Shown: positions 1-47,825 of the stretch, one piece after another
Layout of the letters: each line of letters starts with the position of its first letter
How positions within the stretch are numbered: position 1 is the stretch's first letter
Source: a virus
Virus record (IMG/VR): IMGVR_UViG_3300030399_000026
DNA: 47,825 bases
Reading direction: 5' to 3' (one strand)
Translations under genes and position numbers: made by a program
Notes under the pieces: generated by a model
What the model saw: the letters and a program-made list of their open reading frames with translations, nothing else
The model's database searches: none
Told to the model about the DNA's origin: nothing

Positions 1-127
1 CATCGGACGGCGGGAACGGCCCGCCGTTTCGCGATCTGTGATGGACCGTACTTGCGGCGCGATAGCCTCACGGGTGGGGATGCCTTCGTGCTGGTCTTGC
101 TTGCTCATGATGGTTCCTTACTGGTAG
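1..127. repeat. Left copy of the 127-bp exact terminal direct repeat (identical to 47699-47825)
   Basis: Read directly: bases 1-127 (catcggacgg...ccttactggtag) recur verbatim as the last 127 bases. This implies a circular or terminally redundant genome with unique length 47,698 bp. Positions 1-108 duplicate the first 36 codons of the minus-strand gene annotated at 47303-47806. Confidence 0.95.
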
Positions 128-996
128 TTGGAGAAGTATTCGGCCTGGGCTTTGGCCTTGTCCATCTTCTTATCGCCCTCGACATAGAAGCCCGCTTTGT
201 AGAAGCGCTCGAACTGAGCTTTGACTTCGGCGGGGAGAGAGTTGAAGCCCTTGCCAGACTTGGCCGGGGTGAAGGAGGAGCCACCGCCGCCACCACCTTC
301 GACCATACCTGGGGCAGGAGATTCGAACTCCTCGAACTGCTTGGCGAAGACCTTGCGAGTCTTCTTGGCAACCTCGGCCAGGACTTGCTTGGGGGTGAGT
401 CGTTCGGCCTGGGGCTTCTTCATTTCCCGATCTTGAATGGATAAAGCTGCGCCGTTGGCGTACTCCACCAGTTCTGGATTCTTGCGGTCGTCGAACCAGG
501 GGTTCTCGGACATCCACTCCTGCACGTCCGGGTGGACAGTAGGGTCTTGCTTGGCAGGAGCCTTGACCTCGGGGATCGAGGAAGGTGCCGCTTTCAACTC
601 ATCCATCTGATCACGGAGGTCCTCAGCGGCAAGGGCATCGCCGTTGGCTAGGGCTTCCCGGCGCTGCTCCTTCAACTGCCGGAGGGCGTTGGTCATCGCG
701 TTGTCCTCAACCTTCTTGAGGTACTCCCGGATTTCCTTGACGGTGGCGCCCTGCTCCGTCATCTCTTGCCTAAGGCGGGTAATCTCCGCATCCTTCTTGG
801 CGAGAGTCTTGCGCAGGATCGGGTTGATCTGCTTGCCCCGGTTGACGAAGGTCTCAGCATCGGACCACTCGGCTTCGTCACCGCGCCATTCGGCAAGTGG
901 GACCCAGCCTTGCTCACGAGCTTCCGCCACGATGTGGTCGTCACCGCCACCTTCATCGGCGCCGCCACCACCCAACACATCTTTTATATCAGCCAT
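118..996 (-). CDS. Scaffolding-like head assembly protein (292 aa)
   Basis: Long ORF between the portal/GroES-like genes and, across the circular junction, the head genes. It is highly charged with a coiled-coil-like middle (LRQLKEQRREALANGDALAAEDLRDQMDELK) and Gly runs at both ends. It has a TGAcATG junction with the upstream gene. Function is inferred from position and composition only. Confidence 0.55.
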   Translation of the reverse strand: MADIKDVLGGGGADEGGGDDHIVAEAREQGWVPLAEWRGDEAEWSDAETFVNRGKQINPILRKTLAKKDAEITRLRQEMTEQGATVKEIREYLKKVEDNAMTNALRQLKEQRREALANGDALAAEDLRDQMDELKAAPSSIPEVKAPAKQDPTVHPDVQEWMSENPWFDDRKNPELVEYANGAALSIQDREMKKPQAERLTPKQVLAEVAKKTRKVFAKQFEEFESPAPGMVEGGGGGGSSFTPAKSGKGFNSLPAEVKAQFERFYKAGFYVEGDKKMDKAKAQAEYFSNYQ

Positions 997-997
997 G

Positions 998-1315
998 TCA
1001 TTCCCCCAGAACCATCATGATGTCCAAGTCGTGAACGACTCGGTAATTGACCTTGTTCTTCAGGTCGCCTTCTTGAAACAGCCAACCTCCGAACTTGGCA
1101 ATGCGGACCTTATCGCCCACCTTGACCCAGTCTGCCGGTTGGTCGTGGAAGGCTTGCGCCCCCAAAGCAACCACAGTACCTTCCATCTGTTGCATCTCAG
1201 CACGACCTTCCAACGTACCGGGAGCGGCAATGATGATGCCGGACGCAGTCGTTGTTTCGGGCGGGTCCATCAAGATCAGGACCTTGTTACCACTCGGCTT
1301 CCACTTCGTTGTCAT
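998..1315 (-). CDS. groES: GroES/Cpn10-like co-chaperonin (105 aa)
   Basis: Aligns by eye along its whole length with bacterial GroES. KPSGNKVLILMDPPETTTASGIII matches [24 protein letters not shown]. A mobile-loop-like segment follows, then GTVVALG. VKVGDKVRIAKFGG matches VKVGDIVIFNDGYG, and the C-terminal VVHDLDIMMVL matches VLIMSESDILAIV. It is preceded by an AT-rich 110-nt spacer with RBS aagaggaag. Confidence 0.8.
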   Translation of the reverse strand: MTTKWKPSGNKVLILMDPPETTTASGIIIAAPGTLEGRAEMQQMEGTVVALGAQAFHDQPADWVKVGDKVRIAKFGGWLFQEGDLKNKVNYRVVHDLDIMMVLGE

Positions 1316-1427
1316 TGATGTCTTCCTCTTTCTAGATATGACACACAGTTTAAAAGAACTACCTCACTATCTCCGGCATGACCAAGTATCAAATTACAGT
1401 TGCTGCAAAACTTACCTCTACATTGCG

Positions 1428-1709
1428 CTATGCTTGGTCGTCCCATAGGTCCTCTTCATCCATCGTTAGTAAATAAGAGTACACCTCATGCGCACCGATA
1501 GCCTTCGCTCTACGAACTGCTTCTTCATGCGGATCATCTAATCCCACGCCACCCCTAAAACGGGCTAGCTCCTCCTCCTCCAACTCCCGGAGGTGCCGCT
1601 CCAGCATCGCCTTGACCGCCTGTTGCACCGGATGCGCCGAGAAGAGCACCCAGTCCTCCTCCTCCACCACTACTGTCCTTGCCACCATCGCTCTCCTTAT
1701 CGTTGCCAC
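1428..1709 (-). CDS. Hypothetical acidic protein (start uncertain; alternative ATG at 1607)
   Basis: The ORF overlaps the Gly-rich 3' end of the portal ORF by 53-155 nt depending on the start used. The C-terminal part (EEAVRRAKAIGAHEVYSYLLTMDEEDLWDDQA) looks like a genuine protein. Confidence 0.4.
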   Translation of the reverse strand: MATIRRAMVARTVVVEEEDWVLFSAHPVQQAVKAMLERHLRELEEEELARFRGGVGLDDPHEEAVRRAKAIGAHEVYSYLLTMDEEDLWDDQA

Positions 1710-3861
1710 CCATCATTGAGTGGAGGATTTTGATTGCCTCCAGCGTTCCCTCTTGCTTGTTCTTCGCGGCTCCGATTTGCGCCTCAATAAGCGCAATCTG
1801 ATGCCCAGTATCCACACCCTTCGCCTCAGCAAGAGTTTGAACAACTTGTGCCTCCAAGAGTTTGATTTGGGCTTGTTGCAACTCAGCCTTGGAGACCAAG
1901 TCGAGGAGCTTGATCTTGAAGTCGAGTTGCTGCTTGGCCTGAGCCGACTGTTGCTTGAGTTGCTCGATCTGAAGCTTCGGGTTCTGCGGAGGCGGAACGG
2001 CGAACGGACCCTTAGGATCAGGTAGGAACTTGTCGATGTCAGGGACCTTCAGGGCTTGAAGGTAGTAACGATGGACTTGATAGATGTCGTAGCCTGGAGC
2101 CGCCATTGCCGCCTGCATCAGCGACGAGGCTTGGTTGTAGCGTTGGGCGTCCGACATGTAGAACGGGTCGGCGCTAGGGCGGATCGTAACCTCGGCATTC
2201 TTGTAGAGGTGCGCTGCTGCCTTAGACTGCGGCGGGGCTGACTGAGCGAAGTACGGCATGCTCTCGTCAAGGAACACGCAGTTCAGGCGGAACAGTTTGC
2301 GCAACTCCTGAGTGAAAGCCCGATGCGTCCGCTTGAAGATGCCGTTGAACACCTTCATGCCCTGCTCTACCATCGCACGGGAAGTCTCAGCCGGAGTATT
2401 CTGACCTGGGTTCTTACCTTGCAGAATGTCAACCGCACCAGCGATCTGCTGTCCATACTCGATGAGGAGGGTGAGCAGTTGGAAGAGCGACTGGTTAGGC
2501 GGTGGAGGGGGCAGAGGAACAACACTCTTCCTGATGTCATCTCCACTTCCATCAACAGTCTTCCACTCGCCGGGGCGGAAACGATACTCGCCCTTCTTAT
2601 TCTTGAACCCGCGCCCAAGGAAGCCCCCTCCAGCATTGGCAAGGGTTCCCGAATCGAGCATCTGGTTGAGCGAGGAATCAATGGCGTGATTGAGCGGCCC
2701 GAGTAGAGCACCGAATCCGAGGTCATAGAAGCCACCATCCGGCGAGGGGATGAAAGGATACTTCGTGAACATCGTCAGAGGGTTGATTCGGATGAGTTTT
2801 CCGGAGGGTAGGAAAGTAACATCCTTGCGAGTGAAACGCGGCACGATTCGCAGCACTTGGGCCGTATCATAGCGAACAGTGACGATGTATGGTTCGGCGT
2901 AGCCGTCGCCGTCCAAATCGAGCGTGCGATGTTGTTCCAGCAACTCGTATGGAGCATCGTGGTCGGCCACGACAGGCCGGATTCCTTGTCGGTCGTCGGT
3001 CTCTTCTTCGAGCATGTAGCGGAGTCGGGGCTCGGCTCGGGGGGAACCTTCTTTGAACTCGGCAAAGATTCCTCGGGCTTGGCGCTCGTAGACGGCGTTA
3101 GGGTCGAGGTAGATGATGTGGGTAAGGCGGGGGGCATGCTCAATGTCCTTGGTGTAGTAGGACACGACGATGTCCTTCGGGGAGATAAACTCCGAAACGT
3201 TGTGGCACAGGATGGGGTCGAAGTAGGACTTCTTGAAGGCGCACCCCATGATGGCTTGGGTCAAGAGCATCTTGTCGTGGTTCTCTTCCCAGGTCTCGTC
3301 CTCTTCGAGGATTTGATAAGACATGTGGTCGGCTATTTCGTTGGCCTGTTGGGTCAGGGCATCGAACTTGGCCTTGAGTTGCTGAGCTTGCTGCTGGGCT
3401 TGCTGCATAGCCTGCTGCGCCTGGGGGTCAGGCGGTTGACCCGGCTGGGCAGGAGGCATCGTAGGCAGCGTCAGCTTAGGCATTTTCTGTAGCGGACGAG
3501 CAGCGACAGGTTGTCCACCGTTGACCAGCGCGGGGTAGGCGCGAGACTGATACTGAAGGGCGGCAATAGTCAAGAGAGGGAACTTGACGTTGGCGGCATC
3601 CGGCCACGGGAAGGTCTTCTTCTCGGTGACTTGAAGGGCTAGGCGCATAGCCAACTGCATCCGCTCTTCCCATTCTTGGCGAGAGACCCGGTCGTTGTCG
3701 AAGTCCTGCTTGACCATCGCACCGAGGGTGTCGAGGTCATGCTCGTCGAAACGGTCGACGAGGTTCGAGGAGCGCATCAACTTCTCGTCGAGCGCGATGA
3801 AGTGTTCAAGGTTCCACGGAGCATTAGCCGGGGCCTGATCTTCGAAGTCAGTAACACTCAT
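1555..3861 (-). CDS. Portal protein (768 aa from ATG 3861; ORF open to 3903)
   Basis: Largest head-module ORF and next coding gene after terL. It has a Q/P-rich insertion (PPAQPGQPPDPQAQQAMQQAQQQAQQ) and a Gly-rich C-terminal tail. The call rests on size and synteny, not on a named motif. Confidence 0.7.
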   Translation of the reverse strand: MSVTDFEDQAPANAPWNLEHFIALDEKLMRSSNLVDRFDEHDLDTLGAMVKQDFDNDRVSRQEWEERMQLAMRLALQVTEKKTFPWPDAANVKFPLLTIAALQYQSRAYPALVNGGQPVAARPLQKMPKLTLPTMPPAQPGQPPDPQAQQAMQQAQQQAQQLKAKFDALTQQANEIADHMSYQILEEDETWEENHDKMLLTQAIMGCAFKKSYFDPILCHNVSEFISPKDIVVSYYTKDIEHAPRLTHIIYLDPNAVYERQARGIFAEFKEGSPRAEPRLRYMLEEETDDRQGIRPVVADHDAPYELLEQHRTLDLDGDGYAEPYIVTVRYDTAQVLRIVPRFTRKDVTFLPSGKLIRINPLTMFTKYPFIPSPDGGFYDLGFGALLGPLNHAIDSSLNQMLDSGTLANAGGGFLGRGFKNKKGEYRFRPGEWKTVDGSGDDIRKSVVPLPPPPPNQSLFQLLTLLIEYGQQIAGAVDILQGKNPGQNTPAETSRAMVEQGMKVFNGIFKRTHRAFTQELRKLFRLNCVFLDESMPYFAQSAPPQSKAAAHLYKNAEVTIRPSADPFYMSDAQRYNQASSLMQAAMAAPGYDIYQVHRYYLQALKVPDIDKFLPDPKGPFAVPPPQNPKLQIEQLKQQSAQAKQQLDFKIKLLDLVSKAELQQAQIKLLEAQVVQTLAEAKGVDTGHQIALIEAQIGAAKNKQEGTLEAIKILHSMMGGNDKESDGGKDSSGGGGGLGALLGASGATGGQGDAGAAPPGVGGGGASPF

Positions 3862-4103
3862 GATTGCAATTCCAAATAGGTAGACCACAAGGGCAGGCGT
3901 CACAATCTTCAGTGGGGTAGGGAGAGTAGGGCTCGCCGTCGCCCTCCCGGCTCACCGCTACGGAGGAGCTTACTTCGGGCGCTCCCAGATGTGCAAGGGT
4001 TCGCTCGCTACGCTCGCCGCCTTCGGCGCCCTTGACATCCGGTTCTGCGCGCCCTCGTGTCGCCCCTCTTCGCGGGTGAACCTCAACGGGCGCGGCATCG
4101 CTG

Positions 4104-5561
4104 CTAGTACCCAGTGATAGGGTTGCGTCCTTCATCTAAGGCTCCAGATTCTTCCATCTCCTCTTCCCACTCCAGTTCGTCAAGCTCGCGGCGGGTGAGA
4201 GAGGGGGAGAGTTTGTTGAGGTAGAGGCCAAGCCACGCCAGGGCGTCAACTCGGTCGTCGTTCTTCCCACGCGGGAAGTTTATCATCTCTTCGTAGAACG
4301 AGAACCACCATTCGGCGTCGCAGTCGAAGTGGACGCCGCCTGCCCGCATCCGGGCTTGGATGGAAGTGGCACGAGCCTGCTTGTCCTTGTGGGGGCGAAT
4401 CCTTTCAATCGATAGATAGCGCCCTCGTTTCCGCATCTCGGCTTCCAAGAACGGCCCGATGGTCTTGGCGATATTCTCGTCCTCGACGACCCAGAAGTCG
4501 ATGTTGTAAAGTTCCTGGAGGCGGAACATCTCTTCTATCGATTCAAGAGGGTCCAGACGCTTGGCAATAACTTCCACAATATGAAGTAGGCCATCAGGGC
4601 TAACTCCACCAACAACAATGGCAGTGGGATCGCCCTTATCGGACTGTCCAATCGAGAAGTCAATCGCCGCGTACATCGTCTTAGGTTCTTCATGATCCGC
4701 CGCCGTCATTGCACGGAAGTCGCTCTTCCGAAAGTAGGCGTCCGCTTCCGCAACAGGGTGAGAGAGATACTCTTGAGAGTAGCCCGAGGGGTTGCCTGCC
4801 GATATGTACCGCTGCCGCTCTCGACGAAGGCGTGCCTCCGTGAATTTCTCGGGCCAGAGAATTTCGCCAAAGTCGTCAAACGATTTATGGGCGCGGAAGC
4901 GACGACCCACCCATCCATTGTCAGGGTCTGTAAGTAGCCGTTCGAGTAGCGAATCCATATGTAGGATTGTCCCAAGGAACCGTACTCGCAGATTATCGGC
5001 CCCACACGGAAGGAGGGCGTTGTTGAACCAGTCTCTGAGTTTTTCACGGCGTTCCTTTGACATGACTGCTTCGTCGTTTTCTAAGTCATCGACGACGATG
5101 AGGGAGGGGCGCTTGTTGTGCCAGAGAAGGCCACGGACGGCTTGTTCAGCGCCCTTACCTACGACGCAGAACTCTCGACCCCCTGCCTCCGCTACCAGTT
5201 GGGTTTCGTTAGCCCGCAAGACCCGTACACCAAATTCGGTTCGTAGGTCATGGTTGTCCGTAAGTATTCTGGTGAGATTTGCAAGATGCCCTGCGGCGAG
5301 CGCTTCGGTCGCGGACACGAGGAGGGCGAAGTCATCAGAACCAAATAGAAGGCTTGCGAGACTGAAGGCGTGAGTTCCCGCAGTGGACTTGGCATGGCCG
5401 CGAGGAGCCGCAACTGCCACGTTCTGTTCGGGCGAACAGAATAGATTCCACAGGTCTCGGTGGAACTGGGGAGTTGGTTTTGGTTGGTCGAGGTCGGCAT
5501 GAAGGAAGGCTTCCATAAAACCCTCAACAAGGTGCGCATCGATGATGATCTTATTGCTCAT
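4104..5561 (-). CDS. terL: Terminase large subunit (485 aa from ATG 5561)
   Basis: Walker A-like VAAPRGHAKST and Walker B LIVVDDLEND are present. The C-terminal RNase-H-like nuclease acidic residues are in AAIDFSIG, WVVEDENI and GKNDDRVDAL. It overlaps the upstream TerS-like gene by 11 nt. Confidence 0.9.
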   Translation of the reverse strand: MSNKIIIDAHLVEGFMEAFLHADLDQPKPTPQFHRDLWNLFCSPEQNVAVAAPRGHAKSTAGTHAFSLASLLFGSDDFALLVSATEALAAGHLANLTRILTDNHDLRTEFGVRVLRANETQLVAEAGGREFCVVGKGAEQAVRGLLWHNKRPSLIVVDDLENDEAVMSKERREKLRDWFNNALLPCGADNLRVRFLGTILHMDSLLERLLTDPDNGWVGRRFRAHKSFDDFGEILWPEKFTEARLRRERQRYISAGNPSGYSQEYLSHPVAEADAYFRKSDFRAMTAADHEEPKTMYAAIDFSIGQSDKGDPTAIVVGGVSPDGLLHIVEVIAKRLDPLESIEEMFRLQELYNIDFWVVEDENIAKTIGPFLEAEMRKRGRYLSIERIRPHKDKQARATSIQARMRAGGVHFDCDAEWWFSFYEEMINFPRGKNDDRVDALAWLGLYLNKLSPSLTRRELDELEWEEEMEESGALDEGRNPITGY

Positions 5562-6177
5562 CGCGGGGGACCTCGGTGACGGCACCGTCGATGATGGACG
5601 GGTCTTTGGCGCCAAGGGCGCGGAGTTTGTTGGCGAGCAGGTTCATGCGGTCTGTGTCGCCGGGAATGGAGGTTGGTTCGTTGCGCAGCAATTGGCGCTT
5701 GATGAAGACGGAGTCGGCCACCCTCGTCAGGACGGAGGCCGTGATGGGCATGCGCCGTTTCGTGCCGTCCTTGTTGACGCCCGTCACCTCGCCCTTGATG
5801 ATGCGGTCCTCTAGCTCGATGAGGGACCGGTCAAGGATGCGGGTGTAGGTGGAGTCGAGAATGGTGTTGGAGTCCCTCTTGAACCGGGTCTCCTCTTCTT
5901 GCCACCAGAGTTGGCGCGCCATCTTGTTGATTTCGTAGACGGTCTTGCCGAACTCACGGGCGCAGAGGGCCATGTTGCCGGTCTCGCAGTACCGGCGGCA
6001 GATCGCAATGTCAAGGGTGACTAGCTCTTCGCCGGGAACCGTGCCCGCCGAGGCGCCGAAGGCGCCATCGGAAACGCGCTCGTCGGCTATGGCTTGAACA
6101 GCCGTATGGAATTGGTCTGCGGGCGGCTGAGGAGGAGACTCCTGTAGCACCGCCCCCTTCTTGTCCGTTACCTTCAT
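5551..6177 (-). CDS. Terminase small subunit-like DNA-binding protein (208 aa)
   Basis: Sits immediately upstream of and overlapping terL. It contains an HTH-like segment, ICRRYCETGNMALCAREFGKTVYEINKMAR. Confidence 0.6.
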   Translation of the reverse strand: MKVTDKKGAVLQESPPQPPADQFHTAVQAIADERVSDGAFGASAGTVPGEELVTLDIAICRRYCETGNMALCAREFGKTVYEINKMARQLWWQEEETRFKRDSNTILDSTYTRILDRSLIELEDRIIKGEVTGVNKDGTKRRMPITASVLTRVADSVFIKRQLLRNEPTSIPGDTDRMNLLANKLRALGAKDPSIIDGAVTEVPRDEQ

Positions 6178-6208
6178 CGATCAGCCTCTTGCTGAGTTGG
6201 TAGGGGAC

Positions 6209-6382
6209 TTACTTCCTTTTGATGCTCTTCACTGCTGTCTTGGGCTTCGAGGTTGGACGGGCGCCGCCCTTCGTCCCACTTAGACGGGCGCCAGTCTTCG
6301 ACTGGGTTCCGAGCTTACCTTTCCCCAAGATTGCCGAAAGAGCACTTCCCGCCTTCATGGCGCCCTTCGTTGTCCGTGCCAT
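6209..6382 (-). CDS. Small lysine/glycine-rich basic protein (57 aa)
   Basis: ATG 6382 is preceded by a strong RBS (aaggag plus 7 nt) on the minus strand. The product is MARTTKGAMKAGSALSAILGKGKLG...KSIKRK. It overlaps the 3' end of the 6315-6524 ORF. Confidence 0.45.
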   Translation of the reverse strand: MARTTKGAMKAGSALSAILGKGKLGTQSKTGARLSGTKGGARPTSKPKTAVKSIKRK

Positions 6383-6524
6383 TGAGAGACTCCTTGACCA
6401 GTTGGTAGCCATCGTTCTTTGTCAGGTAGGCATGCATCTGGGGCGTGATGAGAAGCTGGGCGCAGATGGCCGCCGTGTCGGCGCCCGAGAGGTCTAGCCT
6501 TGCTACATCGTGAATCAGAGACAT
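6315..6524 (-). CDS. Hypothetical protein (69 aa), first ORF after the tRNA
   Basis: RBS ggag plus 5 nt precedes ATG 6524, which lies 17 nt downstream of the tRNA 3' end. The last 68 nt overlap the next gene in another frame. Confidence 0.45.
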   Translation of the reverse strand: MSLIHDVARLDLSGADTAAICAQLLITPQMHAYLTKNDGYQLVKESLNGTDNEGRHEGGKCSFGNLGER

Positions 6525-6541
6525 GTCTACTCCAAAGGGGG

Positions 6542-6619
6542 TGGTCTGGGCGGCAGGATTCGAACCTGCGACCTCCTGCTTCCAGGGCAGGTGACTTGAC
6601 CGGACTAGCCTACACCCAG
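6542..6619 (-). tRNA. tRNA, anticodon UGG (Pro) if the 7-nt loop CCUGGAA is read canonically
   Basis: The reverse complement folds as a cloverleaf. Acceptor stem is CTGGGTG/CGCCCAG with an encoded A73-CCA. The D arm is GGCT/AGTC with GG in its loop. The anticodon stem is CCTGC/GCAGG, the variable loop is AGGTC, and the T arm is GCAGG-TTCGAAT-CCTGC. C1-G72 with A73 fits bacterial tRNA-Pro identity. Positions 33 (C) and 37 (A) are atypical. Confidence 0.8.
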
Positions 6620-7416
6620 ATCGATGACGCAGATCATATCACAGTCCATTCAAGATCGGGATTGACTGCACCCTGTTGCTACATCGAATGCGGTTAAAGC
6701 CTTTCGCGCGAGCGTTGCGATTGCCCCCCTCCGGCCCCTAGGACGGGATTATGGGACTGCTTACATACCTCCGGATGTAGTAGGCGCTTACAACATCTGC
6801 GCTGGCGCATGAAGCATGTGCTTACATCACTCGTTGTGTAGTGAGTGCTTACACCATGCTGATGCATGGGGCATCACGAGGCGTATGTAGTAGGTACATG
6901 GTAAGTGTAACAGTCGTCTAACCTAGGGTTTGTACTAATAACACTGCGCACTCTGCGCACCTAAGATTGAGTCAAGCCAAGCAACACGGCGAAAGTAGCA
7001 AAGCGGAGTGGCCAGCACGGCGCGAAGTACCGCCAGAGAAGCCGAACCTCTGTGATTAACGGCGCGCAGTAGCAGCACCCGACTAGCATGACAAGCTAGC
7101 CAAGCAAGACGGCCCTAGTGCAGAGCGCTGGTCAAGCATCCGCCTTCTAGATGCCCGGTCGTGACAGGTGTTCTTTAACAATTCGTACCCCATGCCTCAG
7201 GCGTTGCACCCTAGGTGGAGTGAGCGAGTAGCTAGCCGTGACAGGACTAGTCGAAAGCGCACAGAGCAAGACCGGACGAGTGCAGGCAAGACCGCAGGTG
7301 ATGGGGAGTTCAGTAGCGCACCCTAATGTTGGGTGCCAGACTAGTAGTTGAGTCTGGACCGGCGCCTTCGGCGAAAGCCAAGGGCACGGTCCTTTGTCAA
7401 CTACAGGAGCAGGATC
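6620..7416. promoter_or_regulatory. 797-bp ORF-free divergent control region (hairpin array plus short direct repeats)
   Basis: No credible ORF on either strand. GCTTACA occurs at 6759, 6786, 6820 and 6847. Hairpins include TACAT/ATGTA (6762-6779), TCACT/AGTGA (6829-6846), CCATGC/GCATGG (6853-6868) and CCAGACT/AGTCTGG (7335-7357). Direct repeats are agccaagcaaSacggc (6975, 7098), cgtgacagg (7160, 7237) and gcaagaccg (7266, 7286). Confidence 0.5.
6633..6641 (-). promoter_or_regulatory. Candidate extended -10 promoter (TGaTATGAT) for the tRNA and late operon
   Basis: The minus strand reads tgTGaTATGATctgcgtcatcgat immediately before tRNA position 1. There is no convincing -35 element. This is pattern recognition only. 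Confidence 0.3.
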
Positions 7417-7566
7417 ATGGAACAAGAGATTGGGTTGTATGTGGTGCGGTTGTTTGGGGCCGGGTATGTTGAGGTCGAGGCGGTTAGTGTTGATGATGCG
7501 CAGGTGAAGGCTGAGGTGTTGTATCCAGAGTTTGAACTGGCAACGGTTCCGCTGAGGTGCGATTAA
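7417..7566 (+). CDS. Hypothetical protein (49 aa), first early ORF
   Basis: RBS aggag plus 7 nt precedes ATG 7417. Product begins MEQEIGLYVVRLFGAGYVEVEAVSVDDAQ. Confidence 0.5.
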   Translation: MEQEIGLYVVRLFGAGYVEVEAVSVDDAQVKAEVLYPEFELATVPLRCD

Positions 7567-7568
7567 TC

Positions 7569-7691
7569 ATGGATGACTTCGGCAATGCCTTGGATGGCGA
7601 GTATCTGTTCGAAAAGCATTTTTTGGGGATGGATGATGCGGTGTTTGATGCGATGTTTGAGGCGTCGGACTTTTATGACGATGAGTATTGA
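7569..7691 (+). CDS. Very acidic 40-aa protein
   Basis: Found by hand translation and absent from the ORF track. Product is MDDFGNALDGEYLFEKHFLGMDDAVFDAMFEASDFYDDEY. It reads as a far more protein-like frame than the overlapping W/C/R-rich 7573-7959 ORF. Confidence 0.45.
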   Translation: MDDFGNALDGEYLFEKHFLGMDDAVFDAMFEASDFYDDEY

Positions 7692-7762
7692 GAAGGAGGC
7701 AGGGTCTCCCCTGTCGCATGCGACTAGCATTCCGCTGGTGGCGAGTGCGAGGGGAGGTGAGT

Positions 7763-7963
7763 ATGACGCTAGATCGATGGTGCCACCACGTGAAACGGGC
7801 GCCCGTACACCACAAGGTGCTTACGGTAGTTGTGATGACTGCCGCATGGTACGGACTGGAGTACGTGTTGCACTTCGCTATGCTGGCGAAAGGGGTGGAG
7901 CTTTTTGGCATTGCTCCGGTTGTAACGCATGTTGCGGAAGAGTTTTTCTCGTCCGTTGAGTAA
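7763..7963 (+). CDS. Small membrane protein (66 aa)
   Basis: RBS ggagg plus 5 nt precedes ATG 7763. It has a hydrophobic segment, VLTVVVMTAAWYGLEYVLHFAML. Confidence 0.4.
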   Translation: MTLDRWCHHVKRAPVHHKVLTVVVMTAAWYGLEYVLHFAMLAKGVELFGIAPVVTHVAEEFFSSVE

Positions 7964-8026
7964 TACCAAAGAGCTTCGGGCGCTAGATACGCTTCAAGTT
8001 CTTTTCTACTTTAGAGGGGTGGCAAG

Positions 8027-8218
8027 ATGGATAGGTGGTGCGTCAAGACGAGTGAGATTTGCGATGGGGACGATGCTTTCGAGTCCGTCGATCAGGTAGA
8101 GGACAAGGACTTCCCGGAGCAACATTCGGAGGCAATCGTGTATGCGAGGTTTCAGGCCGAACGGGGATTGAAGGCAGTAGTGTTCCACAACGGGCAGTGG
8201 TATCAAACCTACGAATAG
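8027..8218 (+). CDS. Hypothetical acidic protein (63 aa)
   Basis: RBS gagggg plus 7 nt; clean ORF. Confidence 0.5.
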   Translation: MDRWCVKTSEICDGDDAFESVDQVEDKDFPEQHSEAIVYARFQAERGLKAVVFHNGQWYQTYE

Positions 8219-8227
8219 GGGGTTGTG

Positions 8228-8332
8228 ATGGAATCGTTGATTGCAGTGTATGCGGCATGGGAAGCGGCGGTGGTGCTGGGCGGGCTGGTAACGCTGATGG
8301 TGTTGGTGAATTTCTTAGGGGAAGGGGACTGA
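8228..8332 (+). CDS. Tiny hydrophobic peptide (34 aa)
   Basis: Hand translation gives MESLIAVYAAWEAAVVLGGLVTLMVLVNFLGEGD. The stop codon lies 4 nt before hammerhead 1, the same spacing seen at the other two ribozymes. Confidence 0.35.
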   Translation: MESLIAVYAAWEAAVVLGGLVTLMVLVNFLGEGD

Positions 8333-8336
8333 ATCA

Positions 8337-8391
8337 GGTCGAAACCCCGGCATGTTCGGGGTAAGCACGTAATGCGTGCTCTGATGAGACC
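8337..8391 (+). ncRNA. Type II hammerhead ribozyme 1 (predicted cleavage after A8363)
   Basis: Layout is ggtc-GAAA-[ccccg/gcatgtt/cgggg, closed by A8344-T8362]-gTA-[agcacg/taatg/cgtgct]-CTGATGA-gacc. All invariant core nucleotides are present. The flanking ggtc/gacc form the open stem II. Confidence 0.85.
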
Positions 8392-8405
8392 AATTGGGAG
8401 GATGT

Positions 8406-8744
8406 ATGAAAGCGATGGTTAATGTAGGGCTGCTCCGTGCGGGTGGCGGGTATGTGAGCGTGCAGGATATTCTCGCAACGTTCAAGGCGAACCGGATTGA
8501 AGTAGAGCGGTATGAGGTGAGGCTTATCCAGCCTTCACTGGAAGGAGAGGATACGTTTGTAGCAGAGGTGAACTTTCCGCTTGCCAACAATTACCGCGCA
8601 GTCTACGCGGCAAGCGTGGCATTGGGACAGGACTGTATCGCCGTGTTGTGGCCGTTCGGCGGGGAATTGATCGGCCCCAAAGCTGCCGAATGGGGCGACT
8701 TCCGGGAAGAATACTTTCACCGTCTGGAGGTGGAACATGTTTGA
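8406..8744 (+). CDS. Hypothetical protein (112 aa)
   Basis: RBS gggagg plus 4 nt precedes ATG 8406, 15 nt after hammerhead 1. Confidence 0.6.
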   Translation: MKAMVNVGLLRAGGGYVSVQDILATFKANRIEVERYEVRLIQPSLEGEDTFVAEVNFPLANNYRAVYAASVALGQDCIAVLWPFGGELIGPKAAEWGDFREEYFHRLEVEHV

Positions 8745-8829
8745 GATTGCCCTGTCTACGCTGATCGTGTTCGGCGCCATCCCCCTCTCTATGTGGAGTC
8801 TGAACCACCCAACCAAGGTGTCGAAGTAA
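8737..8829 (+). CDS. Tiny hydrophobic peptide (30 aa)
   Basis: Hand translation gives MFEIALSTLIVFGAIPLSMWSLNHPTKVSK. RBS is ggaggtgg. It overlaps the upstream stop, and its own stop lies 4 nt before hammerhead 2. Confidence 0.35.
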   Translation: MFEIALSTLIVFGAIPLSMWSLNHPTKVSK

Positions 8830-8833
8830 ACAA

Positions 8834-8898
8834 GGTCGAAACGCCGTGTCAGGTGCACGCCTGCGGCGTATTAGGGTATCGCCCTAACTGATGAGACC
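8834..8898 (+). ncRNA. Type II hammerhead ribozyme 2 (predicted cleavage after A8870)
   Basis: Layout is ggtc-GAAA-[cgccg...cggcg extended arm, closed by A8841-T8869]-gTA-[ttaggg/tatcg/ccctaa]-CTGATGA-gacc. Stem II may extend through aaacaa (about 8827-8832) pairing with ttgttt (8902-8907). Confidence 0.85.
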
Positions 8899-8917
8899 AG
8901 ATTGTTTCACGTGGAAC

Positions 8918-9112
8918 ATGGAGGCTGTGATGAAACAGTGGGGTGTTAAATTGAAGAACGAGCAGGGCGTGGAGTTTGCCTACTACTGCGACGCCGATAC
9001 GGAGTCGGGCGCGGTAGCGCAAGCGCTGGCAGAGTATGCAAACTGTGAGGTCGTCCTCACGCGCGACCTCGGCATGCTGGAATCGGGCAGCTACTACCAC
9101 AGGTTCATCTGA
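8918..9112 (+). CDS. Hypothetical protein (64 aa; alternative start 8930)
   Basis: In-frame ATGs at 8918 and 8930 (ggaggctgtgATG). Product includes MKQWGVKLKNEQGVEFAYYCDADTESGAV. Confidence 0.55.
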   Translation: MEAVMKQWGVKLKNEQGVEFAYYCDADTESGAVAQALAEYANCEVVLTRDLGMLESGSYYHRFI

Positions 9113-9282
9113 TGCGCGCCCTCACGATCAAGCCGCTACTGGTCTTTATCGCGGCGGTAGTGTCCTTGCACTTTGCGTGGGATATCTACCAAGACCTACC
9201 AAGTGTGACCGGATTTGTCGATCACACGTTTTCGTGTCATACGGGCGCGGTGCATGGCACCGTCCGTAATCCATTCGTTTGA
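9112..9282 (+). CDS. Small membrane or secreted protein (56 aa)
   Basis: TGATG overlap with the upstream gene. Hand translation gives MRALTIKPLLVFIAAVVSLHFAWDIYQDL... with a hydrophobic N-terminus. Confidence 0.4.
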   Translation: MRALTIKPLLVFIAAVVSLHFAWDIYQDLPSVTGFVDHTFSCHTGAVHGTVRNPFV

Positions 9283-9290
9283 GGTGAGAG

Positions 9291-9581
9291 ATGAGACAGA
9301 TAGGTAGAGACGTTGTGCAGGCGTTGAAAGAGCGCCGGTCGTTTCGCAAGGGTAATACGGAGGTCGCACGTGCCGACATATATACGGACGTGTACCTATT
9401 CGGCAATCGCATTGCCCGATACTTCGACACGGGGGATTTTGAGATTAATCTCCAGACGTTGCGGGAGTGGCCTACGCCGACTACCGCGTCACGGTTGAAT
9501 GACATTCTTCGCGGGCTCCAGCGCAACGATTACGTGTCTGTGCGTCGTGGCGGACCCTTCATTAACAACATTCGGATTTAA
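9291..9581 (+). CDS. Hypothetical protein (96 aa)
   Basis: RBS gaggtgagag precedes the ATG; clean ORF. Confidence 0.6.
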   Translation: MRQIGRDVVQALKERRSFRKGNTEVARADIYTDVYLFGNRIARYFDTGDFEINLQTLREWPTPTTASRLNDILRGLQRNDYVSVRRGGPFINNIRI

Positions 9582-9592
9582 GGAGGTTTCAC

Positions 9593-9763
9593 GTGGAACA
9601 TTTTCTCGCCTTTCTAGGCGCCTTAGCTGGTGTCTATCTCCTCTACCGTGCAGTCGAATCGCTTCTGGCCTTGCGCCGCCTAGGGCGATATTACTTCTGG
9701 GACGCCATCCGCTTGTGGGGGATTGTCGCCGTCATTGCACTCGCATTCGTGCACAACGCTTGA
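9593..9763 (+). CDS. Small two-TM membrane protein (56 aa, GTG start)
   Basis: RBS aaggagg plus 5 nt precedes GTG 9593. Product is EHFLAFLGALAGVYLLYRAVESLLALRRLGRYYFWDAIRLWGIVAVIALAFVHNA. The stop lies 3 nt before hammerhead 3. Confidence 0.4.
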   Translation: MEHFLAFLGALAGVYLLYRAVESLLALRRLGRYYFWDAIRLWGIVAVIALAFVHNA

Positions 9764-9766
9764 CCT

Positions 9767-9823
9767 GTCGAAACCCGGCGCCTAGCAAGCCGGGTAGTGG
9801 CGAGATACGCCACCTGATGAGAC
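9767..9823 (+). ncRNA. Type II hammerhead ribozyme 3 (predicted cleavage after A9796)
   Basis: Layout is gtc-GAAA-[cccggc/gcctagcaa/gccggg, closed by A9773-T9795]-gTA-[gtggcg/agata/cgccac]-CTGATGA-gac. The core is intact, but only 3 contiguous stem II pairs are visible. Confidence 0.75.
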
Positions 9824-9843
9824 TCACTTGCAAGGAGGTCGCA

Positions 9844-10020
9844 ATGGGAGTCCGTAAACCCGTTCGCACGCGTCGCAGTGTCCCATTGCGCCCGTCGAAT
9901 CGCAGCTATACCACGGTGCAGAGTAAGCCCGTGTTGGTAATCCCCCGGAGGTACTTTGGCACGGTGTCGGAGTATGTTGCGGAATTCGAAGATACTAACC
10001 ATCTTAAGAGGACTGTATGA
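9844..10020 (+). CDS. Small basic protein (58 aa)
   Basis: RBS aaggagg plus 5 nt precedes ATG 9844, 21 nt after hammerhead 3. Confidence 0.5.
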   Translation: MGVRKPVRTRRSVPLRPSNRSYTTVQSKPVLVIPRRYFGTVSEYVAEFEDTNHLKRTV

Positions 10021-10157
10021 CAACAGCACAACTGGAACGGATTGTTTTCACCTCGTCGACGGACTTCGCATGTCGGGATGAGGGGGGGTATGACTTGGAT
10101 ATTGACGGGCTCGATTGGGACCGCGTCAATGAACTGAGTTTCGAAGGGGAGGAATGA
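10017..10157 (+). CDS. Acidic 46-aa protein
   Basis: ATGA overlap with the upstream gene. Hand translation gives MTTAQLERIVFTSSTDFACRDEGGYDLDIDGLDWDRVNELSFEGEE. Confidence 0.4.
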   Translation: MTTAQLERIVFTSSTDFACRDEGGYDLDIDGLDWDRVNELSFEGEE

Positions 10158-10159
10158 AC

Positions 10160-10375
10160 ATGGCCCATGCAGGTAACGGCGGCATCCAACGCCACTCCCT
10201 AGGCGACGACTACCCATTCACGGTAGTGGGAACCATCCGCGACGGGGAGACGCGGTATTACGTGCAGAACCTCATCACGGGGGACTTGTATCACAAGGTC
10301 AATCCGTTTCTCACTAGCGAAACCGCGCACGAAGAGTGCCGATTCATCAAGGAGTTTTACGACCATGAGCAATAA
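10160..10375 (+). CDS. Hypothetical protein (71 aa)
   Basis: RBS gaaggggagg plus 7 nt precedes ATG 10160. Confidence 0.55.
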   Translation: MAHAGNGGIQRHSLGDDYPFTVVGTIRDGETRYYVQNLITGDLYHKVNPFLTSETAHEECRFIKEFYDHEQ

Positions 10376-10544
10376 CATCAAAGTCAACTTGGCCTTCACC
10401 CTCGACGAAGCGCGGGAGCTTCACCAACTCCTGCACGATATCGTCACCGACAACAAGCAGGCTCTGCCCATCGACCGCCACCTGCATGAGGCCATTGCAG
10501 CGCAACTCGCTGACGCAGGCATTGTTCCACGTGAAACATCGTAG
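10365..10544 (+). CDS. Hypothetical protein (59 aa)
   Basis: RBS aaggag lies upstream. Hand translation gives MSNNIKVNLAFTLDEARELHQLLHDIV.... The 3' end carries one copy of the GTTCCACGTGAAAC motif. Confidence 0.45.
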   Translation: MSNNIKVNLAFTLDEARELHQLLHDIVTDNKQALPIDRHLHEAIAAQLADAGIVPRETS

Positions 10545-10645
10545 GCTTCAAATGGATAACCCCTGCATCAAGACTGGCGTCGCACTAACTCCTCTTCAGT
10601 ACCAATGTCGTGGACTACGCCTCACGGCGAACTAAAGGAGCAACA

Positions 10646-11320
10646 ATGGACCAACTAATCACCTCATCGACAGTGTGGCGTGCTGTCGATCAAATCGCCG
10701 CAGAGGCCCGTGCACGGACTTTGTCGGACGACCCTTCCAACTACCTCAACCGGCGAGAGTATGGCTTCGTCCTCGACTCCAAGAGCGGCGCCATCCTGTC
10801 CCGCGTACAGGGCGACACGAAGACGGTTAATTTCGAATGCGCTGCTCACCTCATCCCCGGCAACGTAGTCGTCCACTCGCACCCGAACGCCACCCCCCTG
10901 TCGCCGGAAGACATCACCATCGCCACAGGCAACGGCGACAACATTGGCGAATCCATCGTCTTCGCTGTCTCCATCGACGGTTCCCTCTTCTGGTCCGGTG
11001 GATGGAACAAGAAAAAGCTGCGTGGCCCCAGCGATGTCGCTTCCCTCTGGGAGAACATAGTCGCAAAGTGGGGCAAAGCCCTCGCCGATAGGCTGTATTC
11101 CCCCTCCGACATCCGCATGGCGCGGATTGATCCCTCCTTCCAACCCCTCTCCCCAGAAGGCATCACCCTGGACGACATCCTTGCCTTCTCCCTTCACCAC
11201 TTCTGGAAAGACTTCGCCAAGCGCGACCTCCTGACCTACGGCTACCGCCTGACACCAGAGTTCGAGGAGAGGTATGAACTCGTCCGCAATGCCGCCTTTC
11301 GAGTAGGAGCACCTTTATGA
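10646..11320 (+). CDS. JAB/MPN (JAMM) domain protein, RadC-like metalloprotease fold (224 aa)
   Basis: RBS aaaggag precedes the ATG. The motif VVHSHPNATPLSPEDI is an H-x-H-P...S-x-x-D arrangement, one residue shorter than the classic spacing. An upstream Glu lies in REYGFVLD, which fits the E...HxH...S..D JAMM signature. Confidence 0.65.
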   Translation: MDQLITSSTVWRAVDQIAAEARARTLSDDPSNYLNRREYGFVLDSKSGAILSRVQGDTKTVNFECAAHLIPGNVVVHSHPNATPLSPEDITIATGNGDNIGESIVFAVSIDGSLFWSGGWNKKKLRGPSDVASLWENIVAKWGKALADRLYSPSDIRMARIDPSFQPLSPEGITLDDILAFSLHHFWKDFAKRDLLTYGYRLTPEFEERYELVRNAAFRVGAPL

Positions 11321-11490
11321 AAGCCGGAAAAGCACACAATGCCGCCGCCTATCTCCTCGCCCATGGGAGTCCCTTCGAGCGCCATCTAGCAGAAGCGTGG
11401 TATGCGGGCGGGGAAGTTAATCGTCGAAGACTAGTGAATGCCTTCCCCGACCTTTTCCTGAGGGCACTTCCTTTGATAGGAGATATCTAA
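11317..11490 (+). CDS. Hypothetical protein (57 aa)
   Basis: ATGA overlap with the JAB gene; found by hand translation. Confidence 0.45.
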   Translation: MKAGKAHNAAAYLLAHGSPFERHLAEAWYAGGEVNRRRLVNAFPDLFLRALPLIGDI

Positions 11491-11663
11491 TGGGCTGGCT
11501 GATTGGATTGTTTGCGTCTATCGGGTTCCTGTCGAGCCTGTATGTGATCGACCGGAATACCGACCCGCTACCGGCCTGGGCCGTGCTCCTGACTGTCTCG
11601 GTACTGGGGCTGGCTTGGATAGGCGTGGCAGGGCTGGCAATGGCCGCGCTGGAGGTGTTGTGA
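11490..11663 (+). CDS. Small two-TM membrane protein (57 aa)
   Basis: TAATG overlap with the upstream gene. Product is MGWLIGLFASIGFLSSLYVIDRNTDPLPAWAVLLTVSVLGLAWIGVAGLAMAALEVL. Confidence 0.45.
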   Translation: MGWLIGLFASIGFLSSLYVIDRNTDPLPAWAVLLTVSVLGLAWIGVAGLAMAALEVL

Positions 11664-11670
11664 GGGAAGA

Positions 11671-11693
11671 AGGGGGTGATCCCCCCTCTTTTC
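11671..11693 (+). terminator. Intrinsic terminator ending the early gene block
   Basis: A GGGGG-tgat-CCCCC hairpin is followed by tcttttc, directly after the last early ORF. Confidence 0.55.
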
Positions 11694-11737
11694 GAGGTGA
11701 AAAATGAAATTTCTAAAATGCACCTTGCGCACAGTCA

Positions 11738-11914
11738 GTACAAGAGTACAAGAATACAAGTTTGGAGAAAAAGGCAGAAATCGCGAAAAAGAAAAAAGTA
11801 AGTAAGGGGGGATATTAAAAAAAAAAAAATAAATAACCTACCTTCTACACTTTTTTTTCCTTTCCAAAATCTGTCGCAATTTGCTCAAACTTGTATTCTT
11901 GTATCCTCGTATCC
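11738..11914. repeat. Inverted iteron arms flanking an AT-rich spacer (candidate origin or operator)
   Basis: The left arm is gtacaaga-gtacaaga-atacaag-tttg (11738-11764). The right arm, caaacttgtattcttgta... (11886-11903), is an 18-bp perfect inverted copy of 11747-11764. The 121-bp spacer contains A13 (11817-11829) and T8 (11851-11858). Confidence 0.6.
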
Positions 11915-12009
11915 AGCGTTGAACGCGTGCGCATGTTCGACAGCTAAAATCAATTACCAAAGTGCCTGAAGTACGTGCATAATACGAGTTCGCACCACGG
12001 AGACCCAAA

Positions 12010-12453
12010 TTGACATCCCGAACCCCTCAACCACTGAACCGTTTCCCTGCCATCGACTTCGAAGTCCTGAACCGCGTGGCCGAAACCGGGCGCCTGGACA
12101 TCACATTCCAGACCCCCAATATGGCAATGAACACGAAGTTCCGGCTCCTGCGTCTCATCAAGTCGCTCGAATTCTACAAACCCGCCGACCCCCTGACGCA
12201 AGTTGCCGTTCTCTTCACCATCAAAATCGATGCCAAGCGCGGCGCCATGACAATCCTACGCAAGGACCAATCGCCCGAACGTAATGCCATGCGCGCGGCC
12301 CTCGATGCTGCCCCCGGTGCTATCGCCTCCTCCGACATCAACGAAGCTGAAGACGCTGGCATGGACCTCGCTATCGAGCAGATGAAGCAGAACGGACAAC
12401 TCATCCTCGTCAACGGCGAGTGGTGCCACAACCCGGACTGGGTGGCAGAATGA
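12010..12453 (+). CDS. Hypothetical protein (147 aa, TTG start; alternative ATG at 12121)
   Basis: The frame is protein-like from the TTG start (IDFEVLNRVAETGRLDITF). RBS is ggag plus 8 nt. Confidence 0.5.
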   Translation: MTSRTPQPLNRFPAIDFEVLNRVAETGRLDITFQTPNMAMNTKFRLLRLIKSLEFYKPADPLTQVAVLFTIKIDAKRGAMTILRKDQSPERNAMRAALDAAPGAIASSDINEAEDAGMDLAIEQMKQNGQLILVNGEWCHNPDWVAE

Positions 12454-12617
12454 TTACCCTTACCATAACCGAAGACGAAGCGGCGGCACTCATCACTGCT
12501 CTCTACCTGTCTGACGCCGTAGCAAAGTTCCGCCCTTACGCTGAGTTGCGTCAAACCTTCCTCTTGCAATCGCAGGATGTAGACTCAGTTAAAAGGCACC
12601 TGGAAAGTCTTCTCTAA
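12450..12617 (+). CDS. Hypothetical protein (55 aa)
   Basis: ATGA overlap with the upstream gene. Confidence 0.45.
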   Translation: MITLTITEDEAAALITALYLSDAVAKFRPYAELRQTFLLQSQDVDSVKRHLESLL

Positions 12618-12658
12618 GCATCACCCACCGTAGTCCCACCTATTAGTTAGGAGTAAGC

Positions 12659-13144
12659 ATGACCACGAAGCAAAGCAAAGTAGCAATCGAATCCACCATC
12701 GAAGAGAATGGGGACATCTTCCACGCCCTCACCTTCTCGAACGGCGCGAAGTCCGTTGTCCATATCAAGCATGATTCGCCCTTGATCGGCAAGTTCGTCG
12801 AGCACGGCTCGAAGTCCAAGCTCCTCGCTGCCGCCAACTCGGCCAAGGATGTCGAGGACGCCACCCTCAAGGTCGCCGCCATCGCTACGGCCTTCAAGGA
12901 AGGCAAGTGGAGCCTCGTCAATGAGTCGACGGAACCGAAGGTTGGCATTCTGGCGCAAGCCCTCGCCGCGTTGAAGGGCTGCTCGCTTGAAGAAGCTCAG
13001 GCGTTCGTTGCTACGCAAGACCGCGCAGCGCAAGCCAAGCTGCGTGCTGCCCCCCTCGTTGCCGCGAAGATTGTGGAACTTAACAAGGGCGTTGCTGTCG
13101 AAGAAGAAGTAAGCGATGCCCTCTCTGGCTTCCTTGGAGTCTAA
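12659..13144 (+). CDS. Hypothetical protein (161 aa)
   Basis: RBS aggag plus 5 nt; clean Ala/Lys-rich ORF. Confidence 0.65.
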   Translation: MTTKQSKVAIESTIEENGDIFHALTFSNGAKSVVHIKHDSPLIGKFVEHGSKSKLLAAANSAKDVEDATLKVAAIATAFKEGKWSLVNESTEPKVGILAQALAALKGCSLEEAQAFVATQDRAAQAKLRAAPLVAAKIVELNKGVAVEEEVSDALSGFLGV

Positions 13145-13147
13145 CCT

Positions 13148-13537
13148 ATGAACCTGTCCCTGGAACCCGATGAACTGCGCGCCGTCCTCAATGCCTGTGG
13201 CGTAGCTGTCACCGCGATTCAGGGACCGGCGCAAAACGCCCGACAACGCGACTTCCAACATGCGGTCGCAGACAACCTCGGCGCCTTCACCTCCGCTAGT
13301 CGGAAGTTGTCGGCCCTAGCTAAGAAAATGGAGCAAGGAATGGTAAGACCTTTGAGCGATAAGATTTACGTCCACGCTGCCCTCACGCCAGAAGCGCATC
13401 GTGCTCTGCACGAGACCCTCGCCCACCGCTTCAATGGCAAGGTGCCTACTGGTGCTATCGGCACTTACTTGTCGGAGTTGATCCTTAGCGATGCCGCAGA
13501 AGTTTGCGCGGATACTCTGGCCAAGGAGGACCTGTGA
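13148..13537 (+). CDS. Hypothetical protein (129 aa)
   Basis: RBS ggag plus 8 nt. Confidence 0.6.
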   Translation: MNLSLEPDELRAVLNACGVAVTAIQGPAQNARQRDFQHAVADNLGAFTSASRKLSALAKKMEQGMVRPLSDKIYVHAALTPEAHRALHETLAHRFNGKVPTGAIGTYLSELILSDAAEVCADTLAKEDL

Positions 13538-13785
13538 GCACCGACCGCAAAGACAAACTCCTCGCGGCCCTCAACGAAGCGCTCCTCGCTAACCACCTCG
13601 ATGGCGTGGGCGTGGCAATCGTGGTGGCCGACGACGAAGGGTGCCGTACCATCATCGGCAAGCGCGGCAACGCCACCAACGCCCTGATGGACTCGGCCTT
13701 AGTCTGCCTCACCGGTTCGTGGTGGCAAGTAGCCTACGAGTCGAACGGGACCGTCGAGACCATTGAGGGAGAAGTCAAGCACTAA
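13534..13785 (+). CDS. Hypothetical protein (83 aa, GTG start)
   Basis: RBS aaggagg is followed by GTGA overlapping the upstream stop. Confidence 0.5.
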   Translation: MSTDRKDKLLAALNEALLANHLDGVGVAIVVADDEGCRTIIGKRGNATNALMDSALVCLTGSWWQVAYESNGTVETIEGEVKH

Positions 13786-14146
13786 CCGTCTAAGGGGAGG
13801 CGTCGGACTCAAAGTTTCCTTAGCACGTGTGTCAGGAGACCACCGTCCCGCTAACCTCCCCGCCTATCACACCCTCGGTAGCATGCGGCGTGACGACGCA
13901 TGGCAGGGTTGCAAAGGGGAAGCCGATACCCTAGCCTCAAGCTGTCACGAGTTGAGAGGGCGAGCCGTGTCAACCACAGTCCCTGTAAAAGTCCGAGAGT
14001 TGGCGGAGATGCTCTAGCAGACAGTGAAGTCACCCCTAGTGGGTTTCAATAACGGCAATTAGGCTTCGGCCAGGATGCTAGGAGGGTGGAACGCCTACCT
14101 AGCGCCGTCATTCAAGCCCAGTAGTCTAACCAAGTAAGGAGTAGAG
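13786..14146 (+). other. 361-nt ORF-free, helix-rich gap A (candidate structured RNA or regulatory region)
   Basis: No RBS-supported ORF. Nested helices are GGGGAGG (13794)/CCTCCCC (13855), GGAC (13805)/GTCC (13846) and TTTCCT/AGGAGA. A hairpin CATGCG-gcgtgacga-CGCATG is also present. The region shares the blocks CGGACTC, AACCTCCCC, GTGACGACGC and TACCCTAGC with gap B. Confidence 0.4.
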
Positions 14147-14401
14147 ATGTCACCGAGTGAAGAGAAAGAAAGCGGCGCTTATCAAGCAATGGTCGCATTG
14201 GGGGACGCTGTCGCCCTCCTGTTGGCGTCGACCGTTCACGAGAAGAATGTGGGGGGTAAGGTTTCCGTCTCTGTAGAGGACCTCCAAGTCCTTGTCAAAG
14301 CCCTCGGCCAAGCCGCCAATGTCCTGTCTCGACTGGGTGGTGGTGGCCCTGCGGAAGATGAACTGGTCCGCCGCGTATTCGCCCCGAGGGCTGGAGAATG
14401 A
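14147..14401 (+). CDS. Hypothetical protein (84 aa)
   Basis: RBS aaggag plus 5 nt. Confidence 0.6.
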   Translation: MSPSEEKESGAYQAMVALGDAVALLLASTVHEKNVGGKVSVSVEDLQVLVKALGQAANVLSRLGGGGPAEDELVRRVFAPRAGE

Positions 14402-14625
14402 GCCCCGAATCGCGCGCCACGATGGAACTGATCCGCCAGGAGTTAGCGCAACCTGACACAACCGAAGACCGCGCCCGTGACCTCTGCCGCCAAGCCGTAG
14501 ATCTCGTTCGCCGTGACCGTGGCATCAAAGCCGCAGTGACGGAAGAGAAGAGACCTGCTAAGCGGGCGGCAAAGGTGGACGGGAATGCGATTTTGAACGG
14601 CTTTCTTGGAGATACAAAAGCATGA
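14398..14625 (+). CDS. Hypothetical protein (75 aa)
   Basis: ATGA overlap with the upstream gene. Confidence 0.55.
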   Translation: MSPESRATMELIRQELAQPDTTEDRARDLCRQAVDLVRRDRGIKAAVTEEKRPAKRAAKVDGNAILNGFLGDTKA

Positions 14626-14918
14626 CCATCCCAACCCCCAATCCTGACGCCACAACCCTGGACGAGCACTTTCAGGACTACGTCAATCTGTGCCGCTACT
14701 CCCTCACCAAGCGCGGTGACGACGCAACCAAACTCGACGATCTGAAGGTCCTCTCTGGCTTGCGGGATACCTTCTCCCTTGGCTTCTTCGCGGGCGCCAA
14801 GATGGTCGCTTCGGCGGGGCGTGACGAAGCTAAGCTGGCCGCAGTTGCTCTCAACCTGCTCGAAGAACTCGAAAAGATGGGCAACGGCGGGCGCCCCCTC
14901 GGAGCGAGCCTGCAATGA
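14622..14918 (+). CDS. Hypothetical protein (98 aa)
   Basis: ATGA overlap with the upstream gene. Confidence 0.6.
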   Translation: MTIPTPNPDATTLDEHFQDYVNLCRYSLTKRGDDATKLDDLKVLSGLRDTFSLGFFAGAKMVASAGRDEAKLAAVALNLLEELEKMGNGGRPLGASLQ

Positions 14919-15382
14919 GTTATGTAGCCGGCCTTAAAGAAGACCGCTTTGAAGCTTTTGTAGAGCGAGTGCCTTTTTTAGAGTGTTGGGTGTGGATGGG
15001 GTATTTAGACAAACATGGCTATGGGTCTTTTCATTGGGAAGGCCGCAGCATAACCAAGCCTGCGTATCAAGCGGCTTGGTGGCTGTATAAAGGAAAGCCT
15101 CGGGGTGTTCTTAGGCATACTTGCGACAATCCGTGGTGTGTTAATCCCAGCCACTTACTAGAGGGTACGCAGCTAGACAACATTCAAGATATGCTTGACC
15201 GCAATCGCCAAGCTAGGGGGGAGCGCGCGGGCAGTAGTGTTTTGACCGAAGAGGAGGTGCGGGCAATTCGTAATTTGAGCGCACAGGGCGTGTCTGGCAA
15301 GGCTCTTGCAAAACAGTACGGTGTAAATGCGTCTTGCATATGCAAGATTGTGAAAGGTTATTCTTGGAAGCACTTATTATGA
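14915..15382 (+). CDS. Free-standing HNH homing-type endonuclease (155 aa)
   Basis: CWVWMGYLDKHGYGSFHWEGR...RHTCDNPWCVNPSHLLEGTQLDN is the HNH_3-type core. A C-terminal HTH-like segment (GKALAKQYGVNASCICKIVKG) follows. The gene is visibly more A/T-rich than its neighbours. Confidence 0.85.
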   Translation: MSYVAGLKEDRFEAFVERVPFLECWVWMGYLDKHGYGSFHWEGRSITKPAYQAAWWLYKGKPRGVLRHTCDNPWCVNPSHLLEGTQLDNIQDMLDRNRQARGERAGSSVLTEEEVRAIRNLSAQGVSGKALAKQYGVNASCICKIVKGYSWKHLL

Positions 15383-16287
15383 GCGGAAATCACAGTCCAC
15401 TTTTTCCCCATGTTTTAGATGCGACTATCCTGTCGCAGTACCGTTGCCCCCGGAAGTTCCACCTCGCCACTGTCGAGCGCTATGGCCCGTCAGGCGGCAA
15501 GTCTATCCATCTAACCGCTGGAGGAGCCTATGCTAAAGGCCTGGAAGTGGCGCGGCTTGCGTATTGTCGTGGCGACGCGCCCGAACTTTGCCTCGAAGCT
15601 GGAATTGGTGCGCTTATCGCTGAGTATGGAGACGCCGACCCCGGAACATCGGCTAAAACGCTGGACCGTATGTGTGGCGCCTTGGAGTATTACTTCGATC
15701 AATACCCACTCGACACTGACCCCGCCCGCATTGCCGTTTTGGCTGGCGTCCCTGCGGTTGAATGGTCCTTCGCTCTTCCTCTTCCTTTCATTCACCCTGA
15801 CACGGGCGCCCCGCTGCTCTACGCAGGACGCACCGACTGCATCATGAACTTCGCCGGAGGGCTCTATGCGGAGGACGATAAAACTACTTCTAGCCTTGGC
15901 GCTTCTTGGTCTAAGCAGTGGGACCTTCGTTCTCAGTTTATTGGTTACGCATGGGCCATGCGAGAGTTGGGCCTTATTCCTGCTGGCGTTATCGTGCGTG
16001 GTGTTAGCATTCTGAAGACCAAATACGAGACCGCCCAAGCCATTGTCAACGAACCGGCGTGGAAAATTGACCAGTGGGTCGAGCACCGCGATCACCTTGT
16101 AAAGAGGATGTTGGCCGACTATGCCGCAGGCTATTGGGAACCCGCACTCGACGAAACCTGCAACGAGTACGGCGGGTGCATGTTCAAACAAATTTGTGAC
16201 GTGCCCCCTAAGCTGCGCCAGAATTGGTTGGACACGCAGTTCGAGGAGAATACTTGGTCGCCCTTGCATAACATCAAGGTCGTCTAA
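15379..16287 (+). CDS. PD-(D/E)XK exonuclease, Cas4/RecB-like with Cys cluster (302 aa)
   Basis: GRTDCIM...LYAEDDKTT matches the D...(D/E)xK motif. An N-terminal Cys (YRCPRKF) and C-terminal CNEYGGCMFKQIC fit a 4-Cys Fe-S arrangement. Confidence 0.75.
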   Translation: MSGNHSPLFPHVLDATILSQYRCPRKFHLATVERYGPSGGKSIHLTAGGAYAKGLEVARLAYCRGDAPELCLEAGIGALIAEYGDADPGTSAKTLDRMCGALEYYFDQYPLDTDPARIAVLAGVPAVEWSFALPLPFIHPDTGAPLLYAGRTDCIMNFAGGLYAEDDKTTSSLGASWSKQWDLRSQFIGYAWAMRELGLIPAGVIVRGVSILKTKYETAQAIVNEPAWKIDQWVEHRDHLVKRMLADYAAGYWEPALDETCNEYGGCMFKQICDVPPKLRQNWLDTQFEENTWSPLHNIKVV

Positions 16288-16434
16288 GTGAAAATCCTCC
16301 TCTTCCTCCCCTGTTGCCTGGGGGAACTAATTCTCGTCGACTTGCTCTTACGTAAGTATGGGGCACCTTTTATGCATTTCCTGGCGGTCTGTAGTCTCTT
16401 CTACATAACCGCTTGTGCCATTTTCTAGGAGAAA

Positions 16435-16842
16435 ATGATGGCTGATTTTTTGGATGAGTGCCGTGCAGCAATCGCGAATGTAACGGAACCGGCGCAGACG
16501 AAACAAGTGGCGAGTGATCCTGTCAAGTTCGTCCATATCCGCGAGCAAGAAGCGTGGATCGACATCGCAGGCGGCAGTGTCACCTACCACCCGGCCCCCA
16601 ACGGCGGCCTTACCATCGCCTATTACCTGCTGCCTGAAGAGGGCCAACAGTGGCTAGTGCGTTTCGCCTTGGCGCAGTGCTCGCCCCGCGACAACTACAA
16701 CAAGAAGGTCGGACGTGCCATCGCCCGTGGCCGCTTGTGCCGTTCCGCAGTTGAGAATTTTTATATCCCCGACCAACTCTCGGGCGCCGAAATCACCAAC
16801 GCCGTAATCGCAGCGGCCCTCGCCTCCCTGGAGCAAGCATGA
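16435..16842 (+). CDS. Hypothetical protein (135 aa)
   Basis: RBS aggag precedes the ATG. A conserved-looking segment is FALAQCSPRDNYNKKVGRAIARGRL. Confidence 0.6.
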   Translation: MMADFLDECRAAIANVTEPAQTKQVASDPVKFVHIREQEAWIDIAGGSVTYHPAPNGGLTIAYYLLPEEGQQWLVRFALAQCSPRDNYNKKVGRAIARGRLCRSAVENFYIPDQLSGAEITNAVIAAALASLEQA

Positions 16843-17237
16843 ACCCTGAATACAAAGCCAAGTGGGTCGCCGCCCTTCGTAGCGGCAAGTATGCCCAGGG
16901 CCGCGCTACCCTTCAGCAAGAAAGCGGGGGTATGTGCTGCCTAGGCGTCCTCTGCGACATCGTTAAGGACGAGGTTGGCGGGGAGTGGAGTGACGACCGC
17001 CGAGGGGACGGGTTTGTAGACTTCCTTAGCGGGGACCTTAAGGTCGATAGAAACTATCCGCCTGTGGCTGTCTACAAGCTAGTTGGGCTGGAGGATGTTC
17101 GTGTTGGTCGGGATATCCCTGTCATTGCGCAGATGCGCCAGGACCCCCAGCCTACCCAGCACGGCCTGACTATCCTCAACGACTCCGGCAAGTACACCTT
17201 CGAGGACATCGCCAAGATCATCGAGGAGCAACTGTGA
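16839..17237 (+). CDS. Conserved phage protein of unknown function (132 aa)
   Basis: ATGA overlap with the upstream gene. The pattern WVAALRSGKYAQG...CCLGVLCD...LNDSGKYTFEDIAKIIE recalls a widespread phage family with no known function. Confidence 0.6.
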   Translation: MNPEYKAKWVAALRSGKYAQGRATLQQESGGMCCLGVLCDIVKDEVGGEWSDDRRGDGFVDFLSGDLKVDRNYPPVAVYKLVGLEDVRVGRDIPVIAQMRQDPQPTQHGLTILNDSGKYTFEDIAKIIEEQL

Positions 17238-17443
17238 TCCCCCTCAAACTCTTCCTCGCGGTCTTCTTCACCGCCATCGTCACCTTCATCTGGACGGAGT
17301 GTCACACCGCCTCCTCCTGCGACGATGACAACACCTCCATCACCCATATCGCGGGCAAGGACTACTTCTGCGCGGACTACAACTCCACCGTGGAAGTTTT
17401 TCGCCGGTTGAAGGCCAACCAAGCCAAAGGACCGCAAGCATGA
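17234..17443 (+). CDS. Small membrane protein (69 aa, GTG start)
   Basis: GTGA overlap with the upstream gene. The N-terminus is a TM segment, LKLFLAVFFTAIVTFIW. Confidence 0.45.
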   Translation: MIPLKLFLAVFFTAIVTFIWTECHTASSCDDDNTSITHIAGKDYFCADYNSTVEVFRRLKANQAKGPQA

Positions 17444-18300
17444 CCGACACTGTCGAAGTTCTAGAAGGCTTCAACACCATCCTGATGGGTGCTAGTGGCA
17501 CGGGGAAAACCCACGCCATTGGGACCCTCGTGGACACGGGCCTTGAAGTCTTTTACATCCCTTTGGAATCAGGTACGGAATCTCTTATCGGCTATTACAC
17601 CGATAAGGGTCAACCTGTGCCTGACAATCTCCACATCCACGCCCTCTCCCAACCCAAAGCCTCTTTCATGGACCTGTTCGACGCGGCGAAGCGCACCAAC
17701 ACGCTCCCCCACGACGCAGTCATGAAGATGGCCGACCCCAAGCGCTCCAAGTACGATGGCTACCTTCAACTCCTTACTTCCCTCAACGACTTCACAGATA
17801 ACAGAACTGGTGAAAAATTTGGACCGGCTGACACCTGGGGAACAGATCGAGTGGTGGTCGTTGACGGTCTCACCGGACTTAATAATTTTGCGATGCAACT
17901 TGTCATCGGAGGAAGAGCGGAAAGAACTCAAACGGACTGGGGCGTTGCCCAATCATATGTTATGTCTCTCCTTCGAAAACTCACCGATGGTTGCCGATGC
18001 CATTTCGTACTTATCGCGCACGTTGAGAGGGAGACCGACTTGGTGTTGGGAGGGGTCAAGCTCACCGTCAGTACCCTCGGAAAAGCCATTGCCGGAACAA
18101 TCCCCCCCTTATTCAGCGATGTAGTGCTGACGAAGAAGGATGTCGACAAGTTCTTTTGGTCAACCGCCGAGGCTAACGCCGATGTCAAGAACCGAAACTT
18201 GCCCTTGAAGGCGGGGCAGGCGCCCTCATTTGCTCCTCTCTACCAGAAGTGGTTGGAACGTAGCAAGGGCATGCAAAGTGTGGAGGTGGCAGATGAATAA
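17440..18300 (+). CDS. Sak4-like RecA-fold ATPase (AAA_24-type, 286 aa)
   Basis: Walker A is ILMGASGTGKTHA and Walker B is RVVVVDGLTGL. It sits next to the exonuclease and SSB-like genes, as in phage recombination modules. Confidence 0.75.
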   Translation: MTDTVEVLEGFNTILMGASGTGKTHAIGTLVDTGLEVFYIPLESGTESLIGYYTDKGQPVPDNLHIHALSQPKASFMDLFDAAKRTNTLPHDAVMKMADPKRSKYDGYLQLLTSLNDFTDNRTGEKFGPADTWGTDRVVVVDGLTGLNNFAMQLVIGGRAERTQTDWGVAQSYVMSLLRKLTDGCRCHFVLIAHVERETDLVLGGVKLTVSTLGKAIAGTIPPLFSDVVLTKKDVDKFFWSTAEANADVKNRNLPLKAGQAPSFAPLYQKWLERSKGMQSVEVADE

Positions 18301-18490
18301 GCAGAACTACTGCAAAAACGCTAACGACTCCATCAAGGAGGGGCCTTGCTCCTTTGGCGGGTACTGCTACTTCAACTGGTATCCGATGAATGCCCAGGCA
18401 ACCGTTGAACTCGACGGGGAATTCAATCTCGAAGACCTTAAGCGGCTTGCCGACCTGTTGCAACACATTAAAGAGGAGTCACTGAAATGA
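18293..18490 (+). CDS. Cys-rich small protein (65 aa)
   Basis: In-frame ATG at 18293 overlaps the upstream 3' end. Confidence 0.45.
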   Translation: MNKQNYCKNANDSIKEGPCSFGGYCYFNWYPMNAQATVELDGEFNLEDLKRLADLLQHIKEESLK

Positions 18491-18645
18491 ACGCTGGTGA
18501 ACTGCTGAAATGGCTCCAAGGGGCCATCGCTGCTGACGACTCGGTAGCTGATATGCCGGTTGTCTGTTACGTCGAAGAGGCTGACGGCCCCTGCGCCATC
18601 TACATCGGCACCCCTATGGTTTTCAAAGACGAGGTGCGACTGTGA
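18487..18645 (+). CDS. Hypothetical protein (52 aa)
   Basis: ATGA overlap with the upstream gene; found by hand translation. Confidence 0.4.
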   Translation: MNAGELLKWLQGAIAADDSVADMPVVCYVEEADGPCAIYIGTPMVFKDEVRL

Positions 18646-18884
18646 GCAACACTGGACGCCTGCGGGCACTCGACGACATCCTGAAGGAGCGGAACAATCA
18701 GGATGCGCAGTGGGGCGGCCCCGCCCACGACGATACGCACTATTCAGAGGACTGGTGGGCATACATCGGCTACCAATACAGGCGGTTCAACGACAATCCT
18801 GCCGAGACGCGGGACCGTTTCGTCAAGACGGCGGCTCTGGCCCTCGCCGCAATCGAATCACTGGATCGCAAGGGGGTAGCATGA
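18642..18884 (+). CDS. Small all-alpha protein, possibly NTP-pyrophosphohydrolase-like (80 aa, GTG start)
   Basis: The ERNNQDAQWGGPAHDDTHYSEDWW pattern resembles the phage MazG-like 'QD.KWG' family. The assignment is weak. Confidence 0.45.
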   Translation: MSNTGRLRALDDILKERNNQDAQWGGPAHDDTHYSEDWWAYIGYQYRRFNDNPAETRDRFVKTAALALAAIESLDRKGVA

Positions 18885-19105
18885 GCCCCCGTGAAGCCCT
18901 GGAACTGCTCCTTCGCCGCATCGATTACAACGCCGGTCACTGCGGCCCCATGATGGCCATCTCCGACCTCGTCCCGCACTATATGCTTCGGCTTGCGAAC
19001 GAATCTTTGGAGGAACCTGCGGAACTTATCGACGACGACCTTGTCGAACCTACTGAGCAAGCTAACCTAGACGATGGACAGGAGCAAGAAAATGAAACTG
19101 ACTAA
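18881..19105 (+). CDS. Hypothetical acidic-tailed protein (74 aa)
   Basis: ATGA overlap with the upstream gene. Confidence 0.45.
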   Translation: MSPREALELLLRRIDYNAGHCGPMMAISDLVPHYMLRLANESLEEPAELIDDDLVEPTEQANLDDGQEQENETD

Positions 19106-19358
19106 GCTGGAAATCCGCCGCAAGGAGTCGTATGAGTCGGGCTCCGAACTTCAGGGCCTCGTGGAACTCACCGGCCCCACCGGCAAGCAGGCCATCGTCC
19201 TTTCCCCAGGCTCGATCAACCGCATCATCTCGGTGATCGGTGCGGAAATCTCGAAGTCCGCGAAGGACAACGCTCGCCTCGTCGAGGGCGCGGTCCAAGA
19301 AGCTGTCGACCAGTGCCTCTTGCAAGCGCAAGACGGCTTCATCGCCATCGAGGGGTAA
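19092..19358 (+). CDS. Hypothetical protein (88 aa)
   Basis: RBS aggagc precedes ATG 19092. Confidence 0.5.
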   Translation: MKLTKLEIRRKESYESGSELQGLVELTGPTGKQAIVLSPGSINRIISVIGAEISKSAKDNARLVEGAVQEAVDQCLLQAQDGFIAIEG

Positions 19359-19359
19359 A

Positions 19360-20031
19360 ATGAAAACGTTCCTGTCCTTAACCGCAATTGCTCTGGCGTC
19401 CATAGCGGCCCCGGCAATAGCTGCGCCAGTACAATTCGAGTTGGGGATAGGAACGTCCACCTTTGGAACCCTAGCCGATGGCATCTGGTATCAGCAAGGC
19501 CTGCCCCACACGTTGCGCCTCACCGTCCCGGCCATCACTGCCGGTCTCACTGGCGCCATCCCTGTGTCGAATCATTGGACTGCCGACTGGCACGCCGATT
19601 ACGTCTTCCTGGGCGCAGTCCATTCGGATGCGATGGCGGTGCCTGACGCTAACTACAGCGTCAAGTCGGGCTCGTGCATTAGCAATTGTGGTGCTGGGAA
19701 CCAATCGCGCTTCGTCGGCAATGGCAATTCGCAAGGGCTCGCCCTCACCATCGGCCCCACCCTCCACTACGGCGACTGGCATCTTGGCGCCGAAGCCGGG
19801 GCCTTCATCTTTCGCTCTACGTGGCGCCAGACCGTTTACCCCTCTGGAGGAGGCGCCGCCGTCCACGACAACTACTCCCCACGCCTACAGGTTAAGCCCG
19901 TGGTCGGCGTTTCGGTTGGACTAGGCAACATGTCCTTCAGCGTGCGCTATTTCGCCGACCGCTCTGCATGGGACCCGGCGCCCGTAATCTGGAAGGGCAC
20001 AGTCTTAGTCTCCACAACCTACAGGTGGTAA
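19360..20031 (+). CDS. Secreted outer-membrane beta-barrel protein (223 aa)
   Basis: The signal peptide is MKTFLSLTAIALASIAAPAIA/AP. The mature part has alternating aromatic/Gly-rich beta-strand-like segments and ends in TTYRW, a terminal-aromatic OMP signature. Confidence 0.65.
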   Translation: MKTFLSLTAIALASIAAPAIAAPVQFELGIGTSTFGTLADGIWYQQGLPHTLRLTVPAITAGLTGAIPVSNHWTADWHADYVFLGAVHSDAMAVPDANYSVKSGSCISNCGAGNQSRFVGNGNSQGLALTIGPTLHYGDWHLGAEAGAFIFRSTWRQTVYPSGGGAAVHDNYSPRLQVKPVVGVSVGLGNMSFSVRYFADRSAWDPAPVIWKGTVLVSTTYRW

Positions 20032-20032
20032 C

Positions 20033-20323
20033 ATGCGTTCCCGGTTCCACATCCACATTTGGATCGGTAACGATCCCGCCATCATAAAGGGCACCTATGA
20101 AGTCGACACTCGCCAGCCGTTCGACCTCCTCATCACCGCCATCTCTTTCGAGAGTGGCCCTGTAGACATCACCACCTTCCCCTACACCGACAAGGTGCAG
20201 TGGCAACGCCTCTGGCGTGAGGTGGCAATCAAGTTAGGGCGCCGCGAGGAAACAACCAATCGGCGCTCTCGCTACGGCCAACCGGCCATCATCGGGGCTC
20301 CAGCCCCTAACGCAACGGAGTAA
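20033..20323 (+). CDS. Hypothetical protein (96 aa)
   Basis: Clean ORF starting 1 nt after the upstream stop. Confidence 0.55.
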   Translation: MRSRFHIHIWIGNDPAIIKGTYEVDTRQPFDLLITAISFESGPVDITTFPYTDKVQWQRLWREVAIKLGRREETTNRRSRYGQPAIIGAPAPNATE

Positions 20324-20327
20324 TACT

Positions 20328-20762
20328 ATGGGCATTTTTGATCCGGACTCTTTCCTCAACGACGAACAAGAGGAACTGTCCACCGAGCGTGTCGTAATCC
20401 CGGCAGGTATCCATGCCGCCTTCATCGAAGCACTCGACATCAAGGACGGGACCTCCCAATCCGGCGTCGAATGGGCCAAGCTGAACGTGAAGTTCAACAT
20501 CACGGAACCGGCTGTCCTGGCTGAGATGGAACGCGACAAGGTCGTCCTCACGGAAGGCTACATGCTCGACATCGACGAGGCCACCGGTCGTCTCGCCACC
20601 GGCAAGGGCAAGAACTACCAACTCGGTCAACTTCGCGCTGCCTGCGAAAAGCCGAAGGGTCCCCTGTCGGAATTGGTGGGCTGTCAAGTCCTCATCGAAG
20701 TGAAGCACCGCATCTATGAAGGTGCGCCGCAAGCTGCTGTGAAGTCGGTAACGCGGGCGTAA
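20328..20762 (+). CDS. Putative ssDNA-binding protein (DUF669-like, 144 aa)
   Basis: RBS ggag plus 7 nt. The size, the acidic N-terminal peptide and its placement with the Sak4-like ATPase and exonuclease match the recombination-module SSB family. The assignment is by resemblance only. Confidence 0.5.
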   Translation: MGIFDPDSFLNDEQEELSTERVVIPAGIHAAFIEALDIKDGTSQSGVEWAKLNVKFNITEPAVLAEMERDKVVLTEGYMLDIDEATGRLATGKGKNYQLGQLRAACEKPKGPLSELVGCQVLIEVKHRIYEGAPQAAVKSVTRA

Positions 20763-21042
20763 TGCCCGTGAGGGGCCAGCTGGTCCACTGCGGACTCTGA
20801 CAGCACCCGGAGGTGTGTGCCCCGAAACCTCCCCCCAATACCATGTCCTTACCCTAGCGGGTGACGACGCCCAGCGGGTGGTGGCGTGTAACCCCCGCAG
20901 ACGCCCTGTTTCGTGCTCCCTTCGGCAGTCGCACCTCCCCGAAGACCTCACGGCCTACTCAAGGTACAGCGAAGCGTTGACGTGAATGGAAAGGGAACGC
21001 CCACAAAATCCCTTCCACCCTATTCCCCAAGGAGCATAAAAA
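20763..21042 (+). other. 280-nt ORF-free, helix-rich gap B (candidate structured RNA or regulatory region)
   Basis: Hairpins include GGAGGT (20809)/ACCTCC (20826), GGCGT (20883)/ACGCC (20901) and GGAAAGGGA/TCCCTTCC (about 20987-21018). It shares four sequence blocks with gap A. Confidence 0.4.
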
Positions 21043-21233
21043 TGGATGCCATAGCTGGCTTGACCCACCACACTAAGGAGGTAGTAGAGCACGTCTCAAC
21101 GCTCTCCCCCTTCAGCCAGTGGCTACCGCCGCAAGACCCACGCGGCCTCAACATTCGGGTTGTCAATGCCAACCCCAACGACACCTACACCGTGGTGGTG
21201 ATCCGCCACATCAACACTGTGAGCTTGCCATGA
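21043..21233 (+). CDS. Hypothetical protein (63 aa)
   Basis: RBS aaggag plus 7 nt. Confidence 0.5.
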
Positions 21234-21832
21234 CCGACCACACCAGCGCCGAGCAAGACAAAGAACGGGAGAAGGTGCAAAACGCGGCTCGTCTTTTAGA
21301 AGACCTGGGAGAGGTAGATTCGGCCTACGCCGTCCGTCTGATGTTAGCCAACATCTGCGCTAACGAGTTCGCCGCCCCCACGCCGAGCACGCCCGGTCCG
21401 GTGGCGATCTATCAGACCAAGCATGTAGGTGCGTCTACGTGGATCGACGGAAGTGAGCACACATACACTCTTCGCCTGGCCTATCCGCAAGATTGGGACA
21501 CGCGTATCGTCTACAGCGCCTCGTCCGCGCGGAGGCGGTATGAACATTGGCTACGCAGATCCGCCGTACATCGGTTGCGCCCTCACGAGGCTGCCACCCC
21601 ACCCCCGCAGCCAAAGGTCGGAGACATGCTGACGAGAGCGCAGTGGTACGACATAGCCTCAAAGTACGCACTGAGAGATTGGACAAACGACTACGTGACC
21701 TTGATAAAGGCTGTGTGTGCCGATTTTGCGGCGCTCGCATCCTCCCCCACGCAGCCAGGAATAGCCTGCGGTCACGGCAATGTCGTCTGCTCTTACCCTT
21801 GCATAGGCAAAGCCCGAGGACATTGCAAATGA
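21230..21832 (+). CDS. Hypothetical protein (200 aa; the middle may hide a frame disruption)
   Basis: ATGA overlap with the upstream gene. The N- and C-terminal thirds look protein-like. The middle (SSARRRYEHWLRRSAVHRLRPHEAATPPPQP) looks like off-frame translation. Confidence 0.45.
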   Translation: MTDHTSAEQDKEREKVQNAARLLEDLGEVDSAYAVRLMLANICANEFAAPTPSTPGPVAIYQTKHVGASTWIDGSEHTYTLRLAYPQDWDTRIVYSASSARRRYEHWLRRSAVHRLRPHEAATPPPQPKVGDMLTRAQWYDIASKYALRDWTNDYVTLIKAVCADFAALASSPTQPGIACGHGNVVCSYPCIGKARGHCK

Positions 21833-22095
21833 CCGCCTGCCCCCCCAACCTCCGCAAGGTTCCGCGCTCGTGGAAGAAGACCTCCACCGGCTCGACCCCA
21901 ATGGGCGACCGCCTGAAGAAGGAGCGCATGCGTATGGGCTACACCGTCAAAGGCTTCGCCTCGGTAGTGGGCTGTACCGACTGCGCTGTGACTGGCATGG
22001 AGAACCGGGGTGTGATCTGCAACCTCTCCACCATCGTCGCTATGGCGCAAGTCCTCAACTGCTCCCTCGACTGGCTCGTCCTGGGGGAAGAATAA
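21829..22095 (+). CDS. XRE-family HTH transcriptional regulator (88 aa; alternative start 21901)
   Basis: LKKERMRMGYTVKGFASVVGCTDCAVTGMENRGVICNLSTIVAMAQVLNCSLDWLV is a Cro/C1-type HTH. ATGA overlap with the upstream gene. Confidence 0.65.
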   Translation: MTACPPNLRKVPRSWKKTSTGSTPMGDRLKKERMRMGYTVKGFASVVGCTDCAVTGMENRGVICNLSTIVAMAQVLNCSLDWLVLGEE

Positions 22096-22448
22096 TGTTC
22101 TGCTGGTTTGGTCACAAGTATCAGCCCTTGCCTCAACTATGGGACGGCGAAGCCGGTTTAGAAGTCCACACCGACTTGGAACAGTGCCAACGTTGTGGCA
22201 ACTGCCGCCCCTTGCCGGGGGCCTACGCATGGCTGGCGGATGTCTACTTATCTGACCAAGGTAGTCGAGGGTTTGGATCCGGAGGAAGCGTGTTGAATAA
22301 TGAACGAGAATTGAAGCTGCTCATTGCAGAGACGGTCGAAGCGCTTCGCGACCTGAAGAGACAGCAAGAGCTTTGGTGCCGGGGCGATGGACTCGACACA
22401 ACCCGCGTGTTGTCAGCGCTTGAAAAATGGGAGTCTTCGGATGCCTGA
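22095..22448 (+). CDS. Hypothetical protein with an N-terminal GHK...CxRCG element (117 aa)
   Basis: TAATG overlap with the upstream gene. MFCWFGHKYQPL...CQRCGNC resembles the prophage DUF1660-type N-terminus. Confidence 0.5.
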   Translation: MFCWFGHKYQPLPQLWDGEAGLEVHTDLEQCQRCGNCRPLPGAYAWLADVYLSDQGSRGFGSGGSVLNNERELKLLIAETVEALRDLKRQQELWCRGDGLDTTRVLSALEKWESSDA

Positions 22449-22487
22449 ATACCACGGTTCCGTCCTACTTCTGCCGGGAGATGGGGA

Positions 22488-22937
22488 ATGAAAAACATCG
22501 TCCTCTTCGACCTTGACGGCACCATCGCCAACATCGACCACCGCCTTCACTACCTCTCTCGGGAGAACATAGATTGGACCGGGTCCGAATCCCAGTGCGA
22601 GTACGACCTACCCATTCCCGCGACAGTAGCGATGCTGCGCGCCCTGTCCCAGAGCGGAAAACAAATTTGGTTGTGGACAGGAAGAACAGTTGGTGTCGAA
22701 GCCATGACCAAAATCTGGCTGGAACGCCACTCAATCCCGTACCACCAACTCCTGATGCGCCCCGAGGGAACTTTCCTGAGCGCCGCCAGTCTGAAGAAGA
22801 GGTGGCTCAACGACTCCCCCGTTCCCAAAGAACGAGTTATCTGCGCATTCGAAGACGAGCCCCGAATCGTAGAGATGCTGACCGGTGAGGGCCTAACCGT
22901 CTTCCACGTCCGCCGACCTGAACCGGAGTTCGAATGA
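22488..22937 (+). CDS. HAD-superfamily phosphatase (polynucleotide 3'-phosphatase / 5'-nucleotidase-like, 149 aa)
   Basis: Motif I is VLFDLDGTIA. TGR lies in WLWTGRTV, and the motif IV-like segment is AFEDEPRIVEM. The overall layout resembles phage PNK-phosphatase-type HAD proteins. Confidence 0.75.
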   Translation: MKNIVLFDLDGTIANIDHRLHYLSRENIDWTGSESQCEYDLPIPATVAMLRALSQSGKQIWLWTGRTVGVEAMTKIWLERHSIPYHQLLMRPEGTFLSAASLKKRWLNDSPVPKERVICAFEDEPRIVEMLTGEGLTVFHVRRPEPEFE

Positions 22938-23140
22938 GGAGAAGTCCTATGTCACGCTGGACTTGTATTTGCCAAGACTGCGGAGAAGAGATTGAGCCAG
23001 AGTTGGAGGAGAACGAACGCCTCAATGAACACGGCACCGAGATAACTTATTGGGTTCCCGTCTGCCCGGAGTGCGGATGGCAACTCGACGAGGACCAGTC
23101 GATGGATTGGTTTGCGCAACAACGCAAGGAGGGAAATTAG
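22934..23140 (+). CDS. Zn-ribbon protein (68 aa)
   Basis: Contains CQDCGEE...CPECG (two CxxC pairs). ATGA overlap with the upstream gene. Confidence 0.55.
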   Translation: MRRSPMSRWTCICQDCGEEIEPELEENERLNEHGTEITYWVPVCPECGWQLDEDQSMDWFAQQRKEGN

Positions 23141-23347
23141 ATGTTCGAAGATTTATATGAAGGGCAACCGCCCTCACGCCACCTCGACGTGAAGTGGCAC
23201 GGCGATGACAAGTGGAACTTGTTCGACTGCGAGGGGCATCCAATGGTGCTTCTCTTCACAGGTAACTCCGTCGAAGAGTGCGACTCCTGGCTCATCACCA
23301 ACAGACCTGATGTTGACTTCGTCTACATCGAGAAGGGGCAATCATGA
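23141..23347 (+). CDS. Hypothetical protein (68 aa)
   Basis: RBS aaggaggg plus 7 nt. Confidence 0.55.
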   Translation: MFEDLYEGQPPSRHLDVKWHGDDKWNLFDCEGHPMVLLFTGNSVEECDSWLITNRPDVDFVYIEKGQS

Positions 23348-23481
23348 TCGTCTGCTACAAGTACCCGGCGCCTGAGTTCCGCACCGCCCCCGAGGAGCCC
23401 AAGCCCAAGCACCGTGCTGGCCTCGACCCCGAGGAAGTAGATTGGGAAGCGCACAAAGCATTTATGAGAGGAGAAGGGTGA
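23344..23481 (+). CDS. Hypothetical 45-aa protein ending ...DWEAHKAFMRGEG
   Basis: ATGA overlap with the upstream gene; found by hand translation. Confidence 0.4.
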   Translation: MIVCYKYPAPEFRTAPEEPKPKHRAGLDPEEVDWEAHKAFMRGEG

Positions 23482-23717
23482 TGCCATGCTCTGACAACGG
23501 GCAAGATGAGCACGAGAACAAGTTGATGTACGGTCTCGATATTTCCAGTGCCGACCTAGCAGCAGCAGTGGCTTGCGAAGTCTTACACAAAGCTGCCGAG
23601 GCTGGCCTCATCCCCCAGTGTAGTAAGACCGTTCAACTCTGGTGGAAGAACCACCAAGCCCGCGACGAGGAACGCCGCAAGACGGGATGGCCCCTTAAAC
23701 ACAGGAACTTACCATGA
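23481..23717 (+). CDS. Hypothetical protein (78 aa)
   Basis: TGATG overlap with the upstream gene. Confidence 0.5.
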   Translation: MPCSDNGQDEHENKLMYGLDISSADLAAAVACEVLHKAAEAGLIPQCSKTVQLWWKNHQARDEERRKTGWPLKHRNLP

Positions 23718-24010
23718 TCTTTTACAAACACGAATGTGTAGATAACGACCTGTCTAGGGCAGGCGTCTATACAGCCTTCATCACCTACGATGCCCGGACC
23801 CATGAGACGGCCTTCTTCAATGTCGTCTCTCGTGGAGAGTCCCCCGAAGACGGCGACATAGTTCCCTTCACCAAGCACCAGGTGGCCGTAGTCGAACGCC
23901 GCTACCTCGACTGGTGCGCTGCTCACCCCGACAAGGCTGTCGCCGCAGTAGGCGGGGCCGTGGTCCACTTCAACCGCGAAGCATACGAAGACTTCATGAG
24001 GTCGCTATGA
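23714..24010 (+). CDS. Hypothetical protein (98 aa) ending ...NREAYEDFMRSL
   Basis: ATGA overlap with the upstream gene. Confidence 0.55.
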   Translation: MIFYKHECVDNDLSRAGVYTAFITYDARTHETAFFNVVSRGESPEDGDIVPFTKHQVAVVERRYLDWCAAHPDKAVAAVGGAVVHFNREAYEDFMRSL

Positions 24011-24357
24011 CTCAATGGGCAACGAATCCCTATACCCCCTACGGGGCGCAGATGGCTTCCCCCCACAACATCCAAGTGGGGGATCGCTTCCATTACGACG
24101 ACACCTCCATCAATCCCAACACCGCCGACATCTTCGAGGGGGAGGTGATATCGGTGATGAGTGCGGATGTCTTCCGTGCCAAGATCACTTCGCGGCAGGC
24201 GCAGAGTTTCTATGGAGGAACCGAGGTCTCACTGTCCTCGGCCAGCCGCTACATCACGTGGTACGCCAGTCTACTGGCGCCGCCTCTGCAAACGTCTCGG
24301 GAACTGCCCAACGGCTTCGACTACGACGCCCACAAAGACTTTATGAGGAACCTCTGA
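24007..24357 (+). CDS. Hypothetical protein (116 aa) ending ...DYDAHKDFMRNL
   Basis: ATGA overlap with the upstream gene. Confidence 0.55.
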   Translation: MTQWATNPYTPYGAQMASPHNIQVGDRFHYDDTSINPNTADIFEGEVISVMSADVFRAKITSRQAQSFYGGTEVSLSSASRYITWYASLLAPPLQTSRELPNGFDYDAHKDFMRNL

Positions 24358-26018
24358 TGTCGTTTCGCCCTGAAGGTCCACTTGATGCCCGGATCATGGT
24401 CATCTCGGATGCCCCAGATTTCGACAGGAAGGGGGTGCCACGCCCTTTTGGGCAGAACCCTGGGGAGTTGCTAGGGCGCATGCTTGCGGAGGCCGGGATA
24501 GCCGTTTCCTCGTGCTTCGTGACGAGCGCCGTGCGTGAACGTCCGCCGGGGAATAAGATCGAGTTGTGGGCGCCCCCCACAAAAAAGGGGCAGACCGAGT
24601 TGGCTGGCTCCGAAAACGGCGTCGAGTGCCAAGGCCGCATCGTTCACCGCTACATCAAGGAAGGCTATGAAAAGCTCCAAGAGGAAATCGCCCTCGTTCA
24701 ACCCCGGCTCATTATTGCGCTGGGTAATACTGCTCTTTGGGCTCTTACTGGCCTCGTTTCTGTTTCTAAGTGGCGTGGAAGCACTCTTACTGTGCCTTCC
24801 CTTCCAGGGGTAACAATTGTTCCTACTCTGCACCCTGCCTCTGTCCTACGCCAGTGGTCTACACGCCCCATCGTCGTGCAAGACTTGCGGAGGGCCGCAC
24901 AAGCCGCAACTATCCCTCCTGTTAAGCCCGCATGGAGGTTTGCTATACGACCTTCATTGCAGCAGGTGCGAGAAACGATGGCGAATCTGGAAGCCACGCT
25001 TGATGCAGCTACCGCCCCCCTCGTCCTCTCGACCGACATAGAAACTCGCGCCCAGCACATCACTTGCTTGGGCATTGCCTGGAGCAAGCTCGATGCCATT
25101 TGCATCCCATTCCTCTCTGTCGACCGTCCAGACGGCTATTGGTCACAGGACGATGAGGCTGAGATTGTCTACCTTCTCTATCGGGTTCTCACGCACCGTA
25201 ACGCATTGGTCATCGGACAAAACTTCATCTACGACACTCAGTATATTCTGCGGCATTGGGGATTCGTACCACGCTTTGGGCGTGACACTATGGTCGCCTT
25301 CCACGTTTGCTTTCCGGGAATGCCGAAGTCCCTCGACCATATCGCGTCGATGACTAACGAGTGGTACGTGTATTGGAAGGATGATGGCAAGGAATGGGAC
25401 AAAGGAGCAGACCAAGATGAAGATCGTTATTGGACGTACAACTGTGAGGACTGCGTTCGGACTTATGAGGCCGATGAAGTTCTTCAGACCGTTGTGGATA
25501 AGATGGGACTGCGTGGACCACACGACTTTCAGCAGAAGCTATTCTATCCAGTGCTGCGTACTATGGTTCGGGGTGTACGCATCGATAAGGCACGACAGAC
25601 TGCAATGCGAGCGAGGCTGAACCACCATGCGAAGGAATGTATCCAGGCTATCGAGCAGATGGTGGGGTGGCCGCTCAACCCTAAGTCGCCCAAGCAAATG
25701 CAGAAGTTCTTCTACGAAGAGCTTGGCTTACCGGTCCAGAAGAAACGCGGTTCTATCGGTCCATCGTGTGACGACGCAGCGCTTGATACGTTCCGCGCAA
25801 AAGTTCCATACCTCCGACCGCTGGTTGATGCTATCAAAGAGTTTCGCTCTTGTGAAACCGTCGCAGCGAACGCGTTGAAGGCAGGAGCAATAGGCCATGA
25901 TGGAAGAGTCCACTGCTCCTACAACATAACTGGAACAACTACGTTCCGTTTCTCGTCCTCTACGGACGCCTTTGGTAGCGGGTATAACCTGCAAAACATT
26001 ACTGCTGGAGATGAATGA
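24357..26018 (+). CDS. Family-A DNA polymerase, part I: UDG-like N-domain, 3'-5' exonuclease and N-terminal half of the polymerase domain (553 aa)
   Basis: The UDG family-4-like motifs are IMVISDAPDFDRKGVPRPF and TLHPAS. The exonuclease motifs are STDIET, GQNFIYDTQY and YNCEDC. The polymerase thumb region is PKSPKQMQKFFYEELGLP. The ORF ends ...GSGYNLQNI-TAGDE-stop, exactly at the conserved PolA NLQNIP element. Confidence 0.85.
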   Translation: MSFRPEGPLDARIMVISDAPDFDRKGVPRPFGQNPGELLGRMLAEAGIAVSSCFVTSAVRERPPGNKIELWAPPTKKGQTELAGSENGVECQGRIVHRYIKEGYEKLQEEIALVQPRLIIALGNTALWALTGLVSVSKWRGSTLTVPSLPGVTIVPTLHPASVLRQWSTRPIVVQDLRRAAQAATIPPVKPAWRFAIRPSLQQVRETMANLEATLDAATAPLVLSTDIETRAQHITCLGIAWSKLDAICIPFLSVDRPDGYWSQDDEAEIVYLLYRVLTHRNALVIGQNFIYDTQYILRHWGFVPRFGRDTMVAFHVCFPGMPKSLDHIASMTNEWYVYWKDDGKEWDKGADQDEDRYWTYNCEDCVRTYEADEVLQTVVDKMGLRGPHDFQQKLFYPVLRTMVRGVRIDKARQTAMRARLNHHAKECIQAIEQMVGWPLNPKSPKQMQKFFYEELGLPVQKKRGSIGPSCDDAALDTFRAKVPYLRPLVDAIKEFRSCETVAANALKAGAIGHDGRVHCSYNITGTTTFRFSSSTDAFGSGYNLQNITAGDE

Positions 26019-26410
26019 TGTCAGTACGTGACGGTGTCAACAAGTTTGTGTCGGTGTGCTTTAAGGCTTCCTACAATGCTGGATGGTGGACGGACTTGAA
26101 GACGGGCGAGAACCTCTGCGCCCCGGAGAACCTCAAGAAGTATCGCATCGTGCAGGAGAAGCTGTGCCTCATCCACTCGGAGGTTAGCGAGGGGCTCGAA
26201 GGTTATCGCAAGAACCTGATGGACGACAAGCTCCCGCACCGGACGATGCTGGAAGTGGAACTGGCTGATGCCATGATTCGCATTGGCGACTTGGCCGGTG
26301 CCCTCGACCTCGACTTAGGTGGCGCCATCGAAGAGAAGCTGGCCTTCAACGCAGTCCGCCCCGACCACAAGGTCGAGAACCGTGCTGCTGAAGGCGGCAA
26401 AGCTTTCTAA
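26015..26410 (+). CDS. MazG-like nucleoside triphosphate pyrophosphohydrolase (131 aa)
   Basis: SEVSEGLEGYRK...EVELADAMIRIGDLAGALDLDLGGAIEEKLAFNAVRPDHK is the all-alpha MazG-type EExxE/D pattern. The ATG overlaps the stop of polymerase part I. Confidence 0.7.
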   Translation: MMSVRDGVNKFVSVCFKASYNAGWWTDLKTGENLCAPENLKKYRIVQEKLCLIHSEVSEGLEGYRKNLMDDKLPHRTMLEVELADAMIRIGDLAGALDLDLGGAIEEKLAFNAVRPDHKVENRAAEGGKAF

Positions 26411-26420
26411 GGAGACCGCC

Positions 26421-27161
26421 ATGCCGAAAGCCTCAACCCGGACCTCGGCTGGCGCGTACTTCTCGCGCTGGCTGAAGAAGTTCCGACTTGACTACAACTA
26501 CACCGTATCGGGGCTCACCGATGTCACCGGCATAGCGGAGCGGTCCCTGCACGCCTACGAGGGCAATGAATTCGACCCCACCCTTAAGCACCTTATTGTG
26601 CTTAGCGTCTTCAGTGGGGTTTCGATTCCTGATATGGTAGGGGTCCGAATCACCGGCCTACCCCCCAAGATGGGAGGTGTGCGCTACAACTACCGCACCG
26701 GGGACTGGACCGCCAAGTTCGTAAGCGGCACCAAGGGGGGCAACGCTTACCTGGGCCACTTCACCACTGAGCAGCAAGCCCTAGACGCCATTCAAAAGCA
26801 ACGGAGAATTCACAGTGGCAATCCCAAACTGCCGAGAGATGTTCATACCGGACAATGGACGGGAGATGTTCGACCTGGACTTGGACTCAGCGGACCTGAG
26901 AATAGTGACGTGGGAGTCGAACTGCCGGGGGATGAAAGACCTGTTCGCGGCAGGAGTAAAGCCTTACGTAGCCGTCGCGCAGGAGTATTACCACGACCCG
27001 TCGATCACGAAGTCCCACCCGGCCTACCAAGTCTTCAAGAAGCTGTGCCACGGGACCAACTACATGGGGAAGCCCCCTACGATAGCCGGACAGTGTGGCC
27101 TTTTGGTCAACGATGTGACACGGATTCAGAAGTGGTACTTCGAGAAGTTCCCGGAAATTAA
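26421..27161 (+). CDS. HTH plus AP2-domain DNA-binding protein (real 3' end uncertain)
   Basis: RBS aaggag plus 7 nt. The XRE-like HTH is TVSGLTDVTGIAERSLHAYEGNEFDPTLKHLIVLS. The AP2-like segment is GVRYNYRTGDWTAKFVSGTKGGNAYLGHFTTEQQALDA. After about 26810 the frame overlaps polymerase part II and reads as R/P/G-rich off-frame sequence. No nuclease motif was seen. Confidence 0.5.
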   Translation: MPKASTRTSAGAYFSRWLKKFRLDYNYTVSGLTDVTGIAERSLHAYEGNEFDPTLKHLIVLSVFSGVSIPDMVGVRITGLPPKMGGVRYNYRTGDWTAKFVSGTKGGNAYLGHFTTEQQALDAIQKQRRIHSGNPKLPRDVHTGQWTGDVRPGLGLSGPENSDVGVELPGDERPVRGRSKALRSRRAGVLPRPVDHEVPPGLPSLQEAVPRDQLHGEAPYDSRTVWPFGQRCDTDSEVVLREVPGN

Positions 27162-27531
27162 GCAGTGGCAAGAGCGCCTCACTAAGAAAGCGGAGCGCAC
27201 TGCCACGATGGAGAATGCTTTCGGCTATCGGCGCAGGTGGTTCGACCGGGTCGAGGGCAACATCATCAACGAAATGGTGGCATGGATTCCCCAATCCACC
27301 GTAGCCATCATCATCAACCACGCCTACACAAACATCGATGCGAACCTACCTGATGTGGATATATTGCTTCAAGTACACGACTCTCTTACTGGGCAGTTTC
27401 CGCTGGAAGATCGTGAGAAGCATATCGCGGATATCACCCGCGAAAGTACCATTGTCGTTCCTTACCCTGATCCTCTTATCGTCCCTGTTGGCCTGAAGCT
27501 ATCGACGGATAGTTGGGGGCGTTGCAAATGA
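26815..27531 (+). CDS. Family-A DNA polymerase, part II: palm and fingers motifs A, B and C (238 aa, GTG start)
   Basis: RBS ggag plus 8 nt precedes GTG 26815. AIPNCREMF continues the NLQNIP...R..F element. Motif A is LDLDSADLRIV, motif B is FKKLCHGTNYMG and motif C is LLQVHDS. Confidence 0.8.
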   Translation: MAIPNCREMFIPDNGREMFDLDLDSADLRIVTWESNCRGMKDLFAAGVKPYVAVAQEYYHDPSITKSHPAYQVFKKLCHGTNYMGKPPTIAGQCGLLVNDVTRIQKWYFEKFPEIKQWQERLTKKAERTATMENAFGYRRRWFDRVEGNIINEMVAWIPQSTVAIIINHAYTNIDANLPDVDILLQVHDSLTGQFPLEDREKHIADITRESTIVVPYPDPLIVPVGLKLSTDSWGRCK

Positions 27532-28715
27532 GAAAGCTAGATAACTGGCTCGACGAGTTCGTGCGCTACGGACAGGTCGGGGAAGCACCGGATCACCTCC
27601 TCTTCTGGACGGGGGTGTCTACTATTGCAGGCGCATTGGGGAGGAAGGTATGGCTAGAGCAGGGATTGTTTCGTTGGTACGCAAACTTCTACGTGGTCCT
27701 CGTTGCTCCCCCTGGGATCATCTCGAAGACAACGTGTGCTGGTATCGGTGTGAAGTTGCTGCGCCAAGTGGACGAGGTGTTCTTCGGGCCGAATGTCGTT
27801 ACGTGGCAAGCATTGGTTTCGTCCTTCAAGAAAGCGAACTCAGTTACCGAGGAGGGTCATGGCGAGTCTATTGAGACCCATTCACTCAACATTTTTTCTG
27901 GGGAGTTTGGAAACCTGCTGACCCCGAACGACCGGGAGATGATGGACATGCTGGTGTCCCTATGGGACTGCGCATCGATCTACAAGGAGACGAAGAAGGA
28001 TGGCGCTGAGTCGATTGAGAACACCTTTCTCAACCTGATTGCATGCACTACGCCCGGGTGGATTAGCGGCAACATCCCCCCGTACATGATCGAGGGCGGG
28101 TTGGTGAGCCGTATCATCTGGGTCTATGGGGAAGAGAAGCGGAAGCTGGTTGCCTACCCCGGCTTAGCCTTCAACACGGCGGCAAGTGAGATGCGCAGGC
28201 AGGAGATTCGCCTCGTCGAGGACCTCCGTGCTATCTCCAAACTGAAGGGCGAGTTCGGCATGACGGAGGAGGCTATCGCTTGGGGCGAGGAGTGGTATCA
28301 GGCCCACTACTTCCTCCACAAGAAGGGCGCCGATGACGCACGCTTCGGGGGCTACCTCGCCCGGAAGCAAACCCATATCCACAAGCTGGCGATGATCCTA
28401 TCCGCCGCCCGTGGCGATTCCATGCTCATCACCGTCGAGGACCTACAAAATGCTGAGACCCATATCACCGCGCTGGAAGCCAGCCTGCCGCAAATCTTCG
28501 ACCGCATTGGGAAATCTGAGACATCATCGCAGACTGATCGACTACTCTCATTTATCGGGCAACATGCGCAAGGAGTGCCGATGGCTACGGCTTATCAGCA
28601 TGTACACAACTACTTCCCCAAGCTTGATGATTTCCAAGCGGTGGTCAAAGGGCTTAAAGCTGCGGGTATGGTGAAGCAGAGGGTTGAAGGAGGAACAATC
28701 CTCCTCCACCTTTAG
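27528..28715 (+). CDS. P-loop replication protein, helicase-like (DUF3987/primase-helicase-type resemblance, 395 aa)
   Basis: ATGA overlap with polymerase part II. It has a deviant Walker A, VLVAPPGIISKTT, preceded by FWTGVSTIAGALGRKVW. Position and size fit a replicative helicase, but the family call is weak. Confidence 0.5.
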   Translation: MRKLDNWLDEFVRYGQVGEAPDHLLFWTGVSTIAGALGRKVWLEQGLFRWYANFYVVLVAPPGIISKTTCAGIGVKLLRQVDEVFFGPNVVTWQALVSSFKKANSVTEEGHGESIETHSLNIFSGEFGNLLTPNDREMMDMLVSLWDCASIYKETKKDGAESIENTFLNLIACTTPGWISGNIPPYMIEGGLVSRIIWVYGEEKRKLVAYPGLAFNTAASEMRRQEIRLVEDLRAISKLKGEFGMTEEAIAWGEEWYQAHYFLHKKGADDARFGGYLARKQTHIHKLAMILSAARGDSMLITVEDLQNAETHITALEASLPQIFDRIGKSETSSQTDRLLSFIGQHAQGVPMATAYQHVHNYFPKLDDFQAVVKGLKAAGMVKQRVEGGTILLHL

Positions 28716-29182
28716 AGAGCGGCGATGAAGAAGAGGCGGTTCGTCCACCCCTTCCCGTAATTCGCCCACACCCCTAGACCTTCGAGGTGCTGAAGATGCA
28801 ACGTGAGATATTCGTGATAGCGGGTGGTATCGAAACTGCGCAACGCTGTGAGCGTTTGTGGCCCAAATACCCCATCGACCGGCACACCTACAAGCTGCTG
28901 GAGCAACTTAACCGCCGCTGTCCCCCCACTCATGACACAGGCATTGAAGTACCAAAGGTCAAGGTGTGCTGGCATCTGCCCACATTGCCATTTCAGCCAG
29001 TAGTCTTGGTAGTAGATGGCCGACGCCTGAGCCTCGGTGAGGTTGGCGATATCGAGGTTCGGATAGGAAGCCTTCGAGATGCCGAAGTTGGTCTCACCTC
29101 CGGGGTCCGAGGGGTCATTCACATACCCCCCTTCCAGTTCGAGGATGAATGGTACACAGTAGTCAAAGTTGATATTGCACAT
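28712..29182 (-). CDS. Endolysin, GH108 lysozyme with a PG-binding-like C-terminus (156 aa)
   Basis: ILELEGGYVNDPSDPGGETNFGIS is the GH108 signature. It is followed by ...VPVDGVFGPQTLTAL, a PG_binding_3-like segment. Confidence 0.85.
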   Translation of the reverse strand: MCNINFDYCVPFILELEGGYVNDPSDPGGETNFGISKASYPNLDIANLTEAQASAIYYQDYWLKWQCGQMPAHLDLWYFNACVMSGGTAAVKLLQQLVGVPVDGVFGPQTLTALRSFDTTRYHEYLTLHLQHLEGLGVWANYGKGWTNRLFFIAAL

Positions 29183-29184
29183 GA

Positions 29185-29400
29185 CTAGCCCTTGTTGGTG
29201 ATGGCGCGGTAGACCTCGATGGCCGCCGCTGCCGCCGCTACGATCCAGCCCCCGGCCTTGGCGAACAAGAGGGCGGTGCGCCCCAAGGAGACCACGTCAA
29301 GAACCCGATCCAACTTCTGGTCCAGGCTCTTGCACTCGGCCTCCACCTTCTGCTCTAGCGCAAAGACTCGCTGCTCTAGTTGCCGTAACTGTTCCATCAT
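29185..29400 (-). CDS. Coiled-coil plus C-terminal TM protein (71 aa), holin- or spanin-like
   Basis: The N-terminus is MMEQLRQLEQRVFALEQKVEAE... and the C-terminal hydrophobic stretch is LLFAKAGGWIVAAAAAAIEVY. It is adjacent to the endolysin. Confidence 0.45.
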   Translation of the reverse strand: MMEQLRQLEQRVFALEQKVEAECKSLDQKLDRVLDVVSLGRTALLFAKAGGWIVAAAAAAIEVYRAITNKG

Positions 29401-29406
29401 GGCCCC

Positions 29407-29886
29407 TTACGGTTGGAGGTATTCGATACGGAAGTTGGTGGAGATTCCGCTGGCGGCGACCGTGCAGGTCCCGGCTGGGCTGATGAAGGCGCGGACGGAG
29501 AGGGACTGTCCCGCTGTCAGCGCCGTCAATATATCCACCGAGACCGTGTTGATGTAGGCAACGCCCGCCGACTGGTTCTCTGATAGCTCTCCTATCGCGA
29601 CAGCACCGCCCGCCGCTTGAATGATAACCTCCAAGACCGCAGGGGTAACCGCCGCTGTGGGGACATTACTCAGTAGCAACGTAGCCGACACCCGGTACAA
29701 TCCACCCCACGGAGCGGTGTAGACTTCGGTGCCCGTGTTGTACGCGGAGAAGTTGTCGTACTCGACGGTATTAAACGCCACCGCAGTTTGAGTATTGGCC
29801 GAGATGGTTTGCGGCGTGCTGAGGCTAACCATTGTCAGGGGGCGATTCCCCGGCAACTCGGGTTGCCCTTGGAAGATGTGTCCCAT
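29407..29886 (-). CDS. C1q/TNF-like jelly-roll protein, probable fibre tip or receptor-binding protein (159 aa)
   Basis: Starts at internal ATG 29886 with a TAATG overlap. AFNTVEYDNFSAYNTGTEVYTAPWGGLYRVSATLLL resembles the C1q-type F..V..D....Y.....F.AP..G.Y pattern. Confidence 0.5.
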   Translation of the reverse strand: MGHIFQGQPELPGNRPLTMVSLSTPQTISANTQTAVAFNTVEYDNFSAYNTGTEVYTAPWGGLYRVSATLLLSNVPTAAVTPAVLEVIIQAAGGAVAIGELSENQSAGVAYINTVSVDILTALTAGQSLSVRAFISPAGTCTVAASGISTNFRIEYLQP

Positions 29887-30200
29887 TATTGCGACTCCAG
29901 CCCGCTGACCGTTAGGGACAGCCCGGTAGCAGAGGCGGCGGTTGTTATCGTATCCCCAGCATTCAACACCAGGGTCCCCGTCCACGTCATAGTTTGATTG
30001 GGTGGGATGGGGGTAAGGACGAAGATGGGCGACCCTACCGGAGCGCTGAGACTGAAGTTGACGGAGATGGTATTGGGATTCGCCACCGTGATGCACTTCA
30101 CCACATCCTGCCTGGAGGCAGGAACCGTGTACTGCACCGTTGAAGCCACAACAACCGACACGTTGACCTGCCGGATATATTGAACAATCGTGAAGGCCAT
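29886..30200 (-). CDS. Beta-rich virion protein (104 aa)
   Basis: Clean ORF, translationally coupled to the next gene. Confidence 0.55.
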   Translation of the reverse strand: MAFTIVQYIRQVNVSVVVASTVQYTVPASRQDVVKCITVANPNTISVNFSLSAPVGSPIFVLTPIPPNQTMTWTGTLVLNAGDTITTAASATGLSLTVSGLESQ

Positions 30201-30209
30201 GCTGGCTCC

Positions 30210-30677
30210 TTAGAGAGGCACGAGAACAGAACAGATAAGCAACAGATCGTCCGGTGCAATCTTGCTGTCCGGTGTCGATGGCTTGTAGATGGCGCCCGAG
30301 TCAATCAACCCTGCTGTCACCAGTTGCGAACAGAACCAGTTCGAGGGATTGGACCAAGCGGCGCCGAAGAAGAAGGCGAGGATGGCGAGTTGATTGTACT
30401 CGCGCCCGACTTGCTTCATCAAGAACGCGTAGTACTCTTGCTCAACCGCATTACTCACCGGCAGGACCACACGGCGAGTCTGGTAGTCAAGCACGTAATC
30501 GGCGGGGCGAATCTGCACCCCTTTGGGAACACCCATCACAACGTCGCTGCGGGCGCCAAGCAATCTCCCATCCGGGAGGACAGTGTCGACGTGGCTGTAG
30601 AGGCCGTGGTCGAACCACCTTATCAATTGGGAACCGAAGTCCCCGTTCGAGGTGAATTGGAGAGTGATGGCGCCCAT
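30210..30677 (-). CDS. Permuted NlpC/P60-superfamily (YiiX/C92-like) hydrolase (155 aa)
   Basis: A His-first, Cys-second order is seen: GLYSHVDTVLPDGRLLGA ... NWFCSQLV. Confidence 0.6.
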   Translation of the reverse strand: MGAITLQFTSNGDFGSQLIRWFDHGLYSHVDTVLPDGRLLGARSDVVMGVPKGVQIRPADYVLDYQTRRVVLPVSNAVEQEYYAFLMKQVGREYNQLAILAFFFGAAWSNPSNWFCSQLVTAGLIDSGAIYKPSTPDSKIAPDDLLLICSVLVPL

Positions 30678-30681
30678 AGCT

Positions 30682-31014
30682 TTAGGTTGCGGAGCCGGTG
30701 ATGGTTGCGGCGACTTGAGCCGGGGTGGCCGGGGTCGTCAGCTTGGCGCCGAGGTTCGTCCAGATGGCGGACACGAGGGCCGCAGCAGAGGTAACTGCCG
30801 TGCCTTCGAGGTTGGGCAGAGCCGCCGTCAAAGCAGCCACCGCAGCAGCACCCTTGATAGGCGCCGACAGCGGATTCAGCCACGCTTGCGGATTGGCTTC
30901 GATGTCAGCCAGGGTCGCCACGACGATGGGATTGATAGCCTGGAAGGCTTCGTTCCCAAACAGCGTTGCCAGTTGTTCAAACACGGTAGATGCAGTATCG
31001 GTAGATGTGGTCAT
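30682..31014 (-). CDS. Ala-rich hypothetical protein (110 aa)
   Basis: Clean ORF within the operon. Confidence 0.5.
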   Translation of the reverse strand: MTTSTDTASTVFEQLATLFGNEAFQAINPIVVATLADIEANPQAWLNPLSAPIKGAAAVAALTAALPNLEGTAVTSAAALVSAIWTNLGAKLTTPATPAQVAATITGSAT

Positions 31015-31021
31015 GATTTCC

Positions 31022-31240
31022 TCAATTGGAAGGAGGTGGGGGTAACACCTGTACAGTAGGCACAGGATCGGGGCTCTGCTTGCCGACGAGGTGCACAGCT
31101 AACCCCACCAGCACGTACTTGATGAAGTCGATGAGGTCGCCCGATAAGGCTACATGCGCCACGTCGAGATAGACCCACACCCCGAAGAGGATAAGGCCGA
31201 CCGCAAACTTCAGGTAAAGCAATTGAAGACTGTTGCTCAT
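31022..31240 (-). CDS. Two-TM holin-like protein (72 aa)
   Basis: Hydrophobic segments are LQLLYLKFAVGLILFGVWVYL and FIKYVLVGLAVHLV. The C-terminal tail is Pro-rich. Confidence 0.5.
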   Translation of the reverse strand: MSNSLQLLYLKFAVGLILFGVWVYLDVAHVALSGDLIDFIKYVLVGLAVHLVGKQSPDPVPTVQVLPPPPSN

Positions 31241-31273
31241 TTTACTCTCCTGTGCTAGGCACGCGGAATTATA

Positions 31274-31555
31274 TCACTGGGACAGGAATCCAGTGTAGAT
31301 GCCCAGTTGGTGGGTGTAGGAGAGGGAGTCGGTCACCACGCCCGTTACCGTGAGGTTGCCGCCCACCGTCTCGCTGCCCGTCACGGCCAAGTTCCCCGTG
31401 ACCGTAGTCGTGGGAGGAGGCCCTGCCGAGAAGGAGATGTTGGTGGTCGCCGCCTGTACCCCCGTGATAGCCTGCCACGCTTGGTAAATCCAGTCCGTGA
31501 AACTCCCCAGTCCCGTCAACTGCTGGGTCGGTGGTTGCTGCAACGGTTGTGCCAT
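31274..31555 (-). CDS. Small fibre-like protein with TGNLxVTG repeats (93 aa from ATG 31555)
   Basis: TAATG overlap with the stop of the ATP-grasp gene. Contains VTGNLAVTGSETVGGNLTVTGVV. Confidence 0.5.
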   Translation of the reverse strand: MAQPLQQPPTQQLTGLGSFTDWIYQAWQAITGVQAATTNISFSAGPPPTTTVTGNLAVTGSETVGGNLTVTGVVTDSLSYTHQLGIYTGFLSQ

Positions 31556-32862
31556 TAGAAACTCCACTCCTTAGCAAATCCCATAGCCTTCAAATCCTTG
31601 ATATGCCCCTCACAACGATCACCAATATCATGACGATAGGCGGGACTATTAGGAATCTCCAACTGTTTAACCACACGGTACGCATCATCCTTAGCATCGC
31701 TGACAGATGCACCAGTACCAACCACAACAAGAGGCCACTCCCCCGCAGTGCAGAATAAATCTCGTGCTTCCCATTTTCCATTCTCGAAGACCTCATGCTC
31801 CTTCGCCATGACCTCCACGAGGTGGACGTTCTTCCAGTTCTTGTGGTCGATGCCGAAGAGCGGGATGCCGTCGACTTCCTCGTGGGGGATGTGGCAGTGC
31901 GGGAAGGAGGGTCCGACTATGCACACCCCGATGCAATGGTCATATGATACGCGAAGAGAGTCTTTCCCGTGGACGAGGTCGTAAATCCATGTGGCCGGGT
32001 CGCCCTTGTGGAGGTGCTGGTTCAGGTAGAAGGCGGGCCAACCGCAGCGCATGGTGAATTCCAGGGGCCACGGCACCCCTTTCTCATCGATCATCACCGA
32101 TACGTCGATGTTGCCGCAAAACTTGATGGCCTTGAGAGCTTGCTCTAAGGGGCGGAGGACCATGTCTCCAAGCGTGCTGTGGTCGACGTACTTCATTGCC
32201 GTTCCCATTTCGCCTGTATTCATTCCGATGTCGTGGGCAAAGAGCTTCTTGTGTTCGAAATTTTCTTCGGTCACGCTACTAAAGCCGTGCGGCCCAAACC
32301 ACGCACCACAGGCAAACTCCACCCCCTTCATCTTGTCCTGAAGGATGAAGTCCTGCTTAGCTGACCCATAAACCTTCTGCGCCCGCTTCATCATAGCTAC
32401 CAGATCGTCAGGCCCCTTCCCGACATAGCTAAGAGCGCGGTCAGCATCACCAATAGGCTTGCAAGCAAACTCACCGTTACTAGATTTGATATGGGCAATC
32501 GCATCATCGTAAGACGAGAAACGGGTATATGGAAGCACCTTAATGCCGTGATCCTCAAGCACCTGCTGACCCACGCACCGGTCGAGTTCCCAAGCCGCAG
32601 CGGCCTTGTTGGCCCCGAATATCGGGTAGCCCTTCGCATAATAGTCCTCCATCTCCCAGCCATACTTGGCTGATGCAGTACACATGATGAGGTCAGCCCA
32701 GCGCATCCACTGGCGCCAATCCTTAACCCGGTTCGTCAGGCCCATGCCGATGTTAGGCCGCTTACCCGGAGAGAGGTAGTGCTTAACATCATGGCCTGCC
32801 GCCTGACTCCTGACGCAGAAGTCCACCCCCGTCCCATACACATCAATCATTAGAATCTTCAT
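31555..32862 (-). CDS. PurD-like (phosphoribosylamine-glycine ligase family) ATP-grasp enzyme, diverged (435 aa)
   Basis: Collinear with PurD by eye. [12 protein letters not shown] matches [40 protein letters not shown] matches [47 protein letters not shown] matches [32 protein letters not shown] matches VIEFNCRFGDPE. The C-terminal [20 protein letters not shown]...RHDIGDR matches VTALGHTVAEAQKRAY...RKDIGWR. It has an ATGA overlap with the upstream internal-protein gene. Confidence 0.75.
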   Translation of the reverse strand: [435 protein letters not shown]

Positions 32863-35858
32863 TGCGCATCCCTCTTCGCATCAGCCCGTGCATTGGCCTT
32901 GTTCGTCCGTTCTAACCACTTCTGCGTTTTCTCGACCTGTTCCCGGCTGGGATTATTAATCCCAAACTGTTGCAAGATAATCTGCTTAACAGACTTCTTG
33001 CCCGAGTTATACGACTGCACCAACGCCAACGGCGCCAGTTGCTTCTCCAGATACTTATCCAACCCAGTCCCGCCGCTACCATAAATCTTCTTACCCGTGA
33101 ACGAGTCCTTGTCGCTTGCCAATTCCCCGGCCATCTTAAACGCAGGGCTAGACGGGAACGCCGTCCCCATGATCTGGGTAGCATCCTTCTTCCCTACGAA
33201 AGCATCGTGGACAAGGGTAGGGATAGTAGCAGGGCCATAGCGAGTCGCAGTGGCGTTCGGATTCCCTGTGACAGTCGCGGCCATCTTGTCCATAATATGC
33301 GGATAAACGAAGAAGGAAATGAAAGCAGTCGCAGCGATCTGATCCAAAGCCTTAGCTCGTTGAAGGGCATTAAGTCCCTTGTCGGTTCGAGTAAGGTCAG
33401 TAAGCATATGGCCGTAAGAAGCCATACGGCCATAGTCGTAACGTCCAAAAGCAGCGATGGCCGGATTACGGAGCGCAAGACTAAGACCACGACTGCCAAG
33501 CACTCGATTGGGAACACGATAGTTCGGCACGTGCTTTTCCACGTCCGCCACTGCCTCTGCCACTGTATACCCCGCACGTTCCTTCTCCAAGTAGGCTTGC
33601 ATCATGATGACATCGTTGGTGAACCAGAGCGACTTACGGGATGTGCCGTAGACGGCCTTGACCCATGCGGCGGGGTTGGCGTAGCCGAATGACTTTGCCA
33701 ACGAGCCCGCTGCCGGATCGGAGCCGACCTTCTTCAACACCGTCTCGAAGAAGTCATTCGTGTAGACACTCGGGTACATCAACCCCGCACCTTCATTCAG
33801 GTACTTCATGTAATTGTGGTCCTTATTCCAGACTGCTTTCCATGCGTCGACAGTGGTGGTGGTCAGGTTCGGGTTCAACGCCCTGCCTGCCTCTTTGCCC
33901 AGCGCCACCACATTGCCCACCAGCCCCTTCGCCACGACCGAGTGCGTCAGCACGTTCATGATGTGAGTGAGCGGGTTGAAGAATAGACTCCCCACCACAA
34001 ACCGAGTCAACTTCCCAAGCCTGTCGACAAGATCACCGTGTACCGTGCCCTTAAAGTCTTCAAAAGTTTCCGCCATCTGCGGATGCATCTTCCACCCTTC
34101 GAACTGACGCGTCCCTGGCATGTCAACAGTACGCCAGTCTGCGGGCGCGGCCGACGTTGCAGGCCTTGCCATTTGCAGGAACTCAGGCGTGGTCTTAATG
34201 TTCTCAATCGCTTGCGCATTGATGAGGGCCTTCTGCATGTCGACGTTCGCTTGGACAACAGCAGCAACCGGGTCCTTGTGGTATCGAGAGTTGGTGTTGG
34301 CCTCGATTTCCTTGACGGTTGCATCGCCTTTCTTTGCCCACGTTGCACCTTGAACTGCGACTCCACCTTTGCCATCTTCGACTCCACTCGCAATGCGCTG
34401 GTTGTTCTTATAGAGGATGACCCGATCCGTCTGCGGGTCCGTGACACCGATGAGTCGGTCGCCGCCAGGGGACTCGACAGCGAAGGTCGTCCGCTCCTTC
34501 AACTCGGGCGCACCAGTCGCCAGTGTCTTGGGCTTAGTCTTGACATCCATAGGCGCATCGAAGTCCCCGAAGAGACCTCGTGTCGGCTTATCCATCGGGC
34601 GCCGGGTTATGTAGTTCGCTTGGTCCGGTCCCACGTCGATGCCGTAGTCGTTCTTGAGCCGGTCTCGGAGGAGCGCCGTCTTTTTAGCCACCGGATCAAG
34701 CACGTTTTTCTTCCAAGCAAGCGCATCCGGCGAGAGTTTAGACGTGTCCCCACTATCATAGGCATGGAAGATGTCCTCCTTGATGGCGGCGTAGTTGGCG
34801 GGAAGTTGCTGGTCGACACTCGCCATCCACTTGGTCATGATGGCGTCAGTCTTTCCCTCAGCCCGAGCGAGTTGATGGCTCACGTGTCGAGCCGATTGCC
34901 CCGCAACCATATTGGCATGTGCCGTGTCTTGGGCACCGAGCAGGAACTTCGCCACCGGGTCGAGCGCATCCTGAAGAGTCTTGCTCCGGGTCAGCCCAAC
35001 AGGCGCAGCCATCTGCGTGATCGTATCAATCGTCGGGTCCCACTTCGATGGAATGCCCAGTTGATGGGCTACCTGTTTGGTAGGGTCTCCCAGCAATCCC
35101 TGAGTCACACTCGTCACCGGAGAGAAAGGCAGACCCAGCGCATCAAGAGCGGTATGAAAAGCCCCCTTGATGGAAGGCTTCTGCACCAACTTCCCGATGT
35201 CACTGAACAAAGTCTTGGCATCCTGCGCCATGAGGTCCACTGCCCTGTCTGCCGGATGCATAATGGCGTAGAGCGGGTCTCCAGGCTGGGTCTCCCCCTC
35301 GTGGAAGAAACCGGCTTGTGCCAGTAACGGATGCTCCTTCGAATCCTTCTGCGCCTGTTGCATCTGCTGTTGCTTCTGTTCGACGGGGCTAGGCTTCTGC
35401 GCAGCGGCAGGAGGCGTAGGCCCCTTCGACAGCGACGATAGAGCAGGAGGTGCATCATCCCCGAACAAGGCGGATGCCGGTGGCTTCCACTTAGTCATCA
35501 GACCGTTGACGTAGTTCTTGGTCTCGTGGTTATCGAGGTTGCCGTTAGGCCCTGCGTTGTAACGAGCGAGTCCCTTGGCGACATCGCCACCTGAGAGGTC
35601 GATCATCTTCTTCAGGTAGGGGGCACCAGCATCCGGGTTCTTAGGGTCGAACGGAGCCAGCCCAAAGCCTGGACTCTTCGCAGTCGAGGGCATCACCTGA
35701 CTCGCCCCCACCGCACCCTTCTTCGAGACGGCGTCATTCCGGGTGTTGCTCTCCTGCTCCTTCACCAAAGGCCACAGCCCCTTAGGCAACCCAGCCGCCT
35801 CACCCGGATCGGGCGGCGGACCAAACACATCGTTAGCGGTAGGCAGTGCTTGTGCCAT
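32859..35858 (-). CDS. Giant internal virion (ejection) protein with an N-terminal SLT lytic transglycosylase domain (999 aa from ATG 35858)
   Basis: KEQESNTRNDAVSKKGAVGASQVMPSTA...LARYNAGPNG shows the E-S, (G)xxQ and YNAG SLT motifs. The size and position resemble T7 gp16-type proteins. TAATG overlap with the upstream gene. Confidence 0.8.
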   Translation of the reverse strand: MAQALPTANDVFGPPPDPGEAAGLPKGLWPLVKEQESNTRNDAVSKKGAVGASQVMPSTAKSPGFGLAPFDPKNPDAGAPYLKKMIDLSGGDVAKGLARYNAGPNGNLDNHETKNYVNGLMTKWKPPASALFGDDAPPALSSLSKGPTPPAAAQKPSPVEQKQQQMQQAQKDSKEHPLLAQAGFFHEGETQPGDPLYAIMHPADRAVDLMAQDAKTLFSDIGKLVQKPSIKGAFHTALDALGLPFSPVTSVTQGLLGDPTKQVAHQLGIPSKWDPTIDTITQMAAPVGLTRSKTLQDALDPVAKFLLGAQDTAHANMVAGQSARHVSHQLARAEGKTDAIMTKWMASVDQQLPANYAAIKEDIFHAYDSGDTSKLSPDALAWKKNVLDPVAKKTALLRDRLKNDYGIDVGPDQANYITRRPMDKPTRGLFGDFDAPMDVKTKPKTLATGAPELKERTTFAVESPGGDRLIGVTDPQTDRVILYKNNQRIASGVEDGKGGVAVQGATWAKKGDATVKEIEANTNSRYHKDPVAAVVQANVDMQKALINAQAIENIKTTPEFLQMARPATSAAPADWRTVDMPGTRQFEGWKMHPQMAETFEDFKGTVHGDLVDRLGKLTRFVVGSLFFNPLTHIMNVLTHSVVAKGLVGNVVALGKEAGRALNPNLTTTTVDAWKAVWNKDHNYMKYLNEGAGLMYPSVYTNDFFETVLKKVGSDPAAGSLAKSFGYANPAAWVKAVYGTSRKSLWFTNDVIMMQAYLEKERAGYTVAEAVADVEKHVPNYRVPNRVLGSRGLSLALRNPAIAAFGRYDYGRMASYGHMLTDLTRTDKGLNALQRAKALDQIAATAFISFFVYPHIMDKMAATVTGNPNATATRYGPATIPTLVHDAFVGKKDATQIMGTAFPSSPAFKMAGELASDKDSFTGKKIYGSGGTGLDKYLEKQLAPLALVQSYNSGKKSVKQIILQQFGINNPSREQVEKTQKWLERTNKANARADAKRDAQ

Positions 35859-37117
35859 TATTGAACCCACCCTTGTTTACGTGCATAGGCGATAGCATCA
35901 TCTCGGCTGATCTTCTTGTCCTTGACGGCTTGCTGGAGAGAGAGGACCGAGTCGAACTTGCCTGCGGTTGCGGCAGGCGGCAACGGCTTACCCTGTGCTT
36001 GCGGGCCTGCTTTGGGCTGAACCTTCGGCGGGATGTGGGAGTACTGAGGATCGCTGCCGAACATGCCATTGCCGCCCGGAACAGAAGGCTTGAACAGCCC
36101 TTCCTTATCCATCTGCTGCATCGTCTCTTCCAGCGCTTGGTCGTAGTCCTCGGGCTCGTAGGTCGAGCCTGCGGGAGCATCCTTCAAGTCCTGAGACAAC
36201 TTCAACTTCGTCCGCTGCGCCGCCATCGTGGCTACCGTATCGCGGAGGTTAGTCGGCATGTTGGCCGTGCGGTCATCGGTTGCGAAGACGCCCTTGGCCG
36301 CATCGAGTTCCGGCTTCTGCACCTTGGCCGCATTCGCCGCCTGACGAGCCGTGTCCCCGAGCTTGTGCATGTCGAGTCCTTCCTGCGCCCGCTGGTCCCG
36401 AATGGCGTCCTCACCCACCTTATGATGTTGCATGAACTCCGCATCCTGGGTGCGCTTCTGCTCAAGGTTGAGCTTCTGGATGCTGATGCCAAGGCCCTGG
36501 TCGAGTTGAGACAGGCGAGCACTGCGGTAGGAGTTCAATCCCTTGTAGGCTTGCTCCTTATCGGAGGCCGTGGTCTGCTGGGCGGCGGTCATCGTCGACT
36601 TGGCGATCTGCTGAAGCTTGGGCGCATCCTGCTGATAGTCACCCGTCAGGTTCAACGTCGAGATATCCACACCCGCCGCCTGGAGTTCCGGCAGTGCAGC
36701 GTTGTAAGCCTCTTGCGAATCAACCGCGCTGAGGATGCCTCCTACCGCCTTCATCTTGTTCTGCTGGTTGGACTGCTGGAGCTTGCTAGTCTCGGCGGCA
36801 CGATACCCCGCCATCGAGATAGACGACAGCAGAGAGCCCGCCTCCTTGACATTGCCCGTCTTGAACATCAGACCAGCGGTTGCCTGAAGTTTAGGCAGCA
36901 TGTCGGGCGTTGGGTTGGATGCCGCATCGGTTGCCGTCAATCCCGCGCCGGGTCCCCAAATCTGCTGCATGCCATCCTGCATCGACTTCTGATTTGCCAA
37001 CTCCACCTTAGCGGCCTCGTTGGTTGTCTTCAGATAGTCGGTGCGTGCCTTCTCCTGCTCCGCTTGGATGGGCGCCGAGTAGCCTCGGAATGCAATATCA
37101 AACAAAGAATCAGCCAT
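35858..37117 (-). CDS. Internal virion protein (419 aa)
   Basis: Gln/Ala/Lys-rich, coiled-coil-like, and located in the ejection-protein block. Confidence 0.55.
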   Translation of the reverse strand: MADSLFDIAFRGYSAPIQAEQEKARTDYLKTTNEAAKVELANQKSMQDGMQQIWGPGAGLTATDAASNPTPDMLPKLQATAGLMFKTGNVKEAGSLLSSISMAGYRAAETSKLQQSNQQNKMKAVGGILSAVDSQEAYNAALPELQAAGVDISTLNLTGDYQQDAPKLQQIAKSTMTAAQQTTASDKEQAYKGLNSYRSARLSQLDQGLGISIQKLNLEQKRTQDAEFMQHHKVGEDAIRDQRAQEGLDMHKLGDTARQAANAAKVQKPELDAAKGVFATDDRTANMPTNLRDTVATMAAQRTKLKLSQDLKDAPAGSTYEPEDYDQALEETMQQMDKEGLFKPSVPGGNGMFGSDPQYSHIPPKVQPKAGPQAQGKPLPPAATAGKFDSVLSLQQAVKDKKISRDDAIAYARKQGWVQ

Positions 37118-37119
37118 GC

Positions 37120-37869
37120 TTAGTCACCTCCTCCAGAACCACCACCTTCCCCACCATCTCCACCGCCGTCACCACCATCGCCGCCATCTCCTTGCCCACC
37201 GCCGTAGGAGCCTACTCCTGTGCCTGCGCCGGGACCGCCGAGGGCGCCGGAGTCTGTTCCTTGTCCGCTGCTGGCCGCGCCTTCAGCATTGGCGCCCGAG
37301 TCCGCCGACTGGCCGGGGCCTGCGAAGCCTGCCGTGTTGGCACCGACTCCAGCGACACCAGATGTGGCACCGAGGGCCGCAGCGTTGGCATTGGTCTGCC
37401 CCGCCGACATTGCGTTCGAGTCGCCGCCTGGAGCGTTCTTGACTGCTGTCTTGACGCCGAGGCTGAGGGCGAGCCCGACGATACCGCCAATCGGCCCACC
37501 GATAAGGCCCCCAATTGCCATGCTCCCGATCTGGCCCATTATACCGCCCATGACCGAGCCGAGAGCGCTTGAATCGCCGCCAAACTGGCTGGAAGCTGTC
37601 CCCCCTACTCCTGCACCATGCCCGCTGCCAGCAGCCCCGCCACCGCTGCCCTGGTTGGCTGAGCCGCCCTTGCCGTTCACAGCGGACCCCGCCGACTGAG
37701 TTCCCCCCAACGCCGTAGTCAGAAGGTTCCCCAGGTTCGAGTTCACCTGATTGGAGTTGTACCCATTCCCCCCATACAGCGCCTTCAAGTTCTGTATCGA
37801 GGCGAGGGGGTTAGCACTGGGGTCGTTCTGCTTGACGCTCAGGGCTTGTGTCAGAAAGTTATCCATCAC
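37120..37869 (-). CDS. Gly-rich membrane-active internal protein (249 aa)
   Basis: Contains a glycine-zipper hydrophobic core, SVMGGIMGQIGSMAIGGLIGGPIGGIVGLALSLG. The C-terminal tail is (GGD/GGG)n. Confidence 0.55.
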   Translation of the reverse strand: MMDNFLTQALSVKQNDPSANPLASIQNLKALYGGNGYNSNQVNSNLGNLLTTALGGTQSAGSAVNGKGGSANQGSGGGAAGSGHGAGVGGTASSQFGGDSSALGSVMGGIMGQIGSMAIGGLIGGPIGGIVGLALSLGVKTAVKNAPGGDSNAMSAGQTNANAAALGATSGVAGVGANTAGFAGPGQSADSGANAEGAASSGQGTDSGALGGPGAGTGVGSYGGGQGDGGDGGDGGGDGGEGGGSGGGD

Positions 37870-39095
37870 AGCCCCAAGAGAGCGCTCAACCCATCACTCA
37901 CGCCGGAGTCAGTACCGCCCGACAGGAGGGACTCGAAGCCGCCACTTGCAGAAGAGCCGAGGGAACTATCCAGCCCATCCACTGTCAGACCGCTCAATGC
38001 CCCCTGAGCGGAGCCACTGCCGAAGAGACTGGACAGGCTGTCAGAGATGCCGGAGGAGTTGCCGCCGAAAAGGCTGGACAACAAGCTGCCTGCGCTGCTG
38101 CCCAAAGCGGACCCTGCTCCCGTGATACCGGCGCCGATGTTGCCGAGTGCGGTGTTCGTGTTGGCGAACTGGCCCGAGAGAATCTGCCCCGCTGCTCCCG
38201 GCGAACCTGTGGTAGCCCCGCTCAACTGGCCCAAGGAACTCAACAACCCCTGATTGGCATTGTTGATGTTGCCAGTCGAGGCGTTGTAGAGGGACCCTGC
38301 TCCGCTGATCTGGCTCATGAGGTTGCTGGCCGTGTCCTGCTGATTCGTGACAGCGGCGCTGTTGAACCCCATCTCGTTCTGCTCTTGTTGTTGGAGCAAG
38401 GAGGCTTCACCTTGGTTCTGCGCCAACCCTTGGTTGAAGGTCTGCCCCTGCAACGCGGCCTGCTCTTGCGTGGCTTGGAGGTTCTCGTTGTTGGCGGTCG
38501 TCGAGCCTGTGACCAGATCGTTGAAGGTCTGCTGGTAGGCGCCGGAAGCGTACTGCTGCCCGTACTGTTCGAGTTGGGTAAGAGCCGCGCCCGAGACAGC
38601 CGTGCCACTGGAGGCAGCACTGCGAGTAGCCGAGTTGAGCCCGAGTTGGTACTGCGCCTGGATGGCGGGGTTGCTCATGTAGTTACCGGCGAGCGCAGAC
38701 AATTGGCTCGTGAGGTTTGAGCCTGCGTTGTTCTCGGAGGCGGTCGTCGACCCGGCGTTAGTGTTCAACCCGGCGATACCACTGATCTGGCCGTTGAGTG
38801 CGGAGGTCAGGTTCTGCGCCGTGGAAAGAGCCCCCGGATCACCAGTGACAGCAGTGTTGGCCCCCATCAAAGCGTTGCCCGCCCCTGTGGTCAACTGTGA
38901 CCCGGCAGTGGCTTCGGCGCCCGTGTTAGCCAACTGCCCGCTCACCATCGGCTGGTAGTTGGCATACTGTCCGCCGAAGGGGGAAGCCGCAGCAGCGCCC
39001 GCCGCAGCGTTAGTCCCCGCCGAGCCGAGTTGCGAAATGCCCGCAGCACCACTGAAGATGCCCGAGAGAAGTTGTGCCAGCGAAGATGGGTCCAT
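37866..39095 (-). CDS. Low-complexity Gly/Ser/Ala/Gln/Asn-rich internal or tail protein (409 aa)
   Basis: Long clean ORF with an ATGA overlap to the next gene. Confidence 0.55.
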   Translation of the reverse strand: MDPSSLAQLLSGIFSGAAGISQLGSAGTNAAAGAAAASPFGGQYANYQPMVSGQLANTGAEATAGSQLTTGAGNALMGANTAVTGDPGALSTAQNLTSALNGQISGIAGLNTNAGSTTASENNAGSNLTSQLSALAGNYMSNPAIQAQYQLGLNSATRSAASSGTAVSGAALTQLEQYGQQYASGAYQQTFNDLVTGSTTANNENLQATQEQAALQGQTFNQGLAQNQGEASLLQQQEQNEMGFNSAAVTNQQDTASNLMSQISGAGSLYNASTGNINNANQGLLSSLGQLSGATTGSPGAAGQILSGQFANTNTALGNIGAGITGAGSALGSSAGSLLSSLFGGNSSGISDSLSSLFGSGSAQGALSGLTVDGLDSSLGSSASGGFESLLSGGTDSGVSDGLSALLGL

Positions 39096-39096
39096 T

Positions 39097-41940
39097 TTAG
39101 AAGCTTCCCAAAATAATTTCTAACTCAAGGGCTTCGGCCCGGAATGCTACTGGTTCAGTGTGGCGAATCTTGAATGCCCTGCGGCGGAACCTGCCTGCCG
39201 GTGTCACCGTTGCCCGTTGCCCTTGCTGCGTACTCATGAAGCGGCTAGACGAATACGACTGGTAGTCGTTATCCGAGTAACTCACCATCACGTTGAAGGA
39301 CTGGATGTCCGCGATGAGGGTGATACGGCGGCAGACCTTCCACTGGCTTATGCCGCCATCGTACCGGTCGGTGATGATCTGGAGGTCGATAGGTCCACCG
39401 TTGTCCGTCACGTCAGTCGAGTCCTGTACGTAGATGGCGCCGCTCGTCGGGTCCTGAAGATAGTCCAAGTCCATCACCTGGGCACTGGCGACCGGACGGA
39501 AACAGTTCTCCGAGAAGTTGGCGAACCCAGCATTGCCAGGATTCCCTGCCGGAGCCGTACCGATCTGGTACGTGAACGTGTTGGTGTCGACTACCGTGAT
39601 GTTGAAGATGCCGTTGTAGTCCGGGATGACGGCGCCCTGGATAACGACAGGATCGCCATCCGAGGAGCCGTTGTTGGGCACCACTGCCGTCACCGTGCCA
39701 TACGGGTCCGCTTCCAACAGCGTAACCTGCTGAGTCGGGTTCTGCGTGTTGGACGTGAAGATGGTCCACAGGCCCGAGTCGAACGAATAAACGAGCGTGA
39801 TGTTAGTCGTGCGCAAGGTCAACACGTAGCAGCTATGGCCGTACTGATCCACCGAGAACGCCGAGATGTTATTCAACGGATCGTTCTGGAGGATACGGTC
39901 GACGAACGCTGTGCTGATTTTCACCGGCATATAGTTCTGGATCATGTAGACCGAGGCACCTTCACGCCGGGTCTGGCCGATCCACACGACCGAGTTCTGC
40001 ATCTCGATCACCGACTCGCCAGCGGCGCACCCAACCAGCGAAGGCAGGGACGTGTTGGGCAGGAGCGGGGAAGCGGGCGGCGGTACACCCGCATCCGCGA
40101 AGAACTCCATGCTCCACACACCGAAGCCCACCACGTAGTTGAGGTACTTGGCAATCGCCACCCCACCGTTTGGTTCGTTCTCCATTGCAATGAAGCCTAA
40201 GGCAGTCCACGTCGAAGGGTCGTTCTCTGCCGAGTTCCAAATCTGCCCTTCGGGGTCCATCACGAAGAAGAAGGTATCGAGGTAGACGATGCCAGGGACC
40301 GTGACGGTTGGGTAGTTAGGAACGTTCGACAGCTTCGTCAGGGCGTTCAGGTTCGAGTTGAACGAGTACAGGTCATGCGTCGACTTGAACACCAGCAGGG
40401 GCGTGGTGATCGAGGTAGCGGTCTGAGTGAAGTGGTAGAAGCCGCCTGCTACGTTAGGGGCCAGGGCCACCGTCAAGCCGGTGAAGTCGACCAGCCACAC
40501 GTCATCGTAGAAGGTGGAGGTTGCCGTGGCTTCCCCACCAATCTCCCAGAGATTGCCGAAGCCGAAGAAGGCGCCGCCACTTCGTACCGGCCACCCCGCC
40601 GAGAAGTTGGTGCCCGTATTCTCGAAGGTCACGCCGTCCGTGGTCGACCAGATACGTTGAACGTCAGAGCCGGAGGCGCTGTATTCGAGGAGGTAGACGA
40701 CACCGTTCAGGGTAGTGGCCTGGAGTTGTTTGGCCCCGCCGTTGGAGGTGCCGTCCAGCATCGCATAGGCGCCAGCATTGAACCCAACGTTCAGGCCAAA
40801 GGCTACGTTCGGGGCTCCCGTGTAGCCGCTTCCGACGTTGCCGAAGGTGACTTGTACGTAGGGTCCGAGGGCTGACTTGTCCCCATCCCCATCGTCATCA
40901 AAGTCTGTAAAAGCATAAGCTGTTGCTCCCGTGCCGCCAGTGCCACCAGAAACCGTGATCGGGCTCGGGATAGGGAAGTCTTGCCCGTAGGAGTCAAACG
41001 CCGCAATAGGCCAAACACCAGATGCCGCAACAGCGAACGGGTTTGAAGATGAGCGGGTCCAAGTAGTGCCATCGGGGGAGGTCCAGCAATCAGAGGTTGC
41101 AAAGTGGAAAGGGTCCGACAGTTGTCCGCCGACGACCGTCAGCTTGGTGCCCATCCAGAAGAAGCCGAGGTTCGAGCGGGCAACCCACGGGGCTTCCTTG
41201 GCGCACTGCGTCCACGAGACGCCGTCAGGGGAAGACCAGACATCGGAGTAGAAGGTGTTGCCTGCTCCGTTGGAGGCGGGACCGGCTGTACCCCCTGCGA
41301 TGTACATGAGAGAAGAGGAGGCGGTGACGCCGAAGGAGAACCGAGGGCCGAATGCCGCCGCACTGATCTGAGTCCAGTTGATCCCATCGGGGGTCGACCA
41401 CACATCCCCGAAGACGATGTTGCCCGAGCCAACACCAGTCGTCCCGCCCATCAGGTAGAGGGTGTTGTTGAAGACGATGACCGAGGCGCCGCCCCTGGGG
41501 AACCATGCCGCCGTCCCATTGTTGACCCAGGCCAAGCCATCGACCGACGACCAGATATCGTTCTGTGGGACTCCTGCCGAATTGATGCCACCGAATATCC
41601 ACAGCTTGCCTTGGAAGCCAACTCCCATAGGCAGTGTGCGGGTAGAGAAGGTAGCCGACCCTGTGACCTGTTGAGCGGTCAGGACGATGGAGGACGCCCC
41701 GAACGCATTGAGCGTATCGCCCGAGATGGAGTAGAGGTTGCCGAGGTAGTTGTCGATGCCCTGCCCAATACCTACCGTCCCCTGGAACGCCAACCTTTGC
41801 CCCGGCCTTTTGATGACGCGCAGAGTCCCCCGAGTCGACTGCTCGATGATCCCGTTGAGGACCTTCGCATCGGTCGAGGTGGTAGCGTCCCTGTTCTCCA
41901 GGGGCTCGACAAGAGGGAAGCGGACTGGCGGTTGATCCAT
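39097..41940 (-). CDS. Tail hub/nozzle protein (P22 gp10 / T7 gp12-like ends) with an inserted beta-propeller (947 aa)
   Basis: The N-terminus, FPLVEPLENRD...KVLNGIIEQSTRGTLRVIKRPG, resembles the stabilisation/nozzle family. Residues about 105-300 carry 4 or more roughly 48-aa repeats of the form xxGG...D(V/I)WSSxDGxxWT, which are Kelch-like blades with Asp-box SxDGxxW. Confidence 0.6.
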   Translation of the reverse strand: MDQPPVRFPLVEPLENRDATTSTDAKVLNGIIEQSTRGTLRVIKRPGQRLAFQGTVGIGQGIDNYLGNLYSISGDTLNAFGASSIVLTAQQVTGSATFSTRTLPMGVGFQGKLWIFGGINSAGVPQNDIWSSVDGLAWVNNGTAAWFPRGGASVIVFNNTLYLMGGTTGVGSGNIVFGDVWSTPDGINWTQISAAAFGPRFSFGVTASSSLMYIAGGTAGPASNGAGNTFYSDVWSSPDGVSWTQCAKEAPWVARSNLGFFWMGTKLTVVGGQLSDPFHFATSDCWTSPDGTTWTRSSSNPFAVAASGVWPIAAFDSYGQDFPIPSPITVSGGTGGTGATAYAFTDFDDDGDGDKSALGPYVQVTFGNVGSGYTGAPNVAFGLNVGFNAGAYAMLDGTSNGGAKQLQATTLNGVVYLLEYSASGSDVQRIWSTTDGVTFENTGTNFSAGWPVRSGGAFFGFGNLWEIGGEATATSTFYDDVWLVDFTGLTVALAPNVAGGFYHFTQTATSITTPLLVFKSTHDLYSFNSNLNALTKLSNVPNYPTVTVPGIVYLDTFFFVMDPEGQIWNSAENDPSTWTALGFIAMENEPNGGVAIAKYLNYVVGFGVWSMEFFADAGVPPPASPLLPNTSLPSLVGCAAGESVIEMQNSVVWIGQTRREGASVYMIQNYMPVKISTAFVDRILQNDPLNNISAFSVDQYGHSCYVLTLRTTNITLVYSFDSGLWTIFTSNTQNPTQQVTLLEADPYGTVTAVVPNNGSSDGDPVVIQGAVIPDYNGIFNITVVDTNTFTYQIGTAPAGNPGNAGFANFSENCFRPVASAQVMDLDYLQDPTSGAIYVQDSTDVTDNGGPIDLQIITDRYDGGISQWKVCRRITLIADIQSFNVMVSYSDNDYQSYSSSRFMSTQQGQRATVTPAGRFRRRAFKIRHTEPVAFRAEALELEIILGSF

Positions 41941-42674
41941 TACCGGCTCCGGGTATCGTAGAGGAACCTGACCGAGTCCGTGTTCTCCTGCGACCAGTTA
42001 ATCATGTCCTCGTAGGCTTTCGCCGCGCGCTGTTGGATCATCTGGACGCGGTCGAGAGACGTGGCGTATTCGAGGCTGATCTCATTGGCAAGGCACCACG
42101 TCAACCCCATGTAGCATTCCTGGGGGAAGTCGACCGGGTCAGTGCCAATCTCGACATCGTTCAGCGTCACGAGGCCAATCATCCGCAACGAGTAGTTGTC
42201 ATCGGCAGGAGTGGGGTAGACGAAGATTTCAGAGTTCTGCGGTTCGATACTCCCGTTGTTGTCATTGAACGGGCGATAGAGCATCGAGTTCACTACGCCC
42301 AGGGAGTTCTTGCTTCCGTACATGTTGTACTCTTGAATCGAGAGTTGATCGATGGGAGTATCGAACTGGGTGGGGTTGAACCGGACGAACGCCTGCTGCA
42401 CCTTCAAGATGCGGGTCGTCACGAGTGAGCCAGTGCCGGTGGCATACGGCCCAATCTGATACGTCCTCTGTCCCGCCACCAGCGGCAGCACCGTCTCGAC
42501 CACCTTCCACATAGGCTGGCCCTGGAGTATCCACGCCTTAATCATCATATTGAAGGCGAGACTCACATACTGGTAGTCTTGGCTGGTCGGCGGGTTCGTG
42601 GCGTCGTAGGTGCCACAGAGCCTCAGAGCCCTGTTGATGACATCGTCCCGGCTAACGCTAAAAGTGGTGCTCAT
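41940..42674 (-). CDS. Head-to-tail adaptor-like protein (244 aa)
   Basis: The pattern VINRALRLCG...QDYQYVSLAFNMMIKAWILQGQPMW resembles podovirus adaptor (gp4/gp11-type) N-termini. It lies directly upstream of the hub gene with a TAATG overlap. Confidence 0.5.
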   Translation of the reverse strand: MSTTFSVSRDDVINRALRLCGTYDATNPPTSQDYQYVSLAFNMMIKAWILQGQPMWKVVETVLPLVAGQRTYQIGPYATGTGSLVTTRILKVQQAFVRFNPTQFDTPIDQLSIQEYNMYGSKNSLGVVNSMLYRPFNDNNGSIEPQNSEIFVYPTPADDNYSLRMIGLVTLNDVEIGTDPVDFPQECYMGLTWCLANEISLEYATSLDRVQMIQQRAAKAYEDMINWSQENTDSVRFLYDTRSR

Positions 42675-42675
42675 C

Positions 42676-43236
42676 TCAACTCGCTGCGTAGAGGATGTAA
42701 GAAGTGGTCGAGCCGTCGCCAGTGGCGAACTGGAATTGAACGATAGTCCAGAGAACCAGAGCGTTGTCTTTCCACGTGCCTGACCATGTCAACACATCAC
42801 CTTCGTTGGGGGAAGACGTGAAGGTGAGGTTGCCGAAATTGGACGTGAGGTTGTAGTCGACACCGGGCGTCTGGAGGATGCGATTGCGGTAGACGGCGGG
42901 AGTGCCGATGATGAGGTTGCCGTACTCGACGCCCTCGGTTGGGGTGACGCCGTCGCCAGGGTTGGGGGTGCCGCCGAGGATTGCAGGACCGGCGCCGAGG
43001 CCGAGTTGGCCGAGAGGCAGGAAGACAGGCCGTACCTCGGGCTGGGTCCAGGGCGGCGCCTGCTCGTCGGGCACACCGCGAACGAAGTCCTGGGGCTGGC
43101 GCGGTTCCCAGTCCTCCTTGCAGACGTAGACGCCGTCCCACCGCAGACGCAACTCGCTGGCCTTGCGCTTGAACCCGCAGACCCGGCAGATAGCGTTGTA
43201 GTCGCCCAGCTTGAAGTAACCCCGATTCCCGCTCAT
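42676..43236 (-). CDS. Tail-associated protein with an N-terminal Cys4 element (186 aa)
   Basis: YNAICRVCGFKRKASELRLRWDGVYVCKEDWEPRQPQDFVRGVPDEQ is a motif recurrent at N-termini of podovirus tail or fibre proteins. The C-terminus is beta-rich. Confidence 0.5.
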   Translation of the reverse strand: MSGNRGYFKLGDYNAICRVCGFKRKASELRLRWDGVYVCKEDWEPRQPQDFVRGVPDEQAPPWTQPEVRPVFLPLGQLGLGAGPAILGGTPNPGDGVTPTEGVEYGNLIIGTPAVYRNRILQTPGVDYNLTSNFGNLTFTSSPNEGDVLTWSGTWKDNALVLWTIVQFQFATGDGSTTSYILYAAS

Positions 43237-43451
43237 GGCAACGTCACCCCCGCATTGATCCCCTGGCGAGCGGTCAAGGTCACGTTCGCAGCGGCGCCGA
43301 GTTCAGTGCAGCAGGGGTTGCAGAGCAGGACAGATGGGATCACTGCGACGAGATTCGAAGCGGCGCCAGCCAGGACGGGGGTATTGAAGTTCGACTTGTT
43401 GAGGCTTTGATTGCCACACACGTCGCAGATGTAGAACAGTTGAGTAGCCAC
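43233..43451 (-). CDS. Cys-containing small protein (72 aa, GTG start)
   Basis: RBS ggag plus 7 nt. Contains CDVCGN...CNPCC. Confidence 0.45.
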   Translation of the reverse strand: MATQLFYICDVCGNQSLNKSNFNTPVLAGAASNLVAVIPSVLLCNPCCTELGAAANVTLTARQGINAGVTLP

Positions 43452-43471
43452 GAGTACGCTCCATAAACTAG

Positions 43472-43494
43472 GAAAAGCCCTCGGGGAGAGGGCT
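43472..43494 (-). terminator. Candidate intrinsic (attenuating) terminator within the structural operon
   Basis: The minus strand reads AGCCCTC-tcccc-GAGGGCT followed by UUU. Confidence 0.4.
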
Positions 43495-43531
43495 CACTAC
43501 GTAGACTCGTTGCGGGATTATACCGCAGATT

Positions 43532-43726
43532 TTAGCAGGAGGTGAATTGGTCCGGGGAGGCATGAACCAAAAGAGTCTGGTTCCTGGCTTCAATCAAGCC
43601 GGGGTGGAAAGCTACAATACGTACTTCGATACCTTTCCACAGGACACGTTCCCCTACCCGAAGAGGTTCTGGCGCAACCCCCTCCGTCACAACCGATAAG
43701 GCAATGGGATTTGAATACAGGCCCAT
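43532..43726 (-). CDS. Hypothetical protein (64 aa)
   Basis: Clean ORF within the operon. Confidence 0.45.
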   Translation of the reverse strand: MGLYSNPIALSVVTEGVAPEPLRVGERVLWKGIEVRIVAFHPGLIEARNQTLLVHASPDQFTSC

Positions 43727-43734
43727 ATAACCTC

Positions 43735-44061
43735 CTACGAAAGCGTAACCGTTACGCCAGTGGGCGATTGGTAGGTAGCAGGCGGCACGACCACAGCCGG
43801 GACCGTAAAGGCGGTTGTCACGGGATTGCCAAGAGGCGCTACCCCATTGACTGTCATCAGGCCATTGGCTTGAACAGTGACCGTGTAGTCGCCTGGGTTC
43901 AAGGCGGTAGCGAAGGTGCAGGTGTCGGTGGTAACCGACTGCGATTCAATATGCCCCGTGCCTGCGGCATGATCCAGGCTGAACACATAACCCTCAAATG
44001 ACGCAAATCCGTCCGGAAGGTCTGCGGTTTCGGTGGTGATAGTTGCAGTAGCGATAGCCAT
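43735..44061 (-). CDS. Ig-like/beta-sandwich small virion protein (108 aa)
   Basis: The Thr/Val-rich strand pattern includes GDYTVTVQANG. Confidence 0.45.
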   Translation of the reverse strand: MAIATATITTETADLPDGFASFEGYVFSLDHAAGTGHIESQSVTTDTCTFATALNPGDYTVTVQANGLMTVNGVAPLGNPVTTAFTVPAVVVPPATYQSPTGVTVTLS

Positions 44062-44075
44062 AAATTACTCCTAAG

Positions 44076-44531
44076 TTAAGCCCCGCCAACACTGATGGGG
44101 CGGTACTTGACAGTTTGAAGCATCAGGGTCCAGGTAACTGTACCCGCTGCCAGGGCATCGATAACGATTACCGAAAAACTAATGGCCCCTGTCACACCAA
44201 CACCGGCATTATTTTGCAATCCCCCGAACCACTTGGCTTCTATCTTACCCCGGCCTGACAACTCTGTGATGAGGATAGGTGTGGTGGCATTCCAGTACAA
44301 CTGGATAGCGATGCCGTCCGAAATGGAATACTGAATGCAGTCAATGCGCAAGCGGGTGGCCGGGTGTAATCCGCTCATGCCAGGGTTCATGTCACTCAAG
44401 GACCCGTTAGTTGGGTCTTGAATAATCGTAAACGCTGGCAAGGCGGGTGTTGGAGCCGTGTCATCCCCTGTGGTTTTTGTAACCACATTACGCGGCCCAT
44501 CGATTTCAATCTGAGTCGCATTCGAGGCCAT
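44076..44531 (-). CDS. Virion structural protein (151 aa)
   Basis: Clean beta-rich ORF. Confidence 0.55.
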   Translation of the reverse strand: MASNATQIEIDGPRNVVTKTTGDDTAPTPALPAFTIIQDPTNGSLSDMNPGMSGLHPATRLRIDCIQYSISDGIAIQLYWNATTPILITELSGRGKIEAKWFGGLQNNAGVGVTGAISFSVIVIDALAAGTVTWTLMLQTVKYRPISVGGA

Positions 44532-44532
44532 C

Positions 44533-45312
44533 TTACCGCTCCTTCTGGGCTTGGTGGAAGTCCGCCAGACCGGCGATGATAGCTCCCGTGGCCCCGTTGC
44601 CGAACACTATCGTCGGAGACAGTGGGACAGTCGGAAGAGTCGGCGCCGTCAAGCGGGCTACACAACCAGCGTTGTTCGGGCCGTTCGTGGTGCCGATGTT
44701 CGACTGCGGTACGAAGCCAACCAACTGCGTATCGGCGTAGAACTCTACGTCACCTTGGCGGGTGATGTAGATGGCGAGGTCGAAGTAGGTTGCGTTGGTC
44801 AGGGCAAGAGCGCCCAGAGGGATGTTCACCGAGACCGTGGCCGAAGCCACCGTCACGTTGCCCACCAGTTGTACGCCACCAGCGGCCTTGCTGAAGTACA
44901 CGCCATTCACCACCGTAGGGGTGGCCGGAGCCGCAAACGTCGCAATCAAGCCAGCCAGAAACGTCTGGGTGGTTACGTTCGCCATCTGAAAGCGGCCTTC
45001 CCAGAACACCTTCTTCGGGGGGGTGTTGACAGTGAAACCGCCCACCGGAGTTTGCACACCAGCAAAGGAACCGGCAGCAACCAGCGTGGTGAAGGAAGCA
45101 ATGCCACCATCACCGGCAACTACAGCATTCGTCGGCGTGGTTCCGATATTGACATAAGCCCCGGTGATCCCCAAGCTCTGGTCGAAGTCATCGACAAAGG
45201 CGTGGTAGAACAACGGGTTCCAATTGCCGCAATCAGCGAGAGGTTGGAACGGGGCATCAGGCGTGCCGCCCGAAGTCTGCCGAACCGGAGGTTGAGAAGC
45301 TACTACGGCCAT
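44533..45312 (-). CDS. Virion structural protein, jelly-roll-like (259 aa)
   Basis: RBS ggag plus 5 nt. Contains LFYHAFVDDFDQSLG...GDGGIASFTT. Confidence 0.55.
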   Translation of the reverse strand: MAVVASQPPVRQTSGGTPDAPFQPLADCGNWNPLFYHAFVDDFDQSLGITGAYVNIGTTPTNAVVAGDGGIASFTTLVAAGSFAGVQTPVGGFTVNTPPKKVFWEGRFQMANVTTQTFLAGLIATFAAPATPTVVNGVYFSKAAGGVQLVGNVTVASATVSVNIPLGALALTNATYFDLAIYITRQGDVEFYADTQLVGFVPQSNIGTTNGPNNAGCVARLTAPTLPTVPLSPTIVFGNGATGAIIAGLADFHQAQKER

Positions 45313-45321
45313 GACCGCTCC

Positions 45322-45501
45322 TTAGATTTGGGGCTTACCGTTCTTGAACGGATGGGCGATTGTCTTTGCACCGAGGCCAGGGTTGCGCTTCGACACGGGC
45401 GTTGCCGTCATCGGCACTGCCTTGAAGGGAGTGTTGGGGAGGGACACGCCTGCTGCCTGCACGCCCAGCTTGTAATCTTTCCGATTGCGAGAGTCGGCCA
45501 T
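45322..45501 (-). CDS. Possible 59-aa basic protein
   Basis: Hand translation fills an otherwise empty 190-nt gap. Product begins MADSRNRKDYKLGVQAAGVSLPNTPFK.... The RBS is weak. Confidence 0.3.
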   Translation of the reverse strand: MADSRNRKDYKLGVQAAGVSLPNTPFKAVPMTATPVSKRNPGLGAKTIAHPFKNGKPQI

Positions 45502-45504
45502 GAT

Positions 45505-45672
45505 CTATTTCCGTTTGGACTTGCGGGCAGTTGAGAGGGCCACTGCGACGGCTTGCTTATTCGCCTTGGCCTTCCCGAACTTCTTCGCCGTCTTGGCGAA
45601 CGTCTTGCCCTTGTGGAACTCAGAGATGTTCGAAGAAACCGTCTTCTTCGATGAACCCTTTTTCAGAGGCAT
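45505..45672 (-). CDS. Small lysine-rich basic protein (55 aa)
   Basis: Uses internal ATG 45672 of the 45505-45861 ORF. MPLKKGSSKKTVSSNISEFHKGKTFAKTAKKFGKAKANKQAVAVALSTARKSKRK resembles a widespread small basic protein family. Confidence 0.5.
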   Translation of the reverse strand: MPLKKGSSKKTVSSNISEFHKGKTFAKTAKKFGKAKANKQAVAVALSTARKSKRK

Positions 45673-45685
45673 GACGTTCTCCAGA

Positions 45686-46606
45686 TTACGGCCCGTTCGA
45701 CCCGAAGAGACCACGAGGATCGGTCCAGAAGAACGAGTACCGTTCACGGGACTTCGCCTTGGCGTTGTCGGTGTCGAAGTCGTTGTCCTGCTCGAATGAG
45801 ATTGGGACACGGGTGTAGGACTTAAGGCCGTCCGGGCAGTTGGTGCGGAGGAACCACGCATGCGGCGACGTGAGGTAATGATTCACGTGGATGCCGCCTG
45901 GGATGGCGCCAGTAGCCTTGATGACGTTGATGTCATTGTTGGCCGTGCCCGGTTGGAACACCGACTTCATGATTCGGTTGGCATTGAACCATTCCTGACG
46001 CGGAACGATCAAGCGTTGCGGCATGATGTTGATGAGGTTGCCCACGTCATCCGCCGTACCCATGATCTGGATGATGAGGTCTTCGAGCGACGCTTCCGAC
46101 AAGTCGGCGCCCACTGCGAGCATGTTCGAGAACGAACCGCCCGAGGTGTTCGGGTGAGCCACGTTCAGCAAGCTCACTCCGTCGCCGCCGTTGAAGCCGG
46201 TGGTGAACGCGTTGTTGTAGATGTTCGCTGCGACGTTCTCTTTGGTCTGGCGGAAGCTAAATGCCAGACTCGCAGCACGCCGCTTGGACACCTTCTCGTA
46301 GAGGTCATCCTCCAACTCTTCCTGCGTCACGATGTAGCCGAGGCTGTACGTGAGGTGGACGTAGCGGGAGATGAAGCCCTGGAGTTCCGAGGTGTAGATC
46401 GTACCGCCAGACTCGGGCTTGACCGGAGCCAACCCGAAGCCGGTGATCTGAACATCTTCCTCGTAGTTCTGGTGCGAGGTGTCCTGCTCGAAGAGCATCG
46501 GCCATTCTTCGGGATGCTCCGCGTAGGTCCGACCCCACCACGCCTTGATACCCGGCCACAAGGCTTTGGGGTGGGTGCCTGTATTGATGATGCCACCAAC
46601 TGCCAT
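45686..46606 (-). CDS. Major capsid protein, HK97 fold (Mu gpT-like, 306 aa)
   Basis: The size, position and segments such as RYVHLTYSLGYIVTQEELEDDLY and ...RERYSFFWTDPRGLFG are typical of gpT-type capsid proteins. Confidence 0.75.
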   Translation of the reverse strand: MAVGGIINTGTHPKALWPGIKAWWGRTYAEHPEEWPMLFEQDTSHQNYEEDVQITGFGLAPVKPESGGTIYTSELQGFISRYVHLTYSLGYIVTQEELEDDLYEKVSKRRAASLAFSFRQTKENVAANIYNNAFTTGFNGGDGVSLLNVAHPNTSGGSFSNMLAVGADLSEASLEDLIIQIMGTADDVGNLINIMPQRLIVPRQEWFNANRIMKSVFQPGTANNDINVIKATGAIPGGIHVNHYLTSPHAWFLRTNCPDGLKSYTRVPISFEQDNDFDTDNAKAKSRERYSFFWTDPRGLFGSNGP

Positions 46607-46630
46607 GATGATTCTCCGTTGTGGTTAGGT

Positions 46631-47293
46631 TTAGACGCCGACAGTGCCAGGAGACGGCTTGCCGTACTGATGCGTGTTGAAGACAACCAACAGCGGCATG
46701 TTCACACCGAATGCGACGTTGGGGCGGTAGGGAATTCCGACGATCTTCAGCGGCAGGGTAGCCGTCACAGCGATGGTATCCACCACCGTTGCCGAGAGAG
46801 GTCCGATTGTGTTGGCAGGAGCCGTGGGCAAGAACGAGGCGTTGGAACCCACCGTGGTAGCTTGCGCTGCCGCGAGAGAAGCCGAGCCTTGGATTTCAAA
46901 TAGCAGCGAAGGATCGTCCGCCACCCAAACGTAGTAGTCGTTCAGCTTGGCGGCTGGCACGAACTGGAGGTTCAAGTTGACTGCGGTGCCTTGAGTTTGA
47001 CCAGCGCCGACACCGATAGGGGCAACCTGCACGCCGACGATAGCGCCGATGGGCAAGCAAGCTGTCTGGGAACCGGTGAAGCCGGTGATGTTCGGGACAC
47101 CGTTGATGTCCGAACCTTGCGTGGAGCCGTTCAGACCGGCAGCAGGGACCAACTGAACAATGTCGCCATTGTAGTAAGCCTTGGTGTCGGTCGACTGGAT
47201 GTGGTACAGGTTCGCCTTGCCGTTCCAGGGATTTCCGTCCTGGGTCTGGACCGGCTGGAGGCCATGCGGAGCGGCAGGGTTTGCCATTGTCAT
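46631..47293 (-). CDS. Head protein upstream of the major capsid protein (decoration or cement candidate, 220 aa)
   Basis: Beta-rich, Gly/Val/Thr/Ala-rich ORF. Its role is inferred from position only. Confidence 0.45.
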   Translation of the reverse strand: MTMANPAAPHGLQPVQTQDGNPWNGKANLYHIQSTDTKAYYNGDIVQLVPAAGLNGSTQGSDINGVPNITGFTGSQTACLPIGAIVGVQVAPIGVGAGQTQGTAVNLNLQFVPAAKLNDYYVWVADDPSLLFEIQGSASLAAAQATTVGSNASFLPTAPANTIGPLSATVVDTIAVTATLPLKIVGIPYRPNVAFGVNMPLLVVFNTHQYGKPSPGTVGV

Positions 47294-47302
47294 TCTCCAG
47301 AA

Positions 47303-47806
47303 TTATGAAGTCGTCGAGCCGTAGTCGATGCCACTTTTCGGAATGTAGGCACCTTCCACCGGCGTAGTCGTTCCCGTTCGAATGGCCTTGTCGATTGCTG
47401 CGGCCCGCTTCTGGTAGAACGCATCGTTCTCGTTCTTCCATTCCTGCTTGATCTTCATCAAGTAGGCTACCAGCGGCCCGCCCTGTTCGGTGTGCCCTAC
47501 GATACGGCTAACTCGGTCGCCGGAGTCAGCGCTTGCAGCGCCCATTCCCGGCTCTATCTCGACTTCACTCTGGGAGACGAACTCGTATCCGTTAGCCAGG
47601 GCCTCATTCACCCTATTGGGATAGTCGTTGATCCAGTGGCAGTATAACCCACTTGCCATAAGTTTGCTGCAATCGACACCAAGCTTCGATCCGCCGAGCA
47701 TCGGACGGCGGGAACGGCCCGCCGTTTCGCGATCTGTGATGGACCGTACTTGCGGCGCGATAGCCTCACGGGTGGGGATGCCTTCGTGCTGGTCTTGCTT
47801 GCTCAT
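47303..47806 (-). CDS. Head-module protein of unknown role (167 aa)
   Basis: Clean ORF. Its start lies inside the terminal repeat, and it follows the scaffold-like gene across the circular junction. Confidence 0.55.
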   Translation of the reverse strand: MSKQDQHEGIPTREAIAPQVRSITDRETAGRSRRPMLGGSKLGVDCSKLMASGLYCHWINDYPNRVNEALANGYEFVSQSEVEIEPGMGAASADSGDRVSRIVGHTEQGGPLVAYLMKIKQEWKNENDAFYQKRAAAIDKAIRTGTTTPVEGAYIPKSGIDYGSTTS

Positions 47807-47825
47807 GATGGTTCCTTACTGGTAG
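47699..47825. repeat. Right copy of the 127-bp exact terminal direct repeat
   Basis: Identical to 1-127 by direct comparison. Confidence 0.95.

Follow-up and report, generated by a model that had tools for sequence, protein, structure and literature searches.

The DNA analysed here (the window) is a stretch of 47,825 nucleotides from a virus (IMG/VR record IMGVR_UViG_3300030399_000026), and the genome carries terminase, portal, DNA polymerase and primase genes. The interval considered below opens with the gene for a 63-amino-acid soluble early protein (8027–8218, plus strand), which is led by a Shine-Dalgarno (SD) site, has a codon-usage score of 14.7, has homologues in L125 and L123 and is a JGI gene call on L177, a contig identical to the window. 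Three very small hydrophobic open reading frames (mini-ORFs), three self-cleaving ribozyme motifs of the hammerhead class (HH1–HH3) and three further genes follow on the same strand.

Genes and mini-ORFs of the early region

Mini-ORF 1 (8228–8332, plus strand) is predicted to encode 34 amino acids with one transmembrane segment; it is SD-led, with a Kyte-Doolittle 19-residue maximum (KD19) of 2.26 and a coding score of 6.0, and its TGA stop codon (8330–8332) lies 4 nt ahead of HH1. The next gene (8406–8744, plus strand) starts 14 nt past the end of HH1 and encodes a 112-amino-acid protein of the phrog_11722 family (PHROG match 3.7e-16), with a homologue at 88%. Its stop is overlapped by the start of mini-ORF 2 (8737–8829, plus strand; 30 amino acids, hydrophobic, GGAGG SD site, KD19 maximum 1.85, coding score 9.5), which ends with TAA at 8827–8829, 4 nt ahead of HH2. 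Mini-ORF 3 (9593–9763, plus strand) has 56 codons, two hydrophobic segments, an AGGAGG SD site, a KD19 maximum of 1.91 and a coding score of 14.6; its TGA (9761–9763) lies 3 nt ahead of HH3, and a gene for a 58-amino-acid basic protein (9844–10020, plus strand; AAGGAGG SD site) starts 20 nt past that ribozyme.

The gene after HH2 (8918–9112, plus strand) can be read as 64 amino acids from ATG 8918 or as 60 from the SD-led ATG 8930, which has GGAGG 5 nt before it, whereas ATG 8918 is without a good SD site. The N-termini of homologues (MTTVRKW) resemble the MEAVMKQW of the longer form, and start 8918 is therefore favoured. The sequence-only reading had placed ribosome binding site (RBS)-led starts at 8406, 8918 and 9844, each a short way past a ribozyme; the distances hold (15, 20 and 21, as start minus ribozyme end) and the SD site at 8918 does not.

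Genes were called with a per-locus codon-usage caller, which agreed with the gene string read by eye and with the JGI calls; length-greedy calling was discarded as it chose wrong frames in GC-rich DNA. All three mini-ORFs are among the JGI gene calls on the contig identical to the window. The sole database cluster for mini-ORF 3 is an exact match, on 34 contigs, the contig concerned being 100% identical to the window; the 98% identity reported for this cluster reflects a GTG start read as V, the match being otherwise exact. No homologue of any of the three mini-ORFs turned up when relatives in the lineage were searched by tblastn, and a PDB profile search with the ribozyme-flanked protein gave only matches at E~0.1, to uL18. 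We also asked whether these frames could simply have stayed open by chance on a strand rich in G+T, and judged this unlikely given their SD sites, positive coding scores, independent gene calls, the syntenic mini-ORFs of relatives and the abutment of stop codon and ribozyme described below. They are most likely real genes for small membrane proteins, which are abundant in the early region of this lineage. No promoter-like or strong terminator-like site was found within 8000–11670.

Three type II hammerhead ribozymes

A structural descriptor (stem II strand, GAAA, stem III hairpin, a non-G nucleotide (H) at the cleavage site, stem I hairpin, CUGANGA and second stem II strand) was run over both strands of the window and found exactly three type II hammerheads, in which stem II is open. 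All are on the plus strand within 1.5 kb, intergenic and co-oriented with the genes. HH1 (8337–8391) has a GGUC/GACC stem II, GAAA at 8341 and CUGAUGA at 8381, with predicted cleavage at 8363/8364, after A8363. HH2 (8834–8898) has an extended stem III and is predicted to cleave at 8870/8871, after A8870; HH3 (9767–9823), the weakest of the three, is predicted to cleave at 9796/9797, after A9796, and its stem II is only 3 bp (GUC/GAC). Stem II is 4 bp in each of HH1 and HH2, and across the three copies stem III is 7–8 bp and stem I 6–7 bp. In each copy the CUGAUGA and GAAA boxes are present, an A-U pair closes stem III, the cleavage site reads UA, and none of the 11 core nucleotides or three helices is disrupted. 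Minimum-free-energy folding returns the three-way junction expected of the class, with stem II open (z about -3).

A covariance model trained on nine unrelated viral type II hammerheads, and independent of the window, scored HH1 at 53.4 bits (E 3e-12), HH2 at 44.1 bits and HH3 at 35.6 bits (E 3.5e-7); the next best match in the window reached 11.8 bits, and there were zero matches in 425 kb of control, unrelated phage-like DNA. HH1–HH3 are thus genuine type II hammerheads by sequence and predicted structure, and the earlier claim of three hammerheads in this interval is confirmed. Rfam model RF02276 gave no hammerhead match, either at its gathering score or at E<=10, for the whole window or the region alone. 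The same model gives clear sibling elements 25–36 bits, under its 37-bit gathering score, which explains why HH1–HH3 were missed and indicates that it under-detects a large phage subgroup whose elements are probably under-annotated.

Selection on the fold is seen in an alignment of 86 distinct sequences, including those of the window, fitted to the covariance model: 97.9% of cells are paired, there are 345 double-sided changes, 12 of the 15 pairs show such changes, and the covariation score is 0.70 (0.13 when shuffled and 0.03–0.08 when slid). The stem I of HH1 is near-identical to that of the ribozyme in L123. A pseudoknot between loop I and the 3' tail is found in the majority, not all, of type II members and was shown to be important for rapid self-cleavage by one model ribozyme of this type (PMC3088659). 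Among the surveyed viral type II hammerheads 57% have such a pairing of at least 4 bp; HH1 has a 4-bp candidate (loop I UAAU with tail AUUG) and HH2 a 3-bp candidate, and in HH3 none was found above chance.

Position of the ribozymes relative to stop and start codons

The window gave no match in a nucleotide search of deposited phages, and none was found in a single-protein search of viral contigs with the 112-amino-acid gene; a terminase scan of bacterial genomes recovered relatives only at <=41% identity, with no ribozymes, and L178 and L179 carry no ribozyme. An alignment-based search with the 112-amino-acid family provided the loci that we call protein-selected. In these other phages the family is recurrently hammerhead-flanked: upstream of the homologues a ribozyme ends 14–17 nt before the ATG in ~10 loci, and downstream a ribozyme lies 2–4 nt past the stop in eight. 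At the latter junction mini-ORF 2 has no counterpart and the ribozyme directly follows the 112-amino-acid homologue.

Measured to the first paired base, the three stop codons of the window stand 4, 4 and 3 nt before HH1, HH2 and HH3, in agreement with the claim of the sequence-only reading that the ribozymes begin 3–4 nt after the mini-ORF stops; on the other side the gaps to the next start are 14, 19 (31 if ATG 8930 is used) and 20 nt. Elsewhere, 61 of 90 surveyed viral type II ribozymes have an upstream stop at -2 to +4 nt. A test that used no gene caller, based on frames of at least 40 codons beside 98 other viral type II hammerheads, placed the stop of a frame 2–8 nt before GAAA in 69 cases, as against 4/98 at a control anchor, the distances being spread over this range with a sharp cut-off past 8 nt. 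The anchoring to the stop was kept at 11 of 14 ribozymes whose next gene was >60 nt away, so simple compaction is not a full explanation. In the protein-selected set all 26 scored junctions had 2–4 nt from stop to ribozyme and 14–19 nt from ribozyme to start, and the genes downstream of a ribozyme had a strong SD site in 26/26 cases, compared with 53% at ordinary junctions, where the median gap was 1 nt and 49% overlapped. About 20% of the surveyed ribozymes have no nearby upstream stop, yet stand 16–40 nt from the next start.

This tight layout (stop, 0–4 nt, ribozyme, 14–20 nt with an SD site, start) is the norm for the class in compact phage genomes. The spacing proved general when other phages were surveyed (~70% of the 98 and all 26 protein-selected junctions), which bears out the proposal that the ribozyme is positioned relative to translation signals. 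The further use of constant spacing as an argument that the mini-ORFs are translated was a fair one: in other phages, ~70–100% of these ribozymes sit directly against the stop codon of a genuine gene. We regard the spacing as a modest regularity that is possibly new to the literature; position relative to stop and start codons is absent from PMC3088659 and PMC6765202, and 'stop codon' has 0 occurrences in either. As a rule for annotation (a stop that abuts the ribozyme, then a strong RBS and start 14–19 nt after it) it fits natural intercistronic insulators, and it helps to validate very small ORFs of the kind often missed by gene callers.

The hydrophobic character of the upstream ORF is another matter. 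The sequence-only reading had proposed a repeating order of soluble-protein gene, tiny hydrophobic ORF, ribozyme and next RBS, and as a general grammar this fails: hydrophobic upstream ORFs were found in 4 of 65 cases in pattern-selected phages (against 8% of controls) and 0 of 27 in protein-selected phages, the ORFs ahead of type II hammerheads in other viruses encode ordinary soluble proteins, and no tiny hydrophobic ORFs were hidden in the survey cases that lacked a called upstream gene. Within the window's own lineage, and only there, the order stands. The pairing of mini-ORF and ribozyme recurs in L120, in L123/L127 and as a decayed relic in L125, and every ribozyme site in the lineage follows a hydrophobic mini-ORF. 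With 5–6 of ~19 small genes in the genome hydrophobic, three of three sites after hydrophobic ORFs has p ~0.01–0.03; for the lineage-wide pairing as a pure by-product, coincidence has p~0.003–0.06. L121 keeps the mini-ORFs with the ribozyme absent (the site is empty), and L125 keeps a mini-ORF beside a decayed ribozyme that scores nothing with the covariance model. Given the counts elsewhere and these two genomes, it is most likely incidental that a mini-ORF is the final cistron ahead of each ribozyme, the mini-ORFs not being a required part of the module, and the pairing may be a lineage-specific oddity.

Probable processing and insulation, and alternative roles

We consider it probable that HH1–HH3 serve as self-cleaving intercistronic processing and insulator sites in an early operon. 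Each hammerhead fills a whole intercistronic spacer of this rightward operon and, after transcription, the polycistronic RNA would be cut at 8363/8364, 8870/8871 and 9796/9797. Upstream RNA would carry the GC-rich stem III hairpin at its end, terminated by a 2',3'-cyclic phosphate; downstream RNA would open with a 5'-OH and the stem I hairpin, after which comes a strong SD site of its own. With stem II as the helix that stays open, both new ends should be capped, and the junction would therefore be self-contained. Cutting in vivo may break the translational and decay coupling of neighbouring cistrons, affect expression and give each piece defined, hairpin-capped ends that would protect it. Several points count against this role: Rfam does not report the three elements, the stem II of HH3 has 3 bp and no pseudoknot accompanies it, the pseudoknot of HH2 has only 3 bp, every ribozyme site in the lineage comes after a hydrophobic mini-ORF, and the anchoring to the stop is kept where the next gene is distant.

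The early genes of phage T7 have RNase III processing sites between cistrons, where a host protein enzyme acts on a double-stranded hairpin. The likeness lies in a podovirus-like early polycistronic transcript that is cut between cistrons with hairpins at the new ends; the difference is that here the RNA would cut itself, leaving 5'-OH and cyclic-phosphate ends, so that the resemblance is one of function, not of family. RiboJ is an engineered insulator that derives from a satellite RNA hammerhead of another permutation and is inserted ahead of an RBS, downstream of a promoter or a preceding cistron. It shares with the present junctions the order of hammerhead, hairpin and RBS, by which the downstream gene is freed from its upstream context (compare the strong SD site at all 26 junctions); unlike RiboJ, the natural elements would cap the upstream product with a hairpin as well.

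Closer precedent exists in the clusters of hammerheads on either side of individual genes or of short blocks of genes in phage and prophage DNA (Perreault et al., 2011, PLoS Comput Biol, PMC3088659), among which triple arrangements cleaved in vitro and in E. coli and for which processing of long phage transcripts into gene-length mRNAs was proposed as a role (PMC3088659; review PMC6765202). The ribozyme class, permutation, orientation to transcription and multiple copies flanking genes are all shared with the window, and the statement of the sequence-only reading that no such arrangement had been described was consequently too strong; the arrangement is of a known kind, and what is new is these copies, missed by Rfam, and the phage lineage. 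Unlike the published clusters, the window's ribozymes each follow a hydrophobic mini-ORF. The role of phage and bacterial hammerheads is still unresolved (PMC6765202), and the locus, where three ribozymes with predicted cut sites and well-defined neighbours lie in one early operon, offers a clean natural test case.

A different reading takes the stop codon to be set against the 5' edge of the ribozyme so that a terminating ribosome acts on it, by holding the ribozyme unfolded, clearing competing upstream structure or stripping the products apart, the mini-ORFs of this lineage being dedicated 'trailer' cistrons that set the frequency of the event. The footprint of a terminating ribosome extends ~9–10 nt past the stop and would cover the stem II strand and GAAA, in keeping with the 2–8 nt range and its sharp cut-off; the anchoring that persists when the downstream gene is far off, and the mini-ORFs ahead of all ribozyme sites in the lineage, also favour this reading. 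Folding predicts that the open 3–4 bp stem II is easily out-competed by flanking sequence; however, native upstream flanks compete with it no differently from shuffled ones (p=0.33), and since shuffled flanks out-compete stem II equally the test is uninformative. Against such coupling, the distance from stop to GAAA varies and is not fixed, L121 has mini-ORFs without ribozymes, and the ribozymes of other phages follow ordinary genes. As a general requirement, modulation by a terminating ribosome, an earlier suggestion for this locus, does not survive the ~20% of ribozymes that have no nearby upstream stop and retain their distance to the start. We regard the reading as unlikely. There is a similarly small chance that the mini-peptide cistrons and hammerheads of the lineage form a functional pair or, more broadly, that stop abutment has been selected for interplay of ribosome and ribozyme and not only for compaction. 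If so, a terminating ribosome, or membrane tethering during peptide insertion, would control folding and cutting of the ribozyme, and translation of the upstream peptide would time the release and expression of downstream early genes. If anything new is to come from the locus, it is this pairing with membrane mini-peptides that could yield it, the present evidence for the pairing being weak.

The ribozyme, alone or with the downstream RBS, has also been taken as the border of exchangeable early-gene cassettes, that is, as a portable junction for which RNA cleavage is possibly secondary and whose conserved ends (CA-GGUCGAAAC ... CUGAUGAGACC-AAC) would act as short homology for exchange. Presence or absence of the ribozyme does track a change of neighbour: where a given gene is followed by a ribozyme in one genome of a pair but not in the other, the downstream gene is the same in 1 of 180 pairs, compared with 18/43 pairs with a ribozyme in both and 271/867 with a ribozyme in neither. 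Identical 52-nt ribozymes lie between unrelated gene pairs in L145 and L156, L160 and L144 share a ribozyme and downstream gene with different upstream genes, and the window and its relatives do not have the same order of genes around the ribozymes. These results give the idea partial support; the expectation that these junctions are the less conserved ones is not borne out, as conservation is 42% at ribozyme junctions against 31% at others. The shared blocks are, moreover, just 9–11 nt, and CGU.A.GCG at the top of stem I recurs across the whole family, which makes shared hairpins weak evidence of recombination. The strong covariation shows that the RNA fold is itself under selection. A test of recombination inside the ribozyme, under which stem III should follow the upstream gene and stem I the downstream one, gave a mixed result, confounded by the same family-wide conservation. 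On balance, a function chiefly in cassette exchange seems rather improbable.

That HH1–HH3 are decaying remnants without present function is very unlikely. The decayed copy in L125 and the empty site in L121 indicate that ribozymes are dispensable in the lineage, and HH3 is weak; against this, the cores and helices of all three copies are intact, and the relic in L125 illustrates how a decayed copy appears. Least probable of all is a circular mRNA. Circular or spliced RNA was raised as a possibility for clustered bacterial hammerheads, from which no such products were detected when sought (PMC3088659), and no feature of the present sequence specifically calls for it. A segment set free by two cuts, for instance 8364–8870, would reassemble a chimeric hammerhead from its ends and could be ligated either by that ribozyme or by an RtcB-type ligase that joins 5'-OH and cyclic-phosphate ends, as successive ribozymes share the core and stem II (GGUC/GACC in HH1 and HH2, GUC/GAC in HH3).

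Type II hammerheads in a block of small phage genes

The window is a tailed-phage genome encoding a portal (1555-3903) and a large terminase (4104-5615) on the minus strand, a DNA polymerase (24015-26018) and a primase (27513-28715) on the plus strand, and an internal virion transglycosylase; no nucleotide-level relative was found among deposited phages. The ribozyme locus lies within a series of small, closely packed rightward genes beginning beside the divergent structural module, and no promoter-like or strong terminator-like sites were found between 8000 and 11670. A tRNA-Pro gene (anticodon UGG; 6542-6619, minus strand) separates the structural module from the early region and is on the structural-gene strand. 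The first small-gene block ends in an AT-rich non-coding gap (11664-12010) with a terminator-like hairpin (11672-11685) and a 59-nt imperfect inverted repeat (11739-11797 and 11853-11911) made up of TACAAG units that surround long runs of A and of T, a possible operator, promoter region or origin.

A descriptor for the open-stem-II hammerhead (stem II strand, GAAA, stem III hairpin, H, stem I hairpin, CUGANGA, second stem II strand) found exactly three sites when both strands of the window were searched: HH1 (8337-8391), HH2 (8834-8898) and HH3 (9767-9823), with predicted cleavage at 8363/8364, 8870/8871 and 9796/9797 respectively. Folded singly, each formed the three-way junction expected of the class, with a free energy of -24 to -27 kcal/mol (z about -3). 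An independent covariance model built from nine unrelated viral type II hammerheads scored them at 53.4, 44.1 and 35.6 bits, with no other match above 12 bits in the window or its relatives and zero matches in 425 kb of unrelated phage-like DNA. An alignment built from 93 hits, the window's elements among them, showed 97.9% pairing, 345 double-sided changes and a covariation score of 0.70, compared with 0.13 for shuffled alignments and 0.08 or less for slid partners. Descriptor, folds and covariance model bear out the three hammerheads of the sequence-only reading.

Rfam 15 gave no hammerhead match in the window, even at E<=10 and even with the region alone as query. The Rfam Hammerhead_II consensus (RF02276) has a stem II of 2 bp, and scores well-formed phage type II hammerheads (L153 6141-6195; several sites in contig L047) at 25-36 bits against a gathering score of 37. 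Because these members of the phage subgroup also fall below the gathering score, we attribute the miss to a narrow seed; the subgroup is likely under-annotated in routine scans. Type II hammerheads typically have a pseudoknot between loop I and the 3' tail (PMC3088659); candidates for it comprise 4 bp in HH1 and 3 bp in HH2, with nothing above chance in HH3, where stem II is only 3 bp; HH3 may be the least active of the three predicted ribozymes. HH1-HH3 are newly found members of a known ribozyme kind, and their arrangement too is of a known type. The sequence-only view that no such arrangement is described as a system goes too far, as clustered hammerheads flanking phage genes have been published, with cleavage in vitro and in E. 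coli (PMC3088659).

The three hydrophobic mini-ORFs directly upstream were borne out at 8228-8332, 8737-8829 and 9593-9763, with Shine-Dalgarno (SD) sites GGGG, GGAGG and AGGAGG and coding scores of 6.0, 9.5 and 14.6 respectively (from a model of codon usage in the window's long genes), and all are included in the JGI gene calls for a 100% identical contig. From stop codon to first paired base of HH1, HH2 and HH3 is 4, 4 and 3 nt, and from last paired base to the next start codon 14, 19 and 20 nt. The start of the gene following HH2 is ambiguous: homologues in relatives begin MTTVRKW, similar to MEAVMKQW from ATG 8918, and an alternative SD-led ATG lies at 8930, 31 nt past the ribozyme.

Ribozyme spacing in other phages

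A first survey covered viral contigs with GTCGAAAC...CTGATGAGAC (at least 119 loci) and, among the matches listed, yielded 117 descriptor-positive ribozymes versus 1 in reversed-sequence controls. Using a codon-usage caller, and again among the matches listed, the upstream gene's stop fell at -2 to +4 nt in 61 of 90 ribozymes and the next start 11-34 nt downstream for most. Without any gene caller, a frame of at least 40 codons stopped 2-8 nt before GAAA in 69/98 of the ribozymes listed, compared with 4/98 at a control anchor 300 nt upstream.

A second set was selected by protein and not by ribozyme: 48 loci with a homologue of the window's 112-aa phrog_11722-like gene (8406-8744). The covariance model matched 29 sites, nearly all directly flanking the homologue, of which 27 were kept after removal of two loci duplicating L123 and L127. 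All 26 scored junctions had stop-to-ribozyme distances of 2-4 nt and ribozyme-to-start distances of 14-19 nt, with conserved flanks (stop, CA-GGUC ... GACC-AAC, GGAG, ATG). The HH1-gene-HH2 unit therefore exemplifies a widespread cassette flanked by ribozymes, and the constant spacing first noticed in the window is the norm for this ribozyme class. This stop-abutting, RBS-supplying layout is a general regularity, of which no statement was found in PMC3088659 or PMC6765202.

The phrog_11722-like family, of unknown function, carries the motif ALDQDCIA...G.L.GP.A..WG.F and in about 20 of the 48 loci is flanked by type II hammerheads, on a single side or on both (for example L157 5747-6204, L156 5762-6192 and L176 5505-5929, within L143-L176). 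A PDB profile search with this protein gave only weak matches (E~0.1), to the uL18 N-terminal region. The window's 96-aa early protein (9291-9581) matches Pfam Kyano_Gp96 (PF23790, 3e-11) and phrog_554, and its family also adjoins phrog_11722-like genes in two small contigs, L178 and L179.

Hydrophobic mini-ORFs as a lineage trait

The sequence-only reading had made the tiny hydrophobic ORF an element of a repeating grammar. In the first survey, among the matches listed, upstream ORFs had a median of 87 aa versus 90 aa in controls, 4/65 were hydrophobic versus 8% of controls, and no tiny hydrophobic ORFs were hidden at the 20 ribozymes without a called gene nearby. The protein-selected set had none in 27; there the ribozyme comes straight after the 112-aa homologue or is separated from it by another soluble gene. 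The hydrophobic mini-ORF is not, in general, part of the ribozyme pattern.

Within the window's own lineage (terminase identity 69-73%: L120, L121, L123, L125 and L127) the pairing did recur. An 18-aa hydrophobic ORF precedes the only ribozyme of L123 and of L127, with its stop 2 nt before the ribozyme; L120 has a 19-aa hydrophobic ORF 8 nt before its ribozyme, and further hydrophobic mini-ORFs 3' of that ribozyme. At the syntenic position in L125 (7159-7269, minus strand), a decayed hammerhead follows a 20-aa TM mini-ORF; the relic keeps the stem III loop hairpin (CCCGATAGACACGGG) and stem I hairpin (CATGCCCAAGGGCATG) as in L120, with GAAA and CUGAUGA lost (CGCATGG). L121, however, has a 21-aa TM ORF overlapping the next gene and no ribozyme. 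Such mini-ORFs are therefore conserved in the early region of this lineage whether or not a ribozyme is present, and the ribozyme site beside them is ancestral and dispensable. HH1 and the L123 ribozyme are almost identical in stem I, suggesting that the two are orthologous. About 25-40% of the lineage's small early genes are hydrophobic; at that background frequency, a hydrophobic ORF before every one of three to five independent sites has p of about 0.003-0.06; the link is suggestive, statistically weak and confined to one lineage.

Probable transcript processing and other readings

The observation behind the sequence-only reading is thus confirmed and its interpretation partly supported. 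The anatomy at the window's ribozymes fits a role in intercistronic processing and insulation, the most likely explanation. Genes at ordinary junctions of the surveyed genomes overlap or are coupled (median gap 1 nt, 49% overlap) and 53% of these junctions have a strong SD, compared with 26/26 genes 3' of a ribozyme; ribozyme junctions thus supply an independent RBS and would break coupling. In function they resemble T7 RNase III sites and synthetic RiboJ-type insulators, with no family membership claimed. Judging from topology, the type II permutation would put the cut between two hairpins, leaving stem III with a cyclic phosphate at the end of the upstream product and a 5'-OH followed by stem I at the start of the downstream product. 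Conversion of long phage transcripts to gene-length mRNAs has been proposed for such clusters (PMC3088659), and a 2019 review lists the purpose of bacterial and phage hammerheads as unresolved (PMC6765202).

A rival reading is that the ribosome terminating at the upstream stop acts on the ribozyme. The cut-off of at most 8 nt before GAAA is inside such a ribosome's reach, and stop-hugging is kept in 11/14 of the listed ribozymes whose next gene is distant; against this, about 20% of those listed have no nearby upstream stop, and stop distances are spread rather than fixed. In flank-competition folding, stem II was out-competed equally with native and shuffled flanks.

Ribozymes could also mark borders where early genes are exchanged. 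Their presence or absence changes only along with the neighbouring gene (1/180 mixed pairs keep the neighbour), and copies identical in sequence occur between unrelated pairs of genes, although ribozyme junctions are no less conserved than others. Identical 52-nt ribozymes separate entirely different gene pairs in L145 (5914-5965) and L156 (6141-6192), and in L160 (5838-5889) and L144 (5925-5976) follow different genes and precede the same one, suggesting that copies move or are converted between junctions. Circular RNA from segments between successive ribozymes is possible given the stem II common to the window's ribozymes, although Perreault et al. sought such products and found none (PMC3088659). 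That the motifs are relics without present function is unlikely, as the cores of HH1-HH3 are intact, unlike the true relic in L125.

Hammerheads also form arrays more closely packed than the triple arrangements of PMC3088659: up to 8 in about 3 kb (L046 8402-11317), 7-8 in L047 (2150-4800) and 3 in L044 (6831-7458). A hairpin also lies 3' of a conserved 66-aa membrane-protein gene in the window (7968-8004) and in contig L122 (about 125-160, minus strand), with different stems and a 7-nt loop, CUAGAUA, in common; that of the window is followed by a U-rich run, and is hence terminator-like, and its loop may be compared with loop I of HH3 (AGAUA).

Follow-up and report, generated by a model that had tools for sequence, protein, structure and literature searches.

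The 47,825-nucleotide stretch of DNA analysed here (the window) is a phage genome, as its terminase, portal, DNA polymerase and primase genes indicate, and it encodes three type II hammerhead ribozymes (termed here HH1, HH2 and HH3) on the presumed rightward early/replication transcript of this ~48-kb tailed phage, which they probably cleave between cistrons. The three elements are genuine hammerhead motifs, a conclusion that motif, fold, covariation and placement demonstrate together. What we infer beyond this concerns cleavage in vivo, the fate of the resulting RNA ends and the benefit to the phage.

All three elements share one circularly permuted order, namely the 3' strand of stem II, GAAA, a stem III hairpin, UA, a stem I hairpin, CUGAUGA and the 5' strand of stem II (Table 1). 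In each copy stems I and III are capped by loops, and stem II is open, being formed from the flanks. An earlier note, made from the letters of the window, had proposed three type II hammerheads with this layout, and direct reading of the sequence finds them at exactly the coordinates that it gave; the cut positions it predicted, after A8363, A8870 and A9796, are rightly placed, and its assignment to type II agrees both with the capping of the stems and with an independent covariance model that matches all three copies. The catalytic core, which that note had called invariant, is indeed so: CUGAUGA and GAA are exact in every copy, as are the A15.1-U16.1 pair, the GUA triplet (in which residue 17, the H17 position, is A) and the G10.1-C11.1 pair, which joins the G following CUGAUGA to the C preceding GAAA. 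Altogether, about 15 conserved core positions are intact in three of three copies despite complete divergence of the stems; that is, stems I and III differ fully from copy to copy and yet always pair. HH3 is the weaker copy, in that its stem II has three pairs (GUC/GAC) and then, at the fourth position, a U.U mismatch, whereas stem II of HH1 and HH2 has 4 bp.

Table 1. Ribozyme elements, ribosome binding sites (RBS) and open reading frames around the three hammerheads (window coordinates).
Feature	Coordinates	Strand	Basis or detail
HH1, type II hammerhead	8337-8391	+	Sequence, descriptor match, R1 model, fold; GGUC-GAA-[A CCCCGG caugu UCGGGG U]-A-[AGCACG uaaug CGUGCU]-CUGAUGA-GACC
HH1 GGUC	8337-8340	+	Stem II 3' strand
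HH1 G12-A14	8341-8343	+	
HH1 stem III hairpin	8344-8362	+	
HH1 A17	8363	+	Predicted cleavage 8363/8364
HH1 stem I hairpin	8364-8380	+	Loop UAAUG
HH1 CUGAUGA	8381-8387	+	C3-A9
HH1 GACC	8388-8391	+	Stem II 5' strand
HH2, type II hammerhead	8834-8898	+	Sequence, descriptor match, R1 model, fold; GGUC-GAA-[A CGCCG ..17 nt.. CGGCG U]-A-[UUAGGG uaucg CCCUAA]-CUGAUGA-GACC
HH2 GGUC	8834-8837	+	
HH2 GAA	8838-8840	+	
HH2 extended stem III hairpin	8841-8869	+	
HH2 A17	8870	+	Predicted cleavage 8870/8871
HH2 stem I	8871-8887	+	Loop UAUCG
HH2 CUGAUGA	8888-8894	+	
HH2 GACC	8895-8898	+	
HH3, type II hammerhead, weaker copy	9767-9823	+	Sequence, descriptor match, R1 model, fold; GUC-GAA-[A CCCGGC gccuagcaa GCCGGG U]-A-[GUGGCG agaua CGCCAC]-CUGAUGA-GAC
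HH3 GUC	9767-9769	+	
HH3 GAA	9770-9772	+	
HH3 stem III	9773-9795	+	
HH3 A17	9796	+	Predicted cleavage 9796/9797
HH3 stem I	9797-9813	+	Loop AGAUA
HH3 CUGAUGA	9814-9820	+	
HH3 GAC	9821-9823	+	
Small hydrophobic ORF	8225-8332	+	35 aa; stop ends 4 nt before HH1
RBS GGGAGG	8396-8401	+	4 nt past HH1
HH1-HH2 segment	8406-8829	+	ORF A + ORF B
ORF A	8406-8744	+	112 aa; phrog_11722
ORF B	8737-8829	+	30 aa; hydrophobic; overlaps ORF A
HH2-HH3 segment	8930-9763	+	ORFs C-F
ORF C	8930-9112	+	
ORF D	9112-9282	+	
ORF E	9291-9581	+	Pfam PF23790 Kyano_Gp96; phrog_554
ORF F	9593-9763	+	Stop ends 3 nt before HH3
RBS AAGGAGG	9832-9838	+	8 nt past HH3
First ORF after HH3	9844-10020	+	58 aa

The specificity of these assignments was examined by descriptor scans, by randomization and by covariance modelling. 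The string CTGATGA occurs at seven sites in the window (both strands), and only HH1-HH3 carry the full layout. Likewise, a type II descriptor tolerating one core mismatch returned exactly these three elements from both strands, and no type I or type III candidates and no degenerate or additional hammerhead copies were found in the window. (A second pattern for collecting elements, CGAAAC...CTGATGAG, was discarded: many of its matches lie inside a capsid gene and are coding false positives.) With a looser descriptor (stem I of at least 4 bp, stem III of at least 3 and stem II of at least 2), 1000 dinucleotide-preserving shuffles of the window gave a single match in total, an expectation of about 0.001 per window, as compared with three matches in the real sequence. 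A covariance model, termed R1, was built in this analysis from 15 elements in other viral contigs only; run with filters off, it assigns 60.3 bits to HH1 (E 2e-16), 52.5 bits to HH2 (E 5e-14) and 34.3 bits to HH3 (E 2e-8, with the U.U mismatch flagged). The next-best match in the window scores 11 bits, and nothing beyond HH1-HH3 is significant. The covariation that the earlier note had seen among three copies extends to an alignment of 65 related elements, in which pairing holds in 99.7% of the cells and changes on both sides are seen at 14 of 16 pairs, a level that none of 500 shuffles reached. Folded in isolation, each element adopts the three-way junction as its minimum-free-energy structure; in the centroid fold of HH3 stem II is unformed, and stem II of HH1 meets competing pairings when folded in longer context.

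The check that the earlier note had proposed, a match to the Rfam Hammerhead_II model (RF02276; gathering score 37 bits), failed. At the gathering score a search of the whole window reported only a tRNA and no hammerhead, and a search of the 1.65-kb region at E<=10 gave no relevant match. On slices of ~85 nt, for each of which Hammerhead_II is the top-matching Rfam family, the model scores HH1 at 23.7 bits, HH2 at 16.7 bits and HH3 at 15.3 bits (for HH3 over the core region only), all below 37. The window copies share with RF02276 the catalytic core, the circular permutation and the bacterial or phage setting, and differ from it in their periphery: in the RF02276/Perreault consensus stem II has 2-3 bp, and loop I, which is no shorter than 8 nt, pairs with the 3' tail in a pseudoknot of at least 4 bp, whereas the window copies have a loop I of 5 nt, a stem II of 3-4 bp and no pseudoknot (the longest Watson-Crick matches between loop I and the 3' tail being 3, 3 and 2 bp in HH1, HH2 and HH3). 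Among viral elements with long loops (loop I of at least 8 nt), complementarity of at least 4 bp is present in 77 of 88.

HH1 and HH2 belong instead to a short-loop type II variant, which is defined in this analysis by means of R1 and is not a curated family. Its traits are a stem II of 4 bp, preceded by an A and followed by a purine, and a stem I of 6 bp, closed by G-C, with a U-N-N-N-G loop; the 5' A occurs in 38 of 38 elements of the variant, the 3' purine in 36 and the 4-bp stem II in 36, and stem II reads GGUC/GACC in 27 of the 38, from unrelated contigs. HH1 (A|GGUC...GACC|A, loop UAAUG) and HH2 (the same flanks, loop UAUCG) show every one of these traits. HH3, with its U.U fourth pair, C flanks and loop AGAUA, lacks them and may cleave more slowly; in its loop only, it resembles elements of two other contigs (L037 and L067). 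In HH1 and HH2 a contact between loop I and the 'opened loop II' probably takes the place of the pseudoknot. Because the pseudoknot is absent, it is from conservation only that we infer a contact permitting fast cleavage at physiological Mg2+; the conserved non-core traits (5' A, 3' purine, U-N-N-N-G) nevertheless point to a specific, testable one. Elements of this short-loop variant, which has no pseudoknot, escape the gathering threshold and filters of Rfam, so that standard annotation can be expected to undercount phage hammerheads.

The flanking genes are all on the same strand as the ribozymes, and two of them have family matches. Independent gene calls leave exactly three gaps, which coincide with HH1, HH2 and HH3, and the call of the 35-aa ORF before HH1 is confirmed by an independent gene call in a near-identical contig (L233, 3823-3927). 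The three copies thus delimit blocks of two and four ORFs on one strand, with 4, 4 and 3 nt from the preceding stop to HH1, HH2 and HH3, respectively, and 14, 31 and 20 nt from ribozyme to next start. From the order of the genes, and because strong terminators are lacking, the region appears to be an early polycistron; a sigma-70 promoter scan gave a site count not above that of shuffles. The same placement recurs among 164 unique type II hammerheads surveyed in viral contigs: an ORF stop lies at most 40 nt upstream in 90% (148), of which 120 have it within about 5 nt, and an RBS and start lie at most 80 nt downstream in 85% of the 164, the corresponding values for random positions under the same criteria being 26% and 23%. 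Viral type II hammerheads hence follow a strict rule, with a stop codon close against stem II and an RBS a short way downstream.

From this arrangement the following course of events is proposed. Each element would fold into a three-way junction and cut itself after A17 (8363, 8870 and 9796), splitting the transcript into four parts: the upstream genes, ORF A and ORF B, ORFs C-F, and ORF G onward. The 5' products would retain their stop codon, and their last residue, bearing a 2',3'-cyclic phosphate, would stand one nucleotide beyond the G+C-rich stem III hairpin; the 3' products would carry a 5'-OH and enter the stem I hairpin at nucleotide 1, the next gene's RBS lying 4-21 nt past the 3' end of the ribozyme. 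The predicted 3'-terminal hairpins after cleavage have energies of -11 to -15.7 kcal/mol, and stem I is predicted at nucleotide 1 of the 3' products. Ends of these kinds may be protective: a 5'-OH under a hairpin would be a poor substrate for the 5'-end-dependent RNase E and RNase J, and hairpins with cyclic-phosphate 3' ends could withstand 3' exonucleases and polyadenylation. The cuts would thereby uncouple the stability and translation of adjacent early-gene blocks. Unmasking of the RBS by cleavage was considered as well but is not supported, the predicted shifts in accessibility being small and inconsistent.

The phage shows no DNA similarity to deposited phages. Two viral contigs carry relatives of its large terminase, 73% and 69% identical; a metagenome scan for terminase relatives added only fragments, and genome contigs gave no match. 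One of the related contigs (L121) carries a single hammerhead, at a similar distance from the terminase gene, and the other (L122) carries none, so that the elements are dispensable for this phage group; because the early region of these relatives is non-homologous, orthologous ribozymes are not available for comparison. Two near-identical contigs (L233 and L234) represent the same phage, and since their ribozymes are identical no microevolution can be read from them. No relatives of ORF A or ORF E were found among the viral contigs, and a protein search with these two returned one 88%-identical protein, with no contig on record. Their distant homologues adjoin each other in neighbourhoods without a hammerhead, and a conserved association between gene and ribozyme was rejected on that ground. 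The closest cultured relative, Alcaligenes phage vB_Af_QDWS535, has 42% terminase identity, and no hammerhead was found in it.

Several other readings of the locus deserve consideration. The elements could be conditional, gated by translation, such that only RNA that is untranslated, or not yet reached by a first ribosome, is cleaved and mRNA processing depends on whether or when the upstream gene is translated. Because a ribosome terminating 3-4 nt upstream would melt stem II and cover both it and G12-A14, cleavage must compete with translation. The abutting stops speak for such gating, at 4, 4 and 3 nt in the window as in the 120 of 148 viral elements; they could, however, reflect mere compaction of phage genomes. 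Hammerheads in other contigs have a recurrent 3' tail, AUCAG, that is able to pair with the CUGAU core. Alternative 'off' folds therefore exist within the class. HH1-HH3, however, lack this tail and show no visible element for ligand binding or switching, and each folds unambiguously when isolated; gating appears unlikely here. Alternatively, the ribozymes might be active and yet neutral or selfish cassettes that spread into intergenic gaps of accessory regions, where harmless cuts are tolerated. In keeping with this, related phages carry 3, 1 and 0 copies, relatives do not conserve the genes beside the ribozymes, ORF A and ORF E have distant homologues that lie side by side with no hammerhead, and the identities of flanked genes vary (Perreault et al., PMC3088659). 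Because HH1-HH3 share no stem sequence they are not recent duplicates, however, and the retention of a perfect core and of pairing in all of these diverged copies argues for purifying selection on activity; the precise stop/ribozyme/RBS order, moreover, recurs in unrelated contigs. Spread of this sort is accordingly judged distinctly improbable.

That the hairpins are non-catalytic repeats (stabilisers, attenuators or protein-binding sites), chance look-alikes or decayed relics might be suspected from their scores below the Rfam threshold, the missing pseudoknot and the weak stem II of HH3. Such an explanation is hard to reconcile with a core of about 15 positions intact in three of three copies with fully diverged stems, with a chance expectation of about 0.001 per window and with R1 E-values down to 2e-16; nor are the hairpins intrinsic terminators, because no T-run follows them. 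It is thus very improbable. A further possibility is that cleavage is followed by ligation, the excised segments of 507 nt (8364-8870) and 926 nt (8871-9796) giving circular or spliced RNAs once their 5'-OH and 2',3'-cyclic phosphate ends are rejoined by the reverse reaction of the ribozyme or by host RtcB. Geometry would permit chimeric ribozymes, since stems I and III each close on themselves as hairpins: a nicked hammerhead could arise by pairing of the GACC in one copy with the GGUC or GUC of the next, and the stem II halves of adjacent window copies are compatible. Perreault et al. (PMC3088659), who raised the possibility, sought spliced or circular products and found none. Moreover, the shared stem II requires no such explanation, because GGUC/GACC occurs in 27 of 38 short-loop elements across unrelated contigs, and in a nine-copy array on another contig (L048) adjacent stem II halves are incompatible (GACC beside UGCC). 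Because the ORFs have ordinary stops, no obvious coding gain would come from a circle. Ligation here seems very doubtful, and we would give equally little credence to the hammerheads forming an excision-and-rejoining system that yields circular, exonuclease-proof early mRNA. Self-cleavage of the early transcript between cistrons remains the preferred reading, and a likely one.

This reading has precedents. Clustered hammerheads flank genes in prophages, and those of Clostridium scindens and Azorhizobium caulinodans and a triple in Agrobacterium tumefaciens cleave in vitro, the last also in vivo; they have been proposed to cut long transcripts of the phage down to mRNAs the length of an operon or a gene (Perreault et al. 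2011, PMC3088659). The A. tumefaciens triple surrounds ardA and, as in the window, same-strand hammerheads there delimit genes or short blocks in phage DNA; the window differs in belonging to an uncultivated tailed phage rather than to a prophage in a sequenced bacterium, in that its flanked genes are unrelated to those of the published clusters, and in that its cleavage is predicted. The novelty claimed in the earlier note was consequently overstated, inasmuch as gene-flanking clusters in phage DNA, active triples included, were published in 2011 (PMC3088659). The locus, which that note had called a compact, testable case, is not a ready one in vivo, the phage being uncultivated. The locus is a further example of an arrangement known in phages and prophages since 2011, now in an uncultivated phage. 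In Desulfovibrio vulgaris, cyPhyRNA-seq of three type II hammerheads revealed in vivo cleavage through 2',3'-cyclic-phosphate and 5'-OH ends (Olzog et al. 2021, PMC8782182). Those elements likewise lie beside hypothetical and phage-like genes, but at three separate genomic sites, whereas the window copies form one array. What bacterial and phage hammerheads do biologically has, according to a review (PMC6765202), yet to be resolved, and in the literature collection searched no newer paper settling it was found.

Two further comparisons are of a more general kind. The tandem hammerheads of viroids, satellite RNAs and retrozymes likewise excise a segment with 5'-OH and cyclic-phosphate ends, but they are of type III (or I), reside in RNA replicons or retroelements, and serve segments that are circularised and replicated; in the window the template is phage DNA and the segments are ordinary predicted mRNAs. 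In RiboJ-type synthetic insulators a hammerhead placed just upstream of an RBS cleaves away the RNA before it, so that the mRNA starts with a 5'-OH and a hairpin and downstream expression is freed from upstream context; these insulators are engineered, being derived from a type III satellite-RNA hammerhead with an extra hairpin added, and their resemblance to the window can be taken as a functional analogy only. What the locus adds is a clean example, with three fully diverged, intact copies in one short, presumed early operon. The traits of the short-loop variant, the undercount by Rfam and the placement rule should be useful in designing experiments on function, and leave the category of the finding unaltered.

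Larger arrays occur elsewhere among viral contigs. The contig L048 carries nine copies in 2.9 kb, of the short-loop variant, and L047 carries eight in 3.2 kb, in both cases with the same motif and the same order of stop, ribozyme and RBS as in the window. Neither shows protein homology to this phage, whose array is the smaller one and whose copies, as compared with those of L048 and L047, share no stem sequence among themselves.

Direct reading of positions 8200-9950 confirms that the three plus-strand elements described in the earlier note (termed here HH1, HH2 and HH3; see the table) are present at exactly the coordinates claimed. Each has the layout attributed to it, namely the stem II 3' strand, GAAA, a stem III hairpin closed by the A15.1-U16.1 pair, A17 (the nucleotide 5' of the cleavage site), a stem I hairpin, CUGAUGA and the stem II 5' strand, and the predicted cleavage positions, after A8363, A8870 and A9796, are correctly placed. 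The motif CTGATGA occurs at seven sites in the window, both strands included, and has the type II layout only at HH1-HH3; with a descriptor tolerating one core mismatch, HH1-HH3 are the only matches in the window, no type I or type III hammerhead candidates were found in the window, and a looser descriptor applied to 1000 dinucleotide-preserving shuffles gave one match in total. The minimum-free-energy fold of each isolated element is a three-way junction. In longer-context folds stems I and III are kept, stem II of HH1 competes with other pairings, and stem II of HH3 is missing from the centroid. In HH3, the least certain of the three copies, the fourth stem II pair is replaced by U.U, a C stands on either side of the stem, and the loop is AGAUA (also found in viral contig L037, with a similar loop in L067).

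By Rfam's own standard, the check with Hammerhead_II (RF02276) that had been proposed is negative: no hammerhead reaches the gathering score on the window, and a search of the 1.65 kb region at E<=10 returns no hammerhead match. On slices of ~85 nt RF02276 is the best family, at 23.7, 16.7 and 15.3 bits versus a gathering score of 37. These scores are low because, as the alignments show, stem II of the Rfam consensus is 2 bp long, its loop I is long and a 3' tail is present; in the type II consensus described by Perreault et al. (2011, PMC3088659), loop I and this tail pair as a pseudoknot. A search of viral contigs for GTCGAAA-N25-55-CTGATGAGAC gave at least 120 loci. Fifteen of the matches listed, all of one length, all on other contigs and none from the window, served to build a covariance model of short-loop type II hammerheads (R1). 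With filters off, R1 scores HH1 at 60.3, HH2 at 52.5 and HH3 at 34.3 bits (E of 2e-16, 5e-14 and 2e-8), the next-best window match being 11 bits. Within an alignment of 65 elements among the matches listed, 99.7% of cells are paired and both sides have changed in 14 of 16 pairs; none of the covariation controls, shuffled or slid, come close. The type II hammerhead reading is thus supported by core and layout, junction fold, R1 scores and covariation. Matches to a loose pattern, CGAAAC...CTGATGAG, in L136, L146, L155, L159, L163, L170, L176, L187, L222, L223, L225 and L226 are not ribozymes: they fall within the gene of a Mu GpT-like major capsid protein, a homologue of positions 45692-46567 in the window, and were rejected as coding false positives.

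Among the matches listed, viral type II hammerheads split into at least two groups: those with a loop I of at least 8 nt, of which 77 of 88 are complementary to the 3' tail over at least 4 bp (the published pseudoknot), and those with loops of at most 5 nt, which are without it. For HH1, HH2 and HH3 this complementarity is only 3, 3 and 2 bp. The short-loop group (n=38 among the matches listed, window copies excluded) is characterized by a 4-bp stem II (36/38), an A directly 5' of stem II (38/38), a purine directly 3' of it (36/38), a 6-bp, G-C closed stem I (35/38) and a loop I of the form U-N-N-N-G with a preferred middle A (31/38). Across viral elements stem II variation is compensated (GGUC/GACC, GGAC/GUCC, AGUC/GACU). 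An exact fit to this variant is seen in HH1, in HH2 and in the only hammerhead of the related contig L121; HH3 does not fit. The purine...A pair flanking the 4-bp stem II, taken with the initial U of loop I, may correspond to the loop I/loop II contact of the classical hammerheads of types I and III, in a form where loop II is open. Two useful by-products of the analysis are that the Rfam threshold misses this variant and that the variant has conserved flanking and loop features. An AUCAG tail directly 3' of stem II recurs in L020, L038, L048, L079, L090, L158 and L164 and is absent from all three window copies; being the reverse complement of core CUGAU, it may pair with the catalytic core in a competing hairpin, a possible off-state.

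The ORFs flanking HH1-HH3 lie on the same strand and have good ribosome-binding sites (RBSs). Gene calls made independently on a near-identical contig reproduce this map, in which there are three sizeable gaps and no more, and a hammerhead occupies each; the other genes in 8200-10550 overlap or are 8-12 nt apart. A stop codon precedes stem II of HH1, HH2 and HH3 by 4, 4 and 3 nt, and a start codon follows at 14, 31 and 20 nt. This order of stop codon, ribozyme and RBS is a general rule for viral type II hammerheads, and a further useful by-product. Of 164 unique elements from viral contigs among the matches listed, 90% follow an ORF stop at a distance of no more than 40 nt (26% at random positions); in 120 of these 148 the stop lies within about 5 nt and may overlap the stem II 5' strand, so that a ribosome terminating there would mask part of the ribozyme. 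Of the 164, 85% have an RBS and start within 80 nt downstream (23% at random positions), usually within 10-40 nt. Directly 5' of each window hammerhead is a tiny hydrophobic ORF that may encode a membrane-type peptide, a pairing that is perhaps coincidental, since several early ORFs are hydrophobic. An AUG in the HH2 core (8891-8893) is in frame with ORF C, giving an ORF call of 8891..9112; the RBS GGAGG at 8920-8924 favours ATG 8930 as the real start.

Features of the window
Feature	Coordinates	Strand	Remark
Portal	1555-3903	-	PHROG
Large terminase	4104-5615	-	PHROG
tRNA-Pro	6542-6619	-	anticodon TGG; Rfam tRNA model 61.4 bits
TGCTTACA copies	6758, 6785, 6819, 6846 (span 6758-6853)	+	spacing 27-34 nt
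Acidic ORF	7570-7691	+	40 aa; MDDFGNALDGEYLFEKHFLGMDDAVFDAMFEASDFYDDEY
Hydrophobic ORF 5' of HH1	8225-8332	+	35 aa
HH1	8337-8391	+	type II hammerhead
ORF A	8406-8744	+	phrog_11722
Hydrophobic ORF 5' of HH2	8737-8829	+	30 aa
HH2	8834-8898	+	type II hammerhead
ORF C	8930-9112	+	
ORF E	9291-9581	+	Pfam PF23790 (Kyano_Gp96); phrog_554
Hydrophobic ORF 5' of HH3	9593-9763	+	56 aa
HH3	9767-9823	+	type II hammerhead
Sak4-like protein	17440-18300	+	PHROG
DNA polymerase	24015-26018	+	PHROG
Primase	27513-28715	+	PHROG
Lytic internal virion or tail protein	32859-35870	-	PHROG
Connector protein	39097-41940	-	PHROG

The window carries three intact motifs that fold, covary as a class and stand between cistrons on the coding strand; we infer that the transcript undergoes self-cleavage directly 3' of A17. 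The 5' product would keep its stop codon, with the stem III hairpin (-11 to -15.7 kcal/mol) and a single nucleotide bearing a cyclic phosphate at its 3' end; the 3' product would begin with a 5'-OH and the stem I hairpin from nucleotide 1, followed by the RBS. In bacterial mRNA decay, RNase E and RNase J rely on the 5' end for entry, and exonucleases and polyadenylation are hindered by 3' hairpins and a missing 3'-OH; for these reasons both product ends would be expected to be protected, leaving the operon as four units, each stable on its own.

The idea that cleavage exposes the RBS is not supported, the accessibility changes predicted by ViennaRNA being small and inconsistent (0.64-0.69 to 0.64, 0.38 to 0.53 and 0.19-0.40 to 0.44, before and after cleavage). 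Gating of the ribozymes by translation is a less likely rival explanation, allowed by the abutting stop codon, since a ribosome that terminates there would sit over stem II and G12-A14. As neighbouring copies have stem II in common, the geometry would permit circularisation of the excised segments; however, this sharing is already explained by conservation across the whole short-loop variant, neighbouring copies in L048 have incompatible stem II halves, and such products were sought by Perreault et al. (2011, PMC3088659) and none were found.

Processing into separate units agrees in outline with the role already proposed for such hammerhead clusters, that long phage transcripts are processed to operon- or gene-length mRNAs (PMC3088659). 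According to the same study, type II hammerheads are common in bacteria, multiple hammerheads flank genes or short gene blocks in prophages, and cleavage occurs in vitro for three tandem arrangements (C. scindens, A. caulinodans and the A. tumefaciens triple) and in vivo for that of A. tumefaciens. Olzog et al. (2021, PMC8782182) showed that three type II hammerheads close to phage-like genes also cleave in vivo. The purpose of bacterial and phage hammerheads was still listed as open in a 2019 review (PMC6765202), and a literature search found no newer work resolving it. The window array is another instance of these already described clusters, and the 'compact, testable case' offered by the earlier note is not especially tractable, as the phage is uncultivated.

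Relatives of the window phage are two viral contigs that have its portal and, at 73% and 69% identity, its terminase; their early regions have no homology to that of the window, and they carry one and no hammerhead copies. The single copy, in L121 (terminase 73%), is a short-loop element at 7150-7216 (-) with loop UGAAG and a GUC triplet; it lies ~2.8 kb from the terminase start, like HH1, among non-homologous flanking genes. No hammerheads were found near distant ORF A homologues adjoining Kyano_Gp96 homologues. These copy numbers and hammerhead-free homologues indicate that the ribozymes are tied neither to particular genes nor to a phage lineage, in agreement with the finding that the identity of hammerhead-flanked genes is not constant (PMC3088659). 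Larger arrays, with roughly one type II hammerhead per small gene, occur in L048 (nine in 2.9 kb, 2148-5079, +) and L047 (eight in 3.2 kb, 8155-11321, +).

PHROG matches identify the window as a tailed-phage genome, and their order places the hammerheads near the start of a long rightward block of small genes leading to the replication genes. Deposited phages give no DNA-level match, and the closest cultured phages have terminase identities of at most 42%. An identical ORF A protein is recorded in 72 assembly blocks, and two near-identical contigs were obtained; the phage is uncultivated and recurs in one sample series. A tRNA-Pro separates the packaging genes from the early region. Three exact copies of TGCTTACA, all that the window contains, and one single-mismatch copy form a cluster that may represent early promoters or operator sites; a simple sigma-70 scan gave no match there. 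On its 3' side are ~550 nt poor in ORFs, the first convincing RBS and ATG being at 7418. Near the start of the early block, a strongly acidic ORF has a composition reminiscent of small DNA-mimic or anti-restriction proteins.

What the first reader, a model, noticed from the sequence alone, without database searches (positions are those of the whole stretch)
13786..14146. 361-nt ORF-free, multi-helix gap A: candidate novel structured RNA in a ribozyme-bearing phage
In an operon where genes overlap by 1-4 nt, this 361-nt stretch has no RBS-supported ORF. It does contain a stack of nested helices: GGGGAGG/CCTCCCC enclosing GGAC/GTCC enclosing TTTCCT/AGGAGA. Further hairpins follow, such as CATGCG-gcGTGACGA-CGCATG and CACCCT...AGGGT. 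It shares four sequence blocks with the second large gap at 20763-21042. Established knowledge: twister-sister, pistol and hatchet ribozymes were found by searching the neighbourhoods of hammerhead and twister ribozymes in phage-like DNA. A long structured gap in a genome with three hammerheads is therefore a rational place to look for another, possibly new, self-cleaving or regulatory RNA. I could not match it to a known class by eye.
Basis: partly seen in the sequence, partly recalled or inferred. Interest (0 to 1): 0.65.

Follow-up and report, generated by a model that had tools for sequence, protein, structure and literature searches.

The report
New pseudoknotted phage leader RNA family
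The 361-base gap encodes a real, conserved, pseudoknotted RNA that matches no known RNA family and recurs in several unrelated uncultured phages just upstream of early or replication genes, but what it does is unknown and the phage has no hammerhead ribozymes.

Summary
Gap A (13786-14146, + strand) has three RNA modules: a 5' rod hairpin (13794-13861), a central pseudoknotted core (13868-14029) and a 3' branched rod (14036-14124).

I found the core in seven distinct sequences from at least three unrelated uncultured phage groups. On a hand-curated alignment, 198 of 198 cells pair and 25 of 37 pairs show changes on both sides. No shuffle out of 500 matched this, and slid controls paired at 48% or less. 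A long-range helix (13941-46 with 14020-25) shows four different Watson-Crick pairs at one position. Invariant G.U pairs identify the + strand as RNA.

Rfam 15 gives no hit, even at E<=10.

The window has no hammerhead. Similarity to gap B is at chance level.

In the Ro60-carrying relatives (L113, L114, L120, L121) the syntenic site holds Y-RNA-like modules and tRNA-like units; L109 and L113 also hold tRNA genes there. The core sits inside such an array in L114 and L121. This phage has no Ro60.

In all seven cases the core is co-oriented with an ORF and 31-194 nt upstream of it.

Best guess for function is a cis-acting regulatory leader (about 0.4). Rivals are a trans-acting small RNA (about 0.3) and a new ribozyme (about 0.08).

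The parts
13794..13861 (+). Module 1: 68-nt rod hairpin directly after the stop codon of gene 13534-13785. Helices are GGGGAGG/CCUCCCC, GU/GC, GGAC/GUCC and (G)UUUCCU/AGGAGA(C). The apical loop UAGCACGUGUGUC is conserved, and the 3' half carries the motif CCGUCCCGCUAAC.
   Evidence: MFE fold. In L097 the helices change to GCCGGGG/CCCCGGC, GGC/GCC and UCAC/GUGA while the loop stays the same. L116 keeps the same outer helices around a different apical insert and has no core. A CCGUCYC motif inside a long hairpin follows the 133-aa gene in L114, L120, L121, L123 and L125. No T-run follows, and the terminator scan is negative.
13868..14029 (+). Module 2: the core, a member of the new pseudoknotted RNA family (162 nt here, 85-158 nt elsewhere).
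   Evidence: Seven distinct members: window; L097 9518-9654; L114 6631-6749; L121 1941-2065; L110 5813-5953; L132 2147-2231(-); L145 5336-5493. They were found with nhmmer and covariance model R1. There is no Rfam match.
13871..13909 (+). Pa (ACCCU 13871-75 with AGGGU 13905-09) encloses the internal loop CGGUAG/GC and hairpin Pb (CAUGCG 13882-87 with CGCAUG 13897-902).
   Evidence: Pa variants are ACCCU/AGGGU, ACUCU/AGAGU, UCUCU/AGAGA and AGCCU/GGGCU. Pb variants are CAUGCG/CGCAUG, GCCCU/GGGGC, CCCCACG/CGUGGGG and GUGC/GCAC (helices 1 and 2).
13915..13932 (+). Pc hairpin: AGGG 13915-18 with CCCU 13929-32, loop GAAGCCGAUA. The loop's CCGA may pair with UCGG 13875-78; this is untested.
   Evidence: Pc variants are AGGG/CCCU, CUUCGC/GCGAAG (L110), GAAGC/GCUUC (L132) and GCGUCAC/GUGACGC (L145) (helix 3). 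The block GUUGCAAAGGGGAAGCCGAUACCCUAGCC is identical in the window, L097 and L114, and L121 differs from it at one base (GAUGCAAAGG).
13936..13951 (+). Pd: CUC 13936-38 with GAG 13949-51. Its loop AA-GCUGUC-AC carries the 5' strand of the pseudoknot helix Pk (13941-46).
   Evidence: Pd changes from CUC/GAG to CAC/GUG in L114 and L121. The unpaired AA and AC are invariant in all seven members.
13957..14015 (+). Pe (AGGGCG 13957-62 with UGCUCU 14010-15) encloses the variable hairpin Pf (CCG 13965-67 with CGG 14004-06; a 36-nt apical part is specific to the window).
   Evidence: Pe variants are AGGGCG/UGCUCU, UGGGUC/GACUCA, AGGGUC/GACUCU, GGGGUG/UACUUC, UGGCC/GGUCA and UGCU/AGCA. A G.U pair is kept in 6 of 7 members (helix 6).
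14020..14025 (+). Pk 3' strand, GACAGU. It pairs with GCUGUC 13941-46 and is preceded by the near-invariant AGCA at 14016-19.
   Evidence: Pk variants are GCUGUC/GACAGU, GCAGUC/GACUGU, GCCGUU/AACGGU, GCCAUC/GAUGGU and GCGGUC/GACCGU. One position shows UA, CG, AU and GC. The terminal G.U is invariant in all seven members (helix 5).
14036..14124 (+). Module 3: a branched rod. CUAGUGGGUUU pairs with AAGCCCAGUAG, and ACGGC with GCCGU, closing a three-way junction. The junction holds a GGC-UUCG-GCC hairpin and a GCUAGG...CCUAGC hairpin.
   Evidence: RNAalifold of the window with L097: CUAGG/CCUAG becomes CUUCC/GGAAG (three double changes). The UUCG hairpin is replaced by UCUCGU-AGGG-ACGAGA. The internal-loop mismatches change. 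An analogous long rod follows the core in L132 (15-bp stem, z = -2.9, then UCUUAUUUAUU) and in L110.
14136..14149 (+). Shine-Dalgarno AAGGAG (14136-41) and the ATG (14147) of the downstream 84-aa orphan gene. Both are conserved in L097 and are not part of any predicted helix.
   Evidence: The protein has no relative among 5.8 billion proteins.

Best explanation
Gap A is transcribed on the + strand together with its flanking genes and folds into three RNA modules.

The central module (13868-14029) belongs to a phage RNA family that, as far as I can check, has not been described. It has seven helices (Pa, Pb, Pc, Pd, Pe, Pf, Pk). One is a hairpin-type pseudoknot: the loop of Pd (GCUGUC) pairs with GACAGU located 3' of an embedded hairpin. 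The junction nucleotides are highly conserved.

What is shown (probability about 0.9 or higher): conservation, compensatory base changes, strand, absence of a reading frame, absence from Rfam, and recurrence in unrelated phages.

What is inferred (probability about 0.4): function. I think it most likely acts in cis as a sensing or regulatory leader. On this view the compact pseudoknotted domain folds as it is transcribed and binds a small molecule or a protein. That binding then sets the fate of the transcript, through the stable rod that follows the domain (termination, read-through or stability), and so controls expression of the early or replication genes downstream.
For: A real structured RNA:
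- Window versus L097: a 63-nt block is identical and the core is 89% identical, while the adjacent genes are 63-81% identical. Indels of 53 and 25 nt rule out a shared frame.
- The core is 88% identical over 58 nt in L095/L114, whose flanking proteins are only 38-46% identical.
- The model built without L110, L132 and L145 finds all three. L110 is found at exactly the hand-defined coordinates, at E 5e-4 to 0.04.
- 198 of 198 cells pair. 25 of 37 pairs show double changes. 0 of 500 shuffles match. Slid controls pair at 48% or less.
- Invariant G.U pairs would be C.A mismatches on the other strand.

A new family:
- No Rfam hit in 13700-14250 at E<=10.
- No tRNA or tmRNA there.
- No match in 50,697 GenBank phage records.

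A leader role:
- In 7 of 7 members the core is co-oriented with the next ORF and ends 31-194 nt upstream of it.
- In L145 it lies in the divergent region between a primase-helicase gene and a gene pair that includes DNA polymerase A.
- In L132 it follows a TTGACA-N15-GATAAT site that I identified by eye. It precedes a 15-bp hairpin with a U-rich tail and then the first gene.
- The window has no promoter or terminator in the gap, so the RNA is part of the operon transcript.
Against: - The downstream genes are not conserved and are mostly orphans. This is unlike typical riboswitches.
- In L114 and L121 the core is separated from the next ORF by other small-RNA modules (a Y-like unit, a tRNA) and sits within an array of stable RNAs. 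That fits a stand-alone RNA.
- No alternative pairing of the terminator/antiterminator or SD-sequestering type could be shown.
- The scan tool called neither the L132 promoter nor its terminator.
- There are only seven sequences, and two pairs of them are close relatives.
- Hairpins Pb, Pc and Pf were aligned by hand on their stems, which inflates their counts. Pa, Pd, Pk and Pe sit at fixed offsets from invariant blocks and do not have this problem.
Confidence: 0.45

Rival explanations
1. It is a trans-acting, stable small RNA. It would be cut out of the polycistronic transcript like the tRNAs and Y RNAs that occupy the same site in relatives. It would then bind or decoy a host or phage protein, for example as a Ro60/PNPase-type cofactor or as a counter-defence decoy.
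For: - The syntenic site is a hotspot for stable-RNA cargo. It holds tRNAs in L109 and L113 and sub-threshold YrlA matches in L113 and L114. L113, L114 and L120 have a Ro60 gene (TROVE domain) just downstream, and L121 has a cut-off ORF there.
- In L114 and L121 the core lies between Y-like modules.
- In L132 the layout promoter, RNA, hairpin plus U-tail also fits a small-RNA gene.
- Phage Ro60 with Y-RNA-like RNAs upstream is documented and is proposed to hijack host PNPase (PMC12135203; PMC4201824).
Against: - The complete window genome has no Ro60.
- No Ro-binding stem of the kind seen in the neighbouring Y modules (UGAAG / CUUGUU) closes the core.
- The YrlA model does not match the window at all.
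- The core is present without any Ro60 match in the stretches of L097, L110, L132 and L145 that were fetched.
Confidence: 0.3
2. It is a new class of self-cleaving ribozyme that processes the operon transcript.
For: - The universally conserved unit is small: 46 nt in L145, CUCAAGCGGUCACGAGAAUAAGUGCUAGGGCGAGCAAGCAGACCGU.
- It is pseudoknotted and has invariant unpaired nucleotides (AA, AC, AGCA). This is the style of twister, pistol and hatchet (the comparison is from memory).
- It lies between genes or RNA modules that may need to be separated from one another.
Against: - No known ribozyme model matches.
- There are no hammerheads nearby, so the 'ribozyme neighbourhood' argument fails.
- Nothing marks a cleavage site.
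- Most newly found structured motifs are not ribozymes (prior expectation, my own judgement).
Confidence: 0.08
3. It is an RNA processing or stability element. It could be a set of RNase III or RNase E sites, or an exonuclease-blocking fold, that sets the differential stability of upstream and downstream messages.
For: Modules 1 and 3 are long, imperfect rods of about 20 bp placed between genes. They resemble the RNase III sites of T7-like phages (from my own knowledge). A compact pseudoknot could block exonucleases.
Against: Simple processing sites do not need a seven-helix fold with invariant junction nucleotides kept across unrelated phages.
Confidence: 0.08
4. It is a replication element: a structured primer or origin transcript, or a single-stranded-DNA fold at an origin.
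For: It always lies at the head of, or next to, replication genes. In L145 it lies between divergent primase-helicase and DNA polymerase A genes.
Against: - There are no iterons or AT-rich unwinding sequence in the gap. The window's AT-rich repeat region is at 11600-12000.
- Invariant G.U pairs and a pseudoknot favour RNA.
- L132 has no replication genes nearby.
Confidence: 0.04

Closest known systems
Bacterial and phage Y RNAs (YrlA, Rfam RF02553; phage phiLo Yrl1/Yrl2 with phiRo60)
   Same: - The core occupies the same genomic slot as Y-RNA-like modules in relatives L113, L114, L120 and L121. In L114 and L121 it sits inside such an array, upstream of the Ro60 gene in L114 and of a cut-off ORF in L121.
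- It is co-transcribed with neighbouring genes.
- It is modular, with rod-like stems.
   Different: - The YrlA model does not match the window.
- There is no T-arm or D-arm mimic.
- There is no Ro-binding terminal stem.
- The genome has no Ro60 gene.
- The core has a pseudoknot, which Y RNAs lack (PMC4201824).
Pseudoknotted riboswitch aptamers with an embedded hairpin (for example preQ1-II; comparison from memory)
   Same: - The topology is the same: the hairpin loop pairs with a 3' segment, and an extra hairpin is nested between them.
- The junction nucleotides are conserved.
- It sits in a leader, upstream of a co-oriented ORF.
   Different: - There is no sequence or model match.
- The pseudoknot does not include the SD.
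- The downstream genes are unrelated orphans.
- No ligand is known.
- Extra 5' helices (Pa, Pb, Pc) are present.
Small self-cleaving ribozymes found in phage-like DNA (hammerhead, twister, pistol, hatchet)
   Same: Small size, a pseudoknot, conserved unpaired nucleotides and occurrence in phage DNA.
   Different: No model matches, there is no hammerhead core, and the order of helices differs from pistol (from memory). Cleavage is untested.
Phage cis-acting leader RNAs (HK022 put antitermination RNA; the T4 gene 32 leader pseudoknot)
   Same: A structured element just downstream of an early promoter (L132) or ahead of replication genes (L145, window). It could act on RNA polymerase or on translation (from my own knowledge; gene 32 is mentioned in PMC10690425).
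   Different: There is no sequence similarity. The put RNAs are two stem-loops without this pseudoknot. The gene 32 operator precedes one particular conserved gene, which is not the case here.

Membership tests
Hammerhead ribozyme | Three-way junction with the conserved core CUGAUGA ... GAAA; a match to the Rfam hammerhead models | tested here: not met
   No hammerhead anywhere in the window at gathering score or at E<=5. None in 13700-14250 at E<=10. The pattern CTGATGA-N6-36-CGAAAC gives 0 matches.
Other known self-cleaving ribozymes (twister, twister-sister, pistol, hatchet, HDV-like, glmS and the rest in Rfam 15) | Match to the family covariance model | tested here: not met
   cmscan of 13700-14250, both strands, all 4227 families, E<=10: 0 matches.
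Self-cleaving ribozyme (any class, including a new one) | Site-specific self-scission of the transcript | not testable with these tools
   This needs in-vitro transcription and a cleavage assay.
Y RNA / YrlA | Match to RF02553, with tRNA-like T and D arms | tested here: not met
   No match in the window. ARAGORN finds only tRNA-Pro at 6542-6619. Neighbouring modules in relatives do score (L114 43.5 bits, L113 39 bits; gathering score 69).
Y RNA / YrlA | Encoded next to a Ro60 (TROVE) gene | tested here: not met
   tblastn of the L113 and L114 Ro60 proteins finds nothing in the window or in any other locus held at that point, including L097 and L110. The feature is met for the core copy in L114. 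In L121 the ORF that follows the array is cut off and was not searched.
Y RNA / YrlA | 5' and 3' ends form the bulged Ro-binding stem | tested here: inconclusive
   By eye, the Y-like modules of L114 and L121 have GUUUGCGUGCUGAAGA... / ...CGCUUGUUGCCGCAA stems. I found no equivalent stem closing the core or module 3 of the window. MAFFT and RNAalifold could not align module 3 to these modules.
Riboswitch (generic) | Conserved aptamer with covarying helices and conserved junctions | tested here: met
Riboswitch (generic) | Located in the 5' leader of a co-oriented gene | tested here: met
   Met in 7 of 7 members, 31-194 nt upstream of the next ORF.
Riboswitch (generic) | Expression platform (terminator/antiterminator or SD sequestration) overlapping the aptamer | tested here: inconclusive
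   L132 has a 15-bp hairpin followed by UCUUAUUUAUU after the core, but the scan tool calls no terminator. The window has no T-run and its SD is unpaired. I found no mutually exclusive pairing.
Riboswitch (generic) | Association with functionally related downstream genes; ligand binding | tested here: not met
   The downstream genes are unrelated orphans. Ligand binding cannot be tested here.
Group I intron, tmRNA, RNase P RNA, 6S RNA | Match to the Rfam model or to ARAGORN | tested here: not met
Intrinsic terminator or sigma-70 promoter region | GC hairpin plus a T-run, or -35/-10 hexamers | tested here: not met
   Neither occurs in 13786-14146.

The most novel reading that the evidence does not exclude
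The core is a new class of ligand-sensing riboswitch or self-cleaving ribozyme. Phages would carry it at the head of their early or replication operons. The ligand could be, for example, a nucleotide pool or a nucleotide second messenger made during infection. The universal unit is a pseudoknot of about 46-60 nt (C[U/A]C-AA-GCNNUY-AC-G[A/U]G ... hairpin ... AGCA-RANNGU).
Probability: 0.25. Interest if true: 0.85.

Novelty: categorically new. Interest (0 to 1): 0.68.

Why it matters
Phage genomes are a proven source of new RNA classes, and very few phage-specific structured RNAs have known functions. This one has a complex, pseudoknotted, covariation-supported fold. It recurs in unrelated phages at the head of early or replication gene clusters. 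In some relatives it is embedded in Ro60/Y-RNA arrays.

The alignment is small but clean, and the minimal unit is short. That makes the element directly testable by cleavage assays, in-line probing and pull-downs.

If it senses a ligand or a host factor, it would reveal a new way in which phages time replication-gene expression or interact with host RNA metabolism or defence.

It is 'new' at the level of RNA family. Whether the mechanism is also new is unknown. I could not check whether it is among the 8,495 unnamed candidates of PMC10690425.

Tried and rejected
1. Homology between gap A and gap B: chance level, and no second copy by nhmmer or the covariance model.
2. Hammerheads or any known family: none.
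3. A coding explanation: the ORFs in the gap have no RBS, no family hit and no conserved frame.
4. Relatives found through the flanking orphan proteins: none.
5. Near-identical metagenome copies (L003-6, L087-89): identical across the gap, so uninformative.
6. Relatives found through the PD-(D/E)XK exonuclease (82 loci in all: L001-2 and L007-86; of the 80 metagenome loci L007-86, 45-69% aa identity): none has the RNA, and the closest long contig, L007, has no gap there.
7. Exact k-mer scans: the 17-mer and 16-mer hits other than L095 were chance. The GTDB genome scans gave only chance hits. The gapped pattern hit a glutaredoxin-like phage gene 18 times, and the model rejects those hits.
8. 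My first structural ideas that I dropped:
   - a closing helix UACCGU/ACGGUA in L114, dropped because the same bases form Pk in all members;
   - CCUC/GAGG as an extension of Pd, contradicted by L121;
   - pairing of AGGGU 13905-09 with ACCCU 13928-32 (the MFE fold), rejected because the G-to-A change covaries with the 5' ACCCU instead.
9. Automatic alignment of module 3 to the Y-like modules of L113 and L114: it failed, so that homology remains an impression by eye.
10. GenBank phages: no match.
11. Supplementary models of PMC10690425: not held in the library.

Full report
**1. The observation**

The window is a complete, circularly permuted phage-like genome (1-127 equals 47699-47825). It has a portal, a terminase, DNA polymerase A, a primase, a Sak4-like protein, a PD-(D/E)XK exonuclease and a polynucleotide-kinase-like phosphatase.

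Gap A runs from the stop codon at 13783-85 of an 83-aa orphan gene to the ATG at 14147 of an 84-aa orphan gene (SD AAGGAG at 14136-41).

The thermodynamic signal for the whole gap is weak (z = -1.5 on both strands).

Two supporting statements fail:
- Similarity to gap B is at chance level. The best local score of 23 is reached by 44 of 500 shuffles and by 49 of 646 genomic chunks.
- The genome has no hammerhead. Rfam finds only tRNA-Pro 6542-6619(-) at gathering score and at E<=5. ARAGORN agrees. A hammerhead core pattern gives 0 matches.

**2. Finding relatives**

Several routes gave nothing useful:
- The flanking proteins are orphans.
- Many metagenomes hold the same phage, but the gap is identical in them.
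- Eighty loci that encode relatives of the exonuclease lack the element.

The breakthrough came from a 90%-cluster variant of the 75-aa protein. Its contig (L090/L097, Logan SRR29078160) is a moderately diverged relative. Its flanking genes are 63-81% identical at the nucleotide level, and it has a homologous gap.

In that gap:
- A 63-nt block is identical.
- The core is 89% identical over aligned columns.
- Indels of 53 and 25 nt exclude a shared reading frame.
The UUCG hairpin is replaced by a different hairpin. RNAalifold counts 8 pairs with double changes.

Further members came from four sources:
- An exact 17-mer from the invariant block found L095/L114 in IMG/VR. This is a distant relative with syntenic genes at 38-46% aa identity.
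- A profile of the conserved 161-aa protein gave more relatives. Among them, L121 carries the core. L110 carries a diverged copy, first seen as a weak nhmmer hit.
- A covariance model built from four sequences (R1) then found L110 independently, at exactly the hand-defined coordinates (26.5 bits, E 5e-4 in 674 kb).
- Pattern scans followed by the model added two members from unrelated phages: L132 (38% GC, 30.1 bits) and L145 (48% GC, 17.4 bits).

Scans of GTDB genomes and of GenBank phages gave nothing real.

**3. Structure of the core**

I aligned the seven distinct sequences by hand and checked the alignment against the source DNA. I passed it to the tools with N padding so that it stayed in register.

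The proposed fold, in window coordinates, is:

| Helix | 5' strand | 3' strand | Note |
|---|---|---|---|
| Pa | 13871-75 | 13905-09 | encloses Pb |
| Pb | 13882-87 | 13897-902 | hairpin |
| Pc | 13915-18 | 13929-32 | loop GAAGCCGAUA |
| Pd | 13936-38 | 13949-51 | its loop carries Pk 5' |
| Pk | 13941-46 | 14020-25 | pseudoknot relative to Pd |
| Pe | 13957-62 | 14010-15 | encloses Pf |
| Pf | 13965-67 | 14004-06 | variable hairpin |

Pair counts (the five-sequence version is):
- 198 of 198 cells form standard pairs.
- 25 of 37 pairs have changes on both sides.
- None of 500 column shuffles reaches any of the measures.
- Sliding the 3' partners by 1-3 columns gives 34-48% pairing and at most 6 covarying pairs.

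Pk is decisive. It reads GCUGUC/GACAGU, GCAGUC/GACUGU, GCCGUU/AACGGU, GCCAUC/GAUGGU and GCGGUC/GACCGU. It lies at fixed distances from invariant nucleotides, so alignment freedom plays no part. Pa, Pd and Pe are equally well anchored. Pb, Pc and Pf are hairpins that I aligned on their stems, so their counts lean towards the structure. Even so, each takes three or four unrelated sequences at the same position.

G.U pairs fix the + strand as the folded strand and favour RNA. One is invariant in all seven members and another is present in six of seven.

The unpaired nucleotides AA, AC and AGCA and the last A of the Pc loop are invariant or nearly so. UCGG 13875-78 could pair with CCGA in the Pc loop. 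The one change seen there is compatible with that pairing, but there is no covariation.

The universal unit is about 46 nt in L145.

**4. The other two modules**

Module 1 (13794-13861) is a rod hairpin directly after the stop codon.
- Its outer helices covary with L097.
- L116 has the same outer helices around a different apical insert and has no core.
- A long hairpin that contains CCGUCYC follows the homologous 133-aa gene in most relatives.

Module 3 (14036-14124) is a branched rod.
- It covaries with L097.
- Analogous rods follow the core in L132 (15-bp stem, z = -2.9, then a U-rich tail) and in L110.
- By eye it resembles the last Y-like module of L113 and L114. Automatic alignment failed, so I do not claim that homology.

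**5. Context**

The site after the 161-aa and 133-aa gene pair is non-coding in all relatives, and it is a hotspot for small-RNA cargo:
- tRNA genes in L109 and L113;
- arrays of Y-RNA-like modules, of which one per locus gives a sub-threshold Rfam YrlA match (L114 43.5 bits, L113 39 bits);
- CCA-ended tRNA-like units.

In L113, L114 and L120 a Ro60 orthologue (TROVE domain; L114 also a weak, sub-threshold vWA_Ro60 match) lies immediately downstream. In L121 a cut-off ORF lies there.

This matches published phage and bacterial Ro60/Y-RNA loci (PMC4201824; PMC12135203).

The core lies inside such arrays in L114 and L121. However, the window genome has no Ro60, and no Ro60 match was found in L097 or L110. 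L132 and L145 were fetched after that search, and only their ORFs next to the core were examined.

In all seven members the core is co-oriented with the next ORF and ends 31-194 nt upstream of it. The downstream genes are unrelated.
- In L145 it sits between divergent primase-helicase and DNA polymerase A genes.
- In L132 it follows a promoter that I identified by eye and precedes a terminator-like rod and the first gene. The scan tool flagged neither of these.
- The window gap has neither a promoter nor a terminator.

**6. Interpretation**

What is shown: gap A encodes a conserved, + strand, non-coding, pseudoknotted RNA of a family absent from Rfam 15 and from GenBank phages.

What is inferred: its function.
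- I favour a cis-acting sensing or regulatory leader (about 0.4). The reasons are its constant position ahead of ORFs, its aptamer-like architecture and the rod that follows it.
- The main rival is a trans-acting stable small RNA like its neighbours in relatives (about 0.3).
- Processing or stability elements and replication elements are minor rivals.

**7. Novelty and limits**

This is a new RNA family as far as I can test.

Limits:
- There are only seven sequences, and two pairs of them are close relatives.
- The alignment is hand-made.
- No expression data are available.
- The large unnamed candidate set of PMC10690425 could not be consulted.

Gap B is separately conserved in L097 and deserves its own look.

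Noticed in passing
window 20763-21041 (gap B); L097 15964-16223: Gap B is not related to gap A but is itself conserved in the relative (about 81% identity). It has a nearly 100-nt invariant 3' block and predicted hairpins. It could be a second non-coding RNA or a regulatory region. Rfam finds nothing there.
   Followed up: partly
L113 6016-6934; L114 5890-6935; L120 1464-2306; L121 1469-2258: Relatives carry arrays of Y-RNA-like modules (stems GUUUGCGUGCUGAAGA... / ...CGCUUGUUGCCGCAA), tRNAs and CCA-ended tRNA-like units. In L113, L114 and L120 the array lies upstream of a phage Ro60 (TROVE) gene. In L113 and L114 only one module per locus reaches even a sub-threshold YrlA score, so these arrays contain Y-RNA variants that the Rfam model does not cover.
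   Followed up: partly
window 13794-13861; L097 9395-9456; L116 about 3240-3365; L123 about 1175-1255: A long hairpin carrying an internal CCGUCYC(GCUAA) motif directly follows the conserved 133-aa gene in nearly all members of this phage group, whatever RNA cargo comes after it. It may be a conserved processing or termination signal.
   Followed up: partly
window 1-127 and 47699-47825: An exact 127-nt terminal direct repeat. The window is a complete, circularly assembled genome of about 47.7 kb.
   Followed up: yes
window 11600-12000: The only AT-rich stretch (44% GC against about 57%). It has a 59-nt imperfect inverted repeat (11739-11797 / 11853-11911), a terminator-like hairpin at 11672-85 and a promoter-like site at 11954-83. 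It is probably the early promoter or origin region that heads the operon containing gap A.
   Followed up: no
window 14915-15382: A free-standing HNH endonuclease gene with an HTH tail lies between orphan genes and the PD-(D/E)XK exonuclease. It is absent at this place in L097, which suggests a mobile insertion.
   Followed up: no
window 31555-32862 (-): A 434-aa protein with ATP-grasp (GARS_A/GARS_C-like) domains sits among the structural genes. This is unusual for a podovirus-like virion module.
   Followed up: no
L133-L144 and L146-L151: The gapped pattern CAAGCNGTCACGAG...AGCAGAC hit a glutaredoxin-like gene of one phage group 18 times. This shows how one chance match is multiplied by relatedness. 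The covariance model rejects these hits.
   Followed up: yes

Follow-up and report, generated by a model that had tools for sequence, protein, structure and literature searches.

Why should a phage encode a relative of phosphoribosylamine-glycine ligase (PurD, EC 6.3.4.13) among the genes for its virion and lysis proteins? The question is raised by a virus sequence of 47,825 nucleotides (IMG/VR record IMGVR_UViG_3300030399_000026; hereafter the window), in which a reading of the sequence alone had picked out a PurD-like ATP-grasp ligase of 435 residues, translationally coupled to the genes on either side, and had proposed for it a role outside purine synthesis.

Genomic context of the ligase gene

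The ligase ORF and both of the gene overlaps previously described are present in the window sequence (Table 1), on the minus strand, a detail that the sequence-only reading had not given. At the upstream junction the start codon of the ligase, ATG (32862-32860), and the TGA (32861-32859) that closes an ORF of 1003 residues, here called ejC, overlap to give ATGA. At the downstream end the ligase TAA (31557-31555) overlaps the ATG (31555-31553) of a 93-residue ORF to give TAATG. The sequence-only reading had gone on to state that the ligase is expressed stoichiometrically with the late structural proteins; this was drawn from the gene overlap, and we do not retain it.

The neighbouring genes largely bear out what had been said of them. 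The upstream protein does have an SLT domain, and its PHROG match is to internal virion protein or lytic tail protein. The glycine-rich ejection proteins reported for the operon are ej249 and ej409, while homologues of ej419 occupy the equivalent slot in the related loci L159, L162 and L200 (L numbers denote related loci throughout). The description of the 93-residue ORF as fibre-like has indirect support. In both L019 and L020 its homologues make up the N-terminal part of proteins of about 245 residues; towards its C-terminus the L019 protein resembles another window ORF (29407-29886), itself a weak C1q match. In line with the statement that no other purine-pathway gene is present, none of the 54 other window ORFs scanned matches a purine-pathway family, and none was found in the related loci either.

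The GC content, GC3 and codon usage of the ligase gene are within the late-gene range of the window, and promoter and terminator signals inside the late operon do not rise above chance. With native composition and no promoter or terminator of its own, the gene was rejected as a recently acquired moron.

Table 1. Coordinates of the ligase, its motifs and its neighbours in the window
Feature	Position	Strand	Basis or remark
PurD-fold ATP-grasp ligase, 435 aa	31555..32862	minus	ATG start, TAA stop
ATGA junction, overlap of ligase start and ejC stop	32859..32862	minus	Sequence reading
Shine-Dalgarno-like GAGGGA	32869..32874	minus	6 nt 5' of ligase ATG
K135, ATP-grasp phosphate-binding lysine (PurD K145)	32458..32460	minus	Invariant in 60/60
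Motif G213-M-N-T-G-E-M-G-T221 (PurD GPNTGGMG)	32200..32226	minus	Residue alignment
D253, invariant acid (Tyr in PurD)	32104..32106	minus	Residue alignment
Motif E268-F-T-M-R-C-G-W-P276 (PurD EFNxRFGDP)	32035..32061	minus	Translation and alignment
ejC, large internal virion/ejection protein, 1003 aa, N-terminal SLT	32859..35870	minus	Pfam SLT 3.4e-11
ej419, Ala/Gln-rich ejection-cassette protein	35858..37117	minus	No family match
ej249, 30% Gly, acidic Gly/Asp C-terminal tail	37120..37869	minus	Composition
ej409, Gly/Ala/Ser-rich (16% Gly), first gene of cassette	37866..39095	minus	Composition, synteny
Nozzle/head-closure protein, 947 aa	39097..41940	minus	PHROG 578 6.9e-36; Pfam Phage_stabilise and Kelch repeats
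SU10-type head-tail adaptor	41940..42674	minus	Pfam SU10_adaptor 7.6e-08
93-aa ORF 3' of ligase, probably an N-terminal fibre module	31274..31555	minus	Homologues in L019, L020
GH108 endolysin, end of late operon	28712..29182	minus	Pfam Glyco_hydro_108 2e-24

Fold and relationship to PurD

The similarity of the ligase to PurD is far above chance. Comparison with three authentic PurDs using hhalign gives a probability of 100% and an E-value of 9.6e-44, aligning residues 1-422 of the ligase with 1-429 of the PurDs. When the AlphaFold2 model of the ligase (pLDDT 93.4) was compared with the PDB using Foldseek, the top 15 matches were all GAR synthetases (E 1e-28 to 1e-24, TM 0.70-0.79), with which the ligase shares 16-22% sequence identity. 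The collinearity noticed earlier is therefore confirmed, and extends through the N-B-A-C domain fold of the solved PurD structures (PDB 1GSO, 2YS6, 2YW2 and 2QK4) over the full length. Common to both are the ATP-binding Lys and Glu, the acyl-phosphate Arg and a C-terminal R-x-D-I-G motif.

Domain models place the ligase at some distance from authentic PurD. With the PurD model TIGR00877 it scores 90.4 bits (E 1e-25), not reaching the equivalog cut-off of 288 bits. Among the Pfam entries, GARS_A matches above its gathering score (2e-10; 41.3 versus 27), GARS_C falls below its own (28.4 versus 34.8) and GARS_N has no match in the ligase. The best sequence match in the PDB is at 1.7e-14. A C-terminal extension of about 12 residues is conserved in the ligase family and is not a feature of PurD.

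A PurD-like active site with altered substrate ligands

For a view of the pocket, 60 family sequences were mapped onto PurD (E. coli/Salmonella numbering) and read against the published roles of PurD residues in binding phosphoribosylamine (PRA), glycine, ATP and the acyl-phosphate (PMC2978367, PMC8880213). The residues for ATP, Mg and acyl-phosphate are retained: E92, R95, K135, Q175, E182, E203, K205, E268 and R272 are each invariant in 60/60 sequences, K135 corresponding to the phosphate-binding K145 of PurD (PMC8880213). Over the 60 sequences and some 90 representatives, D/E176 is invariant or nearly so, as are K135, Q175, E182, K205 and R272. Loss of the ATP-binding residues, which would have pointed to a structural relic, is thus not what is seen.

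A fully PurD-like pocket is not seen either. In PurD, PRA is bound by two residues of GGREHA, Arg and Glu, and by the Asp in GDPE that serves as general base (PMC2978367); the ligands of glycine are the DHKR Asp, the NxRFG Arg and both acids of GDPE, Asp and Glu (PMC2978367, PMC8880213). Among the 60 sequences, R11 of the PRA site is replaced by S, V, T, C, N or A and E12 by G, F or A; D293 has become Trp in every one, and E295 is A, L, T, C or H. At the glycine site D214 (as E203) and R290 (as R272) are kept, whereas D293 and E295 are not.

The motif changes listed in the sequence-only reading prove exact, with GLAAGKGV becoming [10 protein letters not shown], EFN becoming EFT and GDPE becoming GWPA. 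In the family the Gly-rich B-loop GLAAGKG is replaced by G-D-A-D-(K/R)-A-L-S-Y, with the basic residue K/R142 kept in 55/60 sequences; the pLDDT of the model falls to 72-83 at this loop. G229 in the phosphate loop of PurD is a Glu in the family, and in the motif around this E218 the residues T216, G217, G220 and T221 are invariant with it. In the second motif E268, T270, R272, W275 and P276 are invariant in 60/60 sequences. As for the metal, E268 is kept, the canonical Mg-ligand Asn N288 is replaced by the invariant T270, and Y271 by the invariant D253, the latter at what we take to be the position of the first metal ligand in classical ATP-grasp enzymes. The invariance of both T270 and D253 would be expected of a rebuilt metal site and not of decay, and such a site might be formed by D253, E268 and T270. 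The change of N288 to Thr and the loss of the B-loop could nevertheless lower or change catalysis. The resulting family-specific invariants, namely E218, D253, T270 and an aromatic residue at 275, form a signature that is present in about 90 representatives and down to 27% identity.

LAGLIDADG inteins in homologues provide a further view of these residues. They occupy three insertion points inside two catalytic motifs: between N215 and T216, between G220 and T221, and after T270. Inteins typically persist at functionally constrained sites, and with three insertion points in one accessory enzyme they usefully mark out, in nature, where its catalytic motifs lie. Judged by its conserved residues, the family very probably consists of active ligases that are not PurD.

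Distribution and synteny

The ligase family is large, phage-centred and uncharacterised. At least 564 contigs in IMG/VR have the gene, the family falls into 186 clusters at 50% identity (E < 1e-30), and prophages in cultured strains of Paraburkholderia, Burkholderia and Glaciimonas have members too. Such prophages include loci L111, L117, L102 and L109, in Paraburkholderia tropica LMG 22274, P. phenoliruptrix LMG 22037, P. rhynchosiae WSM 3937 and Glaciimonas immobilis DSM 23240. In INPHARED the ligase is confined to a single record of an uncultured phage, where the ORF bears no annotation. PHROGs has no family matching it, no member was found in BFVD, and the anti-phage defence families of PADLOC give no match; membership of a catalogued PHROG, or of a family already known from defence or anti-defence, was accordingly rejected. 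In the literature we found no PurD-like or ATP-grasp protein described in virion modules. The sequence-only reading had been aware of no described function for a gene like this in such a position, and none of the papers searched, PHROGs or BFVD gave a description of one.

JGI annotation calls members of the family 'phosphoribosylamine--glycine ligase', and viral purD is listed as an auxiliary metabolic gene in virome papers (PMC11097641, PMC12647753). Since automated pipelines call the family PurD, virome studies probably count its members as purine 'auxiliary metabolic genes', a label that, to judge from the residues above, is probably wrong.

The ligase travels with the ejection cassette. 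A four-nucleotide ATGA overlap between the ligase and the protein upstream (median 970 residues) is present in 49/73 loci, and in L066 and L079 the cassette is intact between adaptor and nozzle, in the order ej409-like protein, protein of about 450 residues, protein of 600-1900 residues and ligase. In L098, where the ligase is at 34% identity, it is still found 3' of a large ejection protein, which there has a glucosaminidase domain and not SLT. Members at around 30% identity directly follow the portal gene (L007) or the terminase gene (L101). Other enzyme genes are seen in the cassettes of relatives, encoding GNAT (L001 and Alcaligenes phage QDWS535) or Asp/Arg hydroxylase (L002 and L098). 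Among 150 representatives the ligase was not seen fused to any domain of portal, MuF or ejection proteins, bar the possible case of P0155, where a Gly-rich stretch extends the ligase at its N-terminus; the contig of P0155 contains a frameshift as well.

More distant homologues have other associations. A bacterial homologue is both fused to and adjoined by SET-like, lysine-directed domains, the fusion being on a single contig; this may be taken as a weak hint of a protein substrate. On an archaeal-looking contig, a 28%-identical homologue adjoins a PIG-L deacetylase/glucosamine-isomerase protein, suggesting an amino-sugar acceptor.

Within the ejection cassette the ligase is an accessory and not a core member. 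It is present in 8/21 nozzle-anchored related loci, a sample that is small and biased by the search pattern. L200, whose capsid protein is 87% identical, is without the ligase and keeps a homologous ejC, and Alcaligenes phage QDWS535 has the cassette and no ligase. The gene cannot then be regarded as a fixed part of this virion type. An attachment to one type of ejC was also rejected, as ejC proteins from loci without the ligase are 29-39% identical to those from loci with it.

Two candidate acceptors were considered and rejected. The first, RimK/TTL-like tagging of the upstream C-terminus, would call for some shared feature there, and some 50 upstream proteins have no common terminal residue or motif; their C-terminal tails have in common only a composition rich in Lys, Arg and Glu. 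The second, a Gly-rich acidic tail modified as in tubulin glycylation, is represented by the ej249 tail of the window and by that alone among 52 ligase-bearing loci. Nor are Gly-rich ORFs clearly enriched, being found in 21/52 ligase-bearing and 3/14 ligase-less loci. The link with the Gly-rich ejection proteins that had been drawn from the window does not, then, generalise.

With a rebuilt substrate pocket and this co-travel with ejection genes, the ligase is almost certainly not a purine gene. The non-purine role first proposed is upheld in this respect, the substrate ligands of PurD having been lost and purine-pathway genes being absent nearby.

Possible functions

What the ligase does instead may be approached from its chemistry and its place. 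We tentatively propose that it belongs to a new virion-associated class of effector or modifier, an ATP-grasp ligase that either is packaged alongside the ejection proteins and, once injected, amidates a target of the phage or of the host (its defences, for example) within the first seconds of infection, or places on internal virion proteins an ATP-dependent amide or isopeptide modification not seen before; we hold this with a little less than even confidence. Derived from the PurD lineage, the enzyme would no longer have glycine and phosphoribosylamine as substrates. By analogy with other ATP-grasp enzymes having the same conserved residues, Mg-ATP would phosphorylate a carboxylate, the acyl-phosphate would be stabilised by R272 and K205, and attack by an amine would yield an amide, with the invariant W275 and E218 predicted to stand where PurD has substrate ligands. 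In many podoviruses and prophages, mostly uncultivated, the ligase is an accessory member of the ejection cassette, and its translation would follow straight on that of the largest ejection protein. It would then join the ejection proteins during their assembly into the capsid and, along with the DNA, reach the cytoplasm of the next host, where ATP is available. There it might amidate a host or phage target at the onset of infection, as a cargo of the Alt, Dar or MuF-effector type. Action in the envelope or periplasm, one of the options in the sequence-only reading, is unlikely because the ligase needs ATP.

The accessory pattern would be as expected of cargo effectors, and enzymes encoded among late genes by portal or MuF have been inferred to be packaged and injected (PMC5512222). 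Against this, a 48-kDa three-domain alpha/beta enzyme must unfold and refold to cross the tail channel, and synteny alone does not separate a cargo from a modifier working before packaging. We consider the balance to be even on whether the function of the ligase, be it modifier or cargo, is bound up with the virion-internal proteins; that it is specifically packaged and injected, the use that we favour, is possible, though less likely than not.

A modifier acting before packaging would work in the producer cell, before or during procapsid assembly, making amide or isopeptide bonds on one or more of the internal virion proteins, and would itself stay out of the particle. Candidate reactions are the attachment of an amino acid to an Asp or Glu side chain and the acylation of Lys. 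Synteny and coupling speak for such an enzyme as much as for a cargo. The position of distant members by portal and terminase genes is the usual place of prohead proteases and head-maturation enzymes, the GNAT and hydroxylase genes in relatives' cassettes are of protein-acting types, and both the SET-like fusion and the Lys/Arg/Glu-rich tails of ejC would suit. Yet the ejC family is found with and without the ligase, so that modification is not required for ejC function, and the upstream partner offers no conserved C-terminal residue or motif, nor was any candidate acceptor motif found; the acidic Gly-rich tail occurs in a single ligase-bearing locus. We judge a modifier that is left unpackaged to be unlikely, if well short of negligible.

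A late, moron-like enzyme without any link to the virion is a doubtful proposition too. Its substrate would be either a small molecule or an envelope precursor in the cytoplasm; amino-sugar, nucleotide-sugar, polyamine and peptidoglycan precursors are examples. The gain and loss of the gene between close relatives, its position in the window at the boundary of ejection and fibre modules, and the PIG-L/glucosamine-isomerase neighbour are all consistent with this; the invariant aromatic residue at 275 might suit stacking on a sugar or base, and the acceptor of PurD is itself an amino-sugar phosphate. Such an enzyme, however, would not be expected to have its start coupled to ejC in so many loci, to move with the cassette in L066 and L079, or to be found in distant members within core head modules, and the gene shows no promoter or terminator of its own, no foreign composition and no partner metabolic genes nearby.

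It is very improbable that the protein is a catalytically dead relic, its fold co-opted as a scaffold component of the virion or its assembly. The Thr in place of the Mg-ligand Asn, the lost Gly-rich B-loop and the setting among structural genes would all be in keeping with one, but every other catalytic residue is invariant in 60 sequences, and so are T270 and D253; the signature can be followed down to 27% identity, inteins occupy exactly these motifs and K/R142 is largely kept.

A genuine PurD boosting purine synthesis late in infection, as the JGI name, the virome listings and the PurD-like overall fold and ATP site would have it, is largely refuted in silico and has a negligible chance of being correct, given 90 bits where 288 are needed, no GARS_N, GARS_C under threshold, identities of 16-22%, variable R11, E12 and E295, the invariant Trp for D293, Glu for G229, no other pur gene, and an acceptor, PRA, with a half-life of about 5 s (PMC2978367), too unstable to serve without PurF.

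If the proposed virion-associated ligase is real, no ATP-grasp enzyme before it would have had a part in the working of the phage particle, and a purine-pathway fold would have been repurposed for the task. That its gene follows the one for the largest ejection protein suggests enzyme activity associated with the ejection proteins, the least understood part of the podovirus particle. It can be tested now, homologous prophages being available in the cultured Paraburkholderia, Burkholderia and Glaciimonas strains.

Comparison with known systems

The ligase differs from PurD in its gene context as well as in its pocket, being encoded in phage virion modules and not in pur operons. In that context it resembles a set of phage enzymes that are packaged and injected, comprising T4 Alt, P1 DarA/DarB, the N4 virion RNA polymerase, MuF effectors and the 'polyvalent proteins', which are likewise late-gene enzymes beside ejection, portal or terminase genes and variable among relatives; such a gene context is a criterion for inferring injection (PMC5512222). 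The set has no described ATP-grasp or PurD-like member, and the ligase differs in being a stand-alone single-enzyme polypeptide.

The cassette itself is comparable with gp14-gp15-gp16 of T7 and gp7-gp20-gp16 of P22. The layout of these ejection cassettes, in which three consecutive low-complexity or large proteins follow the tail or nozzle genes, is that of the window, and T7 gp16 has an N-terminal SLT as does ejC. Neither the T7 nor the P22 cassette is known to have a fourth gene with an enzyme fold, whereas here many lineages show translational coupling of a ligase with the gp16-like protein.

Chemically, the nearest parallels are RimK, tubulin tyrosine ligase/TTLL and the graspetide/microviridin ligases. 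These proceed through an acyl-phosphate to an amide or ester, and show that ATP-grasp enzymes can act on carboxylates or amines of proteins. They share the superfamily chemistry of the ligase but belong to other ATP-grasp clades, and the neighbouring proteins compared show neither a conserved acceptor tail nor a leader peptide. Amide-bond-forming enzymes are also encoded by phages of the phiEco32 type, in sets of amidoligase, ATP-grasp, Gn_AT_II and COOH-NH2-ligase genes reportedly described by Iyer et al. in 2009. In contrast to the ligase these are multi-gene sets of other families in the early region, and the window is without them; Alcaligenes phage QDWS535, conversely, has an amidoligase-type set and no PurD-like gene.

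PurZ, a phage homologue of PurA that makes the 2-aminoadenine precursor, is a precedent for a purine-pathway fold repurposed by phage with altered substrate residues. It differs in keeping a nucleotide substrate and in adjoining replication and nucleotide genes, while the ligase no longer has the nucleotide-sugar site and is encoded within a virion module.

Relationship to PurD

The 435-residue ligase matches the Pfam family GARS_A at 2e-10, falls under the threshold for GARS_C and has no Pfam match to GARS_N; against TIGR00877 it reaches 90 bits, the equivalog cut-off being 288 bits. Among solved structures, Geobacillus PurD is its best sequence match (1.7e-14). A family profile built from 60 members aligns with three authentic PurDs over residues 1-422 against 1-429 (probability 100%, E = 9.6e-44). 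An AlphaFold2 model built from the 60-member alignment (pLDDT 93.4, pTM 0.91) finds GAR synthetases as all of its top 15 solved-structure matches (E-values 1e-28 to 1e-24, TM-scores 0.70-0.79), followed by PurK at 1e-18. The full-length alignment, the confident model and the fold matches together bear out the collinearity with PurD over the N, ATP-grasp and C domains that the sequence-only reading had noted; on these comparisons the relationship is distant but certain.

Residue roles in PurD were taken from human GARS (PMC2978367) and Aquifex PurD (PMC8880213) and mapped through the profile alignment onto the 60 family sequences, PurD numbering being that of E. coli/Salmonella. Kept in all 60 are (ligase residues in brackets) E102 and K105 (E92, R95), the ATP-phosphate lysine K145 (K135), the hinge residue E187 (Q175), the ribose-binding E194 (E182), D214 and K216 (E203, K205), T227, G228 and G231, the Mg ligand E286 (E268), R290 (R272), which stabilises the acyl-phosphate, and R416 and D418 (R410, D412). 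Lost are the phosphoribosylamine (PRA) ligands R11 and E12 of GGREHA, replaced by variable small or hydrophobic residues, E295, now A, L, T, C or H, and the Gly-rich B-loop GLAAGKG, which becomes G-D-A-D-(K/R)-A-L-S-Y. Four further positions are refixed in 60/60: D293 of GDPE, in PurD the glycine/PRA amine-binding residue and general base, to Trp; G229 of the PNTGGMG loop to Glu; the Mg ligand N288 to Thr; and Y271 to Asp. The last position corresponds to the one where classical ATP-grasp enzymes have their first metal ligand.

The resulting signature, E203 / T216-x-E218 / D253 / E268-x-T270-x-R272 / aromatic-275-P276, persists at identities as low as 27% across about 90 representatives; the same columns in the three PurDs read D / T-x-G / Y / E-x-N-x-R / D-P-E. 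The family also extends about 12 residues past the PurD end, with L424, G428 and a terminal aromatic residue conserved. As judged from sequence, the family is a sister of PurD, and the ligase a PurD-fold protein predicted to retain ATP-grasp chemistry, with its nucleotide and acyl-phosphate apparatus intact and its substrate and metal site rebuilt.

Inteins

In about 17 of the top 150 representatives (740-816 residues; they include P0122, P0124, P0130-P0132, P0144, P0156, P0168, P0189, P0192, P0194, P0218, P0246 and P0255) the ligase is split by an insertion of about 320 residues. Junctions are canonical for inteins: GVN/CFSADTEIL...VTHN/TGEMGT in P0122, NTGEMG/CYSDDSEVLT...WCGN/TVIKY in P0131 and EWT/CYDKETEVL...CGN/CRFGWP in P0192. 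Pfam places LAGLIDADG domains in P0124, P0192 and P0194, with weak Hint matches in P0194. All three insertion points (N215/T216, G220/T221 and T270/x271) fall within the two most conserved motifs of the ligase. Inteins typically persist at functionally constrained sites of genes important to the element. Their positions here support a putatively functional active site, independently of the residue mapping. The insertions comprise both LAGLIDADG inteins and mini-inteins, and those of P0144, P0156 and P0189 end in Gln in place of Asn. The window's own ligase has no intein.

Distribution of the family

A word-index search with the ligase gave more than 5,500 matches, the best 120 of which are full-length, 43-94% identical to it, often on contigs of 40-50 kb, and named 'phosphoribosylamine--glycine ligase' by JGI. 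An exhaustive search of 50%-identity representatives returned 186 homologues at E < 1e-30 and 709 at E < 1e-10. Relatives lie on at least 564 IMG/VR contigs, including one of 4.6 kb (L016, IMGVR_UViG_3300028795_000129) that matches the window over the ligase at 100% identity and has the same 1003-residue upstream ORF; the phage of the window, or its population, is thus represented there already. Among 50,697 deposited phage records the gene is found in one only, the uncultured genome MW202796 (40% identity, unannotated). PHROGs holds no family for the ligase, and BFVD no close fold match (best TM 0.43-0.50).

The gene also occurs in species-representative genomes on large chromosomal contigs, the cultured hosts being Paraburkholderia (five strains), Burkholderia semiarida, Glaciimonas immobilis DSM 23240 and a Rhodanobacteraceae strain; since the same cassette is found there, these loci are taken to be prophages. 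A subgroup of about 30% identity lies on Gemmatimonadales, CPR and DPANN MAG contigs. One homologue, P0155, bears a 396-residue Gly/Ala/Ser/Pro-rich N-terminal extension resembling low-complexity ejection proteins, a fusion that may be an assembly artefact because the contig is also frameshifted in the ligase C-terminus.

Genomic context

The window, 47.8 kb long, is a complete genome of podovirus type in which plus-strand replication genes converge with a minus-strand late block (see table).

Coordinates of features in the window and in related loci
Genome or locus	Feature	Coordinates	Strand	Remark
Window	Portal	1555-3903	-	Late block
Window	Terminase	4104-5615	-	Late block
Window	HNH-type endonuclease (weak match) and PNKP-type HAD phosphatase domain protein (8e-17)	14915-15382 and 22488-22937	+	Early region
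Window	Family-A DNA polymerase, split	24015-26018 and 26815-27531	+	Halves about 800 nt apart
Window	ORFs between polymerase halves	26015-26410 and 26319-27161
Window	GH108 endolysin	28712-29182	-	After ligase and small ORFs
Window	Late protein, 155 aa	30210-30677	-
Window	TAATG junction	31557-31553		Ligase stop with 93-aa ORF
Window	Ligase, 435 aa	31555-32862	-	After SLT protein
Window	ATGA junction	32862-32859		SLT-protein stop with ligase start
Window	SLT protein (ejC), 1003 aa	32859-35870	-	SLT domain N-terminal; directly before ligase
Window	ej409, ej419		-	Low-complexity; between nozzle and SLT protein
Window	ej249	37120-37869	-	As ej409 and ej419; 30% glycine, acidic tail GGGQGDGGDGGDGGGDGGEGGGSGGGD at end
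Window	Nozzle/stabilisation protein, 947 aa	39097-41940	-	Late block, then cassette; N-terminal Kelch-repeat matches (residues ~110-175) and Phage_stabilise domain
Window	SU10-type adaptor	41940-42674	-	Late block
Window	Capsid	45686-46606	-	Late block
MW202796 (L001)	GNAT	7936-8346		In cassette
QDWS535 (L010)	GNAT	12778-13206		In cassette
QDWS535 (L010)	ATP-grasp / Gn_AT_II / amidoligase / COOH-NH2-ligase / gamma-glutamyl-cyclotransferase set	35678-40026 and 44022-44432		Early region; record annotation
L002	Asp/Arg (LpxO-type) hydroxylase	3203-3703		In cassette
L098	Asp/Arg (LpxO-type) hydroxylase	1388-1939		In cassette
L006	P0265 and SET-protein locus	2781-3170 and 3179-4915		Bacterial 73-kb contig
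L097	P0231 and PIG-L fusion locus	6373-7851 and 8001-9308		MAG contig with archaeal-type neighbours
L009	P0155	8001-10238

Reading of the sequence confirmed the ORF and both of its overlapping junctions as previously described. A Shine-Dalgarno sequence belonging to the ligase itself (GAGGGA) lies 6 nt before its start, a consensus scan found no promoter or terminator above chance from about 43.5 kb to the ligase, and the composition of the gene is not foreign in the window (GC 0.541, GC3 0.657, codon-usage cosine 0.86). Late co-expression with the ejection proteins is predicted; the stronger claim of stoichiometric expression with late structural proteins had been drawn from gene overlap and is not supported. 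None of the other window ORFs scanned matches a purine-pathway family, as the sequence-only reading had it.

Across 85 ligase loci, a co-directional upstream ORF ends at the ligase start in 73, with an overlap of exactly 4 nt in 49 of these. Complete upstream proteins have a median length of 970 residues (range 61-1931). BLASTP matches 22 of the upstream proteins to the SLT protein of the window, and the apparent exceptions preserve the order ej409-like protein, protein of about 450 residues, protein of 600-1900 residues, ligase. In L066 and L079 the entire cassette lies between adaptor and nozzle rather than after the nozzle, so it is the ejection genes, not the tail genes, that the ligase moves with. 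Distant members remain within morphogenesis modules: L098 (34% identity) has the same layout, its large protein bearing a glucosaminidase domain in place of SLT, and homologues of about 30% identity directly follow the portal gene in L007 and L008 and the terminase gene in L101. Enzyme genes seem to recur in the ejection cassette, relatives having a GNAT or Asp/Arg hydroxylase gene directly after the nozzle gene. Nozzle proteins of relatives span 460-1030 residues.

The ligase is an accessory gene. With the nozzle protein as anchor, a choice that does not depend on the ligase, the sample of relatives comprises 21 loci reaching 9.5 kb or more downstream, and only 8 carry the gene. L159, whose capsid protein is 89% identical to the window's, has the gene; L200, at 87%, has the nozzle, ej409, ej419 and a 1170-residue SLT-type protein without it. 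Large ejection proteins of ligase-less and ligase-bearing loci are homologous (29-39% identity over 580-1140 residues), and the ligase accordingly does not mark a single type of ejC. Among cultured relatives the nearest by terminase is Alcaligenes phage QDWS535 (41.5% identity), which has no PurD-like ligase gene; its order is GNAT, two unknown proteins, a 1190-residue protein, then directly lysozyme. The amidoligase-type gene set of that phage is absent from the window.

Possible functions

The enzyme would activate a carboxylate with ATP and then couple it to an amine, neither substrate being, we infer, glycine or PRA. Because ATP is required it would have to act in the cytoplasm, either of the producer cell late in infection or of the next host directly after ejection. 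Phage effectors known to be injected include T4 Alt, P1 Dar and N4 vRNAP. Our leading, tentative model has the ligase assembling together with the ejection proteins and entering the next host as injected cargo. It is favoured because accessory, variable enzymes encoded by portal or ejection genes are a hallmark for inferring injected effectors (PMC5512222), because this ejC family also works where the ligase is missing, and because the tight coupling of ligase and ejC fits co-assembly.

A close rival, somewhat doubtful, would have the ligase modify internal proteins prior to packaging. On one bacterial contig SET-like domains fused and adjacent to a homologue hint at a protein substrate: P0265 (31% identical) bears a SET-like domain at its C-terminus, and directly upstream lies a paralogous SET protein (28% identity, E = 1e-5), other neighbours being an RlmN-like radical SAM enzyme and a CMAS methyltransferase. 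Two specific targets were rejected, the C-terminus of the upstream partner, which is not conserved, and the acidic Gly tail of ej249, which is absent from the 51 other ligase-bearing loci; the earlier link to Gly-rich ejection proteins is not supported. That the ligase is a virion-associated ATP-grasp effector or modifier of some kind has, in our estimate, nearly an even chance.

A third reading, slightly less likely again, is a late enzyme unconnected with the virion, whose substrate would be a small molecule or an envelope precursor. Here the invariant aromatic residue and a PIG-L deacetylase adjoining a 28%-identical homologue hint at an amino-sugar-like acceptor, perhaps in the subgroup of that homologue, P0231, which has the same signature and whose neighbour is a PIG-L deacetylase / glucosamine-isomerase fusion protein. 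A dead scaffold is highly improbable, the residue pattern being that of a sister family with nucleotide and acyl-phosphate residues kept rather than of a decaying relic, and a true PurD is less credible still, given the sub-equivalog score, the lost PRA/glycine ligands and the missing pathway context; the non-purine role proposed earlier is upheld.

By fold PurD is the nearest known system, and the gene context of the ligase is like that of packaged phage effectors and of the T7/P22 ejection cassettes, among which we know of no ATP-grasp enzyme. PADLOC has no match to it, and in the literature we found no description of a virion module that includes a PurD-like ligase gene. Its fold and its chemistry are of a known kind; new are the active-site signature and the biological context, and the function would be as well. 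Viral 'purD' has been reported as a purine auxiliary metabolic gene in virome papers (PMC11097641, PMC12647753), a reading probably wrong for members of this family.

Other features of the window

The 155-residue late protein has no Pfam or PADLOC match and matches PHROG 1128 at 1.8e-15 ('enoyl-CoA hydratase/carnithine racemase-like', moron/AMG category). The insert between the polymerase halves has no Pfam match; the gene is also split in L002, QDWS535 and MW202796 (halves 3.6 kb apart in the last), which looks like a lineage trait or a homing-element remnant.
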